A DNA stretch of 64,000 nucleotides from NCBI GenBank assembly GCA_951406725.2, contig OX597842.1, positions 11,098,001-11,162,000 of the forward strand, written 5' to 3'. A model generated the notes under the pieces. That model had not been told where the DNA came from. It saw only the letters and a list, made by a program, of their open reading frames with translations, and did not search any database. This stretch comes from Octopus vulgaris. Its lineage: Eukaryota. A program made the translations under genes and the position numbers. Shown here piece by piece: positions 1-64,000 of the stretch (positions within the stretch are counted from its first letter, which is position 1; each line of letters begins with the position of its first letter).

Positions 1-1486
1 TTTGCATTATGTAGCTTGTTATTCTCTTTAAGGGAACATTTTTCTGGTTGAAATACACCGAGAAATGGCGACACAGCAGTCAAACTACCGTAAAAAATGG
101 ATATTTTCGTAGAAAAAAAATCACTTTCTTTATGTAAATAATTTTTGGTCTTAACATGGTTCGATTTGAATGTTATCTACTACGGAAGGAAGAGCAAGCC
201 TTCTTCTATCATACTCTCAATTTTGGTCAACTTGTGCCGCAGGGTCTTGGAGGAGATAATGTTAGTTGAAGGCTACCAAACCTGCCACAGACATCCAACT
301 TCAGCTTTACATATATATAGACTAGCCGTATCGCCCGGCGTTGCGCAGGTTTGTTTCGACCCTTTAGAACTGGAATTTTTGAAAAGTAAAATTTTGCATT
401 ATGTAGCTTGTTATTCTCTTTAAGGGAACATTTTTCTGGTTGAAATACACCGAAAAATAGCGACACAGCAGTCAAAAAATCGTAAAAAATAGGGATTTTC
501 ATAGAAAAAAAAAACCTTTTTGATGTAAATAATTTTTGGTGTTAACATGGTCCGATTTGAATTTTATCTTCTACAGAAGGAAGAGCAAGCCTTCTTCTAT
601 CATACTCTCAATTCTGGTCAACTTCCGCCGAAGGGTCTCGGAGGAGATAGTGTTAGTTGAAGGCTACCAAACCTGCCTCACACAGACAACTTCAGCTTTA
701 CATATATATAGACTAGCCGTATCGCCCGGCGTTGCGCGGGTTTGTTTCGACCCTTTAGAACTGGAATTTTTGAAAAGTAAAAGTTTGCATTATGTAGCTT
801 GTTATTCTCTTTAAGAGAACATTTTTCTGGTTGAAATACACCGAAAAATAGTGACACAGCAGTCGAAAAATGGCGACACAGCTGTCAAAAAATCGTAAAA
901 TATAGGGATTTTCATAGAAAAAAAGCACCTTTTTTCTTGTTAACATGGTCCGATTTGATATTTTTCTTCTATGGAATGAAGAGCAAGCCTTCTTCTATCA
1001 TACTCTCAATTTTGGTCAACTTGCGCAGCAGGGTCTCAGAGGAGACAGTGTTAGTTTGAAGGCTACCAAACCTGCCATACACAGACAACTTCAGCTTTAT
1101 ATATATAGACTAGCAGTATCGCCCGGCGTTGCGCGGATTTGTTTCAACCCTTTAGAATTGGTATTTTTGAAAAGTAAAAGTTTGCATTATGTAGCTTGTT
1201 ATTCTCTTTAAGAGAACATTTTTCTGGTTGAAATACACCGAAAAATGGCGACACAGCAGTCAAGAAATCGTAAAAAATAGGGATTTTTATAGAAAAAAAT
1301 CACATTTTTTCGTGTTAACATGGTCCGATTTGAATTTTATCTTCTACGGAAGGAAGAGCAAGCCTTCTTCTATCATACTCTCAATTTTGGTCAACTTGTG
1401 CTGCAGGGTCTTGGAGGAGATAGTGTTAGTTTGAAGGCTACCAAACCTGCCATACACAGACAACTTCAGCTTTATATAGAAAAAGA
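1..1486 (-). mobile_element. Head-to-tail tandem array (>=4 units, ~370-400 bp) of a non-autonomous Helitron
   Basis: Units are ..321, 322-712, 713-1109 and 1110-~1486. On the minus strand each starts TCtatatat and ends with a GC-rich hairpin (cccgcgcaacgccgggcg) followed by CTAG. Junctions read CTAG|TC with no spacer. Confidence 0.8.
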
Positions 1487-2324
1487 TTCCTGTCGTCGGC
1501 GTCCTTATTGGAGCAATTATGCATCGTTATTGCTCTTATCGTCCCAGTCGCTATTATTGTTGTGTTTGTTGTTGTTGTTAATACTTTATTCAATATTACA
1601 CACATTTCGCTGCGTCGCTGTTAAAAATGTCCGCAGTACAATCGTTTTTTTTTTTTCTTGTCTTCCGTTTATCGAATCGGTCATGTTTGTGCATTTAACG
1701 AGAATGCTTTCTCAGTGTTTTTCTTGTTCTATACAAAATTTTCTGTTTATTATTAAATATGGGAGAGCGAGGGCGAGAGAGAGAGAGAAGCCGTGGGAAG
1801 GGGTCCCTCCTTATGTTCTCCTTTTTCTTTTAGTTTTCTCGTTTCTGTTCGCTTGCAGGCGCCATCTTTGTTGGTTGTCTGTCAACAAGATGGAAAACTA
1901 AATATTCTTACGAAACGGACATTAAAACAATTCTTCCCTATCAGGAAATGTGTCTCTGCACTTTGGAAAAAAAAATGGGTTTCTTGAGAAACGCTGCAAC
2001 ACAAGGATCTCCCCCCACCCGCCGCGCCACTCCCCCGCGAAAACATTAATGAATGAAGAACGAAAAGAATAACGAATAAAGGAGCGAATTTTATCCGGTA
2101 AAAACAGGGGGCAGTGATTCCAGCAGCAGCAGCAGCTTCGGGACTGGCAACGAGGGGTCTTTGGGGCCAAAGCAACAACAACAACAGCAACAATAACAAC
2201 AATAAAAATTATGATTTTAACGATGAAGAGGATGATGATCGTGATGATGATGATGACGATGATGATGATTCTTTCCAATTTTGGCACAGGGTTAGTATTT
2301 TTGAGACAAGGGAGATTAATTGAA

Positions 2325-2445
2325 CATTAATAATAACAATGATAATAATAATAATAATAATAATAATAATTATAATAATAATAATAATAATAACAATAAT
2401 AATAATAATTATTATTATTATAACAACAAGAACAACAACAACAAC

Positions 2446-2513
<68 letters not shown>

Positions 2514-2533
2514 CAACAACAATAATAATAATA
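2325..2533. repeat. (AAT/AAC)n microsatellite
   Basis: Direct reading; forms the 5' flank of the RLE retrotransposon. Confidence 0.95.
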
Positions 2534-3568
2534 AGAGCAAAACAAAAAACTGTTCTCAGTATTTAAGGAAGCTGACAAATACAAACAAGAAATCATACCA
2601 CCTAATAAACATGAAGAAGAAGAAGAAGATGGAGAAACAACAAAAGCTATAAAACAAATGAAATCCAAACTAAAAAATAGAACAGCAACGAACCATGATA
2701 AAACGATGGCAAGAAAAGCCCCTTCATGGTAAATACTGGACTAAACTAAACGCAAAAGAAATAGACAAAGAAAAATCCCAGCAATGGTTGAGAAGCTCAG
2801 GACTCAAAGCAGAGACAGAGGGATTTTTAATTGCAGCACAAGACCAAAGCCTCCCCACCAGAAATTACCAAAAACATGTAATGAAAAGAAATATTACAAG
2901 TAACTGCAGAATATGTGGAGATGGACAAGAAACAATAAATCATATTATCTCTAGCTGCCCAGTCCTGGCTAAGAAGGAATATATTCACAGACATGACAGA
3001 GTTGGAACCTACATACACTGGAAGCTGTGCCAACATTATGGAATAACAACAGAAAAAAGATGGTATAGGCACACACCAGAAAAGGTCACAGAAAACGAGA
3101 AAGCAAACATACTCTTGTATATGCCAATACACACAGATAGAGAAATTAAGGCCAACAGACCATATATAGTTGTCAGAGATCATGAAGAAAAAAAATGCTT
3201 TCTAATTGATGTATCAATACCGGCAGATGACAACGTGTCTCTAAAAGAAATGGAGAAACTCTCAAAATACAAAGACCTGGAAATAGAGGTAACTAGAATG
3301 TGGAATCTGGAAATAGAAACAATTCCTATCATAGAAGGTGCATTAGGCATGATAAAAAAATATTCAGACAAATACATAACAAAAACATCAGGACTTACAA
3401 ATACATATAACATACAGAAAATTGCACTACTAGACACTGCACACATCCTACGCAGAACACTTTCCATACAATAACCATCAGAGCATCACAACAAATCACA
3501 GCACATACCTAAGGCACACAGAGCTGTGCTCGGTAGTGAAGTGAAAGCACGCTATAAAAATAAAACTA

Positions 3569-3572
<4 letters not shown>
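2534..3572 (+). mobile_element. 5'-truncated R4/Dong-like non-LTR retrotransposon (C-terminal zinc knuckle, restriction-like endonuclease, 3' UTR)
   Basis: ORF 2695-3474 has the CCHC knuckle CRICGDGQETINHIISSC, RHD, and PD..D..K endonuclease motifs (RPYIVV..LIDVSIP..KLSKYKDL..GALG). Flanked on both sides by (AAT)n. The same 3' end recurs at 26013-26447. Confidence 0.85.
2695..3474 (+). pseudogene. Truncated retrotransposon ORF C-terminus; catalytic PD appears mutated to PY
   Basis: 259-aa open frame with no RT domain and a frameshift just upstream. The second copy reads aggccggatata (RPDI) where this one reads agaccatatata (RPYI). Confidence 0.8.
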
Positions 3573-3642
<70 letters not shown>

Positions 3643-3644
<2 letters not shown>

Positions 3645-3856
3645 GCAAATTTTGGCAGAAGTCCAGCAAGTTCCAGGAAGGGAGCAAGACGATTAAATCG
3701 AACCCCAGTGCATGACTGGTACTTATTTTTATCGACCTCAAAACGGATGAAAGGCAAAATCGGCCTAGGCGGAATTTGAACTCTGAACGTAAAGATCGAA
3801 GAAATTGCACTAAACATTTTGCTGGCTGTGCGAACGACTGTGCCAGTTCACCGCCC
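3643..3856 (-). mobile_element. SINE family B (tRNA-like head plus Meta-type central domain), diverged
   Basis: Matches the many copies carrying ctggtact..tttatcgacc.cgaaaggatgaaaggcaaagtcgacctcggcggaatttgaactc. Confidence 0.8.
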
Positions 3857-3867
3857 GAGGATACAGG

Positions 3868-4095
3868 AGAAGACACTTGCTCAAGGTGCCACGCAGTGGG
3901 ACTGAACCCGGAACCAAATGACTATCGAAGTATAACCAAGTTATTCTTTTATTTGTTCCAGTCATTTGATTGCGGCCATTCTAGAGCGCCGCCTTTAGTC
4001 GAACAAATAGCCGAACCGCTAAGTTACGCGGACGTAAACACACTAACATTGGTTGTCAAGCGATGGTGGGGGGACAAACACAGTCACACATACAT
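3868..4095 (-). mobile_element. SINE family A fragments
   Basis: Head piece agaagacacttgc..gtgggactgaacccggaacc and tail piece cagtcatttga..ttgtcaagcg..gacaaacac. Confidence 0.75.
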
Positions 4096-4465
4096 ATATA
4101 TCACACCACATCACAACACCCCACACCACCCCACACGCACTAGTTCTGACCACTTCCTAGCAACCACACCGCACCATCATCTACACATCCACACACCATC
4201 AGACACACACACATTACAGACGCATACACTTACACACGCACACATCCACACATCAAAGTCACTAGCCTCTAACCGCACACACGCTTACACACTCTCACAT
4301 ACTCACACGCACGCGCACCTCCATTTTCGGATCACCAGTACTTTATTATCTCCACTTGTTCCTAGCTCTCCTGTCCAACTACCTTTTTCCAAACAGTCGC
4401 TAGGTTTGACCTCTAAATCCACAAGTTTTTTTTTCATTATTCTCTCTGTTTATTTCATCGTGTTC

Positions 4466-4527
4466 TTTTCTGCTGAAGAGCGTAGGCTCGAAATGTAAAA
4501 ACTTTCTCACCTTTCCCAGCGTCAAAC
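4466..4527 (+). ncRNA. Degenerate type I hammerhead-like motif (extra-nucleotide family)
   Basis: CTGCTGA-a-GAGC(gtag)GCTC-GAAA-tgt...gcg-TC; A6 is replaced by C; stem I is short (ttt/aaa). Confidence 0.5.
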
Positions 4528-4694
4528 TAATACACCTACCTGTTCATTATACACCTGTCTTCGTCTTTTGCTTTTCGGTAAATTTCAACTATACACACAC
4601 ACACACACATATATACATACATATATACATACATATATGATAGGTCGCTAGCCACTACACATTCTTTATTTTATCTCCTTGTTTCTTTGTGTTC

Positions 4695-4757
4695 TTTTCT
4701 GTGGAAGAGCATAGACTCAAAACGTTAAAGACTTTTTCTACTTCCTGAGCGTTAAAC
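4695..4757 (+). ncRNA. Degenerate hammerhead-like motif, paralog of 4466-4527
   Basis: CTGTGGA-a-GAGC(atag)ACTC-AAAA-cgtt...agcg-TT; several core mutations, so probably inactive. Confidence 0.4.
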
Positions 4758-4787
4758 TAATACATCTGCTTGTTGTTTATACATCAG

Positions 4788-4845
<58 letters not shown>

Positions 4846-4912
4846 CATATATGTATATATGTATGTATGTATACACACACACACACGCACACACACACAC
4901 ATACACACTCTC

Positions 4913-5000
4913 TTACTTTCCTGATGAGAAGATTGCATTTTACACCGTTTATTCCTTTGGAATAAAACCATGCTGTCTTCGAAACATATGTCGAAAGCAA
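4913..5000 (+). ncRNA. Type I hammerhead ribozyme with canonical core
   Basis: Stem I ctttc (4916-20) pairs with gaaag (4993-97). CTGATGA is at 4921-27. Stem II is gaagat...gtcttc with an inner hairpin tttattcc-ttt-ggaataaa. GAAA is at 4981-84, followed by palindromic stem III catatg and a GUC cleavage triplet ending at 4992. Confidence 0.8.
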
Positions 5001-5048
5001 AAGGATTTTATTAACATCTTCGTTCAACTCCATTTATTTATCACACAT

Positions 5049-5172
<124 letters not shown>

Positions 5173-5193
5173 GTATATATACATATACATATA

Positions 5194-5360
5194 TACGACG
5201 AGCTTCTTTCAGTTTCCATCTACCAAATCCACTCACAAGGCTTTGGTCGGCCCGAAGCTATAGTACAAAACGCTAACTCAAGGTGCCACGCAGTGGGACT
5301 GAACCCGGAACCATGCATGCTGGAAAGCCAGCTTCTTACCACACACCCACTCCAGCGCCT
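5194..5360 (-). mobile_element. SINE family A, head half
   Basis: Reverse complement of aggcgc.ggagtgg..gtgtggtaag..ggttcagtcccactgcgtggcacc..gaaactgaaagaagc.cgtcgta. Confidence 0.85.
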
Positions 5361-5399
5361 ATAGCAGATAAATTCTAACAACAAACTCTTATTTGGACC

Positions 5400-5890
5400 G
5401 TGAGGGGTTATATGGATAGCAGTTGAGAAGAATTAAGTGCAAATATGCAGAAAGGGCAAAACCTTGAAATAATTGAGAATGACATGGCAAAGATATTTTG
5501 GAATGAAATGGTTGGATGTGATCATGAAATTGGATATGGAAAGCCAGATATAATGATTTTGAATAAAGAGAAGAAGGCCCATTTAATCATAGATATTGCA
5601 TTCTCTGGTGATGAGAGAAATGGGAAGAAGAGAAGTGGGACTGATACGAAGATTGGAAATGGGAGATGAAAAGGGACGGGATCGTGGAAGAAGGTAAACG
5701 TTGAACCTGTTGTTGCTGTTGTTGTTGTTTGTGTTGTTTTTGTTATTGGCGTCTTGGGAGCTATAAGTACGAGGTTTTACAAACCGGATTGAAAAGGTAG
5801 GAGTCACTGCGAAAATAGAAAATACAGCATCGACAGAAAGTAGCGTTGGTTTCGAAATATAGAAATCCGTCGCAGAGTTCTTCAAATCCG
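5400..5890 (+). mobile_element. Degenerate RLE-type non-LTR retrotransposon 3' fragment (older relative of 2534-3572)
   Basis: Translation IIENDMAKIFW..HEIGYGKPDIMILNKEKKAHLIIDIAFSGDER parallels ENEKANIL..RPDIVV..CFLIDVSIPADD; a VIGVLG-like motif follows near 5745; frameshifted. Confidence 0.65.
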
Positions 5891-5914
5891 AATGAACAGT
5901 TTTACATTTCTGCG

Positions 5915-6022
5915 CGAAATATAAACAGTAGCTGCAATACATCGTGAAGTATATTTGCCACCTAAATGGGGCTAACCCTTAAGGGTTGATGCTACTTTAG
6001 CTTGTAGCTACAAGCTAAAGTA
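5915..6022. repeat. Truncated terminal copy of the 6.7-7.36 kb fold-back element, ending in a perfect 30-bp palindrome
   Basis: tataaacagt.gctgca..gaagtatatttgccacctaaatg..aacccttaagggttgatgctact is shared with 6680-6770. Palindrome tactttagcttgtag|ctacaagctaaagta at 5993-6022. Confidence 0.8.
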
Positions 6023-6034
6023 TATATATATATA

Positions 6035-6279
6035 CCGTATTTGACGGCATATTAGACGCACTGGCATATTAGACGCACCCTCATTTCAGCAGGTCAAATT
6101 CAGGAAAAATAGTTTTAAGTGTATTTAAGCATATATTGTTGAAAGCAGTCTAGCAGCAGATTACAAAAGCAGAAAACATTGCTGTATAAAAGCAAGCATA
6201 CAAAAGGAAAGCATGCAAATTACAATAGTAATCATCTTTAATCATCTTTTTAACCATTCGTATTTTAAATTAATAATAC

Positions 6280-6367
<88 letters not shown>

Positions 6368-6570
6368 AGCAATAAAATAATGATGCATGAGTACGGAAAA
6401 TATCATTAAGGCGTTAGCGTAGGTAGAAATACTTATCGTAAGCTAGGTTAGTGAGCGTCTGGGAGAAGATTAGCCTACGGGAGGGTCTTGACTTCGCATA
6501 TTAGACGCAGGGCGATTTTTTTAGCCAAATTTTTTGGAAAAAAGTGCGTCCTATATACCGTCAAATACGG
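6035..6570. mobile_element. MITE of Tc1/mariner superfamily (Tc2/pogo-like ends) in a (TA)n tract
   Basis: 27-bp TIRs ccgtatttgacggcatattagacgcac / gtgcgtcctatataccgtcaaatacgg with TA on both sides; subterminal repeats gcatattagacgca; no ORF. Confidence 0.85.
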
Positions 6571-6668
<98 letters not shown>

Positions 6669-6871
6669 CTCTGAGCGAGGTATAAACAGTCGCTGCATGA
6701 CATGGGGAAGTATATTTTCCACCTAAATGTGGCTAACCCTTAAGGGTTGATGCTACTGTAGCTTGTAGCCTCAGGAAGGCATCTCCTCCAGCTGGCTATT
6801 GAAAAGCTTTGTGTGTCCTATGAATATTTGCAAAGGGTAGTAATTATTCCCATCTCCAGCCTGACGTGATA

Positions 6872-6916
6872 CACACGGACCCGAGTTTCAGGGTATTGAC
6901 CCGTCGTCAGCGAGTG
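6872..6916 (-). ncRNA. Minimal type I hammerhead ribozyme motif
   Basis: Minus strand reads cactcg-CTGACGA-cggg(tcaata)ccct-GAAA-ctcggg-TC-cgtgtg. Confidence 0.65.
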
Positions 6917-7149
6917 ACAACCACCGGTTGTCGATGTGAAGTGGTTGCATCGTATCAGGTCAGGCTGGACATAGGAAGGATGGCTTCCCTTTGCATATTC
7001 TGTAGGTTGTATCCCCAGGAAGGCATCTACACCAGCTGGCTATTGACACTATCTGCGCCCTATCAGTATTTGCAAAGGGAAGCTATGCTTCCCATCTCCA
7101 GCCTGACCTGATACAATGTAACCACTTCACATCGACAACCGGTGGTTCT

Positions 7150-7194
7150 CACACGCTGATGAAGGGTCAATAACCAGAAACTCGGGTCCGTGTG
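7150..7194 (+). ncRNA. Minimal type I hammerhead ribozyme motif
   Basis: cacacg-CTGATGA-agggtcaataacca-GAAA-ctcggg-TC-cgtgtg. Stem I is a perfect 6 bp. The consensus of the two copies gives stem II aggg/ccct. Confidence 0.7.
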
Positions 7195-7419
7195 TATCAC
7201 GTCAGGCAGGAGATAGGAACGATGACTTCTCTTTGCAAATACTGATAGGGCACAGAAAGTGTGTCAATAGCCAGCTGGAGTTGTTTTCCTAGGGATACAA
7301 ACGACAGTAGCATCAACCCTTAAAGATTAACTACATTTAGGTGGCAAATATACTTCACGAAGTTTTACATTTGTCCACTGGTTGTGGACAGCAGCCGCTT
7401 TGATACATGCCCCAATAAA

Positions 7420-7443
7420 ATAACAACAACAACAACAATAATG

Positions 7444-7504
<61 letters not shown>

Positions 7505-8104
7505 TAATAATAATAATAATAATAATAATCATCATCACCATCATCATCATCATCATCATCACCATCGTCATCATCCTCATCATCATCATCATGATCATCA
7601 TCATCGTCACCATCATCATCATTGGCATCATTAACATCATCATCCTCATCATTATCATCATCATCATCGTCATCATCGTCATCATCATCATCCTCATCAT
7701 CATCATCATCGTCATCGTCATAATGATTAAAGATTAATAAACAAGGATCCAAAAACAACATTTTCTATTATTATTATTATTATTATTATTTTTCTTCTCC
7801 ATTTTGTCATTAAGTAATCCGAGATGATGTCGCCTCAGAACCGGAATTCTGTAAAACACGTGCGCCCACCGCGAACAACGATGATAATCCGAAGATCAAC
7901 AACAACAGCAGCAACAACAAGAATGATATTGTTCATTATGAAGCTTATGGTGATGATGATGATGCTGACGATAGTAATAATCATAAAAATAATAACAATA
8001 ATAAAAGTAATAATAATAATAATAATATTAATAATAATAATAATAATCATAATAATAATAATAATAATAATCATAAAATAATAATAATAATAATAATAAT
8101 AATG

Positions 8105-8144
<40 letters not shown>

Positions 8145-8154
8145 CAACAACAAC

Positions 8155-8193
<39 letters not shown>

Positions 8194-8198
8194 CATAA

Positions 8199-8237
<39 letters not shown>
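7420..8237. repeat. Compound (AAT)n/(CAT)n/(AAC)n microsatellites
   Basis: Direct reading. Confidence 0.9.
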
Positions 8238-8828
8238 TGTTGGGTGATGGCAATCATTGTTTCTTTATTTGCAGTAATGGCGACGAAATGATCGGAACGT
8301 GGTGGGGGAGGAGAGGGGCGGGCGAAATACGAAAAATGGAAAAAAAATAAAAAGAAATTATATTTTTAATGAATAAAATACGGTAAAAGCGTAATAAAAT
8401 GGATACAAATAACAACAATAAAGGAGAGCAGCTTGGAATGGAAGATCAGAAGATAGGGGAGTAAGAAGAGGTGGAGGTGGAAGCGCTGGAGTGACAGAGG
8501 CTGGAGAAGGCAAGCGGAGGTGATGACGGGCAGGTAGGGGGTGAGATAATGATATTTTTCCATAAATGAGAAATGGAAGTAAAAATATGATACGCCTTCC
8601 GAAAGATTGGTTACGGGATTGGAAGGTGAGCAAGACATGGGAACAAACACACGTGCGCACGCACACACATACATACACACATCAACATAGACATACACAT
8701 AACGAACTCACACGCATTAACACATATGTACGCGTTAACATACACGTACACATACTAACACATATACAAATACATAGATGTGGTTGTATGCATATATATA
8801 TATATATATATATGTATGTATATATATT

Positions 8829-8861
<33 letters not shown>

Positions 8862-9081
8862 CTAAATATATATATAAAGGCATGTATGTATATATATTTG
8901 TGTGTGTGTGTGAATGTATATATATATATATAAATATATATATAAAGGCATGTATGTATATATAGATATGTGTATGTATATATATATATATATATATGCA
9001 TATATATCTACACATATATATATATATAGATATGTATGCATATATATCTGTATATACATATATATATATATATACATATCC

Positions 9082-9113
<32 letters not shown>

Positions 9114-9285
9114 AATAAATGCGTATGTGTGTTTCGATTTTATGTGTGGGAAGACGAATATACGCATATGTATATGTGTACATACATGGCAACACACACA
9201 CTCATACACACACGCACACACATACATTTATATCTACAAGTACATACAATCTAGCTCGCACACACACACACACACACACACACAT

Positions 9286-9331
<46 letters not shown>

Positions 9332-9509
9332 GCACACACACACACACACACACACATGTATATATACGCATACAGGAAAACAAAACGACGTAGGCGAGAA
9401 TCGACATACATGTACATACACAGTACGAACCTAGACACACACTTCACTTGATTCAACATAAAGGGATCGTCAATATTAACGTTTCGTGCGCTGTCAACAA
9501 GATTATAAT

Positions 9510-10078
9510 CCTTTTTGCTATAAGAACAAGGCCTGAAATGTGGAGGAAGGGGTCTAGTTGTTTACCTCGTCCACAGTGCATAACTGGTACTTTAATTAAT
9601 CGACCCCGAAAGGATAAAAGTAAAGTCGACCAGAGCGAAATTTGAATTCAGAACGAAAAGACAGACGAAATAGCTATTTCTTTACTACCCACAAGGGGCT
9701 AAACACAGAGAGGACAAACAAGGACAGACAAACGGATTAAGTCAATTACATCGACTCCAGGGCATAACTGGTACTTAATTTATCGACCCCGAAAGGATAA
9801 AAGGTAAAGTCGACCTGGGCAAAATTTGAACTCACAACGTAAAGACAGCCGAAATAGCTATTTCTTTACTACCCACAAGGGGCTAAACAAAGAGAGGACA
9901 AACAAGGACAGACAAACGGATTAAGTCGATTATATCGACCCCAGTGCGTAACTGGTACTTTTATTTATCGACCCCGAAAGGATAAAAGGTAAAGTCGACC
10001 TCGGCGGAATTTGAACTCAGAACGTAACGGCAGACGAAATACGGCTACGCATTTCGACCGGCGTGCTAATGTTTCTGC

Positions 10079-10079
<1 letters not shown>
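9510..10079 (-). mobile_element. SINE family B with 3 tandem ~180-bp internal units
   Basis: Three repeats of the Meta-like block joined by tatttctttactacccacaaggggctaaacacagagaggacaaacaaggacagacaaacggattaag. Confidence 0.85.
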
Positions 10080-10129
<50 letters not shown>

Positions 10130-10132
<3 letters not shown>

Positions 10133-10472
10133 CTTTTACTCTTTTATTTGTTTCAGTCATTTGACTGCGGCCATGCTGGATCACTGCCTTTAGTCTCTCT
10201 TGCCGAACCGCTAGTTGACGGGGACCTAAACACACCAGCATCGGTTGTCAAGCAATGCTAGGGGAACAAACACAGACACACAAACACACACACATATATA
10301 CATATATACGACGGGCTTCTTTCAGTTTCCGTCTACTAAATCCACTCACAAGGCTTTGGTCGGCCGAAGGCTATAGTAGAAGACACTTGCCCAAGGTGCC
10401 ACGCAATGGGACTGAACCCGGAAACATATGGTTGTGAATAAAGTTTCTTTCCGCACAACCACGCCAGCGCCT
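10130..10472 (-). mobile_element. SINE family A with internal deletion
   Basis: Runs from tail ctcttttactctttta..cagtcatttgactgcggccatgctgga to head ..ccagcgcct. Confidence 0.85.
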
Positions 10473-10739
10473 ATTCTTTCGTAAATAATCGTACATTGTA
10501 ACTCGAGTTCCGAGAGCTTCGTGAATGGACACTTCCACGAAACTGATGGTTCTTAAGTCAGTGACTCCTGACTATAATCGAAAATAGTGTGTCTGTGTCT
10601 AGGCGTGAGTTTGCCCTCAATAATGCTTAACAACCGGTGTTCGTTAATTTATGGTCACCTAAGTTTTTGCTGTTAGTCAAAAGAGATCGATAGAATAAGT
10701 AACAGGTTTAAATCATGGTTTCTGTGGTATCGATGAGAC

Positions 10740-11014
10740 TACAGGATATTGTTACACATCGCTGGCCACAATGCGTTTTTATCGTTTTTTGCTATCGAAT
10801 GACTACAGCCCGCTGGCTAGGAGAGCAAGCCAACATGCTCCCCGGAAGGCTATTCCGTCACAGGGTGACCCACTTACAGCTGGATAGACTGGGCCAATAT
10901 CATATGAGGTGTTTTGATCAAGAATACAACGTGCTGCTTGGTCTGGGGTTCGAACCGAGGATCTAGCGACTATGGGTGTCATACTCTAACCACTCGTCCC
11001 CCGCGTCTTCCACT
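10740..11014 (-). mobile_element. tRNA-derived SINE family E (diverged)
   Basis: Minus strand has an A-box-like gggacgagtggttagag and B box ggttcgaaccc, then ttgtattcttgatcaaaacacc..ccagctgtaagtgggt. The tail gttacacatcgctggcc recurs at ~54760. Confidence 0.6.
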
Positions 11015-11304
11015 CCAGACTTGAGTAAAACATGTAACTACAGGCGGTCGATTTGTTCGAGCAAACGCTTCATAGCAATGCCCCAGCATGGCCACAGACA
11101 AAACCGTGAAGCAAGAGTTTTTTTTCAAAAATGACCATTCTTCTTTCAATTGTGACAAAAAGCACCGCCTTTTAGTATTTGCAAGCCTGGTACTTATTCT
11201 ATCGTAGAATTTTGCCGAACCGCTACGTTACGGGGAAATAAACACCTCAGCATCTGTTTTCAAGTGATGATATGAGGACAAACACAAACACATAGACACA
11301 TATT

Positions 11305-11360
<56 letters not shown>

Positions 11361-11515
11361 AAGCACACACGCACACATACACTAAGTTAAGCACAGTTAC
11401 TCGCCACACACCCAAACTCTACGCATACACACACGAACACACACAGGCACACACACACACTACAAACAACACACACACACGCACGCACGCACGCACAAAC
11501 ACACTTGTCATCCTT

Positions 11516-11548
<33 letters not shown>

Positions 11549-11669
11549 CACCCACACACATTCCTTGTCTTTGAAACTCTCTTGTTTTTAAAAATCATGA
11601 TTCGTCTACCTTTTAACTTCTGTTCTTTCAACATGTGATCTCTTGAGCACCACCAGCAAAAAAAAAATT

Positions 11670-11838
11670 TTCCTCTGTCTTCCCTACTCGGGATCTTTCC
11701 TTCTCCTTTGTTTCCGACGATGAGCTCCGCTCGAAACGTTGAACCTTTCCCTTCTTTCCTGAGCATCAAATAATACTTTAATTGTTCCACGTCCTCGCGT
11801 TGCTGTGTTTTTTTCTGTGTTTTCTTGTTTGGATTAAC
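11670..11838 (+). mobile_element. Hammerhead-bearing element ending at a (TA)n tract; paralog of 55131-55296
   Basis: ttgttt-CCGACGA-t-GAGC(tcc)GCTC-GAAA-cgtt...agca-TC-aaataa at 11708-11773; ends ggattaac|tatata as in the second copy. Confidence 0.65.
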
Positions 11839-11877
11839 TATATATATATATATCTATATATATATATATATATATAA

Positions 11878-11939
<62 letters not shown>

Positions 11940-12816
11940 GCGCCCTGAAACAGAATTAAGAAATAAAAATGAGCGATTTTTCAACTGTGAGAAATATTCT
12001 TGACAAATATGATACAAGTGAGACACGTACGTGTAAACGCGCCATACCGATGCTCCAGTATGGCCGCAACGAAAACTCTAAAACAAGAAAAAAAAACAAG
12101 CGATCTTTCAACAGCGACAAATATTTTTGACAAATATGATCCAAGATGGTCGCCCTGGTGAACAAGATGGCTGACGCTGCCTTTTCCTCTTCCCATCGTT
12201 TGTAAAGGTTGCTCTTTTGCTGACCTCATAAATCTGATCCAAAAATATATTCCCGCTGACACCATCTTTAGATGCTCAACTGGCTTTTGTTGATGGCATT
12301 TCTTTGAAAACGGGGCAACATGTTAACGAAATGATCCAAGCGGTGATATACGTTCTCTATGGAAATCAATAAATCGTAAAATAGACACAGGGATATAGTC
12401 TTAAAAAGAAATCTAATTGCGTGTTATTCTTTCGCGCTTCTTACATCCATAAATGAAGATTTAGCGATAGCGCCTCGTAGCGTTCGGGTGGCTTCCTGCC
12501 CCCTTACACTCGGCAACAGCCATTCGCCAGTTGCTAGCAGAAATTTAGCTACATTAATCACCAGGGAGGATAATCTCAAAGGTTTTATGAGCTTATCAGC
12601 ATGGAGACGTAGATCTTTCGACAATTTGACTCACAACGTATAGATATAACTACATACATACATACATGCATACAGACATACACAAATGTATACACACACA
12701 CACACACATATATATATGTATGTATGTATATGTATAGATATATATATAGACACAGGTGTATATAGATATATAGATATATATATATATGTGTGTATGTGTG
12801 CGTGCAGATATATATG

Positions 12817-12870
<54 letters not shown>

Positions 12871-12978
12871 TTATATGTATATATATATAGAAATATATAC
12901 ATACATATATGCACATACGCAGATATATATATACACACATATATGTATATATATACACATATATACAGACATATATAC

Positions 12979-13026
<48 letters not shown>

Positions 13027-13349
13027 CCCGCATATATATATATATACAAGTGACTTGATCTGAGATCGTAAGCTGGATCGAAAAGAATTGCAGCGTGGAA
13101 GGTGTTTATAAGCCATTTAAGAAACACACAAAACCGTTAGATTCACTTCAACGTTTAAATTTAATTTGTCAAAATATTTTCGTCGCTTTGAGACCGCGAC
13201 CTTGGAAGAAAGCCTCGAATGTATGCAAAACAAGGACGGAAAACCGGACGATGTTACACGAATAAGAATACAAAACTACGTAAAAACAATAATGATAATA
13301 ATAATAACAAAAACAGGACGCCACAGACAGGCGTCTTTCGACAGGACGA

Positions 13350-13413
<64 letters not shown>

Positions 13414-13514
13414 ATAATAAGAGTAAATAATTTCTATAAAGGTTTTTAAAAAAAACCCAATTATTTACTGGTAGAATTCGGTATGTAAATATAGCCGATT
13501 ACCGTAAAGTTCAG

Positions 13515-13920
13515 TATATATATTGTATATAAGAAATAGCAGTCAAGAATGCTTATTTCTTTTGATGTCGCATGGTCAGAAGGTTTGAGGTACATAACAT
13601 TTGATAAATCTATGATAAATCTATTTCAATGGAAAGCTGTGCTGAAGAAGGATGTGAAATATATATGCAATGTATATGAAATATATATCAAAAATATATA
13701 TGAAATATATATTCAATATGTTTATAATCCAGAAACATGATGTTCACAGATAACCACCAGACTTCGTTTTCTGTATCTATTCCTTCTGTTTTGCATATGT
13801 GAATTACAGGGTTTGTCGTGCCCGGAGTCCCACTTTGATAGAAATAAGCATTCTTGACTGCTATTTCTATTTTTTCGGTATGCGGTCAAGCAACCTGTTG
13901 CCTGTCCCTTTTTCTTATAT

Positions 13921-13930
<10 letters not shown>
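13515..13930 (+). mobile_element. Element with flanking inverted repeats and a hammerhead motif with expanded loop II
   Basis: ctgtg-CTGAAGA(13642)-aggat[~73 nt AT-rich]atcca-GAAA(13732)-catgatg-TT-cacag. The segment agaaatagcagtcaagaatgcttatttct (13532-60) is inverted at 13840-68. Confidence 0.55.
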
Positions 13931-13970
<40 letters not shown>

Positions 13971-13971
<1 letters not shown>

Positions 13972-14098
13972 CGGGTAGGTTTACGAAAATAAACAAAAGA
14001 CGAAGGCAGGTGGAGTACAAACAAACAATGTATTGGTATGGCGCTCAGGAATAGAATTGGTCTTTTACGTTTCGAGCCTACGCTCTTCGACAGAAACA
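13971..14098 (-). mobile_element. Hammerhead-like element, paralog of 4466-4590
   Basis: Minus strand: ttt-CTGTCGA-a-GAGC(gtag)GCTC-GAAA-cgt...ttcctgagcg-CC...cacctgccttcgtcttttg, ending at (TA)n. Confidence 0.55.
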
Positions 14099-14164
14099 TA
14101 CACACATATATGTAGATATATGTGTATATGTATATACATGTGTGCGTGTGTGTGCATATATACT

Positions 14165-14360
14165 TCTGTTTGTCGTCCGCCATCATCTGACAACCGATGT
14201 TGATGTGTTTATGTCCATATAATATAGCGGTTCAGCAAATGGCACCGATGGAATAAGTACCAGGCTTAAAAAAGAATAAGTCTTGCGATTCGATTTGATA
14301 GACCGAAGGCGGTGCTCCAGCATGGCCGCGGTGAAATGACTGAAACAAGTAGAGAAGAAT
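14165..14360 (+). mobile_element. SINE family A, 3' half
   Basis: gacaaccgatg..gcggttc..gaataagtac..ggcggtgctccagcatggccgc..gactgaaacaagt. Confidence 0.8.
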
Positions 14361-14377
14361 AAAACATATTCTTGTAT

Positions 14378-14948
14378 TCTTTTACTTGTTTCAGTCATTT
14401 GACTGCGGCCATGCTGGAGCACCGCCTTTAGTCGAGCAAATCGACCCCAGGACTTATTCTTTGTAAGCCCAGTACATTTGCCGAACCGCTAAGTGACGGG
14501 GACGTAAACAGACCAGCATCGGTTGTCAAGCAATGCTAGGGGGACAAACACAGACACACAAACACATACACACGCATATATATATACATACATATACACG
14601 ACAGGCTTCTTTCAGTTTCCGTCTACCAAATCCACTCACAAGGTATTGGTCGGCCCGGGGCTATAGCAGAAGACACTTGCCCAAGGTGCCACGCAGTGAG
14701 ACTGAACCCGGAACCATGTGGTTGGTTAGCAAGCTACTTACCACACAGCCACTCGTGCACCAATATATATATATATATACATATATACGACAGGCTTCTT
14801 TCAGTTTCCGTCTACCAAATCTACTCACAAGGCATTGGTCGGCCCGAGGCTATAGCAGAAGACACTTGCCCAAGATGCCACGCAGTGGGAATGAACCCGG
14901 AAACATGTGGTTGGTAAGCTAGCTACTTACCACACAGCCACTCCTGCG

Positions 14949-15044
<96 letters not shown>

Positions 15045-15210
15045 TACGACAGGCTTCTTTCAGTTTCCGTCTACCAAATCCACTCACAAGGCATTGGTCG
15101 GCCCAAGGCTATAGTAGAAGACACTTGCCCAAGATACCACGCAGTGGGACCGAACCCGGAACCATGTGGTTGGTTAGCAAGCTACTTACCACACAGCCAC
15201 TCCTGCGCCT
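14378..15210 (-). mobile_element. SINE family A with three tandem head units separated by (TA)n
   Basis: Head block acgacaggcttc...ccactcctgcgcct repeated at ~14597, ~14787 and ~15046. Confidence 0.9.
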
Positions 15211-15568
15211 ATATATATATATATATATACACCCACGTGTGTGTGTATGTACATATATACAGATATACAAGATAAGTTAAATAAAGTGACAGTACGAATA
15301 ACAAAAGAGGATGTATACAAATTGGGACACAGAAGAGACAGAAAGAGGAAGACAAATAGAGCCAGAGATGGAGAGAGACTCAGAGAGAGAGAGACAGACG
15401 CAGGGAGGGAAATGCTTTTCCATGAGGAAGAGAAATACGCCATTATGAGAAACGCTCAGCAAATATACAGAGATAAGCGGCCGCTTGTGACGTGGATAAA
15501 CAGAACTGTTTGTATAAGAACAGCACAAGAGGTTTTGGGAAACATTCCACCGTGTAGAATATGTGTTT

Positions 15569-17974
<2,406 letters not shown>

Positions 17975-18322
17975 CTGTATATGTTAATGTATATATTTAC
18001 CTATACACATAGCGGTCTAGTTTTACTTACATGGGAAAACATATCTCCATAAACAAACGGCGCGCATGTTTACGCGAGTCTTCGTCTGTATGTGTGTGTG
18101 TTTGTTTGTTTACGTACATCTTCTAGGGAATTCAACAGATTTGCGTTTCATCACTCAGCTCTTGGGAACCCTGTATATTTTGCTTTTCGTCATTCCCCTT
18201 TAAGAAGATGAAGCTTCCATAACCCAGAGCCTAATTCTTAACTGGAGATTTTCCAATTTTAGAAATATTAATTCAAGGAGACTTTCTAGATGCTTTCCTC
18301 TTTCTAAAATCTACTATAATAT

Positions 18323-19690
18323 TTTCTACTCTAAGCACAATGCCCACAATGGGTGGAGGGAAGTACCAGTCGATTACATCGACCCTAGCACGCAACTGGT
18401 ACATAATTTATCGAACCCGAAAGGAAGGAGGGCAAAGTCGACGCCGTCGGAATTTGAACTCAGAATGTAAAGACAGACGAATTACCTATGTCTTTACTAC
18501 CCAACAAGGGGCTAAACACACAGAGGACAAACAAGGACAGCCAAACAGATCAAGTCGATTATATCGACCCCAGTGCGTAACTGGTACTTAACTTATCGAC
18601 CCCAAAAAGATGAAAGGCAAAGTTGACCTCGGCGGAATTTGAACTCAGAACGTAGCGGCAGACGAAATACCGGTTTCTTTACTACCCACAAGAGGATAAA
18701 CACAGAGAGGACAAACAAGGACAGACAAACGGATTAAGTCGATTATATCGACCCCAGTGCGTAACTGGTACTTATTTTAGTTTATCGACCTGAAACCGAA
18801 AGGTAGACGAAATACCGGTTTCTTTACTACACAAGAGGATAAACACAGAGAGGGGACAATGTCGACTGGTACTTAGTTTATTGAAACCCGACGCCGTCGT
18901 AATTTGAACTCAGAATGTAAAGACAGACGAATTACTTATGTCTTTACTACCCACAAGGGCTAAACACAGAGAGGACAAACAAGGACAGACAAATGGATTA
19001 AGGCGATTATATCGACCCAGTGCGGAACTGGTACTTAATTTATCGACCCCGAAAGGATGAAAGGCAAAGTTGACCATGGCGGAATTTGAACTCAGAACGT
19101 AGCGGGATACGAAATACCGCTAAGCATTTCACCCGGCGTGCTAACGTTTCTTATTCCTTTATTACCCACAAGGGCTAAACACATAGGGGACAAACAAGGA
19201 CAGACAAAAGGCTTAAGTCGATTACATCGACCCCAGTGATTCACTGGTACTTAATTTTCGACTCCGAAAGGATGAAAGGCAAAGTCGATCTCGGCGGAAT
19301 TTGAACTCAGATCGTAACGGCAGACGAAATACCTATTTCTTTACTACCCACAAGGGGCTAAACACAGAGAGGACGAACAAGGACAGAGAAAAGGCTTAAG
19401 TCGATTACATCGACCTTCAGTAATTCACTGGTACTTAATTTATCGACCCCGAAAGGATGAAAGGCAAAGTCGATCTCGGCGGAATTTGAACTCAGATCGT
19501 AACGGCAGACGAAATACCGCTAAGCATTTCGCCCGGCGTGCTAACACAGAGAGGCCTTGAACAATCTACTATAATAATACTCTTAAAGTGACCTTCAGTA
19601 ATTCACTGGTAACTTAATTTCATCGACCCATGAAAGGATGAAAGGCAAAGTCGATCTCGGCGGAATTTGAACTTGACAGATCGTAACGGA
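18323..19690 (-). repeat. SINE family B tandem array (~7-8 units, some truncated)
   Basis: Repeated aatttgaactcaga..agacgaa.tacc..tttctttactacccaca..gacaaacaaggacagac blocks. Confidence 0.9.
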
Positions 19691-20069
19691 TTGGAGACAA
19701 GCATTTCCAACCAGCAAATCCAGCACCCAGGGACTAGATTGTGAGTCATTTCTCATCATCAGTCTGGATTAGCATGGCTTGCTAAGTGCCGATGCTAATC
19801 CGTCTTTGTAAACATAGATTTCAAGTGAAATACATTCACTTTGAAAATGTCACATTAAGTTGATAATATGCTATCACTTTATCGTTCTGCCACTGCATAA
19901 ATCTCTCTCTGTGAGATTGACAAATCTATTATTTCAATAATACTCTCGTGATTTTCTCCGTTACAACATATGAATGAACAAAGAAAGAGTTGATAGATGA
20001 ATAAGGAAGGAAGGCAGGAAGGAAAGAAGGAAAGGGTGATGGAAAAGTAGTAGTGGGACGAGGAAAAAA

Positions 20070-21128
20070 AATCAAACAGCGTTTCAACTCTGTGTGAGTG
20101 TGTAAAAGGGAGGTATGTGAATGTGTGCGTGTGTATGTGTATGTGTGCAATGGAAGGGGAATGGTGAAAATTCAACACTGAAAAGAAAACTCGAACAGCG
20201 TTTCAACTCTGTGTGAGTGTGTAAAAGGGAGATATGTGAATGTGTGCGTGTGTATGTGTATGTGTATGTGTGCAATGGAAGGGGGATGGTGAAAATTCAA
20301 CGCTGAAAAGAAAACTCAAACAGCGTTTCAACTCTGTGTGAGTGTGTAAAAGAGAGGTATGTGAATGTGTGCGTGTGTATGTGTATGTGTATGTGTGCAA
20401 TGGAAGGGGAATGGTGAAAATTCAACGCTGAAAAGAAAACTCAAACAGCGTTTCAACTCTGTGCGAGTGTGTAAAAGGGAGGTATGTGAATGTGTGCGTG
20501 TGTATGTGTATGTGTGCAATGGAAGGGGGATGGTGAAAATTCAACACTGAAAAGAAAACTCAAACAGCGTTTCAACTCTGTGTGAGTGTGTAAAAGGGAG
20601 GTATATGAATGTGTGCGTGTGTATGTGTGTGTGTGCAATTGAAGGGGGATGGTTAAAATTCAACGCTGAAGAGAAAACTCAAACAGCGTTTCAACTCTGT
20701 GTGCGTGTGTACGTGTATGTGTATGTGTGCAATGGAAGGAGGATGGTGAAAATTCAACACTGAAAGGAAAACTCAAACAGCGTTTCAACTCTGTGCGAGT
20801 GTGTAAAAGGGATGTATGTGAATGTGTGCGTATGTATGTGTATGTGTATGTGTGCAATGGAAGGGGGATGTGTGCGTGTGTACGTGTATGTGTGTGTGCA
20901 ATGGAAGGGGGATGGTGAAAATTCAATACTGAAAAGAAAACTCAAACAGCGTTTCAACTCTGTGTTAGTGTGTAAAAGGGATGTATGTGAATGTGTGCGT
21001 GTGTGTGTATGTGTATGTGTGTAATGGAAGGGGGATGGTGAAAATTCAACACTGAAAAGAAAACTCAAACAGCGTTTCAACTCTGTGTGAATGTGTAAAA
21101 GGGAGGTATGTGAATGTGTGCGTGTGTG
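20070..21128. repeat. Minisatellite, ~9 units of ~120 bp
   Basis: aaacagcgtttcaactctgtg..gtgcaatggaagggg..ggtgaaaattcaac.ctgaaaag repeated with a variable (GT) core. Confidence 0.9.
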
Positions 21129-21698
21129 AACCAGCGTTCTTTCAGTAGCAAACGATGATCAATGTCCCATCTCAAAAGATAACCACCAGATAACATTGGC
21201 AAGTGTATTAATTTGATTTACCTTCCATATTCTATCTGCTTTGTTAAAGATAATTATTGCAATCACACACACCTACACACACATATACCAACTCATTAAT
21301 TTTCTCTAATGAGTTTGTACCTGTTACTTAAACGAAATATACACCGCCGGAAGTTCTTGTTGAACTTGTTGCCAAACAACAGCAGTAATTGTATTCACCG
21401 CAATAGACGTCATTGATTGGTTGAAACTGTCGAAATACGAGAAATTTAACAACAAATAGCTTACAAACTACAGAATTTTCTCAAGAACGCCAAGAGAAAA
21501 AGATGTTTTATGTGTTTAGTTACAAAGAAATTTTTTAAATCTGCCGGTCAAAGTGAAAAGGTCCGAGAAAATAGTTATTGCCCCAATATACCAAGAATAT
21601 ATAACGACTACTGTCGAAAGGTATATTATAAATTTGGTAATGAAAGAATTATCAAACTAAAAATCTTGGTTTTGTACCTTATTTGTATATGAAATACT

Positions 21699-22105
21699 AG
21701 GCGCAGGAGTGGCTGTGTGGTAAGTAGCTTGTTTACCAACCACATGGTTCTGGGTTCAGTCCCACTGCGTGGCACCTTGGGCAAGTGTCTTCTGCTATAG
21801 CCTCGGGCCGACCAAAGCCTTGTGAGTGGATTTGGTAGACGGAAACTGAAAGAAGCCCGTCGTATATAAGTATATATATATATATATATATACGTGTGCG
21901 TGTGTGTGTCTGTGTTTGTCCCCCTAACATTGCTTGACAACTGATGCTGGTGTGTTTATGTCCCCGTTACTTAGCGGTTCGGCAAAAGAGATCGATAGAA
22001 TAAGTACTGGGCTTACAAAAGGATAAGTCCCGGAGTCGAGTTGCTCGATTAAAGGCGGTGCTCCAGCATGGCCGCAGTCTAAAATGACTGAAACAAGTAA
22101 AAGAA
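21699..22105 (+). mobile_element. Full-length SINE family A
   Basis: A box tggctgtgtgg, B box ggttcagtccc, internal (TA)(GT) tract, tail ccagcatggccgcagtc..gactgaaacaagtaaaaga. Confidence 0.9.
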
Positions 22106-22421
22106 AAAAAAGAAAAGAAAAGAAAGAAGAATTAGCCGTCATTTTTAACGGCACGGGTGAACTAGTATGAAACTGAATTGTGAGAAACAAATAAGATGAT
22201 AATTTTATTCTGAAACGCAGAAACACTGATGCAACATGGCTGGTTGCTGACAAATCTTTCCGCTTTGTATGGATATCTTACCCAATCTCTGCGTTTATGC
22301 GTTTGAAAATAAAATTACAATCTTATTTGAATCTCATAAAACACATTTCAACGCTTCTAAAAACAAACATTAGGTTGTTTACAGTTATCGTAGTAAACAA
22401 ATAAAAGGTTTGTTCTCTAGC

Positions 22422-22982
22422 AATGTCAGGCTCATGAGGGCCGATTATTTCTCGGGCCATGGCAGGCTCACCGAGGGCCGTCTTTCTCGGGCCATGGCAG
22501 GCTCATGAGGGCCGATTCTTTCTCGGGCGTATGGCAGGCTCATAAGGGCCGGATTCTTTCTCGGGCCATGGCAGGCTCATTGAGGGCCGGATTATTTCTC
22601 GGGCCATGGCAGGCTCGTGAGGGCCGGGGTCTTTCACGGGCCATGGCAGGCTCATGATGGCCGATTCTTTCTCGGGCCATGGCAGGCTCATGAGGGCCGA
22701 TTCTTTCACGGGCCATGGCAGGCTCATTGAGGGCCGGATTCTTTCTCGAGCCATGGCAGGCTCATTGAGGGCCGGATTCTTTCACGGGCCATGGCAGGCT
22801 CATGAGGGCCGATTCTTTCTCGGGCCATGGCAGGCTCATTGAGGGCCGGATTCTTTCACGGGCCATGGCAGGCTCATGAGGGCCGATTCTTTCTCGGGCC
22901 ATGTCAGGCTCATGAGGGCCGATTCTTTCTCGGGCCATGGCAGGCTCATGAGGGCCGGATTCTTTCTCGAGCCATGGCAGGT
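22422..22982 (-). repeat. GC-rich minisatellite (~15 x 35-37 bp) continuous with the 3' tail of SINE family D
   Basis: Unit ggccatggcaggctcat(t)gagggcc(g)gattctttc(t/a)cg; the last unit runs into gccatggcaggttaatgagaaccggtttcccgg. Confidence 0.85.
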
Positions 22983-23166
22983 TAATGAGAACCGGTTTCC
23001 CGGTTTCAGTGGTATAGAAATTCCCCACCCCGATGGGACCCTGGTTTGTCACAGAATATCTCATTTGTTTCCAGCTGAGTGGACTGGAGCAACGCATCAC
23101 CAAGTTCAGGAATCGAAATCACAATCTTGAGTCTAACACCCTAACCACTAAGCCACGCACCTCCAC
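22965..23166 (-). mobile_element. tRNA-derived SINE family D (internally deleted)
   Basis: Minus strand: gtggaggtgcgtggcttagtggttagggtg..tttcgattcc..ttgctccagtccactcagctg. Confidence 0.65.
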
Positions 23167-23186
23167 CCATCCAAGAGTAAGTTGTC

Positions 23187-24144
23187 ATGCTTTTGCACAC
23201 TAGGCAGAAGGCACGATATTTTAGAGGAGGGGGCCAGTCGATTATATCGACCCCAGTGCGTAACTGGTACTTATTTGATCGATCCCGAAAGGATGAAAGG
23301 CAAAGTCGACCTCGGCGGAATTTGAACTCAGAACGTAGCGGCAGACGAAATACCTATTTCTTTACTACCCACGAGGGGCTAAACACAGAGAGAACAGACA
23401 AGGACAGACAAGGGGATTAAGTCGATTATATTGAGCCCAGTGCGTAACTGGTACTTATTTGATCGACCCCGAAAGGATGAAAGGTAAAGTCGACCTCGGC
23501 GGAATTTGAACTCAGACCGTAGCGGCAGACGAAATACCTCTTTCTTTACTACCCACAAGGGGCTAAGCACAGAGAGGACAAACAAGGAACAGACAAGGGG
23601 ATTAAGTCGATTACATCGACCCCAGTGCGTAACTGGTACTTAATTTAATCGACCCCAGAAAGGATGAAAGGCAAAGTCGACCATCGGCGGAATTTGAACT
23701 CAGAACCGTAGCGGCAGACGAAATACCTATTTCTTTACTACCCACAAGGGGCTAAACACAGAAGGGACAAACAAGGACAGACAAGGGGATTAAGTCGATT
23801 ATATCAACCCCAGTGCGTAACTGGTACTTAATTTATCAACCCCGAAACGATGAAAGGCAAAGTCGACCTCGGCGGAATTTGAACTCAGAACGTAACGACA
23901 GACGAAATACCAATTTCTTTACTACCCTCAAGGGGCTAAACACAGAAGGGACAAACAAGGACAGACAAGGGGATTAAGTCGATTATATCGACCCCAGTGC
24001 GTAACTGGTACTTATTTAATCGATCCCGAAACGATGAATGGCAAAGTTGACCTCGGCGGAATTTGAACTCAGAATATAATGGCAGACGAAATACCGCTAA
24101 GCATTTCGCCCGGCGTGCTAACGTTTCTGCCAGCTCGCCGCCTT
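23187..24144 (-). repeat. SINE family B with 5 tandem ~185-bp units
   Basis: gaactcaga at ~23325, 23509, 23697, 23881 and 24065; a single complete head (aaggcggcgagctggcagaaacgttagcacgccgggcg) at the right end. Confidence 0.9.
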
Positions 24145-24379
24145 AGATTAAGCCCTCATTAACAACCGGAAGCAATCATGAGAGCAGCAGTGTGAGTGTC
24201 TGTTTGTCCTTGGTTATGCTCATGGTTTTCCTCTCACTACGCATTCATGGTGCGATGAGCAAAATCTGTTAACCTGCAATTAATGTCGCCGTAATCATAA
24301 AACGCCGTATACGGCGATATCCATCTTCACACAAAGTCCCATCGCAGACACAAGGCATTAAGAGCAAACACCCTGATAC

Positions 24380-25520
24380 ACATAGATACACACACACGCA
24401 AGCACGCACGCACATACACACGCATGCACACATACATACATACATACACGCACGCACGGGCGTGCAAAGATACGCACACTCATACGGGCTCACACACACA
24501 CATACACACTTGCACTCTGAAACACACACACGCACGCTCACACACACACTCACACACATACAATACATATACACACACACATTCGCACACGCACTCACAC
24601 AAACACATACACACGCACACGCACACACATATACACACGCGCGCACACACACTCACGCACATGCGATATACATACATACACATGCATAAACATATTCGCA
24701 TATGCACTCACAAAACACATACACACTCACACACACATACACACACGCACGCACACACACACACAACATCACACACACATACATACACAAACAACATCGC
24801 ACACACATACATACAAATACAGGTGCGCACGCACACACATGTACACACGCATACTCATGCACACACACATACACACTCACACACAAGCGCATACACACAC
24901 ACACACACAAACACACACGCACGCACACACTCACACGCACTCATACACGTACACACAAACAACTTCACACACACATACATACACACACACAGACGCACAC
25001 ACATACACGAACGAACACACACATACAAACACACACACACACACACACACAAACACACACGCGCGCACACACATACACGCACTCATACACGTACACACAA
25101 ATAACTTCACACACACATATATACACACACACAGACGCGCAGACACATACGAACGCACACATACAAACGCTCACACACACATACATATACACACACACAC
25201 ACAGAGAAACGCACACATATAAACGCTCACACACACACACATACACACACGCACACACACACATACACGCGCTCATACACGTGCACACAAACAACTTCAT
25301 ACACACATACACACACACAGACGCGCACACACACACACGAACGCACACATACAAACGCTCACACACATACACACACGCACGCACACACATACACCCACTC
25401 ATCCATACACGTACACACAAACAAATTCACACACACATACATGCACACACACGCACGCACACACACACACGAACGCACATATACAAACGCTCACACACAC
25501 ACACACATACACACACAGAC
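24380..25520. repeat. Degenerate (CA)n tract with higher-order repeats
   Basis: ctcatacacgt.cacacaaa.aacttca recurs at ~24940, 25082, 25272 and 25397. Confidence 0.85.
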
Positions 25521-25739
25521 TTTCCATTTTATTAAAGCAGAAAAATTATTTCGGAAACTGTTAGAGCCTCACGTGACAGTTCATCAATTGGTTCTGAAAA
25601 CAGCTTTTGAAGAATTTTTTCTCTGCTTTAATAAAAAGTCTCCTTTGATATTCTTGTTGTTCTTTTTTTCCCCCACCTTGGTTTTTCATTTACATGTTCC
25701 CCTGCTTATGTATATGCATGGGTATATAAACATATATAT

Positions 25740-25814
<75 letters not shown>

Positions 25815-25895
25815 GGACTCTGGGTGTGTCTCGGCAAGTGATTGTAACAAACATGTAGATGAAAAGTAAATAATAACAACAGCAAAAACAACAAC

Positions 25896-25990
<95 letters not shown>

Positions 25991-26012
25991 TAATAATATT
26001 AATAATAATAAT

Positions 26013-26447
26013 ACACAGATAGAGAAATTAAGGCAAATAGGCCGGATATAGTTGTCAGAGATCACCAAGAAATATATTGCTTTCTAATCGATGTATCAAT
26101 ACCAACAGATGACAATTGTTTCTGTAAAAGAAACGGAGTAACTACAAAGACCTGGAAATAGAGGTAGAACGAATGTGGAATCTAAAAAACAGAAACAATT
26201 CCTATCATAGTAGGCGCATTAGGTATGATAAAAAATATTCAGACAAATACATAACAAAAACACGTGAACAAACAGGTATATATAACATAGAGCAAATTGC
26301 ACTACTAGGCACTGCACACATCCTACGCAGAACACTTTCCATACAATAACCATCAGAGCATCACAACAAATCACAACACATACCCAAGGCACACAGAGCT
26401 GCACTCGGTAGTGAAGTGAAAGCACACTATAAAAATAAAACTACTGA
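26013..26447 (+). mobile_element. Second 5'-truncated copy of the R4/Dong-like element, within (AAT)n
   Basis: Colinear with 3129-3572, including the 3' UTR ..gtgaagtgaaagcac.ctataaaaataaaactactgaataataat; frameshifted. Confidence 0.85.
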
Positions 26448-27031
26448 ATAATAATAATGATAACAATAATAATAATAAATGTTCTGATGCAGTACTCTGA
26501 TGCATGGGCTCTCGTGGCTTCTGATCTTAACTGATTGGAAGTGTTATCATGTACATTGTTTTGTCTTGGTATAAAAGATGGGATACAGCAAATATTCTGC
26601 TCAATACCACAGATTTGCTTGTCAGTTGTTTGGCCATAACCAGTTGAGCATGTCCCTTAGTGGCTGACGATATGTGCATCTCTGATCACGAGCAGAAGTA
26701 GTGGGGGAGCATCATAGCCATGTGTTGAGAGGGATTCTTTGGGGTTTGGATAATTCACCTCTGGAAATATGGGTGTTTCGTTCAACGTCCTTAAACAAAC
26801 CTTATTCAGGGACCTTTTGAGCGGGATGGGTTACTCGATCTGAAGAAAATTCTAACTGGGCTCCACCTGCAAGGTCATGTGCTGTTTATCTTGATATGAG
26901 ATCACCATGTCGCGCACATATGGTTGTGATGCATGTGCCTGGTGTACCCTTATCAGACGGGTAGTCATGATGGGTATACTGGGATTCGTATATTTTACCC
27001 CAGTGTCACTTTGATGGCATGCTCTGCTCTG

Positions 27032-27129
<98 letters not shown>

Positions 27130-27163
27130 TTCTGAAACAATATATTACAAAGATATCAATAAT

Positions 27164-27343
27164 AGGCGCAGGAGTGGCTGTGTGGTAAGTAGCTTGCTAA
27201 CCAACCACATGGTTCCGGGTTCAGTCCCACTGCATGGCATCTTGGGCAAGTGTCTTCTACTATAGCCCTGGGCCGACCAATGCCTTGTGAGTGGATTTGG
27301 TAGACAGAAACTGAAAGAAGCCCGTCGTATATATGTATACATA

Positions 27344-27394
<51 letters not shown>

Positions 27395-27604
27395 GTTTGT
27401 GTTTGTCACCCTAGCATTGCTTGACAACCGATGCTGGTGTGTTTACGTCCCCGTCACTTAGCGGTTCGGCAAAAGCGACCGATAGAATAAGTACTGGGCT
27501 TACAAAAGAATAAGTCCCGGGGGGTCGATTTGCTCGACTAAAAGGCGGTGCTCCAGCATGGCCGCAAGTCGAATGACTGAAACAAGTAAAAGAGTAAAAG
27601 AGTA
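27164..27604 (+). mobile_element. Full-length SINE family A
   Basis: As 21699-22105; tail (gtaaaaga)n. Confidence 0.9.
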
Positions 27605-27624
27605 ACAACAATAATAATAATAAT

Positions 27625-28014
27625 GGAATGGAAGCACTCCGTCGGTTACGACGACGAGGGTTCCGGTTGATCCGAATCAGCGGAACAGCCTGCTCGTGAA
27701 ATTAACGTGTAAGTGGCTGAGCACTCCACAGGCACGTGTACCATTCACGTAGTTTTCGGGGATATTCAGCGTGACACAGAGAGTGACAAGGCCGGCCCTT
27801 TGAAATACAGGTACAACAGAAACAGGAAGATAGAGTGAGAGAAAGTTGTGGAGAAAGAGTACAGCAGGGATCACCACCATCCCCTGCCGGAGCCTCGTGG
27901 AGCTTTTAGGTGTTTTCGCTCAATAAACACTCACAACGCCCGGTCTGGGAATCGAAACCGCGATCATATGACCGCGAGTCCGCTGCCCTAACCACTGGGC
28001 CATTGCGCGTCCAC
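27625..28014 (-). mobile_element. Full-length SINE family C (tRNA-Arg-like head)
   Basis: Reverse complement of 60703-61083; tail (ttcca)n; inserted in (AAT)n. Confidence 0.9.
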
Positions 28015-28983
28015 AATAATAATAATAACTACAACAATAACAACAACAACGCTATTAATTTTCTTTAATACCGAACACATTTTTTAGAAATTTATGGTAA
28101 TCGTTTGGTGTTTTATGTGCCAAAACTCTGCGACAAAGAAAAGACATAAATATTGGGAAAAAACATCTGAATATAATATTCGAAATTAAAAATATTGATG
28201 TGTTTTCTGAAACAATATATTACAAAGATATCAATAATATTTATCGAAATAGTGGTCTTCTTTGTATTGTGTATAATGTACATACATAGCTGAGAGGCAA
28301 GTAACTGCTGTTTTTGTCTTAGATAAAATCTCTAACAGCCGTGCTGTGCTTAAAAAGAAATCTAGCTGTAAGGCATGTAGACGTTAAATATGATACATAC
28401 GTGGCTATTGTAACGAAACACTGCTCCACTTGTGCACGATAGTGTATTTATTCAGCTCAGCGGCTGTTCGCAACGTCAGCGCTTGTGTTATACGTTGCTT
28501 TTTTATATGAGAGAGGTTACAGGGTTCGTCGAGCGATGTGGCTGCACGTACATGCCATTGGTTTCCAAGTTTTGACACAAGGCCAGCAAGTTCGGGTGAG
28601 TGGACAAATCGATTGCATCGATCTCCAGGTATTCAACGGGTGGTCATTTTATCAACCTCGGCGGAACAGAGAGCCAAAAGAAATACCGCAAAGTATTTTG
28701 ACTGGTATGCAAGAGAAAACTACCTTTAATAGGTCATTTTTACACTCTAGAAGAAGCAGTCAAAACGACCAAAAACCACATTTTAAGAACAAATTTCGAA
28801 GTCTCTTGTATTTAAATGTACACTATTTTATATTAAGAATGTTGTTTTCTATTGATTGCTTATGCATGCTACTATACTACCCTATATAATTTTACATGTA
28901 TATATGCATGTATATATACATATATGCATACATATATATATACACACATACACACATATATATATATACATACATATCTATAC

Positions 28984-29044
<61 letters not shown>

Positions 29045-29087
29045 CATACATATAGATAGATAGATAAATGTATATGTATATATTTTT

Positions 29088-29312
29088 TTCTTGTTTCAGT
29101 CAGTTGACTGCGACCATGCTGGAGCACCCCCTTTAGCCCAATAAATCACACCCAGAGCTTATTCTTTGCAAGCCTAGTACTTATTCTATAGGTCTCTTTT
29201 GACGAACCGCTAGGTTACGGTGAGGTAAACACACGAACATCGGTTGCCAAGCGATGGTGTGGGGGTTAGGGTTAGGGGACAAACAGACACAGAAATACAT
29301 ACACACACAGAC

Positions 29313-29379
<67 letters not shown>

Positions 29380-29541
29380 ACGAGCTACTTTCAGTTTCTG
29401 TCTACCAAATCTATTCACGAGGCTTTGGTCAGCCTGAGGCTATATTAAGAGACACTTGCAAAGGTGCCACACAGAGGGACTGAACCCCAAAGCATGGGGT
29501 CGGGAAGCAAGCTTCTTACCACACAGCCACCCCTGTGCCTA
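29088..29541 (-). mobile_element. SINE family A, full length, diverged
   Basis: Colinear with the family A consensus. Confidence 0.85.
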
Positions 29542-29567
29542 TATACATATATATATATATATATATA

Positions 29568-29967
29568 CAAGCAGTATCGCCCGGCGTTGCTCGGGTTTGT
29601 AGGGGAAATAACTATATAAGCATTTTTAGAGAGTTACTTCCCTTATATGATAGCAAAAAATGCATTAAAAATGGAAATAAATTATGGTAATTTTTTTTTA
29701 AATCGTAGACTCATCGTAGACATTTTTAGAGAGTTACTTCCCTTATATAATAGCAAAAAAATGCATTAAAATGGAAAAAAATGATGTTAAATATTTTTTA
29801 AATCGTAGACTCATCGTAGATGCGCGCTAATACACAGAACGCCTCGATATGAATCACGACTATAAGATACCCGGTTTTGGTTAAACTGCACCGCAAAATG
29901 TGGGAGTAGTTAGGAATCTAAATCGTAGGAGACAGACACCACACAAATTTTCTTTTATATATATAGA
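29568..29967 (-). mobile_element. Non-autonomous Helitron, family 2 (two internal ~100-bp subrepeats)
   Basis: Same terminal hairpin gtatcgcccggcgttgctcggg and ttttatatatataga end as the 1-1486 units; paralogs at 41583 and 59175. Confidence 0.75.
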
Positions 29968-30432
29968 TATATTTGTGTATGTGTGTGTGTTTATACCTAC
30001 ATATATACATATATATATATAGTCGATTTAAATAAACAATAAAAAAACAGTAAAACCTGGAAATAACGAACGTGAGGATTACACGGGAAAGTTCAAAGAG
30101 AAGTAAGGAAAAATAAGGAAAAAAGAGCCAACATTCCACGTGCGGTTACATTTCTGAAGTGACCGGAAGGAGAAAGAGGTTTCTGGGACAGGAGGATGTG
30201 AAAATGTTCGGTAAGTGTGTGTGTGGCAACGCATGTGTATGTGTGACATATATACATACATATATATATATATATGAGGGCAGCTGCATCGAACTCTCAT
30301 GCACCAAATGGCAATTGCTAAAAAGCATTCGTGAAGTAAAATCATGAAGCAACACCGAATGGCGTTGCCCCAGCATGGCCACAGCTCGTGAGCTGAAACT
30401 AGATAAAATAAAAAATAAAAAATATAAATAAA

Positions 30433-30600
30433 TACGGGCTTCTTTCAGTTTCCCTCAACAAAATCCATTCTCAAGGCCTTGGTCGGGGTCAGCCCAGGGC
30501 TATAGTAGAAGACATTGCTCGTGGTATTGCGTAGTGGTACTGAACCGGAAACCACGCGATTGCGAAGCGAACTATCTGGCCACACATACATAACTGCACC
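30433..30600 (-). mobile_element. SINE family A head, diverged
   Basis: acgggcttctttcagtttcc..ggctatagtagaagaca..actgaaccggaaacca. Confidence 0.7.
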
Positions 30601-31166
30601 CCGTCTGCAAGGGAAGTTATTTCCGACCAAGCCTCTGTACCTTACCTGCTACACATGTATACACACTGAAGACATAAAGGTGAGCATTCTTATTTAATAT
30701 CGCTTCAATTGTGCAAACTCATTAAAACAAGTAGTAATTTTACTAACAACTTCTCCGAAGATGGCCACACGCACGGACTGAAAAGAGTGACGTAACACCA
30801 TATAGACACATCAGGCATTATAGTCTCCTCTATTCACAGCAAGACGCAGAGAGAAACACGTAAATAACAGCAGGATAAGAATATATTCGCTTAATGGATT
30901 TTTAAATGAGGAATCTTGCCACGAAATCTAAAGATATTCCGAAACGAACACGCAGAAACACACAGACACATACACACACACACACACACACAGTTATGCA
31001 CACTACGCACACACGTATGGGTGTATACATTTATAGAGGTGGATGTATGATTTTGAGTATGTATACAGATTGATGTATTTTAAACATATACTTGTGCATA
31101 CACACACATACGTATACATATATTCCTATATATATATTAAATATATATATGAGTATATATACTGAG

Positions 31167-31236
<70 letters not shown>

Positions 31237-31245
31237 ACATACAAG

Positions 31246-31277
<32 letters not shown>

Positions 31278-31414
31278 CACAGACACATATAACGTTTCAA
31301 ATTCATGCACACACGCGTACTTAATACACACAGGCAGAGACTCAGCGCCGTCGCTATCATCACATCCAGCACCAATGCAAGCACCACAGTAGGAAAGAAT
31401 ATTTGTTTCATCTA

Positions 31415-31777
31415 GGCAAAATGCTCAGCGGTATTTCCTCTGCCGCTACGTTCTGAGTTCAAATTCCGCCGAGGTCGACTTTGCCTTTCATCCTTTCGGG
31501 GTCGATAAATTAAGTACCAGTTACGCACTGGGGTCGATATAATCGAGTTAATCCGTTTGTCTGTCCTTGTTTGTCCCCTCTGTGTTTAGCCCCTTGTGGG
31601 TAGTAAAGAAATAGGTATTTCGTCTGCCGCTACGTTCTGAGTTCAAATTCCGCCGAGGGTGATGTTATATTTCATCCTTTCAGGGTCGATAAATTAAGTA
31701 CCAGTTGCGTACTGGAGTCGATCTAATCCACTGCCCCCTCCCCTCAAAATTTTGAGCCTTGTGCCTAGAGTAGAAAA
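31415..31777 (+). mobile_element. SINE family B with 2 tandem units
   Basis: gagttcaaattccgccgagg..tttcatccttt..gggtcgataaattaagtaccag occurs twice; the internal and terminal tails differ. Confidence 0.85.
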
Positions 31778-32712
31778 CAGTATTTTACACAAATACTACT
31801 ACTTCTACCACTACTACAGGTTGTGCCTCTCCTACCATGAGCACCACCTCCAACAATGTTACTATTACCTATACTATAATCGCAACACTCATCTCCGAGT
31901 TTCTGAGAGTTTTAATTCCTTAAGAAAATATTCTTTTCTTCCTTAACAGGTAATTCCAAATAAACTTTTTCTTTCTTATTCTTTTTATTTATTTCATTCA
32001 TTGGAGTGCGGCCAAGCTGGAGCACCGCCTTTTAGTCGAACAACCCGATTCCAGAACCTATTGTTTGTAAGCCTATACACACATACATATATATATACAT
32101 ACATGTATATGTATATATATATATATGAATTTATTATAATAATAATATTAGGGAGTATAACTCTAAACTTACAGGAAAAATTCAATTTAGTACTAAATCA
32201 AATATATATATATATAAATTAATAAATAAAACATATGCATATATACATACATATATGTACGTACCTACCTCTATATGTATACATACACGCATATATGGGT
32301 ACACACACCAAAAAAACGTCGAACACAATTAGAAACGAAAACATAAACACAAAACCAAGGGACTGGACATTTTTCTTAAACAACGGAAAGAGAGAGTACA
32401 GGACAAACAACACAAGAAAAATTCCCCTTCTTCAGTCGCCATGGTTTCATCTACTCTGCGTTTCGAAGGTGAAGGCGATACGCATCTTCGATAGAAACTT
32501 TCCTTCCCGCGAAAAGCAAATTAAATAAAATTTGAGATCTTTTTGCGGAGGGGGAAAAATGGTAACAAAAACAGGACAGTAACGACAGTACAAAATATAA
32601 GCAGTAAAAGACAGGACAAGGAGAATAACAAGACAAGAAGGGCTGTTAAGCCGAACGCGAAAAACATATATATATATATATATACATACATATATATATA
32701 TATTTATATATG

Positions 32713-32769
<57 letters not shown>

Positions 32770-32786
32770 TATATATATATATATAT

Positions 32787-32868
<82 letters not shown>

Positions 32869-33034
32869 ATTAGAGAAAAACCACTATTATGTAATTCAAA
32901 CAATGATAGGCGTAAATCACACCATGCAGAAAAATATAATATATGATAAAACATTTACCTAGATCACAATAAAGTACATAAGAATAAATAAATAAATAAT
33001 AAATAACTAATAAATAAACAGTATATAATTAGTA

Positions 33035-33150
33035 AATAGACTATGTACGTTTCGTGGCTGTATCTTCGATTCGAATTACAACTATATTTAAATTTAATCG
33101 ATCCAAAAATCATTCAATTTAAAAGTATAGTCACTCCTCAGGTGAACAAC
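33035..33150 (-). ncRNA. Hammerhead-like motif with long stem/loop II
   Basis: Minus strand: ac-CTGAGGA-gtgactata[long AT-rich]tacagccac-GAAA-cgtaca-TA-gt. Stem III is one change from the palindrome cgtacg; stem I is weak. Confidence 0.45.
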
Positions 33151-33345
33151 AATAACAATAATAGTTAAATAAATAAATATTTCAAATAAAAACATGAAAC
33201 TTCATGTTTTTATTTCTTTAAAAAATATTGTTTAATTCTGATATTGTCATTTTAAAAAGCATCCCTGGCTGATCATTCTGTGGTTGTTGGTGTTTGTTTG
33301 GCAGAGGTTTGCACACTCTGGGCGCCCTTGTTTTTCTTTTTGTTG

Positions 33346-33445
<100 letters not shown>

Positions 33446-33456
33446 TATAATAATTA

Positions 33457-33650
33457 AGGTGGCGAGCTGGTAGAATCGTTAGCACTCCCGGTGGAATGCT
33501 TAGCTGTATTGCGTCTGTCTCCACGTTATGAGTTCAAATTCCGCCGAGTTCGACTTTGCCTTTCATCCTTTCGGAATCGACAAAAATAAGTACCAGTCGA
33601 CTACTGGGGTCGATTTAATCGCCTTAGTCCCTCCTCACACATTTTCAGGA
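33457..33650 (+). mobile_element. SINE family B monomer, diverged
   Basis: aaggtggcgagctggtagaatcgttagcac..gagttcaaattccgccgag.tcgactttgcctttcatcctttcgg. Confidence 0.8.
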
Positions 33651-34183
33651 ACGTCCATATTGCCAACATCACCACCACCACCACCAGCACACTACTACTT
33701 CTACAATTATCACCACCACCATCACCACAACTACGACTACAACTACAGCCTACACTACTAAGACTACTACTGTTGCAACTACAACTACTACTACCACTAC
33801 TACTACTACAGCCTTTTCATCTATTTCCACTATTACTACTACCACTACCACCACTACTACTACAAATAATACTATTAGTACTACTACTACTACCATTAGT
33901 ACTACTACTCTGCTACTACTCCTATTCCTACTACCACTACTACTATCAGTACTACTACTAGTAATAATTCTGCTACTACTACTACTAGTACCACTACTAC
34001 TACCACTACCACCACTACTACTAATACTTTTCTTCTACTATCACTACTAATACTACTACCATTAGTACTACTACCACCACTACTGGTACTACTAGTAGTA
34101 CTATTACTAGTTCTACCACTACCACTACTACAATTATTTCTTCTAATACTAAAACTACTGCTACTACTATTACCACTACTACT

Positions 34184-37100
34184 GTGGAGGCGCAATGGCC
34201 CAGTGGTTAGGGCAGCGGACTCGCGGTCATAGGATCGCGGTTTCGATTCCCAGACCGGGCGATGTGAGTGTTTATTGAGCGAAAATACCTAAAGCTCCAC
34301 GAGGTTCCGGCAGGGGTTGGTGGTGATCCCTGCTGTACTCTTTCACCACAACCTTCTCTCACTCTTACTTCCTGTTTCTGTTGTACCTGTATTTCAAAGG
34401 GCCGGCCTTGTCACTCTCTGTGTCACGCTGAATATCCCCGAGAACTACGTTAAGGGTACACGTGTCTGTGGAGTGCTCAGCCACTTACACGTTAATTTCA
34501 CGAGCAGGCTGTTCCGTTGATTCGGATCAACCGGAACCCTCATCGTCGTAACTGATGGAGTGCTCCTGCAGGGGGTGGTGGTGATCCCTGCTGTACTCTT
34601 TCACCACAACTTTCTCTCACTCTTACTTCCTGTTTCTGTTGTACCTGTATTTCAAGGGGCCGGCCTTGTCACTCTCTGTGTCACGCTGAATATCCCCGAG
34701 AACTACGTTAAGGGTACACGTGTCTGTGGAGTGCTCAGCCAATTACACGTTAATTTCACGAGCAGGCTGTTCCGTTGATTCAGATCAACCGGAACCCTCA
34801 TCGTCGTAACTGACGGAGTGCTCCTGCAGGGGGTGGTGGTGATCCCTGCTGTACTCTTTCACCACAACTTTCTCTCACTCTTACTTCCTGTTTCTGTTGT
34901 ACCTGTATTTCAAAGGGCCGGCCTTGTCACTCTCTGTGTCACGCTGAATATCCCCGAGAACTACGTTAAGGGTACACGTGTCTGTGGAGTGCTCAGCCAC
35001 TTACACGTTAATTTCACGAGCAGGCTGTTCCGTTGATTCGGATCAACCGGAACCCTCATCGTCGTAACTGACGGAGTGCTCCTGCAGGGGGTGGTGGTGA
35101 TCCCTGCTGTACTCTTTCACCACAACTTTCTCTCACTCTTACTTCCTGTTTCTGTTGTACCTGTATTTCAAGGGGCCGGCCTTGTCACTCTCTGTGTCAC
35201 GCTGAATATCCCCGAGAACTACGTTAAGGGTACACGTGTCTGTGGAGTGCTCAGCCACTTACACGTTAATTTCACGAGCAGGCTGTTCCGTTGATTCAGA
35301 TCAACCGGAACCCTCATCGTCGTAACCGACGGAGTGCTCCAGCAGGGGATGGTGGTGATCCCTGCTGTACTCTTTCACCACAACTTTCTCTCACTCTTAC
35401 TTCCTGTTTCTGTTGTACCTGTATTTCAAGGGACCGGCCTTGTCACTCTCTGTGTCACGCTGAATATCCCCGAGAACTACGTTAAGGGTACACGTGTCTG
35501 TGGAGTGCTCAGCCACTTACACGTTAATTTCACGAGCAGGCTGTTCCGTTGATTCGGATCAACCGGAACCCTCATCGTCGTAACTGACGGAGTGCTCCTG
35601 CAGGGGATTGGTGGTGATCCCTGCTGTACTCTTTCACCACAACTTTCTCTCACTCTTACTTCCTGTTTCTGTTGTACCTGTATTTCAAAGGGCCGGCCTT
35701 GTCACTCTCTGTGTCACGCTGAATATCCCCGAGAACTACGTTAAGGGTACACGTGTCTGTGGAGTGCTCAGCCACTTACACGTTAATTTCACGAGCAGGC
35801 TGTTCCGTTGATTCGGATCAACCGGAACCCTCGTCGTCGTAACTGACGGAGTGCTCCTGCAGGGCGTGGTGGTGATCCCTGCTGTACTCTTTCACCACAA
35901 CTTTCTCTCACTCTTACTTCCTGTTTCTGTTGTACCTGTATTTCAAGGGGCCGGCCTTGTCACTCTCTGTGTCACGCTGAATATCCCCGAGAACTACGTT
36001 AAGGGTACACGTGTCTGTGGAGTGCTCAGCCACTTACACGTTAATTTCACGAGCAGGCTGTTCCGTTGATTCGGATCAACCGGAACCCTCATCGTCGTAA
36101 CCGACGGAGTGCTCCTGCAGGGGATGGTGGTGATCCCTGCTGTACTCTTTCACCACAACTTTCTCTCACTCTTACTTCCTGTTTCTGTTGTACCTGTATT
36201 TCAAGGGACCGGCCTTGTCACTCTCTGTGTCACGCTGAATATCCCCGAGAACTACGTTAAGGGTACACGTGTCTGTGGAGTGCTCAGCCACTTACACGTT
36301 AATTTCACGAGCAGGCTGTTCCGTTGATTCGGATCAACCGGAACCCTCATCGTCGTAACCGACGGAGTGCTCCTGCAGGGGATTGTGGTGATCCCTGCTG
36401 TACTCTTTCACCACAACATTCTCTCACTCTTACTTCCTGTTTCTGTTGTACCTGTATTTCAAAGGGCCGGCCTTGTCACTCTCTGTGTCACGCTGAATAT
36501 CCCCGAGAACTACGTTAAGGGTACACGTGTCTGTGGAGTGCTCAGCCACTTACACGTTAATTTCACGAGCAGGCTGTTCCGTTGATTCGGATCAACCGGA
36601 ACCCTCATCGTCGTAACCGACGGAGTGCTCCTGCAGGGCGTGGTGGTGATCCCTGCTGTACTCTTTCACCACAACTTTCTCTCACTCTTACTTCCTGTTT
36701 CTGTTGTACCTGTATTTCAAAGGGCCGGCCTTGTCACTCTCTGTGTCACGCTGAATATCCCCGAGAACTACGTTAAGGGTACACGTGTCTGTGGAGTGCT
36801 CAGCCACTTACACGTTAATTTCACGAGCAGGCTGTTCCGTTGATTCGGATCAACCTGGAACCCTCATCGTCGTAACCGACGGAGTGCTCCTGCAGGGGGT
36901 GGTGGTGATCCCTGCTGTACTCTTTCACCACAACTTTCTCTCACTCTTACTTCCTGTTTCTGTTGTACCTGTATTTCAAAGGGGCCGGCCTTGTCACTCT
37001 CTGTGTCACGCTGAATATCCCCGAGAACTACGTTAAGGGTACACGTGTCTGTGGAGTGCTCAGCCACTTACACGTTAATTTCACGAGCAGGCTGTTCCGT

Positions 37101-38445
37101 TGATTCGGATCAACCGGAATCCTCATCGTCGTAACTGACGGAGTGCTCCTGCAGGGGGTGGTGGTGATCCCTGCTGTACTCTTTCACCACAACTTTCTCT
37201 CACTCTTACTTCCTGTTTCTGTTGTACCTGTATTTCAAGGGGCCGGCCTTGTCACTCTCTGTGTCACGCTGAATATCCCCGAGAACTACGTTAAGGGTAC
37301 ACGTGTCTGTGGAGTGCTCAGCCACTTACACGTTAATTTCACGAGCAGGCTGTTCCGTTGATTCGGATCAACCGGAACCCTCATCGTCGTAACCGACGGA
37401 GTGCTCCTGCAGGGGATGGTGGTGATCCCTGCTGTACTCTTTCACCACAACTTTCTCTCACTCTTACTTCCTGTTTCTGTTGTACCTGTATTTCAAAGGG
37501 CCGGCCTTGTCACTCTCTGTGTCACGCTGAATATCCCCGGGAACTACGTTAAGGGTACACGTGTCTGTGGAGTGCTCAGCCACTTACACGTTAATTTCAC
37601 GAGCAGGCTGTTCCGTTGATTCGGATCAACCGGAATCCTCATCGTCGTAACTGATGGAGTGCTCCTGCAGGGGGTGGTGGTGATCCCTGCTGTACTCTTT
37701 CACCACAACTTTCTCTCACTCTTACTTCCTGTTTCTGTTGTACCTGTATTTCAAAGGGGCCGGCCTTGTCACTCTCTGTGTCACGCTGAATATCCCCGAG
37801 AACTACGTTAAGGGTACACGTGTCTGTGGAGTGCTCAGCCACTTACACGTTAATTTCACGAGCAGGCTGTTCCGTTGATTCGGATCAACCAGAACCCTCG
37901 TCGTCGTAACTGACGGAGTGCTCCTGCAGGGGGTGGTGGTGATCCCTGCTGTACTCTTTCACCACAACTTTCTCTCACTCTTACTTCCTGTTTCTGTTGT
38001 ACCTGTATTTCAAAGGGCCGGCCTTGTCCCTCTCTGTGTCACGCTGAATATCCCCGGGAACTACGTTAAGGGTACACGTGTCTGTGGAGTGCTCAGCCAC
38101 TTACACGTTAATTTCACGAGCAGTCTGTTCCGTTGATTCGGATCAACCGGAACCCTCGTCGTCGTAACCGACGGAGTGCTCCTGCAGGGGATGGTGGTGA
38201 TCCCTGCTGTACTCTTTCACCACAACTTTCTCTCACTCTTTCTTCCTGTTTCTGTTGTAGCTGTATTTCAAGGGGCCGGCCTTGTCACTCTCTGTGTCAC
38301 GCTGAATATCCCCGAGAACTACGTTAAGGGTACACGTGTCTGTGGAGTACTCAGCCACTTACTTACACGTTAATTTCACGAGCAGGCTGTTCCGTTGATC
38401 GGATCAACCGGAACCCTCGTCGTCGTAACCGACGGAGTGCTTCCA
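34184..38445 (+). repeat. SINE family C with its ~258-bp body tandemly amplified 16 times
   Basis: One tRNA-like head (tggcccagtgg..gtttcgattcc) at 34184 and 15 junctions gtgctcc.gcaggg at 34560, 34818 ... 38176. Normal tail ggagtgcttcca. Embedded in a (CTA)n tract with ccactactact on both sides. Confidence 0.95.
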
Positions 38446-39149
38446 CTACTACTACCACTACCACTACTACTACAACTACCACTACTGCTACTACTAGTAC
38501 TACTACTACTACTACCACTATCACCACTACTACTACTACTACTACCATTACTACTACCACAACTACTAGTACCACTACTAATACTACTACCACTACCACC
38601 ACTACTAATACTGTTTCTACTACTACCACAACTACTACCACAACTACTACTACTACTAATACCACTACCACCACTACTACAGTTTTTACATCTACCAACA
38701 CTACTAGTACTACTACAAATTCTCTGCAAACAAGAAGCAAGAAGCTAAAGGATGCAGCTGAAGACGATTGGAAAGAGAGAGAGAAGGAGAGAGAGGGAGA
38801 GAGGGAGGGAGAGAGAGAGAGAGAGAGGGGAGAGAGAGAGAGAGATCAATGAAATCGATCGGTGTCATCAATATGTCTTTTTATCTTTTATCACTCTCAG
38901 TGATGCTGAGTGATTCACCGGTTGAAAGAGCGTTCGTCGAATGTATCGACCCAAAACACTCATAAATTTTAAACCTGGTACATATTCTATCGGTGTGTTT
39001 TGCCGATCTGCTAAGTCGCAGGGACGTTAGCGCACCAACACCATTTTTAAAGCGGTGGAATTGCGGGGAGGGCAAACATACACATACACATACATATATA
39101 TATGTATACATACACAGATACACATACACCAAGACACACACATATATAT

Positions 39150-39635
39150 ACGCGTAGGAGTGGCTGTGGGGTAAGTAGCTTTCTAACCAACCACATGGTT
39201 CCGGGTTCAGTCCCACTGCGTGGCATCTTGGGCAAGTGTCTTCTACTATAGCCTCAGGCCAACCAAAGCCTTGTGAGTGGATTTGGTAGACGGAAACTGA
39301 AAGAAGCCCATCATATATCTATAGAGGCATAGGAGTGGCTGTGTGGTAAGTAGCTTCCTTACCAACCACATGGTTCCGGGTTCAGTCCCACTGCGTGGCA
39401 TCTTGGGCGAGTGTCTTCTACTATTGCCTCAGGCCAACCAAAGCCTTGTGAGTGGATTTGGTAGACGGAAACTGAAAGAAGCCCATCATATATATATATA
39501 GGCATAGGAGTGGCTGTGTGGTAAGTAGCTTCCTTACCAACCACATGGTTCCGGGTTCAGTCCCACTGCGTGGCATCTTGGGCAAGTGTCTTCTACTATA
39601 GCCTCGGATCAACCAAAGCCTTGTGAGTGGATTTA
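39150..39635 (+). mobile_element. SINE family A, three tandem head units without tail
   Basis: aggagtggctgtg.ggtaagtagctt at ~39156, 39331 and 39506. Confidence 0.9.
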
Positions 39636-39955
39636 GGCAAGTTGGTTTTACGTTTCAAAAGCGTCTAATTTTTAAAAAGAATTGTGGATTCAAAGTTTTT
39701 GAAAAAAATTCATAAAATACCATACCGGTTTCCACATTAGGTCTATCTTTGTAATGGTACAGGAAAAACAAAATGAAAGTTTAAGTGAGAATGAAGGTAG
39801 CTGTAATCGACTAGCCACCCACCATGCAGCAAATTTGCTTTACCTTGTGTGAAAATTTCAAGCTGTAAATGGAAACCAATTTAATTGCAGTTTGCTTGCG
39901 TAAAAAGTAAAGTTTCGAACACGTTGAGAAGTTTCTCATCATCAGACATTCGGTA

Positions 39956-40012
<57 letters not shown>

Positions 40013-40175
40013 TTGAAAGTTTCCAGACGACTCAATTGTCTATAACACACTCAAAATACACACACATCTCGCTCATACATACACACATACACAGACACAC
40101 AGACAAACACATGCACACACATATATATATATATATGCGCACATACAAATGCATATATATATATATATATATATA

Positions 40176-40322
40176 TACGACGGGCTTCTTTCAGTTTCCG
40201 TCTACCAAATCCACTCACAAGGCTATAGTAGAAGACACTTGCCCAATGTGCCACGCAGTCGGACTGAGCCCGGGACTACGTGGTTGGTAAACAAGCTACT
40301 TACCACACAGCCACTCCTGTGT
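40176..40322 (-). mobile_element. SINE family A head with small deletion
   Basis: acgacgggcttctttcag..cacacagccactcctg. Confidence 0.85.
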
Positions 40323-40324
40323 GG

Positions 40325-40503
<179 letters not shown>

Positions 40504-41056
40504 ATATATATATATCTATAAACATAGTAAAAAGGGTAATTAAAAATACATAATTATTACCAGTGAAAAGACGAATTAGTTATTAGACTATATATTATTC
40601 ATATAGAAATACATTAAAAGGCTTCCAAACAAGGAAGCGTAGTGCCAGACACACAAAAAGGGATAAATTCATGAAATGAAAATCAAGGAATGGAAAGCAA
40701 AAACGTTTACCATCTCAGTTAATCCTATACCGACGGTTTCATCTGTTTTATCAAAAAAATCTGATTTAGCAAAAAAAAACAGAATTTATCTGCCAAAGCC
40801 AGAATCATAAGTAGGAAGCCTTTGTAATCCTAGATGTACAAACCGTTAGAAGCACGTGCAACTCTAACGATCTGTATACCCTAACTTTACAGACCAGTGC
40901 GCAGACGCAAATCATACCCGGCGAACAGAGAGGATGCCGGTAAAAAATTTACGAGCAAATTTATCGAGCAATATTTAAACATAATCAAAGAGGGTAATTA
41001 AAAATAAATTATTACCAATGACCCGGCACAAAAGACGAGTTAGTCATTAGACTATA

Positions 41057-41477
41057 CTCTTTACTCTCTTTTACTTGTTTCAGTCATTTGACTGCGGCCA
41101 TGCTGGAGCACCGCCTTTAGTCGAGGAAATCGACCCCGGGACTTATTCTTTGTAAGCCCAGTACTTATTCTATCGGTCTCTTTTGCCGAACCGCTAAGTA
41201 ACGGGGACGTAAACACACCAGCGTCGGTTGTCAAGCAATGCTAGGGGGACAAACACAGACACACACACACACACACACACAAACACACACATACATATAT
41301 ATATACATATATACGACAGACTTCTTTCAGTTTCCGTCTACCAAATCCACTCACAAGGCATTGGTCGGCCCGGGGCTATAGCAGAAGACACTTGCCCAAG
41401 ATGCCACGCAGTGGGACTGAACCCGGAACCATGTGGTTGGTTAGCTAGCTACATACCACACAGCCACTCCTGCGCCT
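41057..41477 (-). mobile_element. Full-length SINE family A
   Basis: Reverse complement of 27164-27604. Confidence 0.9.
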
Positions 41478-41582
41478 ATATATTATTTTGGTTTTCATTC
41501 CTTTCATGAATTTATCCCTTTTTGTGTGTCTAGCACAGCGCTTCCTTATTTGGAAGCCTTTTAATGTATATTTATATTTATA

Positions 41583-42072
<490 letters not shown>

Positions 42073-42109
42073 GTGTGTGTGTGAAAAATGTGCAGGGGAA
42101 TAAAGGCTA

Positions 42110-42319
42110 TAAAGGTTTCGCGAATGTCCTGGTTGGGGGCCAAACATCCCGAGTTCTATAACAAGCTTAGAAAACATGAAGGATCACTGCAGTAAGTGTA
42201 TGAACCCAGGAGGGGAATATGTTGAATAAAATCATGATTAACTGATCCTCCTGTATTTTCTTATACCTAGAATAAGGAACCTTTCAGCACTCCATCGCAT
42301 ATATATGTACGTATGTATG

Positions 42320-42400
<81 letters not shown>

Positions 42401-42440
42401 AAATTAATTAATTATTAATCAATTTACCATATAATGTATA

Positions 42441-42489
<49 letters not shown>

Positions 42490-42498
42490 AATATATAA

Positions 42499-42546
<48 letters not shown>

Positions 42547-42782
42547 ATATATATATATACGCCAAGGTTTGTCGAAAAGTACCTGGCTTTAAGGATCTCA
42601 CGAAAAGTCTTGTTGAAGGCCCATCCTTCTGAGTTCTTTTGCAGGGCTTAGGAAAACTGAAGGGCCACTGCAATAGGTGTGTAAATCTGAGATGGGGAAT
42701 ATGTTGAATAAAATCATAACTCCCCGATAGTCTTGTATTTTCTTGTACCCAAAGCCAGGAGCTGTTCAGCAGCCCCTCCTCC
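42110..42782 (+). mobile_element. Two degenerate mariner-derived 3'-end/MITE copies (~42110-42300, ~42560-42782)
   Basis: Both contain aa(g)t.gtgt..gggga atatgttgaataaaatcat (..KC...GEYVE*, a mariner-like C-terminus). The second has imperfect TIRs aaaagtacctggcttt / aaagccaggagctgtt. Confidence 0.55.
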
Positions 42783-42979
42783 GAAGACTCGATTGTATTT
42801 TTATAATTAAATAATTTTAGGAACTGCATAAAAAAAATTGGTGTATCCTAGAACTATAACCAATTAACTGCGCATAAATTTTATCAGTAAAATCCTCTAT
42901 GGACATCGAAAGGTCATGTGGCTCCAATTGAGGGCCGTTGGTTTTCAACGAAGTTAGCCTCATCATTGCTCGCCCAATG

Positions 42980-43615
42980 CGGCGAGCTGGCAGTATCGTT
43001 AACAAGCCGGATCAAATGATAGGGTGGCATTTCTTTTGGCTTTACTTTCTGAGATCAAATTCCACCAAGGTCAACTTTGCTTTTCATCCTTTCGGGGCCG
43101 ATAAAATAAGTACCAGTAAAACACAGGGGTCGAAGTAATCAACTTACCTGTAACTGGAACCTGCTGGCAGCGGGTCGGCAGAATCGATAACTCACAGGGC
43201 AAAATGCTGACCGACATCTCGAGCAACTTTACATTCTGAGTTGAAACTCTGTGTGGGGTCGACTTTGTCTTTAACACATTAGGGGTCAAGTCATGCATAG
43301 GGATCAATGTTATGAACTAGCCCTCTTCCTCGAAATGTTAGGCTTTTGAGCTGAGAACTTAAAGCTGGAGAAAACGCCGCAAAGTATTTTGGTCATTATC
43401 GAACGATTTTGACTTTAATAAAGATTATTGCTACTCTAGGCACAAGGCATTGAAAGATTTTGGTGAAGGGAGATAGTCAATTATATCGAGACCAGTGTGT
43501 AACTGGTATTCATTTCAATATCGACCTTGGCGGATTTTGAACTCAGAACGTAGCAACAGATGAAATACCACCAAGCATTTCGCCCAGCGTGCAAATGATA
43601 CTGCCAGCTCGCCGA
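42980..43615. mobile_element. Cluster of diverged SINE family B copies (two plus, one minus)
   Basis: ggcgagctggcag..tttcatcctttcggggccgataaaataagtaccag and its reverse complement. Confidence 0.7.
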
Positions 43616-43629
43616 TTTCACAACCAGCA

Positions 43630-43749
43630 ATGATGATGATGAGGATGATGATGACGATGATGTTGATGATGTTGGTGATGATGATGGTGATGGTGATGAT
43701 GGTGATGGTGATGACGATGGTGATGATGATGATGATGACGATGGTGATG

Positions 43750-43781
<32 letters not shown>

Positions 43782-43904
43782 GATGATGACGATGGTGATG
43801 ATGATGACGATGGTGATGATGATGATGATGATGATGATGACGATGATGATGATGATGATGATGACGATGACGATGACGATGATGATGATGATGATGATGA
43901 TGAC

Positions 43905-43947
<43 letters not shown>

Positions 43948-44072
43948 GCGATAATGATAATGATGATGATGATGATGATGACGATGACGATGACGATGAT
44001 GATGATGATGATAATGATGATGATGATGATTATGATAATGATGATGATGATGATGATGTTGATGGTGATGAC

Positions 44073-44146
<74 letters not shown>

Positions 44147-44330
44147 GGATGATGATGAGGATGATGATGATGACGATGACGATGATGACGATGATAATGA
44201 TGATGACGATGATGATGATGATGATGACGATGATGATGATGATGATGATGATGACGATGATGATGATGATGATGACGATGATGATGATGATGATGACGAT
44301 GACGATGACGATGATGATGATGATGATGAC

Positions 44331-44368
<38 letters not shown>

Positions 44369-44477
44369 GAATGATGATGATGACGATGACGATGATGACG
44401 ATGATAATGATGATGATGACGATGATGATGAAGATGATGAACATGATGACGATGACGATAATGACGATGAGGATGAC

Positions 44478-44536
<59 letters not shown>

Positions 44537-44636
44537 CGATGATGATGACGATGATGATGATGATGATGACGATGATGATGATGATGATGATGATGACGAC
44601 GACGATGATGATGATGATGATGATGATGACGGTGAC

Positions 44637-44675
<39 letters not shown>

Positions 44676-44774
44676 TACGATGATGATGACGATGATGATG
44701 ATGATGACGATGATGATGATGATGATGATGATGACGATGACGATGACGATGATGATGATGATGATGATGATGAT
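43630..44774. repeat. ~1.15-kb (GAT/GAC)n trinucleotide tract
   Basis: Direct reading. Confidence 0.95.
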
Positions 44775-45364
44775 TTCAAAATTTGGCTCGACCCCGATCG
44801 CTGCTGAATTCGAGCTCAGAACGTAGCGAAGGACGAAATGCCGCTAAGCATTTTGTTCGACGCGCTGATGATTTTGTCAGCTCAGCTCCTTTTTGCTTTT
44901 AATGATAATATTTTAAGTCGGCAAGCTGGCAGAATCCTGAGCAGGTCGGACAAAACGCCCAACGACATTTCGTCCGTGTTTACGTCCTGAGTTCAAATTC
45001 CGCTGCTGTGGTCAAACTTGCTTTCCATCAATTCGAGGTCGATAAATAAAGAACACTGGGGATTGATGTCATCGACTCACGTGGTTTAATCAATAGGTAT
45101 CTGGGTGCCATGGTAACGAAACTAAATCAAGCAGAGTGAAGCCGCTAGACAAAGGTTGACCTTGAACTCTGCCATGGTCAATGTGACGATCACACGCTAC
45201 ACACCTTCCTTCCAAGCACTGCTGTAAACAGCGAAAGAAAGCTAGAACGTTAAAACCTAGTGCACATGCAAATCAGAGTTTAACGTTAATCTTTGCTAAG
45301 CGGCTTTACTCTACCTGATTTAGCTCCGGTACCATGGCAACAGTCCGGATTGATCAGACCTATG

Positions 45365-45768
45365 TCATCATCATCATCATCATCATCGTCGTCGTCGTCG
45401 TCGTCGTCGTCATCATCATCATCATCATCAGCATCATCGTTGTCGTCGTAATCATCATCATCATTATCATCACCATCATCATCATCATAATCATCATCAT
45501 CATCATCATCGTCGTCATCATCATCATCATCATCGTCATCATCGTCATCATCGTCGTCGTTATCATCATCATCGTCATCATCGTTATCGTCGTAATCATC
45601 ATCATCATCATCATCGTCGTCATCATCATCGTCGTCATCATCATCATCATCATCATCATCACCATCATCATCATCACCATCACCATCATCATCATCATCA
45701 TCATCGTCGTCATCATCATCGTCGTCATCATCACCATCACCATCATCATCACCATCACCATCATCATC

Positions 45769-45799
<31 letters not shown>

Positions 45800-45838
45800 T
45801 CGTCATCATCATCGTCATCATCGTCGTCGTCATTATCA
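45365..45838. repeat. (CAT/CGT)n trinucleotide tract
   Basis: Direct reading. Confidence 0.95.
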
Positions 45839-45884
45839 TACCTATGTACTCGATTATTTTCTATAGAAGAAAATATTATTATTG

Positions 45885-46097
45885 ATTTCAAAATTTAGCA
45901 CAATGCTTGCAGAATCCGTGAAGGGGTTAAGTCCATTAGATCGGCCCCAGTGTTCAAATAGTACTTAATTTATTGACCCGAAAAGGATGAAAGGCAAAGT
46001 CGAACTCAGCAGTGGAATTTGAACTCAGAACGTAAAGCGAAAAGCCATGTCGCTAAGCATTTCGCTCGGCGTGCTAACGATTCTGCCAGCTCGCCGA
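45885..46097 (-). mobile_element. SINE family B monomer
   Basis: gacccgaaaaggatgaaaggcaaagtcga..gaatttgaactcagaacg..ctgccagctcgcc. Confidence 0.8.
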
Positions 46098-46673
46098 CTT
46101 CGTATACATACATCGAATGGTTATCGCGATCCGGTAGGGGAAAATACGAATGGAAGCACTCCAAAGCAAAAAATATGGCTGAGAGCCAATGATGTGAACG
46201 CTTGGGCGTTTAAGAGAGACGTTGCGAAAAAAAACACACAGGCTTTTTCAAATAAACTTCACATATTTCACCAAGGCAAGGGGACTTTTCTCGCCTCAGC
46301 CATGAACACAGATCTATCCCCGCTCTGTCACCCACTGACATTTTGTCCCTCGGATTTCGCCACTGAGCACCACTTTTTTTTATTCCCTTTCATTTATTGC
46401 CGATGTTGAAGTCATCTTCAACTCTGGCGAATTTTCATGCGCCATGAGAGATCAAAGTGTGATTGATACAAGAATTGAGTACAAACTAATGAGATCGTGT
46501 TCTTAAAAGGGAGGGAAAAAAAACAAAAGACGGTTCAAGGAGAGAAGATCAACTGCGAAAGAAGGACCAATTATGTAGTGTCTTTAAAATGTGTATCGTT
46601 CCTTTTCAAACGCATTTCGTGTGCGTGCGTTTGTGTGTGCATGTCTAATATCATACATACTATACATACACGT

Positions 46674-46705
<32 letters not shown>

Positions 46706-46728
46706 AAACATACATGTATAAATATCAC

Positions 46729-46765
<37 letters not shown>

Positions 46766-46942
46766 AAACATACATGTATAAATATCACATTATATATATA
46801 TATGTGCATTTATACGTAAGTATATATAAATATATATATATATGTGTATACATATATATATATACACACATATATACATATATATATCATACATATATAT
46901 AAATATACGTACATGTGCGCATTTACAAGCACGTGTGTGTTC

Positions 46943-46997
<55 letters not shown>

Positions 46998-47299
46998 TAT
47001 ATACCTACATATATATATATATGTGTGTGTGTATGCATATACATACATATATAAATTGCTGCTTGAGACACCGTATTTCGTTATGCAAGCCTAATATACC
47101 ACCAGGAGTAATGAAGGGTTATAAGTTATTACCGCATCCTACCTATGTTAAAAAGTGCTTATATATACATATATACATACATATATATTATCATATATAT
47201 ATATATACATATAAAATATATATATATACATATGCAGATATACATATATGTGTGTATATCTGTATACATACGAACTTATATAAATATGTATATGAGTTC

Positions 47300-47349
<50 letters not shown>

Positions 47350-47807
47350 ATATATATATATGAGATACACATCTCTAAATGAGTCGAGTGTCAGAAGCGA
47401 CAGGCAGTTAATAAACTTGACAGCATCTCGAGGAAGAAAGACGACACACGACAAGAAAATTGGAAAAAGAGAGATTATAAATTGTCAGAGACAAAGAGGG
47501 AGAGAAAGAGTAGGAGATTGGGAGAGAGAGAGAGAGAGAGAGAGAGAGGGTGAGTGAGTGCTGGAGAGTGAGAAGCGGGGGAGATGAAAGTGAAAGAGCA
47601 ATAATGGCCCTTTTTTTTCTGTGCAATTGTTGAAGACTCTGGATGGATATCCAGCTGAGAATGATGTCATCTTCGTCTTGAAACATGTCTTACGATGTCT
47701 CTAGTGTGGTGCATTCTGCGGGACAGGATTTCTTTCGTGCATACGCACACACAGACACATACTCACTTACCGCTTATAACCACATAATTGTCTATATATA
47801 TAAATAT

Positions 47808-48399
<592 letters not shown>

Positions 48400-48674
48400 T
48401 GGCAGGCAGACAGACAGACAGACCGACAGACATATGCACTAACCAGAAGACAGAGAGATAAAGAGATATACACATATTCGTTGTAGATTTTTATCTATAC
48501 GCGTCAATAGAAATACACACACACACACACACACAAACATATACATACCACACACAGACATTGATAATTATACATACATACATACATAGAAACATCTTTA
48601 TACATACGAAACAGAAAACTATGTGTATGCACTTATACACACATTTACACACAGGCGCATATATACATACATAC

Positions 48675-48707
<33 letters not shown>

Positions 48708-48793
48708 CATATATATATAAATACATACATATATATATACATACCTATATATACATACCTACGTACACTCACGGATATATAAATATATATATG

Positions 48794-48870
<77 letters not shown>

Positions 48871-49214
48871 GTATATATATATATACATGCGTACATTTCA
48901 TACATAAATGCTTTCATACTGACATACAAAAGTACATACACTCATACATACGTCCATGCTTCTATACACACACACACCCCTCCACACACACACACAAACA
49001 CACACACACACACACAAAGACACACACACACACACACACATTATCTTTCGCGCCATTCTTCACACCAAACTCCAAAAGAGAGCCATTTTGTTGTTCGTGA
49101 ACGAGAAATGGTTTTTGACATTCTTCGCAATGTTTTTCTTTTCACTTCATCCTTTTTTCTCCTATTTTTTCCCTCCCGAGTTCCTCCCTCTCATTACCAT
49201 ATATTTCAATATAT

Positions 49215-49290
<76 letters not shown>

Positions 49291-49480
49291 GTGTATGTAT
49301 ACATGTATGTATATGGCGTTCTTAATACCTTACGTAATAGCATCTACATGTCTTTTTTAACTTTGTCCGGCCCAACTCCACCACCCGTTTTGACCCCAGC
49401 TGTCTCTATTTCGCATATACCTTTTTCAAGGCACACACTACACCCACACGTACACCGCCCCATACATGCAAGTATATATA

Positions 49481-49537
<57 letters not shown>

Positions 49538-49668
49538 TTTATACATTTATATATACATAGATATATATGTATATATATATATATCTATATATATGTATAT
49601 ATATGCATATGTATTTGTATATATGCCTTTAGGTACATACACACAGACATATATACATACACAAACAC

Positions 49669-49707
<39 letters not shown>

Positions 49708-49787
49708 TATATACGTGTGTTTATGTGTCGATATATGTTTTATATATACATATATTATATGTGAGCATTTGTGAAGATACGCATATG

Positions 49788-49827
<40 letters not shown>

Positions 49828-49849
49828 AGTGTGTGTTTCTGTGTGTGTG

Positions 49850-49890
<41 letters not shown>

Positions 49891-50382
49891 TGCGTGTGCG
49901 CGTGTGTGTGTGTGTGATTACATTGTACGACAACTGCCGCTGAAGCAACGCCATCTTCAAAAGCTACATTAAGTGTCTCAACCACTGTCACAGCCATTAT
50001 AAACCGAACCACCACCAACACCGCCGCCTTCGCTTACACCAACAATGACACACACACACACACAACACACACACACACACAAACACACACACATATATAT
50101 ATACATATGTATAGTTACACACATATATATATCTATACGTTTGTGTATGTACATATATATATATATATTTACACACATCTATATATGTATGTATAAATAC
50201 ACAAATGAATGTTATATGTATACGGATATATATATATATACACACACACACACATATATATATATATATGTATAGTTACACATATATATATCTATACGTT
50301 TGTGTATGTACATATATATATATATATATTTACACACATCTATATATGCATGTATAAATACACAAATGAATATTATATGTAT

Positions 50383-50427
<45 letters not shown>

Positions 50428-50676
50428 AACACACACATATATATATATATGTATATATATACATATGTATAGTTACACATATATATATCTATACGTATGT
50501 GTATGTACATATATATATATATATACATACATCTATATATGCATGTATAAATACACAAATGAATGTTATATGTATACGGATATATATATATATACACACA
50601 CACAATCTCATATATATATATATACACATATGTATTGTTACAATATGCATATATATATCTATACGTGTGTGTATAC

Positions 50677-50723
<47 letters not shown>

Positions 50724-51011
50724 CACACATCTATATATGTATATATAACAAATGAATATTATATGTATACGATATATATATATATGTATATATATATGTT
50801 TGTATATATATATATATGTTTGTATGTATGTATGTATGTATATATGTGGAGAGAGAGAGAGGGAGAGAGGGGAGAGGTGGAGCGCCGAAGTTGCATTCAG
50901 TGCCATCAATATGGCTGCCGTCCTTTCAAAGCTCTTCTCTTTCCGTTCACAATGAAAACTGCTTTTAAGTAATGTTGCCTCTTAAGAGATTGTCTTTTCG
51001 TAGCCATCTTC

Positions 51012-52288
51012 GTGGCGGTGGCGGTGGTGGTGGTGGTGGTGGTGGTGGTGGTGGTGGTGGTGGTGGTATTGCCGTTGTTGTTGTTGTTGTTATTATTATT
51101 GTGCTTTTACGCGCCGGTGATGGCAGTGTTGTTGTTGTTGTTATTGTTGCTGTTTTGGTGGTGGTGGTGGTAGCGTTGATGCAGTTTCGGTGGCGGAAGT
51201 TTTGTGTGATAATGCTGTGATTAATGTTGGTGTTAGTATCGTTGGTGATGGTCACGTTGTTGTTGTTGCTGTTGCTGTGGTGGTGGTGTTGGTGGTGGTG
51301 TTTGTGGTGGTGGTTGTGGTGGTGGCGGCGGCGGTAGTGGTGGTGGTGGCGGTGGTGGTAGTGGTGGTGGTGGCGGTGGTGGTAGTGGTGGTGGCGGTAG
51401 TGGTTGTCGTGGCGATGGTGGTGGTGGTGGTGGTGGTTCTGGTGATGGTGGTGACGGTGGTGGCGTTGGTGGTGGCGGTAGTGGTGGTGGTAGTGGTGGT
51501 GGTGATGGTGGCGGCGGTGGCGGTGGTAGCGGCGGTGACGGTGGTGGCGTTGGTGGTGGTGGTGGTGGCGTCGGTGGCGGTGGCGGTGGTGGCGGTGGCG
51601 GTGGTGGCGGTGGCGGTGGTGTTTGTGGTTGTGGTGTTGAAGGTCGTGGTGGTGGCGGTGGTGGTGGTTGGGGTTTTTGTGATAGTGCTGGTACGGGTGG
51701 AGGTGGTGGTGACGATGCTGTTAATGGTTGTGGTAGTAGTGGTGGTTGTGGTGGTTTGAGTGCTGGTAGCGGTGGTGGTGGTGGCAATGGTCGTAGAGGT
51801 GGTGAAGATAGCGGTGGTTGTGTTGGCGGTGTGACGATGCTGTTAATGGTTGTGGTGGTGGTGGTAGTGGTGGTTCTGGTTTTGGCGGCGGCGGTGGTGG
51901 TGATGGTGGCAACGGTAGTAGAGGTGGTAGAGATTGTAGTGGTTGTGTTGGCGGTGGTGGTGGTGATAGTATTGCTAGTACGGGTGGAAGTGGTGGTGGT
52001 GGTGGTTGTGTTGTCGGTTGTGTTGATGGAGGTGGTGGCGGTCGATATGGAAAAGGTGGTGGTGGTGGTGACTGTAGCCTTACAGCTGTTTCCAGCTTGG
52101 GTGTAACTTGTTTTTTGACTTGCAATGCTCTTGTCCCTACTGCTTTTAATATTGCTGTTGCGGCTGTAGTTCCAGTGGTGCAGGCGAAGGAATTCATATT
52201 GCGATTGTTACAGTTCATACTGTAGTTAGGTTTTCTTACAATACTTCTTCCCACTGCTACTACTTCTACTACTACTATTACTACTACA

Positions 52289-52329
<41 letters not shown>

Positions 52330-52854
52330 TACTACTATTACTACTACTACTACTACTATTAATACTACTACTTACTACTTCTACTACTACTATTAATACT
52401 ACTACTACTACTACCACTACTATTATTACTACTACTACTAATAATAATAATAATACTACTACTACTATTATTACTATTGCTACTACTACTACTACTACTG
52501 CTACTACTACTACTACTACTACTACTGCTACCAGAGATGTTAGAACTGGCGCTGGTGCATGAGGTGACGGTTGTACAGGATGTAGCACAAGGTGTTTACC
52601 TTGTTACTATTACCATTGACGTTGGTAGTAGTTTATTTATCTGTTGTAGGTGGCGCTTGCTGCCTGTGTTGCTCCTATCGCTACTCCTGATGTCTTTTAC
52701 CAATGTTCTTTAAGGCGCCTTTGTTAACTCTGTCCGTGGAATTCGTATTGTTGCGTGGTTATTGTCGCTGTTGTAGTATGTACCGTTGTCAGTTCGCTTA
52801 TTGTGATCGTCGTTGGGTTGATCGTCTCATTACCCAGCAACCTTTGCGCGCATC

Positions 52855-52904
<50 letters not shown>

Positions 52905-52923
52905 GTTATTGTTATTATTATTA

Positions 52924-52970
<47 letters not shown>

Positions 52971-52994
52971 TTATTATTATTGTTATTATTATTA

Positions 52995-53035
<41 letters not shown>

Positions 53036-53170
53036 ATTATTATTATTATTATTATTATTGTTATTGTTATTATTATTATCATTATTATTATTATTAATAT
53101 TGTTATTATTATAAATATTATTACTATTATTATTATTGTTATTATTATTATTGTTGTTGTTGTTGTTATT
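51012..53170. repeat. Successive degenerate (GGT/GGC)n, (CTA)n and (TTA)n tracts
   Basis: Direct reading; source of the poly-P/V/G ORF artefacts. Confidence 0.9.
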
Positions 53171-53382
53171 AAAAATGCTATTTTCGTTGCTCGACAGTGG
53201 TGGTCGTAGACGGTTAAGAACTTCTAAAACCATTCTAAAAGAGTGTTGTTACTAACGCTGCGATTGTTATGCATTATGTGTCTGCGTGCGCCCGTGTATG
53301 TGTGTCCGTATGTGTGTATGCCTCCTGTATATATACATAAATATATAATATATATTATATATACATATATATATATATATAT

Positions 53383-53413
<31 letters not shown>

Positions 53414-53425
53414 CATACATATATA

Positions 53426-53487
<62 letters not shown>

Positions 53488-53511
53488 TATATTTACATAT
53501 ATATGTATATA

Positions 53512-53556
<45 letters not shown>

Positions 53557-54059
53557 TGTTCCCTTTCTCCCTCTCTCTATCCCTGTCTATCTATATATAA
53601 TATACATACATATATGAATATGTGTATATGTATGTGTATGTGTGCGTGTTGTGTGTGTGAATGTATACCAGGAAAGGGATTTGGAAATGCGAAGACCCAA
53701 CAGGTTCCAACGCGACCATTTTTCGGGCTAACACGAAATGCAAAGAGCACTTCTGCGATTATTAAGAGAAGAACATTAAACAGGAATTTGGCATTTCTTT
53801 ATTCCAGCTGTTCCACATGGTACCGTGATCGATATTTTATGATTGGAAATTTAGAAATGCGATAAATAAGGACCATTTGATCATATCGAACGCTTCATCG
53901 GATATGGACGAAACGCAAATCACAAACACGGAATCATGTTTTAGAGATACCTGAGAGATATTGGACGATCACTGCACTTAGGGAAGCGAAGACTATAACA
54001 TGTGTATTTAGGGGTCTAAATAACGATACTGGGGAAAACCACTGCTATATATATTCGTA

Positions 54060-54474
54060 TACTCTTTTACTCTCTTTTACTCTTTTACTTGTTTCAGTCA
54101 TTTGACTGCGGCCATGCTGTAGCACCGCCTTTAATCGAGCAAATCGACCCCGGGACTTATTCTTTTTGTAAGCCCGGTACTTATTCTATCAGTCTCTTTT
54201 GCCGAACCGCTAAGTGACGGAGACGTAAACACACCAGCATCGATTGTCAAGCAATGCTAGGGGGACAAACACAAACATACACACACACGCATATATCTAT
54301 ATATACATATATACGACGGGCTTCTTTCAGTTTCCATCTACCAAATCCACTCACAAGGCATTGGTCGGTCCGGAGCTATAGCAGAAGACACTTGCCCAAG
54401 ATGCCACGCAGTGGGACTGAACCCGGAACCATGTGGTTGGTTAGCAAGCTACTTACCACACAGCCACTCCTGCG

Positions 54475-54521
<47 letters not shown>

Positions 54522-54678
54522 GATGGGCTTCTTTCAGTTTCCGTCTACCAAATCCTCTCGCAAGGCTTTGGTCGACCTGAGGCTATAGCAGAAGTTTGCC
54601 CAAGATGACACACAGTGGGACTGAACCCGCATCCATGTGGTTGGTTAGCAAGCTACTGACCACACAGCCACTCCTGCG

Positions 54679-54681
<3 letters not shown>
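54060..54681 (-). mobile_element. SINE family A with duplicated head
   Basis: Tail (ctctttta)3; heads end at ~54477 and ~54681. Confidence 0.9.
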
Positions 54682-54729
<48 letters not shown>

Positions 54730-54772
54730 ATCACGTGACCGACCAGGCTATCAGATGTTGTTACACATCGCT

Positions 54773-55081
54773 GGCCGACCAATGCCTTGTGAGTGGATTT
54801 GGTAGACGGAAACTGAAAGAAGCCTGTCGTATATATGTATATATATATGCGTGTGTGTGTTTGTGTGTCTGTGTTTGTCCCCCTAGCATTGCTTGACAAC
54901 CGATGCTGGTGTGTTTACGCCCCCCCGTCACTTATTGGTTCGGCAAAATGGGACCGATAGAATAAGTACTGGGCTTACAATAGAATAAGTCCCGGTGTCG
55001 ATTTCCTCGACTAAAAGGCGGTGCCCCAGCATGGCCGCAGTCAAATGACTGAAACAAGTAAAAGAGTAAAAGAGTAAAAGA

Positions 55082-55084
<3 letters not shown>
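54773..55084 (+). mobile_element. 5'-truncated SINE family A
   Basis: ggccgaccaatgccttgtgagtgg..gactgaaacaa(gtaaaaga)3. Confidence 0.9.
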
Positions 55085-55119
<35 letters not shown>

Positions 55120-55130
55120 TATATATATAT

Positions 55131-55294
55131 AGTTAATCCAAACAAGAAAGCACAAAAAAACAACAACGCGAGACGTGGAACAAATAAAGTATTATTGGAC
55201 GCTCAGGAGAGAAGGAATGAAGGAGGGTTTAACGTATCGAGCGGAGCTCTTCGTCGGAAACATAGGAGAAGGAAAGATCCAGAGAAGGGAAGAC

Positions 55295-55296
<2 letters not shown>
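55131..55296 (-). mobile_element. Hammerhead-bearing element, paralog of 11670-11838
   Basis: Minus strand: tgttt-CCGACGA-a-GAGC(tcc)GCTC-GATA-cgtt...agcg-TC-caata; ends ggattaac|tata. Confidence 0.65.
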
Positions 55297-55337
<41 letters not shown>

Positions 55338-56014
55338 GAGAGAGTGAGTGAAAAAGTTCGTGGCGAATTGTAGTCGAAAATACGAAATTGAAGAAAATGC
55401 ACGGACTTATTATGTTGAACAATGCACACGGAAGTACACAATATGCATGTACCTGTTTGCGGGCACATAGTTCAGTGGTTCGCGTCATCATGGTATTGAT
55501 TCGCTGCCCAGGCGGCGCATTTTGTCTTTTAAGTGAATCGCCTCGACCTCTGACACGAGGCAAGACCTTTGACCCGTTCAAACAACGTCGGTCTGACGGA
55601 CGAGCTAATGTACCGTGCATACATTTAATCACAATGGACAATTCATTTATGCCGGTTCTCCGCAAATATTTGCAGAGCTGTCTTTTCGACGGAGTCGAGA
55701 GATTACCAAGCGAATTGGCTTAGTTATTTACCTAACTAATTAATTAATCGATCGCTTGCTTGCTCAGTCGGTTAATCAAATCGATATCTTTACAAACAAC
55801 TGATTAACTGATTCGTTCGTTAACCTTTTGATCAAGCGAAAAGTACGATTAGTTGGTTGCTTAAAAATCTTACCATTTGACTAATAAGGCGGAAGTGAAA
55901 TTGAATCAGTGCGTGTGTTTGTTGTCGGTTTCAGTGGCCCACCCCGGGAGGGGGGGGGGGACAAAGTAATCTTAGTTTACACAATGGAGCTTCGAGAATG
56001 AATTGAGAAGTGTT

Positions 56015-56259
56015 GTGCGTGTGTATGTGTATGGGTTTGTGTGTGTGTGTGTGTGTGTGTGTGTTTGTGTGTGTGTTTGTGTGTGTGTGTATTTGTGTGT
56101 GTATTTGTGTGTGTGTGTGTGTTTGTGTTTGTGTGTGTGTTTGTGTGTGTGTTTGTGTGTGTGTGTGTTTGTGTTTGTGTGTGTGTTTGTGTGTGTTTGT
56201 GTGTGTGTTTGTGTGTGTGTTTGTGTGTGTGTGTTTGTGTGTGTGTTTGTGTGTGTGTT

Positions 56260-56324
<65 letters not shown>

Positions 56325-56371
56325 TTGTGTGTGTGTTTGTGTGTGTGTTTGTGTGTGTGTTTGTGTGTGTT

Positions 56372-56425
<54 letters not shown>

Positions 56426-56533
56426 TGTTTGTTTGTGTGTTTGTGTGTGTGTTTGTGTGTGTGTTTGTGTGTGTTTGTGTTTGTGTGTGTGTTTGTGTGT
56501 GTGTTTGTGTGTGTGTTTGTGTGTGTTTGTGTT

Positions 56534-56564
<31 letters not shown>

Positions 56565-56605
56565 GTTTGTGTTTGTGTGTGTGTTTGTGTGTGTGTTTGT
56601 GTGTG

Positions 56606-56652
<47 letters not shown>

Positions 56653-56662
56653 TGTGTGTGTT

Positions 56663-56695
<33 letters not shown>

Positions 56696-57078
56696 GTTTG
56701 TGTGTGTATTTGTGTGTGTGTTTCTGTGTGTGTTTGTGTGTGTGTTTGTGTGTGTGTTTTTGTGTGTGTGTTTGTGTGTGTTTGTGTATGTGTGTTTGTG
56801 TGTGTTTGTGTGTTTCTGTGTGTGTGTTTGTGTGTGTTTGTGTGTGTTTGTGTGTTTCTGTGTGTGTGTTTGTGTGTGTGTGTTTGTGTGTGTTTGTGTG
56901 TGTTTGTGTGTTTCTGTGTGTGTGTTTGTGTGTGTTTCTGTGTATGTCTTTGTGTGTGTGCTTGTGTGTGTGTTTATGTATGTATTTGTGTGTGTGTGTT
57001 TGTGTGTGTGTTTGTGTGTGTTTGTGCGTGTGTGTTTGTGTGTGTGTGTATGTGTGTGTGGGCGTTTGTGTGTTTGTG
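56015..57078. repeat. ~1-kb (GT)n/(GTGTTT)n tract
   Basis: Direct reading. Confidence 0.95.
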
Positions 57079-57809
57079 CCTTCGCACGGAGGAATGTCGT
57101 CTGATGGTATCCGACGTTCATCGTCTGTTTGGATCCTGAACTGTAACACCCTCCCATTCCTGGGTCAGCAGTGTTGGCCATCCCACTGCTCGTCGTCTCC
57201 TCCTGGCTTCCAGCTTAACGCTTCTCTCATATACCTAAGCCAACAAGAGGATCTTTCAGCTGCTTCTCTCATCCTCGCACAAACACCCTTCGTGCCTTAA
57301 CTCGCATTCCAACTCCTATTTTGCCAAATATACACACGCACTGTATATTCGCTCTTCACTCGTTTATTGTTATTCTTCTTCTAACTCATGTCCTCCGTCC
57401 GGAAATCCTTCGTTATACATCTGTCACCTCTACAGCGACACTTTCATATTCACGCGTGCTCTTGCTCCGCTTATTCCGTTGTCTTTTATGGGCCAAGCGA
57501 TGCAAGAGCACACAGGAAGAGGAAAAGTGTCACTGAAAAGGTCACAGAGGTGTGACGAAAGGATTTCTGGACAAATGATATGAGTTAAAATACCCATGTA
57601 ATAAACGATTGAGGGACAAATATATAGTGCGTGTGTTTATTTGGCAATAAAGAAAATGACCGTCCCGAAATACAACAATATTTGTTTCAACCCACGTCTT
57701 CAAATCAAGAATCTTGTAACACAAATTCATATAGATATATATATATGTATATATATATATATGTATATACAGACACACGAAGAAGGCCTGAAAAGGTCTT
57801 GGCCAGGAA

Positions 57810-58795
57810 TGTATGCCAATATATTAATGTATACCAATGTATCCAAACCATACCAATGTATGCAAAAGATATCTGTGTATGCCAGTGTATTACAATGTAT
57901 ACGAATGTATGTCAGTTTATACTAATGGTGCGGATGTATGCCAATATATGCCAATGTATACCAATGTATACCAATGTATGCCAATGTATGCCAATGTATG
58001 TCAAAGTCTATCACTGTGTGCCAATATATGCCAGCGTATGCCAATGTATGCCAATGTATACCAGTGTATGCCAAACTATACGAATGTAAGTCAGTTTATA
58101 CCGATGGTGCGGATGTATGCAAATATGTGCCACTGTATACCAATGTATACCAATGTATGCCAACCTGTACCAACGTATACCTATATATATTAATGTATGT
58201 CAATGTATGCCAACGTATACCTATGTATATTAATGTATGCCAATGTATGCCACTGTATGTCAATGTATGTCAATATATGCCAACGTATGCCAATGTATAC
58301 CTATTTCTTTACTACCCACAAGGGGCTAAACACAGAGGGGACAAACAAGGACAGACAAACGGATTAGGTCGATTACATCGACCCCAGTGCGTAAATGGTA
58401 TTTAATTTATCGACCCCGAAAGGATGAAAGACAAGGTTGATCTCGGCGGGATTTGAACTCACAACGTAACGGCAGACGAATTACCTATTTCTTTACTACC
58501 CACAAGGGGCTAAACACAGAGGGGACAAACAACGACAGACATAGGTATTAAGTCGATTACATCGACCCCAGTGCGTAACTGGTACTTAATTTATCGACCC
58601 CGAATGGATGAAAGGCAAAGTCGACCTCGGCGGAATTTGAACTCACAACGTAACGGCAGACGAAATACCGCTAAGCATTTTGCCCGGCGTGCTAACGTTT
58701 CTGCCAGTTCACCGCCTTATCTACCAGCTCGCCGCCTTATACCAATGTATACCAACGTATGTCAATGCATGCGAATGTATGCCAATGTATATACT
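57810..58795. repeat. Degenerate 10-bp minisatellite (gtat[g/a]ccaat)n interrupted by SINE B
   Basis: Unit seen at 57810-58300 and resuming at 58740-58795. Confidence 0.85.
58298..58737 (-). mobile_element. SINE family B, two internal-type units plus head
   Basis: tacctatttctttactacccacaagggg.. at 58298 and ~58482. Confidence 0.85.
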
Positions 58796-59174
58796 GCAAG
58801 ATTTCTTCTCCGGGTAGGAAATTTGATACAAATTAATGTTTGTATTAGAATTGAGGTTCAATGTCTTTCTGTGCGTTTGGTTAATTCAGTTCCGTGTGTG
58901 TATAGCTGAATCTTTCTGTGTGAATATGTCTGTATATGTATGTGTACGTCTACAATCTTGTGTGCGGACATTTTGTGTGTTAACGAGGCGGGAAATCAAA
59001 AGAAACCGCAATTTTGTAATGTTATTTTATTCGCTTCGTTTTCCATGTTTCCACTTTTATTGCCTTCAAAGAAGTTTCCATTTCAAGCAATGCATCGGTC
59101 CAGCCGCGTTTTCCACTGCTCGAAGCAGTCCTGGAATTCTTGGATTCTACTTCTTTTCGATATATATACATAAA

Positions 59175-59774
59175 CTAGCAGTATCGCCCGGCGTTGCTCG
59201 GTTTGTAAGGGAAATAACTATAAAGCATTTTTAGAGAGTTATAGCCAAAAAATAGCAAAAGAATGCATTCAAAATGGAAAAAAAATGATGGTAAATTTTT
59301 TTTTAAATCGTAGACTCATCGTAGACATTTTTAGAGAGTTACTTCCCTTATATTTAAAAAATATGCATTAAAATGGAAAAAGTGATGGTAAATTATTTTT
59401 AAAATCGTAGACTCATCGTAAACATTTTTAAAGAGTTACTTCCCGTATATTTAAAAAATATGCATTAAAATGGAAAAAAATTATGGTAATTTTTTAAATG
59501 AATTTTTTTTTAAATCGTAGACTCATCGTAGACATTTTTAGAGAGTTACTTCCCTTATATTTAAAAAATATGCATTAAAATGGAAAAAAAATGATGGTAA
59601 ATTTTTTTTTAAAATCGTTGACTCATCGTAGACGCACGCTAATACCCAGAAGGGCTCGATATGAATCACGACTATAAGATACCCGGTTTTGGTTAAACTG
59701 CAGCGCAAAATGTGGGAGTAATTAGGAATCTAAATCGTAGTAGACAGACTCACAACTTGACTTTTATATATAAA
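59175..59774 (-). mobile_element. Non-autonomous Helitron, family 2 (four internal ~100-bp subrepeats)
   Basis: Same termini as the other copies; tttta.agagtta..aaatcgt.gactcatcgta.ac occurs four times. Confidence 0.8.
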
Positions 59775-60117
59775 TATATATATACATACATACATACATA
59801 CGTACACATACATACATAAATATGTATACGATAATATGATGCTTTTTAACACCTCCGTCGGTTTTTCTTTCATCTCTTCCCCATCTGCAAAACATTTTCC
59901 TTTAAGGACGTCTTTCATTCGGGAGAAGAAAAAGAACATTTTCAGGGAGCAAGATTGGGCGAATAGGGAATGTGGATAAACGGGGTCATGCCGTTTCTAT
60001 TCAGAAACCGTCTCTCACTCAAGGCGGTGTGCGCATGCGCACTGTCACAATGGAACCACCACAGTTCACCTTGTCAGAGGTCGGGAGCGTTTTCGGTTCA
60101 CTATGTCTCGAAAACTA

Positions 60118-60344
60118 TTTTACTCTTTGACTGGCTTCAGTCATTTGACAGCGGCTATGCTGGAGCACCGCGTTTTAGTCGAGCAAATCGACCCCGGGAC
60201 TTATTCTTTGGACGCCTAGTACTTATACTATCGGTCTCTTTTGCGGAACCGCTAAGTTACGGGGATGTAAACACACCGCCATCGGTTGTCAAGCAATGCT
60301 AGGGGGACAAACACAGACACACAAACACACACACACACATACAT
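60118..60344 (-). mobile_element. SINE family A, tail half, inside the mariner fossil
   Basis: ttcagtcatttgac.gcggc.atgctggagcaccg..gggggacaaacacagacac. Confidence 0.85.
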
Positions 60345-60702
60345 ATGCCTGAGGTTCGCATCAAGTGGCTTCTAGCGACGGAAGCCTGAACTACAACGGC
60401 CTTGTTCCTTAGAGAACGTTTCCGGTTAATTCTGCGTACCCCTGTGTGTATGTATGTGTACGTCTAAACTTTTATGTGCGAACATGTTTATGTGTGTATG
60501 CGTGTGACTGTGTGTGCATGTGTATGTATCTCTAAGTGTTTGTGTACGTACTTGTTTGTGCGTGTGTGTGGTGGTGTGTAGTGACATCGAATGCTTTTAT
60601 TGCCTTGCTTCCTTGCTGCTTCGTTGCCGGGCTTTTGCCGTAGCACCAGCTTTCGTCACCAATGATCACCTTCGAACAGAAGTTCGTATCAACTTCCAAC
60701 AA

Positions 60703-61083
60703 GTGGAGGCGCAATGGCCCAGTGTTTAGGGTAGCGGACTCGCAGTCATAGGATCGCGGTTTCGATTCCCAGACCGGGCGTTGTGAGTGTTCATTGAGCG
60801 AAAACACCTAAAGCTCCACGAGACTCCGGCAGGGGTGGTGATCCCTGCTGTACTCTTTCACCACAACTTTCTCTCATTCTTACTTCCTGTTTCTCTTGTA
60901 CCTGTATTTCAAAGGGCCGGCCTTGTCACTCTTTGTGTCACGCTGAATATCCCCGAGAACTACGTTAAGGGTACACGTGTCTGTGGAGTGCTCAGCCACT
61001 TACACGTTAATTTCACGAGCAGGCTGTTCCGTTGATTCGGATCAACCGGGACCCTCGTCGTCGTAACCGACGGAGTGCTTCCA
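60703..61083 (+). mobile_element. Full-length monomeric SINE family C with 11-bp target-site duplication
   Basis: caacttccaac lies immediately 5' (60690-60700) and 3' (~61086-61096); the mariner reading frame resumes across it. Confidence 0.9.
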
Positions 61084-61257
61084 TCCAACTTCCAACTGTT
61101 CTTTCATTTCACCACACGCATTCACTCGTGACGGCTCTTGATCTTCCGTGATCAATTGAGGCACAAATTTTCGGCTACATTTTTACATTCGCAATTCCTA
61201 AATCGAAATTCGTTGGCAGGATCTCCAGGACACACCAATCATATCAACAATTTCGTC

Positions 61258-61627
61258 AGGCGTAGGAGTGGCTGTGTGGTAAGTAGCTTGCTAACCAACC
61301 ACATGGTTCCGGGTTCAGTCCCACTGCGTGGCATCTTGGGCAAGTGTCTTCTGCTCTAGCACCGGGCCGACCAATGCCTTGTGAGTGGATTTGGTAGACG
61401 GAAACTAAAAAAAGCCCGTCGTGTATATGTATATATATATATGTGTGTGTGTGTGTGTGCGTGTGTGTGTGTGTGTGTGTATGTATACATGTGTGTGTGT
61501 ATGTTTCTGTGTTTGTACCCCCCAGCATCGCTTGAAAACCGATGCTGGTGTGTTTACGTTTTCCGTGACTTAGCGGTTCGGTAAAAAAAGACGATAGAAT
61601 AAGTATTAGGGTTACAAAGAATAAGAC
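61258..61627 (+). mobile_element. SINE family A, 3'-truncated
   Basis: aggcgtaggagtggctgtgtgg..gttacaaagaataag. Confidence 0.85.
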
Positions 61628-61867
61628 TGATGCCTGAGGTTCGCATCAAGTGGCTTCTAGCGACAGAAGCCTGAACTACAACGGCCTTGTCCCTTAGAGA
61701 ACGTTTCCGGTTAATTCTGCGTAACCCTATGTGTATGTATGTGTATGTCTAAACTTTTATGTGCGAACATGTTTATGTGTGCATGTGTATGTATCTCTAA
61801 GTATTTGTAGTACGTACATGTTTGTACGTAGTAGTGTGAGTGTGTGTGTGGATATGTATATATATAT

Positions 61868-62390
61868 ACTCTTTTACTTCTTTCAGTCATTTGACTGCGG
61901 CCATGCTGGAGCACCGCCTTTTAGTCGAGCAAATCGACCCCAGGACTTATTCTTTGTAAGCCGAGTACTTATTCTATCGGTCTCTTTTGCCGAACCGCTA
62001 AGTAACGGAGACGTAAACATACCAGCATCGGTTGTCAAGCAATGCTAGGGGGATGACACACAAACACAAACACACACATACATATTTATATATATAAACA
62101 TATATACGACGGGCTTCTTTCAGTTTCCGTCTACCAAATCCACTCACAAGGCATTGGTCGGCCTGGGGCTATAGTAGAAGACACTTTCCCAAGGTGCCAC
62201 GCAGTGGGACTAGGAACTGGTTGCAGAAAAGGTTACGTATATATACAGTCTACATGTGGTTGGTAAGCAAGCTACTTACCACACAGCCATTCCTACGCCT
62301 ATATACATATATACGACGGGCTTCTTTCAGTTTCCGTCTACCAAATACACTCACAAGGCATTGGTCGGCCCGGGGCTATAGTAGAAGACA
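61868..62390 (-). mobile_element. SINE family A plus partial second head
   Basis: Colinear with the consensus except for a 45-bp foreign patch at 62211-62255. Confidence 0.85.
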
Positions 62391-62534
62391 ATATATAAGT
62401 CTGTGTGTGTATGTATGTATACATGTATGTGTGTATGCATATAGTTATATATATATATGTGTATATATATATGTGTACAAATACGTATATTTAAATGTAT
62501 GTGTGTATATATAAATACATGTGTGTATATATAA

Positions 62535-62609
<75 letters not shown>

Positions 62610-62676
62610 CCATTCTTCCAGTCAGAGCCCGTACCAATGCTGGGGCAACATGTATATATATTTGTATATATATTTA

Positions 62677-62725
<49 letters not shown>

Positions 62726-63012
62726 ATATATATATATATATGTACACATATATAAATATATGTATATAGGTATATATATATAAGTATATGCATATATTTA
62801 TAAATATTTATATATATGTGTATATATTTTTTATAGATGTACATATGTACATATATAGATATATTATATATTGTGTATATATATATATATATATCTACGC
62901 AGTTAAGACCTACATCGATATACATGTTAACCTATTAATCTGCAGCTCTCGATAGCTATCTGTGTATTTATGATTCCCGTTCCCTCTCTCCCCATAATTA
63001 TATGCATATATC

Positions 63013-63078
<66 letters not shown>

Positions 63079-63320
63079 ATATATCACTGATATCATAGTT
63101 ACAGGTTTACAAGCATATTGACTGATTTAAATGGCAACACATTGATACAGATACAGAACCAGATATGCATTAATATATATATGCAATAATTCATACACCC
63201 AAACATACAGATATACGCAAAGAAACATACACACTGCAGACAAACGTACGTATATATATCCGTGCACACGCATATAAATACTTCAAACATATTCTAAATT
63301 CTGTTGTGCATAAGACAAAA

Positions 63321-63415
63321 AGAAGAAGAAGAAGAAGAAGAAGAAGAAGAAGAAGAAGAAGAAGAAGAAAAGAAGAAGAAGAAGCAAAGAAGATGAAGAA
63401 GAAGAAGAAGAAGAA
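63321..63415. repeat. (GAA)n microsatellite
   Basis: Direct reading. Confidence 0.95.
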
Positions 63416-63673
63416 TGAGAGGCGAAGATGTTGCTAGAATAAATGCGATATTTCATTATGAGGAAGATGGGTGGGAGGTAAACAAAATTGACATTTGAAA
63501 AGAAAATGGTAGGAACTGGTTGCAGAAAAGGTTACGTATATATACAGTCTACATACAGACCTTATACATAGACAAATGTTTAGATATGCACGTATATATA
63601 ACTGTGTGTGTGCGTGTTTATATATATATATACGTGTGTGTGTATGTATGTATACATGTGAGTGTGTGTGCGA

Positions 63674-63743
<70 letters not shown>

Positions 63744-63807
63744 TTTCTGTAACTATCTGTCAAACTCTTGTCACTCTCTCCCCCTCTCTGCCTCTCTCTT
63801 TCTATAT

Positions 63808-63848
<41 letters not shown>

Positions 63849-63933
63849 CATATATATACATATATATATGTGTGTGTTTGCGTGCGTGGGTATAGATGTA
63901 TATTCATATATATATATATATATATATATATAA

Positions 63934-63976
<43 letters not shown>

Positions 63977-64000
63977 TATATATATATGTATGTATGTATG

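Follow-up and report, generated by a model that had tools for sequence, protein, structure and literature searches.

The window analysed here, a stretch of 64,000 nucleotides (64 kb) from Octopus vulgaris, contains an island of about 135 bp lying between microsatellites, and this locus raises the question of whether the island holds a real hammerhead ribozyme and, if it does, of what larger unit that ribozyme is a part. An earlier note had read the island as an intact hammerhead, probably associated with Penelope-like elements (PLEs), and as a tiny mobile unit that could cut any plus-strand host transcript. The hammerhead itself stands, and so do the microsatellite flanks, which are confirmed by the repeat scan (Table 1). 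An independent unit that cuts host transcripts is unlikely, and the island is better explained as the truncated 3' end of a multi-copy family.

A type I hammerhead with a long second stem

The sequence and a descriptor scan reveal a complete type I hammerhead on the plus strand of the island, with all core nucleotides and three stems, of which stem I is open-ended. The G10.1-C11.1 pair is formed by G4928 and C4980, and G4928 follows directly on A4927, with no extra base after A9. Stem I comprises 5 bp (4916-4920/4993-4997) and can be extended in register to 13 positions, with mismatches at 4915/4998, 4912/5001 and 4908/5005 and a U-G pair at 4909/5004. Stem II consists of a 6-bp segment (4928-4933/4975-4980), a U.U, a 4-bp segment (4935-4938/4970-4973), an asymmetric loop and an inner hairpin. 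The core, the five extendable pairs of stem I, the long stem II and its perfect 8-bp inner hairpin are all as the earlier note had described them, and the palindromic stem III is longer than claimed (8 nt instead of 6). The island holds a genuine type I hammerhead, whose self-cleavage is a prediction. Its sole unusual trait is the long, segmented stem II of 53 nt, which hides the motif from standard searches.

This is the only full-core motif on both strands of the window. In local dinucleotide-block shuffles (n = 200) the motif arose in none of the 200 sequences when stems I, II and III were held to at least 5, 5 and 3, and in 5 of 200 at the laxest setting. Rfam gives no match in the whole window at gathering thresholds, and no hammerhead is among the 53 weak matches over 4300-5200, where the microRNA matches are microsatellite artefacts. 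A search with just the island gives 5 matches, headed by RF00163 Hammerhead_1 (18.4 bits, E 0.034), with all core positions aligned over the whole model. The hammerhead model thus ranks first, but its score is under the gathering cut-off of 34, and 49 nt of the window copy's stem II are left unmodelled. Since a stem II of this length falls below the Rfam cut-off and outside a published core search with a 7-17-nt spacer, hammerhead counts in such genomes are probably underestimates. For the giant squid, 235 Rfam hammerheads have been reported (PMC6962438).

Table 1. Features of the island and its flanks (positions in the window)
Feature	Position	Strand	Basis or remark
Left (CA)n/(TA)n microsatellite	4789-4908	.	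Sequence, repeat scan
Probable end of a Penelope-like element: 3'-terminal piece of a multi-copy repeat family, truncated at its 5' end	4908-5042	+	Contig counts, loose ends
Stem I, 5' strand (4916-4920 in the 5 pairs nearest the core; mismatched extension out to 4908)	4908-4920	+	
Core CUGAUGA (C3-A9), C3 = 4921	4921-4927	+	Descriptor scan, Rfam alignment
Stem II, 53 nt	4928-4980	+	Segmented fold
Inner hairpin, perfect 8 bp (4948-4955/4959-4966), 3-nt loop	4948-4966	+	Pair probability about 0.9; loop length varies among paralogs
Core GAAA (G12-A15.1)	4981-4984	+	No variant at 2% or more in family contigs
Stem III, 8-nt palindrome (monomer 2 bp + tetraloop; dimer 8-bp intermolecular helix)	4984-4991	+	Predicted pairing
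Predicted cleavage site, 3' of C17	4992	+	From hammerhead numbering
Stem I, 3' strand	4993-5005	+	C4998 and G5004 are minority letters in the family
Tail to family 3' end, 36-44 nt	5006-5041	+	Contig ends; 5016-5021 can mispair with the stem II 5' strand in the window copy
Right microsatellite, (CA)n followed by (TA)n; likely target site	5043-5195	.	Sequence, repeat scan

A dispersed family with a fixed 3' end

Public sequencing runs show that the island belongs to a multi-copy family. Part of it occurs in 22 of the 24 runs listed and at least half of its words in six; four runs were examined, with X1 and X5 from organism A, X2 from organism B and X6 from organism C (coded organisms), and runs of organisms D and E, with fewer than 5 words each, were left out of the counts. 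Contigs that fit at 80% or more, in a comparison spanning 141 nt, number 1048 in X1, 580 in X2, 334 in X6 and 87 in X5, where summed contig depth is not equated with copy number.

Among the matches listed, shared sequence continues upstream of 4908-4909 in 12 and 9 contigs of X1, 9 of X2 and 4 of X5 (agreement 0.82-0.90), with loose ends that begin before 4908-4917 and paralog sequence visible to 30 nt. Behind 5040-5041, the listed matches end in variable TA-rich sequence (37 and 19 contigs of X1, 25 of X2, 11 of X6 and 4 of X5; agreement 0.61-0.73). Because the family runs on upstream of 4908 and ends at about 5041, before (TA)n, the window copy is a 5'-truncated 3' end and not a tiny self-contained mobile unit. 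Contig counts and loose ends together describe a dispersed, multi-copy family with 5'-truncation and a fixed 3' end, as in the 3' end of a PLE. A search of the window with up to 3 mismatches allowed did not find the upstream family motif; a longer copy interrupted by a nearby microsatellite is therefore discarded as an explanation of the island. The 64-kb window holds this single copy, with no second or tandem one, and one contig contains an opposite-strand joint. A coding role for the island was discarded on the grounds that ATG-initiated frames stop inside it and that 1-nt indels occur among paralogs.

Pattern scans were also run on other collections. Viral contigs gave no relatives, and metagenome contigs gave one match, to a bacterial stretch without hammerhead stems, which is attributed to chance. 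The gene downstream of that match is presumably triosephosphate-isomerase-like.

Variation among the copies

Variant rows cover only 4939-5011, a range that starts and stops 31 nt short of the island's ends, and 28 of the 73 visible positions vary at 2% or more in some run. No variant row falls on the 16 positions formed by the 3' strand of stem II, GAAA and the stem III pairs (hypergeometric P 1.2e-4, for a block picked post hoc), and the 8 core positions alone are likewise free of variants (P 0.016). Measured against the partner base in the window, variant rows at paired positions keep or make a pair in 8 cases and break one in 10; for common variants at paired positions, pairing is kept in 8 of 9 and broken in one. 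The retention of pairing is suggestive and not proof, because most of the pair-keeping variants are A-to-G changes giving U-G, which are easily obtained. The earlier note had named paralogs with compensatory stem changes as a test; the paralogs are many and their common variants mostly keep pairs, but within the visible range all of the changes are one-sided. Both stem III variants (at 4988, and a 2-nt loss at 4986) retain a self-complementary duplex. Overall, the pattern is suggestive of selection on the hammerhead structure in the family.

The window copy differs from its family in stem I. In the three DNA-like runs, position 4998 is U in 99.2-99.7% of summed depth, and the window copy has C there; at 5004, A makes up 90-96% of depth, and the window copy has G. 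Among the matches listed, the loose-end consensus has C opposite the common G5002, where the window has U4911. A C4911/G5002 pair would fit a U-A/C-G swap, and it would also fit a family stem I of 13 bp that is nearly perfect.

None of the runs that contain the family is catalogued as RNA. A separate observation concerns X5, a run guessed to be RNA, where U at 4998 accounts for 57% of depth; in the DNA-like runs it exceeds 99%, a hint that X5 is dominated by a few atypical copies. This signal is not tied to the window locus because the window's other minority letters are rare in X5.

Predicted folding of monomer and dimer

Secondary-structure prediction gives the island an ordinary overall folding energy (z -0.65). 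In the model, stem III has a pair probability of 0.01-0.03 in the monomer and of 0.75-0.82 in a two-copy dimer, where it would form an 8-bp intermolecular helix. With its full tail, the window copy reaches predicted probabilities of only 0.49 for stem I and 0.58 for stem II, since two alternative helices (4928-4933 with 5016-5021, and 4978-4982 with 4991-4995) make up a competing misfold, taken from MFE structures. Its dimer MFE likewise has a slipped stem I, at -45.2 versus -43.2 for the double hammerhead (2 kcal/mol lower). Substituting three family-majority letters raises the modelled stems I and II to 0.99 and 0.96 and turns the dimer MFE into an exact double hammerhead, and a window copy ended at 5016 or earlier is predicted to fold both stems at about 0.9. 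The window copy therefore appears to have drifted, with the rare C4998 breaking stem I and a model in which it misfolds about half the time. The word intact fits the core but not stem I, with its rare changes and its predicted misfold.

The core, the family shape and the predicted dimer fold support a genuine type I hammerhead that is probably Penelope-associated and built for the dimer. However, a hammerhead whose stem III is 2 bp plus tetraloop is capable of weak cleavage in monomer form (for the axolotl HHR_Amex2, 22% in 1 h; PMC7229834; Cervera and De la Pena 2020). The bases around stem III (4977-4997) also make up a wider quasi-palindrome, which could adopt an inactive hairpin or a longer self-duplex (-14.2 kcal/mol) and may possibly serve as a built-in off state.

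Surroundings of the island

Short-period repeats make up 22% of the window, so that microsatellite flanks at one locus say little. An RT or GIY-YIG domain is absent from all 229 stop-free high-complexity ORF pieces of at least 50 aa in the window; the sole above-cut-off domain match among these pieces is a zf-RVT in a LINE 3' fragment (2674-3333), and the window has no Pfam-detectable host exon.

LINE 3' fragments lie at 2674-3471, 5469-5615 and 26012-26346, all on the plus strand, with zf-RVT and with a 266-aa open frame in the first; we take them to carry a motif of restriction-like endonuclease type. A taxonomic look-up of the LINE fragment gave Eukaryota (Cnidaria, Mollusca). The island was considered as part of the fragments at 2674-3471 and 5469-5615 and was rejected as such, because a SINE-like repeat and microsatellites lie between. 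A SINE-like repeat of about 150 bp occupies 5196-5345 and about 20 other places at 72-93% identity, often in tandem with TA spacers. A second SINE-like unit, of 184 bp, forms short tandems at 9562-10041, 18368-18774, 23236-24095 and 58297-58669. Further arrays comprise a 391-bp unit at 1-1478 (3.8 copies, 86% match; no hammerhead motif), a GC-rich minisatellite at 22427-22981 (36-37-bp unit, about 15 copies) and a 258-bp unit at 34310-38441 (16 copies, 97% match, about 50% GC, 775-bp higher-order period), for which no hammerhead motif, Rfam or tRNA match was found.

A second, min-HHR-like family is present in four copies, at 4425-4592, 4655-4790 and 11670-11845 on the plus strand and at 13960-14115 on the minus strand, with motifs at about 4470, 4700, 11715 and 14093 (minus). 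These have the min-HHR layout (extra base after A9, GAAA-CG-U-H), and the only one with A at core position 6 is the 11715 copy, where position 4 is C. Three copies stop at TA repeats about 100-120 nt downstream, and one is cut at stem I, like the island. They are probably the truncated ends of another Penelope-like family.

Origin of the island

We put at about 0.7 the probability that the island is the 3'-terminal ~135 bp of a Penelope-like family that targets TA microsatellites, either autonomous or a non-autonomous derivative, and most like the Hydra clade; perhaps half of that probability falls to a parent from the Hydra clade itself. Membership of the PLE superfamily is probable by analogy of architecture and target, and the second, min-HHR-type family in the window counts in its favour in repeating the pattern of a truncated tail in a microsatellite. 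For PLEs it is established that reverse transcription starts near the 3' end of the element RNA, with the copy made into a nicked, AT-rich target, and that it usually stops early, leaving 5'-truncated tails that hold only the hammerhead. The island would be such a tail, in keeping with a family that runs on upstream of 4908 and has its 3' end fixed at about 5041, in front of TA repeats. Within the tandem transcript of the parent, pairing of two hammerheads via the 8-nt palindrome is predicted to give a double hammerhead cut after C17, possibly with help from the element's protein. The ribozyme would have served that transcript, and the solitary window copy would be a passive, slightly decayed relic with its core intact, its stem I weakened and no partner nearby. 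In vivo, it probably cleaves little or not at all.

The main competitor, which we regard as unlikely, is that the island is a stray monomer of a non-LTR retrozyme, that is, of a short non-coding tandem family whose RNA is cut into unit-length circles and mobilised by PLE proteins. The core without an extra base and the stem III of 2 bp plus tetraloop match invertebrate retrozyme hammerheads, molluscs have such families (about 5000 copies in a mussel), and the island family is present in runs guessed to be RNA. Dispersed monomers are also common (bioRxiv 10.64898/2026.07.22.740005; Li, Clavereau and Pollet 2026). However, retrozymes are tandem (PMC7229834), and the window has no head-to-tail units of 150-450 bp that include the island; behind 5041, the matches listed lead in all four runs into heterogeneous TA repeat and not into a constant next unit; and stems I and II far exceed the canonical 6 and 4 bp. 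As retrozymes have themselves been proposed to derive from PLE ends (bioRxiv 10.64898/2026.07.22.740005), this alternative shades into the preferred one.

A bolder proposal is a long shot: the island would belong to a PLE hammerhead family of cephalopods that is very abundant, uncatalogued and unseen by standard descriptors, and whose conserved 53-nt stem II and ~13-bp stem I take the place of the usual loop-loop contact, perhaps by binding the element's protein. Its dispersed copies, co-transcribed with host genes, would pair in trans via their common palindrome and cut host pre-mRNAs in a dose-dependent manner. If such trans-dimers did cut host RNA, the family would matter much more.

Also improbable is the earlier picture of a self-contained ~135-bp mobile ribozyme that is still active and cuts host transcripts running through it. 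The core is intact, the island's first base is also that of the extended stem I, a copy ended at 5016 or earlier is predicted to fold well, and the axolotl ribozyme with a comparable stem III did cleave as a monomer. Against this, the family continues upstream of 4908, and the full-tail copy misfolds about half the time in the model, with stem III formed in 1-3%. Neither a partner copy nor a host gene was found in the window, so that cutting of host transcripts is unlikely. PLE hammerheads tested so far have been weak, monomer-inactive or protein-dependent: for PLE min-HHRs in vitro, monomers were inactive and multimers weak (PMC4209133; Cervera and De la Pena 2014), the Anolis PLE hammerhead cleaved only with protein and no RNA-seq ends were found at its cut site (PMC11167929), and one of nine Xenopus dimers was cleaved (bioRxiv 10.64898/2026.07.22.740005). 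The remaining notion, that the motif is a chance match or is kept here for some host function, is very improbable. In its favour, the Rfam score is below cut-off and the folding z-score unremarkable; against it, the shuffles largely refute chance, the family is high-copy with structure-keeping variants, and the window copy deviates from its family towards lower stability, which is what neutral decay would produce.

If the island is the PLE end favoured here, its family is one more addition to the known catalogue of PLE hammerheads. The Anolis PLE endonuclease prefers AT-rich DNA, and cleavage proved dispensable for insertion in this one PLE reconstituted in vitro (PMC11167929); the clean predicted double hammerhead of the family majority would make a good substrate for asking what PLE hammerheads do. 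For Octopus vulgaris, the available part of one study reports recently active Penelope families and does not mention ribozymes (PMC13282606). No description of the island family was found in the literature or in the available supplement of PMC8557442, and Repbase or Dfam may hold it.

Comparison with known systems

The short palindromic stem III, which the earlier note had taken for a Penelope signature, is a general trait of metazoan type I hammerheads, those of retrozymes included (PMC4209133). With the metazoan min-HHRs, the island shares a U-rich 5' flank, an AU-rich 3' flank, G10.1-C11.1, the palindromic 15.2-16.2/loop 3 and the occurrence as mostly solitary copies from truncated elements, in line with the finding that PLE hammerheads are mostly solitary remnants of such elements (PMC4209133). 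In contrast to min-HHRs, which have an extra base between A9 and G10.1 and a vestigial stem III, it lacks that base, has a real stem III of 8 nt and has much longer stems I and II; the available part of the min-HHR survey contains no cephalopod row (PMC4209133). With the non-LTR retrozymes it has in common the canonical type I core, the stem III of 2 bp plus tetraloop, the high copy number and the occurrence in molluscs, but it shows no tandem unit, its 3' flank is a TA repeat and it lacks the canonical loop 1/loop 2 geometry.

Among PLEs, a precedent for the long arm is PLE-X1_sMoe of Selaginella, whose stem II plus loop is also 53 nt (9+35+9; PMC8557442 File S2). This element is, however, from a plant, endonuclease-less and targeted to 28S rDNA, with the extra base present and a sequence unrelated to the island. 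An origin from Naiad elements was rejected: Naiad_Ovul is tagged HHR_half_core and targets (TA)n, but by eye the island resembles neither its 3' end nor that of any of four other cephalopod Naiads, as given in the available source. Five short island motifs had no match to any consensus in the available supplement of PMC8557442, in which line breaks can hide matches.

The closest likeness is to the Hydra clade (e.g. Hydra-2_Amil, Penelope-1_NV, Penelope-1_SK and Hydra-1_Obim). In this clade, 26 of 27 families prefer (TA)n (PMC8557442 Files S1, S2; Craig et al. 2021), the hammerhead lies close to the 3' end, its stem III is a palindrome of 9-10 nt, the extra base is missing in several families, and one family comes from Octopus bimaculoides (PMC8557442). 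The proteins of the clade have a C-terminal GIY-YIG without CCHH and a DKT motif (bioRxiv 2021.04.23.441226). Tails after stem I measure 26-351 nt in a comparison that omits Penelope-18_Hma, whose listed motif sits at the 5' end; the island's tail is 36-44 nt, and as those of the clade are at most 50 nt in 10 of 24 families and longer in 14 (PMC8557442), tail length is weak evidence. The hammerhead row of Hydra-1_Obim differs by eye from the island, which is likened to the clade by architecture and target. Stem II in the clade is a short hairpin, in contrast to the three-segmented 53 nt of the island; the island's palindrome is 8 nt instead of 9-10; and its stem I, probably of about 13 bp, is unlike the rows of the clade. 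However, the island family and the Hydra clade share the combination of a type I hammerhead on the sense strand near the 3' end, a (TA)n target, a palindromic stem III with about 4 pairable bases per side and, often in the clade, the absence of an extra base after A9.

Follow-up and report, generated by a model that had tools for sequence, protein, structure and literature searches.

A nested hammerhead palindrome in Octopus vulgaris, the monomer family behind it, and LINEs beside hammerhead cores

The window analysed here, a stretch of 64,000 nucleotides of Octopus vulgaris DNA (contig OX597842.1, positions 11,098,001 to 11,162,000), contains a nested fold-back structure with a hammerhead ribozyme motif on each strand. 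Is this structure an element in its own right, a viroid-like rod whose transcripts cleave themselves in both polarities, as a first-pass annotation of the sequence had proposed, or did a family of simpler build produce it at one place in the genome?

Anatomy of the locus and its ribozymes

Inspection of the sequence and self-alignment place the nested palindrome, both hammerhead motifs and a further copy upstream where the first-pass annotation had put them. The inverted arms of about 295 bp are confirmed (6707-7002 against about 7064-7356), with 81% identity over the whole palindrome and 87% over an ungapped stretch of 217 nt, and a fold check gives a minimum free energy of -449.7 kcal/mol (z -29 against 20 shuffles). 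Two inner hairpins are present as described, but their arms are not of an equal 107 bp or so: the right hairpin pairs 7000-7115 with 7193-7307 over about 116 bp, the left one 6826-6872 with 6952-7006 over about 55 bp. The locus has no coding ORF, as had been noted. The upstream copy (5906-6008, 88% identity) had been noted as a third terminal copy; it does exist, and a 12-bp direct repeat (5898-5909 and 7361-7372) encloses both, and it therefore belongs to the same insertion. The true unit is thus larger than had been noted and runs from 5910 to 7360.

We compared the junctions with contigs from three public DNA runs, none of which covers the whole stretch and one of which may be the assembly's own sample. 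Contig X1 crosses the right inner junction (7052-7196, 0 differences), X4 crosses the central and right junctions (6971-7179, 10 differences), and X2 runs from the right end into the flank (7252-7420, 0 differences); another part of X4 (6876-6995) spans the left junction, but may equally fit the right one. With three junctions and the right end found in public DNA contigs, the nested structure is, on present evidence, not an assembly artefact.

The locus consists of four fragments of one 358-nt monomer, M, plus an upstream segment, E. On the monomer ruler the four read -M88-368, +M162-217, -M161-278 and +M88-332 (segments A, B, C and D, strand order -+-+). Behind the left 12-bp target-site duplication (5898-5909, the identical 12-mer recurring at 7361-7372) lies segment E (5910-6008, minus strand, M370 to M265, including the tail end), likely the outer part of the left arm of a first insertion. 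Its last 14 nt (5995-6008, M265-278) match 7000-7013 at 11 of 14 positions, an overlap from which we infer a second target-site duplication, with 5995-6008 as its probable left copy. A perfect 12-nt fold-back of E's end follows (6009-6020, plus strand), and then (TA)n repeats (6021-6034 and 6571-6666) on either side of a MITE (6035-6570). This MITE is unrelated to M, has 27-bp terminal inverted repeats starting CCGTA, contains an internal (TAA)n run and inserted later into the (TA)n; it may be of the Tc2 type.

Segment A (6660-6946, minus strand, M374/368 to M88, 7.7% from the family majority) abuts the (TA)n with its tail end. It is followed at 6947-6951 by a copy of an inversion junction, J, which joins M88 to M161/162 and is the same in both arms. 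Segment B (6952-7006, plus strand, M162-217) then meets segment C (7000-7115, minus strand, M278 to M161) through a short microhomology, and the two have a rare variant, C168G, in common. Junction J itself, crossed by the public contigs, lies at 7116-7119, and segment D (7120-7360, plus strand, M88-332, 7.8% from the majority) ends at the no-tail site, directly before the right 12-bp duplication (7361-7372, copy of 5898-5909). Over the whole locus the segments differ by 8-12% from the family majority and by about 15% from one another.

The two motifs, on the plus strand of segment D at 7150-7194 and on the minus strand of segment A at 6916-6872, are type I hammerheads with CUGANGA, GAAA, ACUCGGGU and GUC. 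Their cores are intact and both are damaged elsewhere, the plus copy by a G-A mismatch in stem II and the minus copy by a U-U mismatch in stem I, with the G10.1-C11.1 pair absent in both. Rfam recognises 0 hammerheads at the gathering threshold in the window, and its 12 matches at E<=10 include no hammerhead. Transcription from either strand reaches the antisense copy before the ribozyme, and forcing the hammerhead fold costs a predicted +69.8 (plus) and +55.6 (minus) kcal/mol, versus about +9.6 in one uninverted monomer. In the isolated motifs, too, the hammerhead is not the lowest-energy fold (+6 to +14 kcal/mol), as expected for a weak helix III, and the locus offers no second ribozyme on the same strand for dimer formation. 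Tertiary contacts, proteins and co-transcriptional kinetics do not enter into these energies. Because each ribozyme follows its own antisense and the cost of folding is 56-70 kcal/mol, self-cleavage from both strands is unlikely, and we expect the locus to be catalytically silent; its transcript, if made, would be a long double-stranded RNA.

The monomer family and a younger sister

Alignment of 27 copies shows that the family unit is a simple monomer of 358 nt, which carries a single ribozyme, on one strand only, and whose first 20 or so bases repeat at its end. CUGAUGA lies at M124, GAAA at M145, and cleavage falls after M156. In the 2.8-Gb assembly, rich in microsatellites and with abundant SINEs that resemble those of octopus, a 21-mer near the 3' end of M has 434 exact matches (control 0) and a 21-mer adjoining the ribozyme 101, while a search with the whole structure gave 118 matches (40 of 3800 candidates scored), among which only the locus itself spans the middle. 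Neither the locus nor the monomer copies contain an ORF, and thus the RT/GIY-YIG ORF of an autonomous Penelope-like element (PLE) is absent.

How are copies of M usually arranged? In a position-ordered sample of 88 loci, fetched from among the first 100 listed of the 434 matches after removal of two duplicates, 45 lack a strand switch and 43 contain a single one, in every case head to head; none has more. A larger set of 235 distinct insertions other than the locus, partly biased to well-conserved copies, comprises 148 uninverted insertions, 86 with a single head-to-head (-+) inversion, one tail-to-tail and none nested. Two of the counted insertions, L157 and L158 (G000:C2, 151.86 and 151.97 Mb), are an identical inverted insertion found 109 kb apart in opposite orientation, either a segmental duplication or an assembly duplicate.

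The 3' ends of M cluster at M332 and at about M374-379, the tail amounting to about 45 nt. Among the 86 inverted insertions, 51 combine a tail end with an M332 end, three have M332 and two the tail at both ends, and 30 have another end; the outer ends of the locus insertion are likewise the tail and M332. Of the 235 insertions, 17 lie between direct repeats of at least 10 bp, where mismatched flanks give about 4, and all 17 fall in the -+ class. A clean, non-microsatellite target duplication of 10-16 bp accompanies 13 of the 86 inverted insertions, and that of the locus is 12 bp long. The 5' ends of the 235 are scattered and do not concentrate where the ribozyme cuts: the 8-nt bin M153-160 contains 11 of 342 segment starts against a bin average of 7.6, and six other bins contain more. 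M forms partial tandems only, the longest of about 1.6 units, and the locus has no head-to-tail ribozyme array.

This pattern, with 51 insertions having one end of each kind and 5 having like ends, is the one published for PLEs, as far as these are described in the reports cited here: an inverted, 5'-truncated copy with a tail at one end (PMC8557442), a one-sided tail that reflects two internal start sites of the reverse transcriptase (PMC11167929), and opposite-strand hammerheads 100-700 bp apart, already reported (PMC4209133). The insertion signatures thus make it likely that M is mobilised by a PLE reverse transcriptase. The genome carries intact RT+GIY-YIG ORFs, and we searched these elements for a partner. 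No terminal sequence in common with M occurs in 30 GIY-YIG loci, 15 longer loci and 30 loci of a second PLE family (the best 150 of 6136 and of 3345 candidates), and two abundant PLE families with intact ORFs have no sequence in common with M or with its sister family described below. PLE fragments beside six monomer copies (L015, L085, L105, L121, L200, L406) were judged to be chance neighbours, belonging to different families and lying at different distances or within a microsatellite. Of the PLE families encountered, one (L100:2745-5087) is abundant and young, with an intact 781-aa RT+GIY-YIG ORF, and near its 3' end inspection by eye shows a minimal hammerhead whose core is U3-A8 and whose loop is palindromic (L057:about 2790-2830); the second (L419, L420) forms 6.2-kb tandems and its ORFs are about 880-1000 aa long.

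The CUGANGA/GAAA core is kept in the family consensus, its columns being 95-98% conserved, and 112 of 164 decayed copies retain intact cores in a sample biased towards conserved copies. The majority base pair in stem II of M is C-A rather than G-C, and relatives show a double change in this stem, from GGGU/ACCC to AGGU/ACCU. We note that the commonest stem III variants, at columns M150 and M153 (19 and 12 of 198 copies), each make the near-palindrome of stem III perfect, which would suit a dimeric ribozyme, subfamily structure being uncontrolled in this count.

A looser hammerhead pattern has 1514 exact genome matches (control 0). Of 20 loci fetched from the first 100 listed, picked for clustering or odd stems, 15 are related to a monomer of 353 nt with 80% identity to M. 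This sister family (L328 and L329-L336) has the same two ends and inversions as M and forms tandem arrays of up to five units, 99-100% identical, within (TA)n and with a ribozyme in every unit; one array (L328:2274-4076; G000:C1:180105773-180107575) has five units that are 100% identical. In the sister ribozyme the G10.1-C11.1 pair is present, stem II is compensated and the stem III palindrome is perfect, and it scores 32.2 bits on Rfam Hammerhead_1 (RF00163; gathering 34). Judged from these sequences, the sister family is probably still active. Four further hammerhead motifs (L340-L343) have the same stem III, but their stem II is unrelated and they resemble neither M nor the sister; they represent a further family.

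Origin of the nest

The locus is very probably a one-off complex insertion of family M. The family unit, its 3' ends at M332 and about M374-379, the head-to-head inversions, the 10-16 bp duplications and the uniqueness of the junction are all directly seen. In fact, J is found only at the locus, beyond chance: at up to 3 mismatches the genome gives 3 matches, 2 of them the locus itself, and the control also gives 3. The one match elsewhere (G000:C2:28234486, 2 mismatches) is a count equal to that of the control.

Alleles carried by the segments reveal the order of events. Variant C168G, present in B and C, occurs in 1 of 200 other copies, and position 193 (a subfamily allele) is G in B and C and A in A and D; B was therefore copied from C and is not a fold-back of A, and these alleles rule out a simple self-copying of arm A by fold-back. 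Segments A and D carry 20 and 19 differences, of which one is a common allele present in both and none is a private change found in both, so that the duplication preceded decay. The common J, the B/C alleles and the lack of a joint private change in A and D together indicate that the C-J-D unit was copied once, before decay. With E ending at M265 and C beginning at M278, the two can be read as a single arm, M370-161, interrupted by a duplicated 14 bp; E+C-J-D is then a tail/M332 inverted insertion of the ordinary kind. What lies between E and C, namely the fold-back, the (TA)n and A-J-B, most plausibly stems from a second priming into the left arm.

With moderate confidence we regard the locus as a copy of M, now decayed to about 8% from the majority, which a PLE reverse transcriptase mobilised and which became nested through a second priming into its own arm. 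The sequence of events would be as follows: (I) nicks staggered by 12 bp would prime a cDNA at the tail site (E+C, M370 to 161) and another at M332 (D, to M88), and their joining at J would yield the ordinary inverted insertion of the family; (II) more or less simultaneously, a nick would open the left arm at M265-278, and a third cDNA primed at the tail site would shift from its RNA template to the homologous new DNA arm D, pass through J into C to give A-J-B, and be joined by microhomology; (III) the MITE would later insert into the (TA)n; and (IV) neutral decay would follow. The 14-bp overlap of E and C falls within the 10-16 bp range of the family's duplications. However, it has 3 mismatches and could be due to chance (by our estimate, roughly a few percent). 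The move from RNA to DNA is needed because A has the tail sequence M333-374 that D lacks. Clean non-microsatellite duplications, furthermore, occur in just 13 of 86 inverted insertions, and the case for a PLE as mobiliser comes from insertion signatures, none of the autonomous PLEs searched having sequence in common with M or the sister.

A single event involving the same family and the same PLE machinery is a possible but distinctly less probable origin. A parent RNA already bearing J would have been copied into two cDNAs, from the tail and from M332, both passing through J and meeting head to head, with E as an aborted first cDNA. This accounts for the common J, the haplotypes of B/C and A/D and the canonical outer ends, dispenses with the RNA-to-DNA move, and finds some parallel in insertion L033, whose junction M158/M90 is similar, not identical, to J, and in L162, which looks copied from a LINE-interrupted parent. 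Yet the genome search found no J-bearing parent, and the 14-bp overlap of E and C would be a coincidence. Less probable still, and in our view improbable, is an ordinary inverted insertion rearranged later at the DNA level by replication template switching between its inverted arms. Quasi-palindromes favour such switching, and the 12-nt fold-back at 6009-6020 carries E's private change. Against this, A ends at the reverse transcriptase's tail site abutting the (TA)n and reaches beyond E, little time can have elapsed given that A and D have no private changes in common, and three or more switches would be required.

The dedicated, viroid-like rod with both polarities self-cleaving, which the first-pass annotation had put forward as an undescribed system, is largely refuted and very improbable. 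The fold is indeed very stable (z -29) and both catalytic cores are intact, but no other insertion among 235 is nested, J occurs at this locus only, the arms are 15% apart, as between unrelated copies, the antisense precedes each ribozyme at the predicted folding cost given above (+69.8 and +55.6 against +9.6 kcal/mol), and intact cores are frequent in decayed copies anyway (112 of 164, in the biased sample). A rearrangement confined to one locus is also an outcome that the annotation itself had named as refuting its proposal. Just as remote are a MITE that captured a ribozyme, also proposed there, which the inverted terminal arms recall but which is contradicted by arms ending at different monomer positions, by scattered 5' ends and by 148 of 235 copies with no inverted arm, and an artefact of assembly, to which palindromes are prone but which conflicts with arms that differ by 15% and with junctions found in public DNA contigs. 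The family unit and the insertion signature do support the link that the annotation drew between a non-coding hammerhead retroelement and PLEs.

In sum, a known class of element gave rise to the nested rod at a single locus, and on its own the rod matters little. The preferred origin remains the second priming of a PLE-mobilised M copy into its own left arm.

LINEs beside hammerhead cores, and relation to known systems

More novel than the nested rod is the targeting of sites beside hammerheads by LINEs. Ten M insertions follow a LINE 3' end and begin at or shortly past M105, six end exactly at M120, ahead of LINE 5' ends, and two (L045 and L277) show both LINE sides with a 16-bp duplication of M105-120. 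Sequence common to insertions upstream of M105 had been considered as a partner pLTR and proved to be these LINE 3' ends. The LINE/hammerhead loci are L045:286-1475, L277:5842-9284, L298-L327, L348-L377 and L424:3063-8816. The LINEs, which are of L1/Tx1 type, encode an ORF1 with CCHC motifs and an ORF2 with APE, RT and zf-RVT domains (Pfam); the best match among solved structures is LINE-1 ORF2p (E 4e-40), the best named homolog comes from Argonauta hians, and no named Tx1 reference occurs among the protein homologs.

A survey with two LINE 3' parts as queries covered 60 loci, of which 51 have a recognisable end, or 49 without the queries. A strict hammerhead core lies 19-31 nt past the LINE end in 13 of these 49, versus 2 of 278 background words, and a core with one mismatch in 16 of 49 versus 7 of 278. 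By eye, many of the remaining ends show a duplicated target with another LINE 5' end, or degenerate cores, and about a dozen have no such target, so that the specificity of the LINEs is partial. The targeted cores represent several diverged families, one with a U3-A8 core, with patches of likeness to M, and by their sequences are probably one old lineage. The LINEs, ORF1-only derivatives included, stack in tandem at the site. One full-length copy has entered U2 snRNA at its 5' end, where 17 bp are duplicated, and a copy whose 3' end is as in the U2 copy sits before a hammerhead (L423). The LINE is absent from the window's own locus. Elsewhere in the window, a 266-aa open frame (2674-3474, plus strand) resembles by eye the C-terminal end of an RTE/R2-type LINE ORF, and a 184-bp repeat occurs in three copies at 9547-9988.

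We consider it well supported that these LINEs target hammerhead retrozymes. In the accounts of the Tx1 clade cited here, Keno targets U2 snRNA and its relatives have shifted to transposons (PMC4494074, PMC3747384), Tx1L to the piggyBac element Tx1D and Tx1-Mar to Mariner (PMC4494074). Similarly, the octopus LINEs have APE, RT and zf-RVT domains, 16-17 bp duplications, tandem piling at one site and a U2 snRNA copy. Unlike those of Keno, Tx1L and Tx1-Mar as described there, most of their mapped targets are hammerhead retrozymes, entered just 5' of the core; the Tx1 type is assigned here by domains and insertion behaviour. The open literature searched shows no report of a hammerhead target for such LINEs. 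A speculative reading, to which we give rather little weight, is that a Keno-like Tx1 lineage moved from U2 snRNA to hammerhead retrozymes as its main target. It would enter several diverged families in the same orientation, 19-31 nt 5' of the core, would preserve the ribozyme by duplicating the stem I strand, and would putatively rely on the host element's transcription and hammerhead for cutting its own 3' end. If true, the LINE would be a parasite of ribozyme parasites. Target-specific insertion of LINEs beside hammerhead cores would extend the Tx1 list of target classes (snRNA, tRNA, 5S, microsatellites, and DNA and LTR transposons) and provide a natural series of retargeted endonucleases. 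Either family, M or these LINEs, may already be catalogued, for example in Repbase or Dfam.

Among known systems, M does not match a MITE: its ends are asymmetric, its length varies and 148 of 235 copies are uninverted, whereas a MITE has terminal inverted repeats with fixed ends, a fixed duplication of 2-9 bp and a uniform length. Viroids and HDV-like circular RNAs have a rod-like fold, ribozymes in both polarities and a self-complementary replicon. The locus resembles them in its rod-like fold and one hammerhead per strand and differs in that its rod arose from duplicating one sequence, exists as a single decayed genomic copy and has its ribozymes sequestered by antisense.

The EN+ PLEs (Penelope/Poseidon, Neptune, Nematis, Naiad), as described in PMC8557442, PMC11167929 and PMC4209133, have in common with M 5' truncation, partial tandems, an inverted 5'-truncated copy, a tail at one end, an association with (TA)n, a hammerhead and pairs of hammerheads on opposite strands. 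In contrast to what those sources describe, M has no RT/GIY-YIG ORF, a tail of about 45 rather than 30-40 nt, a hammerhead of canonical rather than minimal type and no partner pLTR among the elements searched, and the locus has three strand switches instead of one.

Metazoan non-LTR retrozymes are described as non-coding monomers of 170-400 nt with a type I hammerhead (Cervera and de la Pena 2020, PMC7229834), and according to one proposal derive from PLEs as non-autonomous elements (Li et al., bioRxiv 10.64898/2026.07.22.740005). So far as those accounts go, M matches them in its non-coding monomer of a size within the range (358 nt; sister 353 nt), in its type I hammerhead of canonical size with a short helix III and palindromic loop, and in having no LTR or PBS and, when present, target duplications of more than 4 bp (10-16 bp in M); the sister family also has their tandem arrays with a ribozyme per unit, and fits this class. 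M departs from them in that its copies are mostly 5'-truncated monomers and inversions, the longest of about 1.6 units, and that stem II has a majority C-A instead of G-C, and its two-site, PLE-like tail pattern is not among the retrozyme features described in PMC7229834 or bioRxiv 10.64898/2026.07.22.740005. The lineage of M bears the full PLE insertion signature (two start sites, a one-sided tail, head-to-head inversion and 10-16 bp duplications) and includes an apparently still active member. It thereby lends mechanistic support to the proposal that PLE proteins move animal retrozymes, for which the 353-nt sister would be a compact substrate in the existing in vitro system.

What the first reader, a model, noticed from the sequence alone, without database searches (positions are those of the whole stretch)
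23187..24144. A homogeneous ~185-bp SINE-B-derived unit accumulates inside older SINE B copies at five loci
Seen at 9510, 18323, 23187, 31415 and 58298: tandem units starting within the tRNA head (gtatttcgtctg), spanning box B and the gtcgactttgcctttcatcctttcggggtcgataaa domain, and ending in a distinctive tail (..gtttgtcc..ctgtgtttagccccttgtgggtagtaaagaaatag) with the same junction at every locus. At four loci the outermost tail is a different, diverged type. Established: this central domain resembles the Meta domain of animal SINEs, and tandem repeats derived from a Meta-domain SINE are known in squamate reptiles. Inference: the unit behaves as its own mobile entity, for example a circle integrating by homology into resident SINEs, rather than arising independently at each locus.
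Basis: partly seen in the sequence, partly recalled or inferred. Interest (0 to 1): 0.7.

Follow-up and report, generated by a model that had tools for sequence, protein, structure and literature searches.

The report
Young SINE repeats atop older copies
A short jumping element in an animal genome forms small head-to-tail arrays in which a young front part and young repeats sit on the worn back end of an older copy; such arrays are a known kind, but the one-sided age pattern suggests they were added through an RNA copy rather than a DNA circle.

Summary
The arrays are real. All five loci carry a ~184-bp unit; one junction occurs 13 times, 0 expected by chance; four arrays end in an older tail.

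Two corrections. The central domain is the UCON3 SINE domain, not Meta. The units do not sit inside old copies: array heads are as young as the units (10/206 differences; unit tails 48/843; solo heads 77/376). The structure is polar, young 5' and old 3'. That contradicts a circle integrating by one crossover, which would keep the old head.

Units in an array share private variants, so they did not arrive one by one. One array has a 15-bp target-duplication candidate.

Best reading: one young SINE subfamily spread as RNA containing the junction, was joined by homology to older copies during reverse transcription, then changed copy number locally. The joining step is inferred from four loci only.

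SINE-derived tandem arrays are known from squamates and bivalves, and two other SINE families form tandems in this window. New variant of a known kind; moderate interest.

The parts
24095..24144 (-). Locus C: full-length young head (box A region), diagnostic A variant
   Evidence: 0/47 differences from leave-one-out head consensus
23354..24094 (-). Locus C: four 184-189-bp units (3' part of head with box B-like GAGTTCAAATTCC, UCON3 domain, GTCGAT/ATCGAC hairpin, tail X); junctions near 23911, 23727, 23538, 23354
   Evidence: all four tails share a private CC variant
23237..23353 (-). Locus C: last core, young along its whole length
   Evidence: 5/117 differences
23265..23312 (-). Example of the UCON3 domain (in the last core of C)
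   Evidence: motif match at 23265-23284; alignment printed in PMC7245038 Fig. S2; upper boundary approximate, set by eye
23187..23236 (-). Locus C: old outer tail (Y type)
   Evidence: 12-19 differences in 48-49 sites against the other three outer tails
9507..10078 (-). Locus A: 5'-truncated head (10043-10078), two units with tail X, old last core and old tail (9507-9556); preceded by (TAT)n
   Evidence: cores 4/117, 14/117, 19/116; head 4/35; private variant in all three cores
18319..19707 (-). Locus B: complex array. Indel-rich partial copy B0 (19560-19707); B1-B2 (19152-19545); second truncated young head at 19118-19151 joined to tail X by a different junction; B3; fragments B4, B5; B6; old core B7 and old tail (18319-18368)
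31415..31781 (+). Locus D: 16-nt head remnant, one unit (31431-31614), last core young for 38 nt then old, old tail (31732-31781)
   Evidence: D1 4/117; D2 0/38 then 14/79, Fisher p=0.004 with the breakpoint chosen after seeing the data
58302..58738 (-). Locus E: 20-nt duplicated head fragment, full young head, two units, ends at tail X with no old tail
58739..58753 (-). Locus E: 5' copy of candidate 15-bp target-site duplication
   Evidence: 14/15 match to the 3' copy; only 1 of 148 upstream positions matches this well, the one abutting the head; lies in a 10-bp minisatellite
58287..58301 (-). Locus E: 3' copy of candidate target-site duplication; begins with GGTAT, the same five bases that span the array junction
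   Evidence: 3 of 188 downstream positions match the upstream 15-mer at 14/15 or better
33456..33660 (+). Solo older copy of the same SINE (comparison set)
   Evidence: head 7/47, core 18/117
43423..43618 (-). Solo older copy with the same outer-tail type as the arrays (comparison set)
   Evidence: head 8/47; tail 11-17 differences in 47-50 sites to array outer tails
45878..46100 (-). Solo older copy (comparison set); its head is well conserved, an exception among solo copies
   Evidence: head 2/47, core 22/117

Best explanation
A young subfamily of a tRNA-type, UCON3-domain SINE acquired a new 3' tail (X) and, once, an internal tandem duplication joining tail X back to head position 49. SHOWN in the window: head, first core and tail X are one age class (about 5% from consensus); the junction is constant; 4 of 5 arrays end in older, mutually different 3' ends; the young-to-old switch lies at different places in the last core; units in an array share private variants. 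INFERRED: the mobile form is an RNA starting at the head and running through the junction, copied by a LINE reverse transcriptase. What follows tail X in that RNA is SINE core, so an older resident copy offers up to 120 nt of primer-template homology. Priming there adds young unit(s) and a young head 5' of the old remainder. The 5' side is closed by annealing to the resident head (replacing it, no duplication) or by end-joining with loss of it. Where only a short GGTAT match was available (locus E) it inserted with a target duplication. Unequal exchange and slippage then changed copy number locally. It is selfish repeat DNA; no host function is indicated.
For: Polarity: heads 10/206, first cores 37/701, internal cores 52/818, tail X 48/843, last cores 54/467 (first vs last p=1.3e-4), solo cores 161/817. 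Diagnostic head base 4/4 vs 0/8. Star-like trees, 1 supported fork of 10 and 1 of 19; within-locus 8.9% vs between-locus 9.7%, permutation p=0.12: one source, one burst. Variable switch points. No run of four T in the unit consensus or in arrays C and E, so Pol III read-through is possible. E: 14/15 duplication abutting both ends, opening with GGTAT. No duplication at A, C, D. Precedent for seamless 5' junctions by cDNA annealing to homologous upstream target, and for flanking deletions: R2, PMC11331408 (passages).
Against: Only five loci; no orthologous empty sites, no genome-wide library. Four of six array heads are 5'-truncated with no old head remnant upstream (solo copies 8 of 8 full, p=0.015), which fits insertion at a fresh site at least as well. 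A1 (4/35) and D1 (2/16) heads do not on their own exclude an old head. No overall 5'-to-3' age gradient across units (p=0.43), so repeated addition is not shown. No tail-X monomer and no partner LINE was found; tail X has no significant fold (z -0.41 and -0.28). E's duplication lies in a minisatellite, and E could have lost a 3' part by deletion. Duplications are not visible around solo copies either (by eye), so their absence at A, C, D says little. Distances of last cores and solo copies are to the young consensus and include subfamily differences.
Confidence: 0.38

Rival explanations
1. Template switching. Reverse transcription starts on an older-type SINE RNA, switches within the shared core to the tail-X RNA, and the chimera inserts whole at a new site.
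For: Explains polarity, variable switch points, different outer tails, and 5'-truncated heads without old remnants. Template switching is the discussed route of SINE module exchange (PMC4758252, passages).
Against: Needs already degenerate tails (31% apart) to prime in 4 of 5 events, while E suggests tail-X RNA can insert without one. No young target duplication around A, C, D. The 14-bp repeat around B1-B7 is part of a copy of B7's end, not a clean duplication.
Confidence: 0.22
2. Pre-formed tail-X dimers or multimers (like E) inserted normally, and later DNA-level deletion or unequal exchange with a nearby older copy in the same orientation fused them.
For: E looks like a pre-formed dimer. 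The family is dense: 5 arrays and 9 solo copies in 64 kb. Local rearrangement is evident at B.
Against: DNA recombination has no reason to follow SINE sense: old-head/young-tail products should be as common; seen 4 versus 0 (chance 1 in 16 one-sided, weak). It would have to hit 4 of 5 arrays across 120 bp of 15-20% diverged sequence.
Confidence: 0.17
3. An ordinary dimeric SINE family (head-core-X-core-Y) retrotransposed whole; the outer part only looks old because the Y tail mutates fast or comes in several subfamilies.
For: Known kind of structure (bivalve TSD1-(SINE)n-TSD1, PMC11481361). The Y tail has C and A runs and is eroded at its end. C5 core is young.
Against: Three of four last cores are also old (49/350 vs 37/701, p=4e-6; C5 left out after seeing the data). 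D2's changes hit UCON3 positions conserved across the animals in PMC7245038 Fig. S2 (by eye). Outer tails 31% apart versus 9.4% for tail X.
Confidence: 0.12
4. One reading: a headless 184-bp circle integrates by a single crossover into resident copies, one unit at a time.
For: Constant junction, old outer tail, variable switch point in the last core. A1 and D1 heads alone do not exclude it.
Against: Predicts an old head and an old first core up to the crossover. C1 head plus core 10/164 vs 238/1193 in solo copies, p=3e-6; four heads 7/131. Diagnostic head base differs from all 8 solo copies. Private variants: CC in 4 of 4 C tails vs 0 of 10 others, p=0.001.
Confidence: 0.06
5. The duplication arose independently at each locus by slippage at a short GGTAT match between the tail end and head position 48-52.
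For: E ends in tail X plus GGTAT. The 258-bp array of another SINE at 34306-38441 has a junction with a short match of this kind.
Against: All 5 tail-X loci are arrays and no monomer was seen. It does not explain the old outer tails.
Confidence: 0.05

Closest known systems
SINE-derived satellites (sSat1-3) of squamates, Vassetzky et al. 2023, PMC10702118 (read: parts 1-4 of 5 of the main text; supplements searched, mostly figures without text)
   Same: Tandem units shorter than the parent tRNA-SINE, shared between loci, often starting inside the head and including box B; longer terminal unit reaching the SINE end; some units with extra sequence of unknown origin.
   Different: There arrays reach hundreds of units, are more homogeneous when long, and lie subtelomerically. 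Here 2-5 intact units, no significant within-locus homogenisation. No young-head/old-tail polarity is reported in the parts read. The paper suggests unequal recombination; 'circular', 'rolling', 'target site' have 0 occurrences.
Tandem HCD-SINE arrays of the bivalve Scapharca broughtonii, type TSD1-(SINE)n-TSD1, PMC11481361 (passages)
   Same: First SINE with complete head, middle units with a fixed head truncation, last unit with the same truncation and a complete tail.
   Different: There the middle units have a truncated form of the same tail and the array has target duplications. Here the middle tail is a different, younger tail and the last tail is older; a duplication candidate is seen only at E.
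UCON3-domain SINEs, Kojima 2020, PMC7245038 (passages and Supplementary file 1 part 1)
   Same: tRNA-type head followed by the ~50-bp UCON3 domain; 38 of 48 positions match the UCON3_CM row (counted by eye); families with this domain have swapped 3' tails.
   Different: The listed hosts are chordates, nematodes, cnidarians and xenacoelomorphs. The host here is probably an octopus (recalled resemblance, not shown by any search). No tandem arrays appear in the passages seen.
MetaSINEs, Nishihara et al. 2016, PMC4824008 (passages, Supplement part 1 and a search of it)
   Same: tRNA head plus conserved central domain plus swapped tails.
   Different: The Meta-domain sequence printed for BivaMeta-SINE1 does not resemble the core here by eye; its primer has 0 matches at 3 mismatches.
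R2 retrotransposon 5' 'anneal' junctions, PMC11331408 (passages)
   Same: A mechanism to work like: cDNA whose 3' end is homologous to the upstream target closes without duplication; end-joining and flanking deletion are the alternative.
   Different: R2 is autonomous and its endonuclease picks the site. Here no site-specific enzyme is known; any preference would come from RNA-DNA homology. Not a member.

Membership tests
MetaSINE superfamily | 66-bp Meta domain in the SINE body | tested here: not met
   0 matches of a BivaMeta primer lying in the body; no likeness by eye to the BivaMeta/BivaMD sequences. The Meta consensus itself is in a figure and could not be read.
UCON3-domain SINEs | UCON3 domain directly downstream of the head | tested here: met
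   13 matches of a 20-nt UCON3 motif, 0 by chance; 38/48 by eye to UCON3_CM
UCON3-domain SINEs | tRNA-derived head with boxes A and B | tested here: inconclusive
   Box-like motifs seen by eye (TGGCAGAAACGTT; GAGTTCAAATTCC); ARAGORN found 0 genes and Rfam 0 matches to E=10 at 23100-24250
UCON3-domain SINEs | 3' tail shared with a partner LINE | not testable with these tools
   No repeat library available; the one LINE 3' end in the window (3474-3571) shows no likeness by eye
SINE-derived satellites (sSat) | Tandem unit shorter than and derived from a SINE | tested here: met
   184-bp unit lacks head positions 1-48
SINE-derived satellites (sSat) | Same unit at many loci, with a longer terminal unit reaching a SINE end | tested here: met
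   5 loci, 13 junctions; heads and outer tails present
SINE-derived satellites (sSat) | At least four middle monomers (the paper's working cut-off) | tested here: not met
   C has three middle units, A one, D and E none; B is fragmentary. They correspond to the paper's short loci.
SINE-derived satellites (sSat) | Subtelomeric location and homogenisation in long arrays | not testable with these tools
   Window position unknown; within vs between distance p=0.12
Dimeric or multimeric SINE retrotransposed whole | Target duplication bounding the whole array | tested here: inconclusive
   E 14/15 in a minisatellite; A, C, D none; B ambiguous
Dimeric or multimeric SINE retrotransposed whole | All parts of one age | tested here: not met
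   Last cores and outer tails older at A, B, D; outer tail at C
Circle-derived integration by single crossover | Resident (old) sequence on both sides, matched switch points | tested here: not met
   Young heads and first cores

The most novel reading that the evidence does not exclude
A self-targeting SINE: because its read-through RNA carries, behind the new tail, a copy of the family's own core, every older copy in the genome becomes a preferred priming site. The subfamily would have gained target specificity from RNA-DNA homology alone, overwriting the heads of its own ancestors and seeding satellite-like arrays at dispersed sites.
Probability: 0.25. Interest if true: 0.72.

Novelty: new variant of a known kind. 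Interest (0 to 1): 0.42.

Why it matters
How the same SINE-derived tandem unit turns up at many dispersed loci is left open in the squamate and bivalve papers. The age polarity found here gives a simple test that separates RNA-based from DNA-based spread, and it can be run on any good assembly of this animal and on the squamate arrays. If priming on resident copies is right, it is a route by which a SINE subfamily replaces older copies in place and starts satellites. It would also mean that ages and copy counts from standard repeat masking are wrong for such loci. If a rival is right, it is one more case of SINE tail swapping and tandem duplication, of interest to repeat curators only.

Tried and rejected
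Outside copies: two scans of genome contigs gave 0 loci and 2 bacterial loci whose match does not extend past 19-21 bases, rejected as chance. Viral and metagenome collections stayed unchecked. A protein search with a spurious reading frame across the junction found no candidate among proteins of 40-128 residues. Host identity: the LINE fragment's best relatives are 48-58% identical and do not name the host; 91 of 178 higher-complexity open frames scanned against Pfam gave one sub-threshold hit. tRNA and Rfam scans were empty. Folding of six tail and head stretches gave no z-score below -0.6. An age gradient along arrays was rejected (p=0.43). Homology of tail X to the old tail: not significant by local alignment for 5 of 6 tails; by best ungapped diagonal the five Y-type tails together exceeded all 300 shuffles (93 vs max 91) but only D2 did so singly, so likely but weak. 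The 14-bp repeat around B1-B7 was rejected as a target duplication because it belongs to a copy of B7's end. Superseded counts: head values included flank bases and a misaligned junction column; one solo head was one base out of register and was corrected. Left out of divergence counts: fragments B0, B4 and the B5 core; the weak headless copy at 28612; two deleted solo cores were left out of the tree. SINEBase supplements were not available and most squamate supplementary figures hold no text, so I could not check whether Squam2 or a published octopus SINE carries this domain, or whether this subfamily is already in a repeat library.

Full report
Setting. The window is repeat-rich animal DNA with no recognisable host gene among the frames scanned (91 of 178). 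I take the host to be an octopus. That rests on recalled likeness of the other SINEs and of the microsatellite load, not on any call. All five loci were read in the SINE's sense.

The observation. The ~184-bp period is found at A (9562-10041), B (18368-18774, 19152-19689) and C (23236-24095) by Tandem Repeats Finder (39 of 189 rows were not shown), and at all five loci by BLAST. The junction matches 13 times against 0 expected. Tail X has 15 hits, all in the arrays: 13 are followed by the standard junction, one by a second junction to head position 16, and one ends array E. None of the 9 solo copies has tail X. Tail X copies differ by 9.4%. The outer tails of A-D differ by 31% yet are related to each other (score 268 vs shuffle maximum 124). 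No exact match over 70 bp is shared between loci.

The domain. The core is not Meta. A BivaMeta primer has no match and the printed BivaMeta sequence looks unrelated. It is the UCON3 domain of Kojima 2020: 38 of 48 positions agree with the UCON3_CM row (by eye), and a 20-nt motif from that figure matches 13 times, 0 by chance. The tRNA origin of the head is seen by eye only; ARAGORN and Rfam were empty.

Ages by segment. Against leave-one-locus-out consensuses: first cores 37/701 (5.3%), middle cores 52/818 (6.4%), tail X 48/843 (5.7%), last cores 54/467 (11.6%), solo cores 161/817 (19.7%). Heads, against a consensus of all other heads: arrays 10/206 (4.9%), solo copies 77/376 (20.5%), p=9e-8; against the two solo copies with the arrays' outer-tail type alone, p=0.003. 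A diagnostic head base is A in 4 of 4 array heads and T in 8 of 8 solo heads. So the head travels with the young unit and only the 3' end is old. The young-to-old switch varies: near the start of the last core in A and B, after about 38 nt in D (breakpoint chosen after seeing the data), at the end of the core in C. Caveats: solo and last-core distances include subfamily differences; one solo head is well conserved (2/47); A1 and D1 heads alone are not informative. At the octopus rate quoted in PMC13282606 (read: parts 1-2 of 3) 5% is about 15 million years, if the host guess holds.

One source, local growth. Trees of cores and of whole units are star-like, and units are hardly closer within a locus than between loci (8.9 vs 9.7%, p=0.12). 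Private variants mark loci: all four C tails, all three A cores, B1 and B2. One variant is shared by A2, E1 and E2 and so is not strictly private. Units therefore did not arrive singly from a common pool; each array came from one donor or grew in place soon after. Locus B shows later local copying: B4 repeats the start of B7, and B0 fuses a copy of B1's core to a copy of B7's end. There is no overall age gradient along arrays (p=0.43).

Ends. E is bounded by a 15-bp direct repeat (14/15) abutting both ends; only 1 of 148 upstream and 3 of 188 downstream positions match as well. It lies in a minisatellite, so this is moderate evidence. The 3' copy opens with GGTAT, the bases that span the array junction. 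A, C and D show no duplication. Four of six array heads are truncated with no old remnant upstream.

Mechanism. A circle entering by one crossover leaves the old head in place; C and B contradict that. DNA recombination in general should give both polarities; 4 versus 0 is suggestive only. Reverse transcription is directional and gives young 5' on old 3'. Two versions fit. In one, an RNA with the junction is primed on a resident older copy through core homology and closed at the 5' side by annealing or end-joining, as R2 does (PMC11331408, passages). In the other, the enzyme switches from an old-type RNA to the young RNA (discussed for SINE module exchange in PMC4758252, passages). I favour the first (0.38 vs 0.22), because E suggests the young RNA needs no borrowed tail and primes at a match to its own downstream sequence, and because degenerate tails are poor substrates. 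The truncated heads favour the second. The shared part of the reading (one young subfamily, moved as RNA, local copy-number change) is much firmer than the joining step. The window cannot settle that step; orthologous sites can.

What is known. Tandem units cut from SINEs and shared between loci are described in squamates (PMC10702118, parts 1-4 of 5 read) and a head-first, tail-last array type in a bivalve (PMC11481361, passages). Two other SINE families form tandems in this window, so arrays as such are ordinary here. I found no report of the age polarity, of this subfamily, or of such arrays in octopus in ten literature searches (listings only unless cited above). The library lacks most subscription journals, and repeat databases, SINEBase supplements and figure-only supplements were not visible, so the subfamily may already be catalogued. 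PMC5786205, PMC3531059 and PMC5804259 were seen as passages only.

Verdict. New variant of a known kind, interest 0.42. The self-targeting reading has probability about 0.25 and would deserve about 0.7.

Noticed in passing
window 34190-38441 (+): Another tRNA-headed SINE with 16 tandem 258-bp copies of its 3' part (94-98% identical to the first), full head at the 5' end; single copies at 27634-27891 and 60825-61078. A classic SINE-derived satellite nucleus with a short-match junction.
   Followed up: partly
window 14576-15229, 39142-39634, 54302-54841: Tandem 5' parts of a third SINE family separated by (TA)n runs; CORE-type by recall.
   Followed up: no
window 2535-3571 (+): 3' fragment of a LINE between (TAA)n runs, with a zinc-knuckle hit (zf-RVT) and relatives bearing reverse transcriptase. 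R4/Dong clade by recalled motifs; PMC13282606 lists Dong-R4 as recently active in Octopus vulgaris.
   Followed up: partly
window 31554-31577 (+) versus about 14540-14563 (-): The 5' half of tail X matches a GT-rich segment of the third SINE family at 21 of 24 bases (1 and 0 of 1000 shuffles reach the score); tail X may be a chimera of that segment and the old tail.
   Followed up: partly
window about 14410-14450 (-) and the 3' end of each core: The third SINE family and this one share a 3' module with a GTCGA/TCGAC hairpin and a variable loop (by eye); a candidate LINE-recognition element.
   Followed up: no
window 19546-19707 (-): B0: indel-rich copy of B1's core fused to a copy of B7's end with 14 bp of its flank, then 17 nt of element-like scraps. 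Templated local duplication or assembly noise; unexplained.
   Followed up: partly
window 10078, 19545, 19151, 31415: All four 5' truncations of arrays fall inside the 48-nt head and none inside a unit; unexplained by random truncation.
   Followed up: no
window 58719-58738 (-): A 20-nt duplicate of the head start directly before E's head.
   Followed up: no
window 1-1478, 20063-21128, 22423-22989: Further tandem arrays with periods of 391, about 120 and 36 bp.
   Followed up: no
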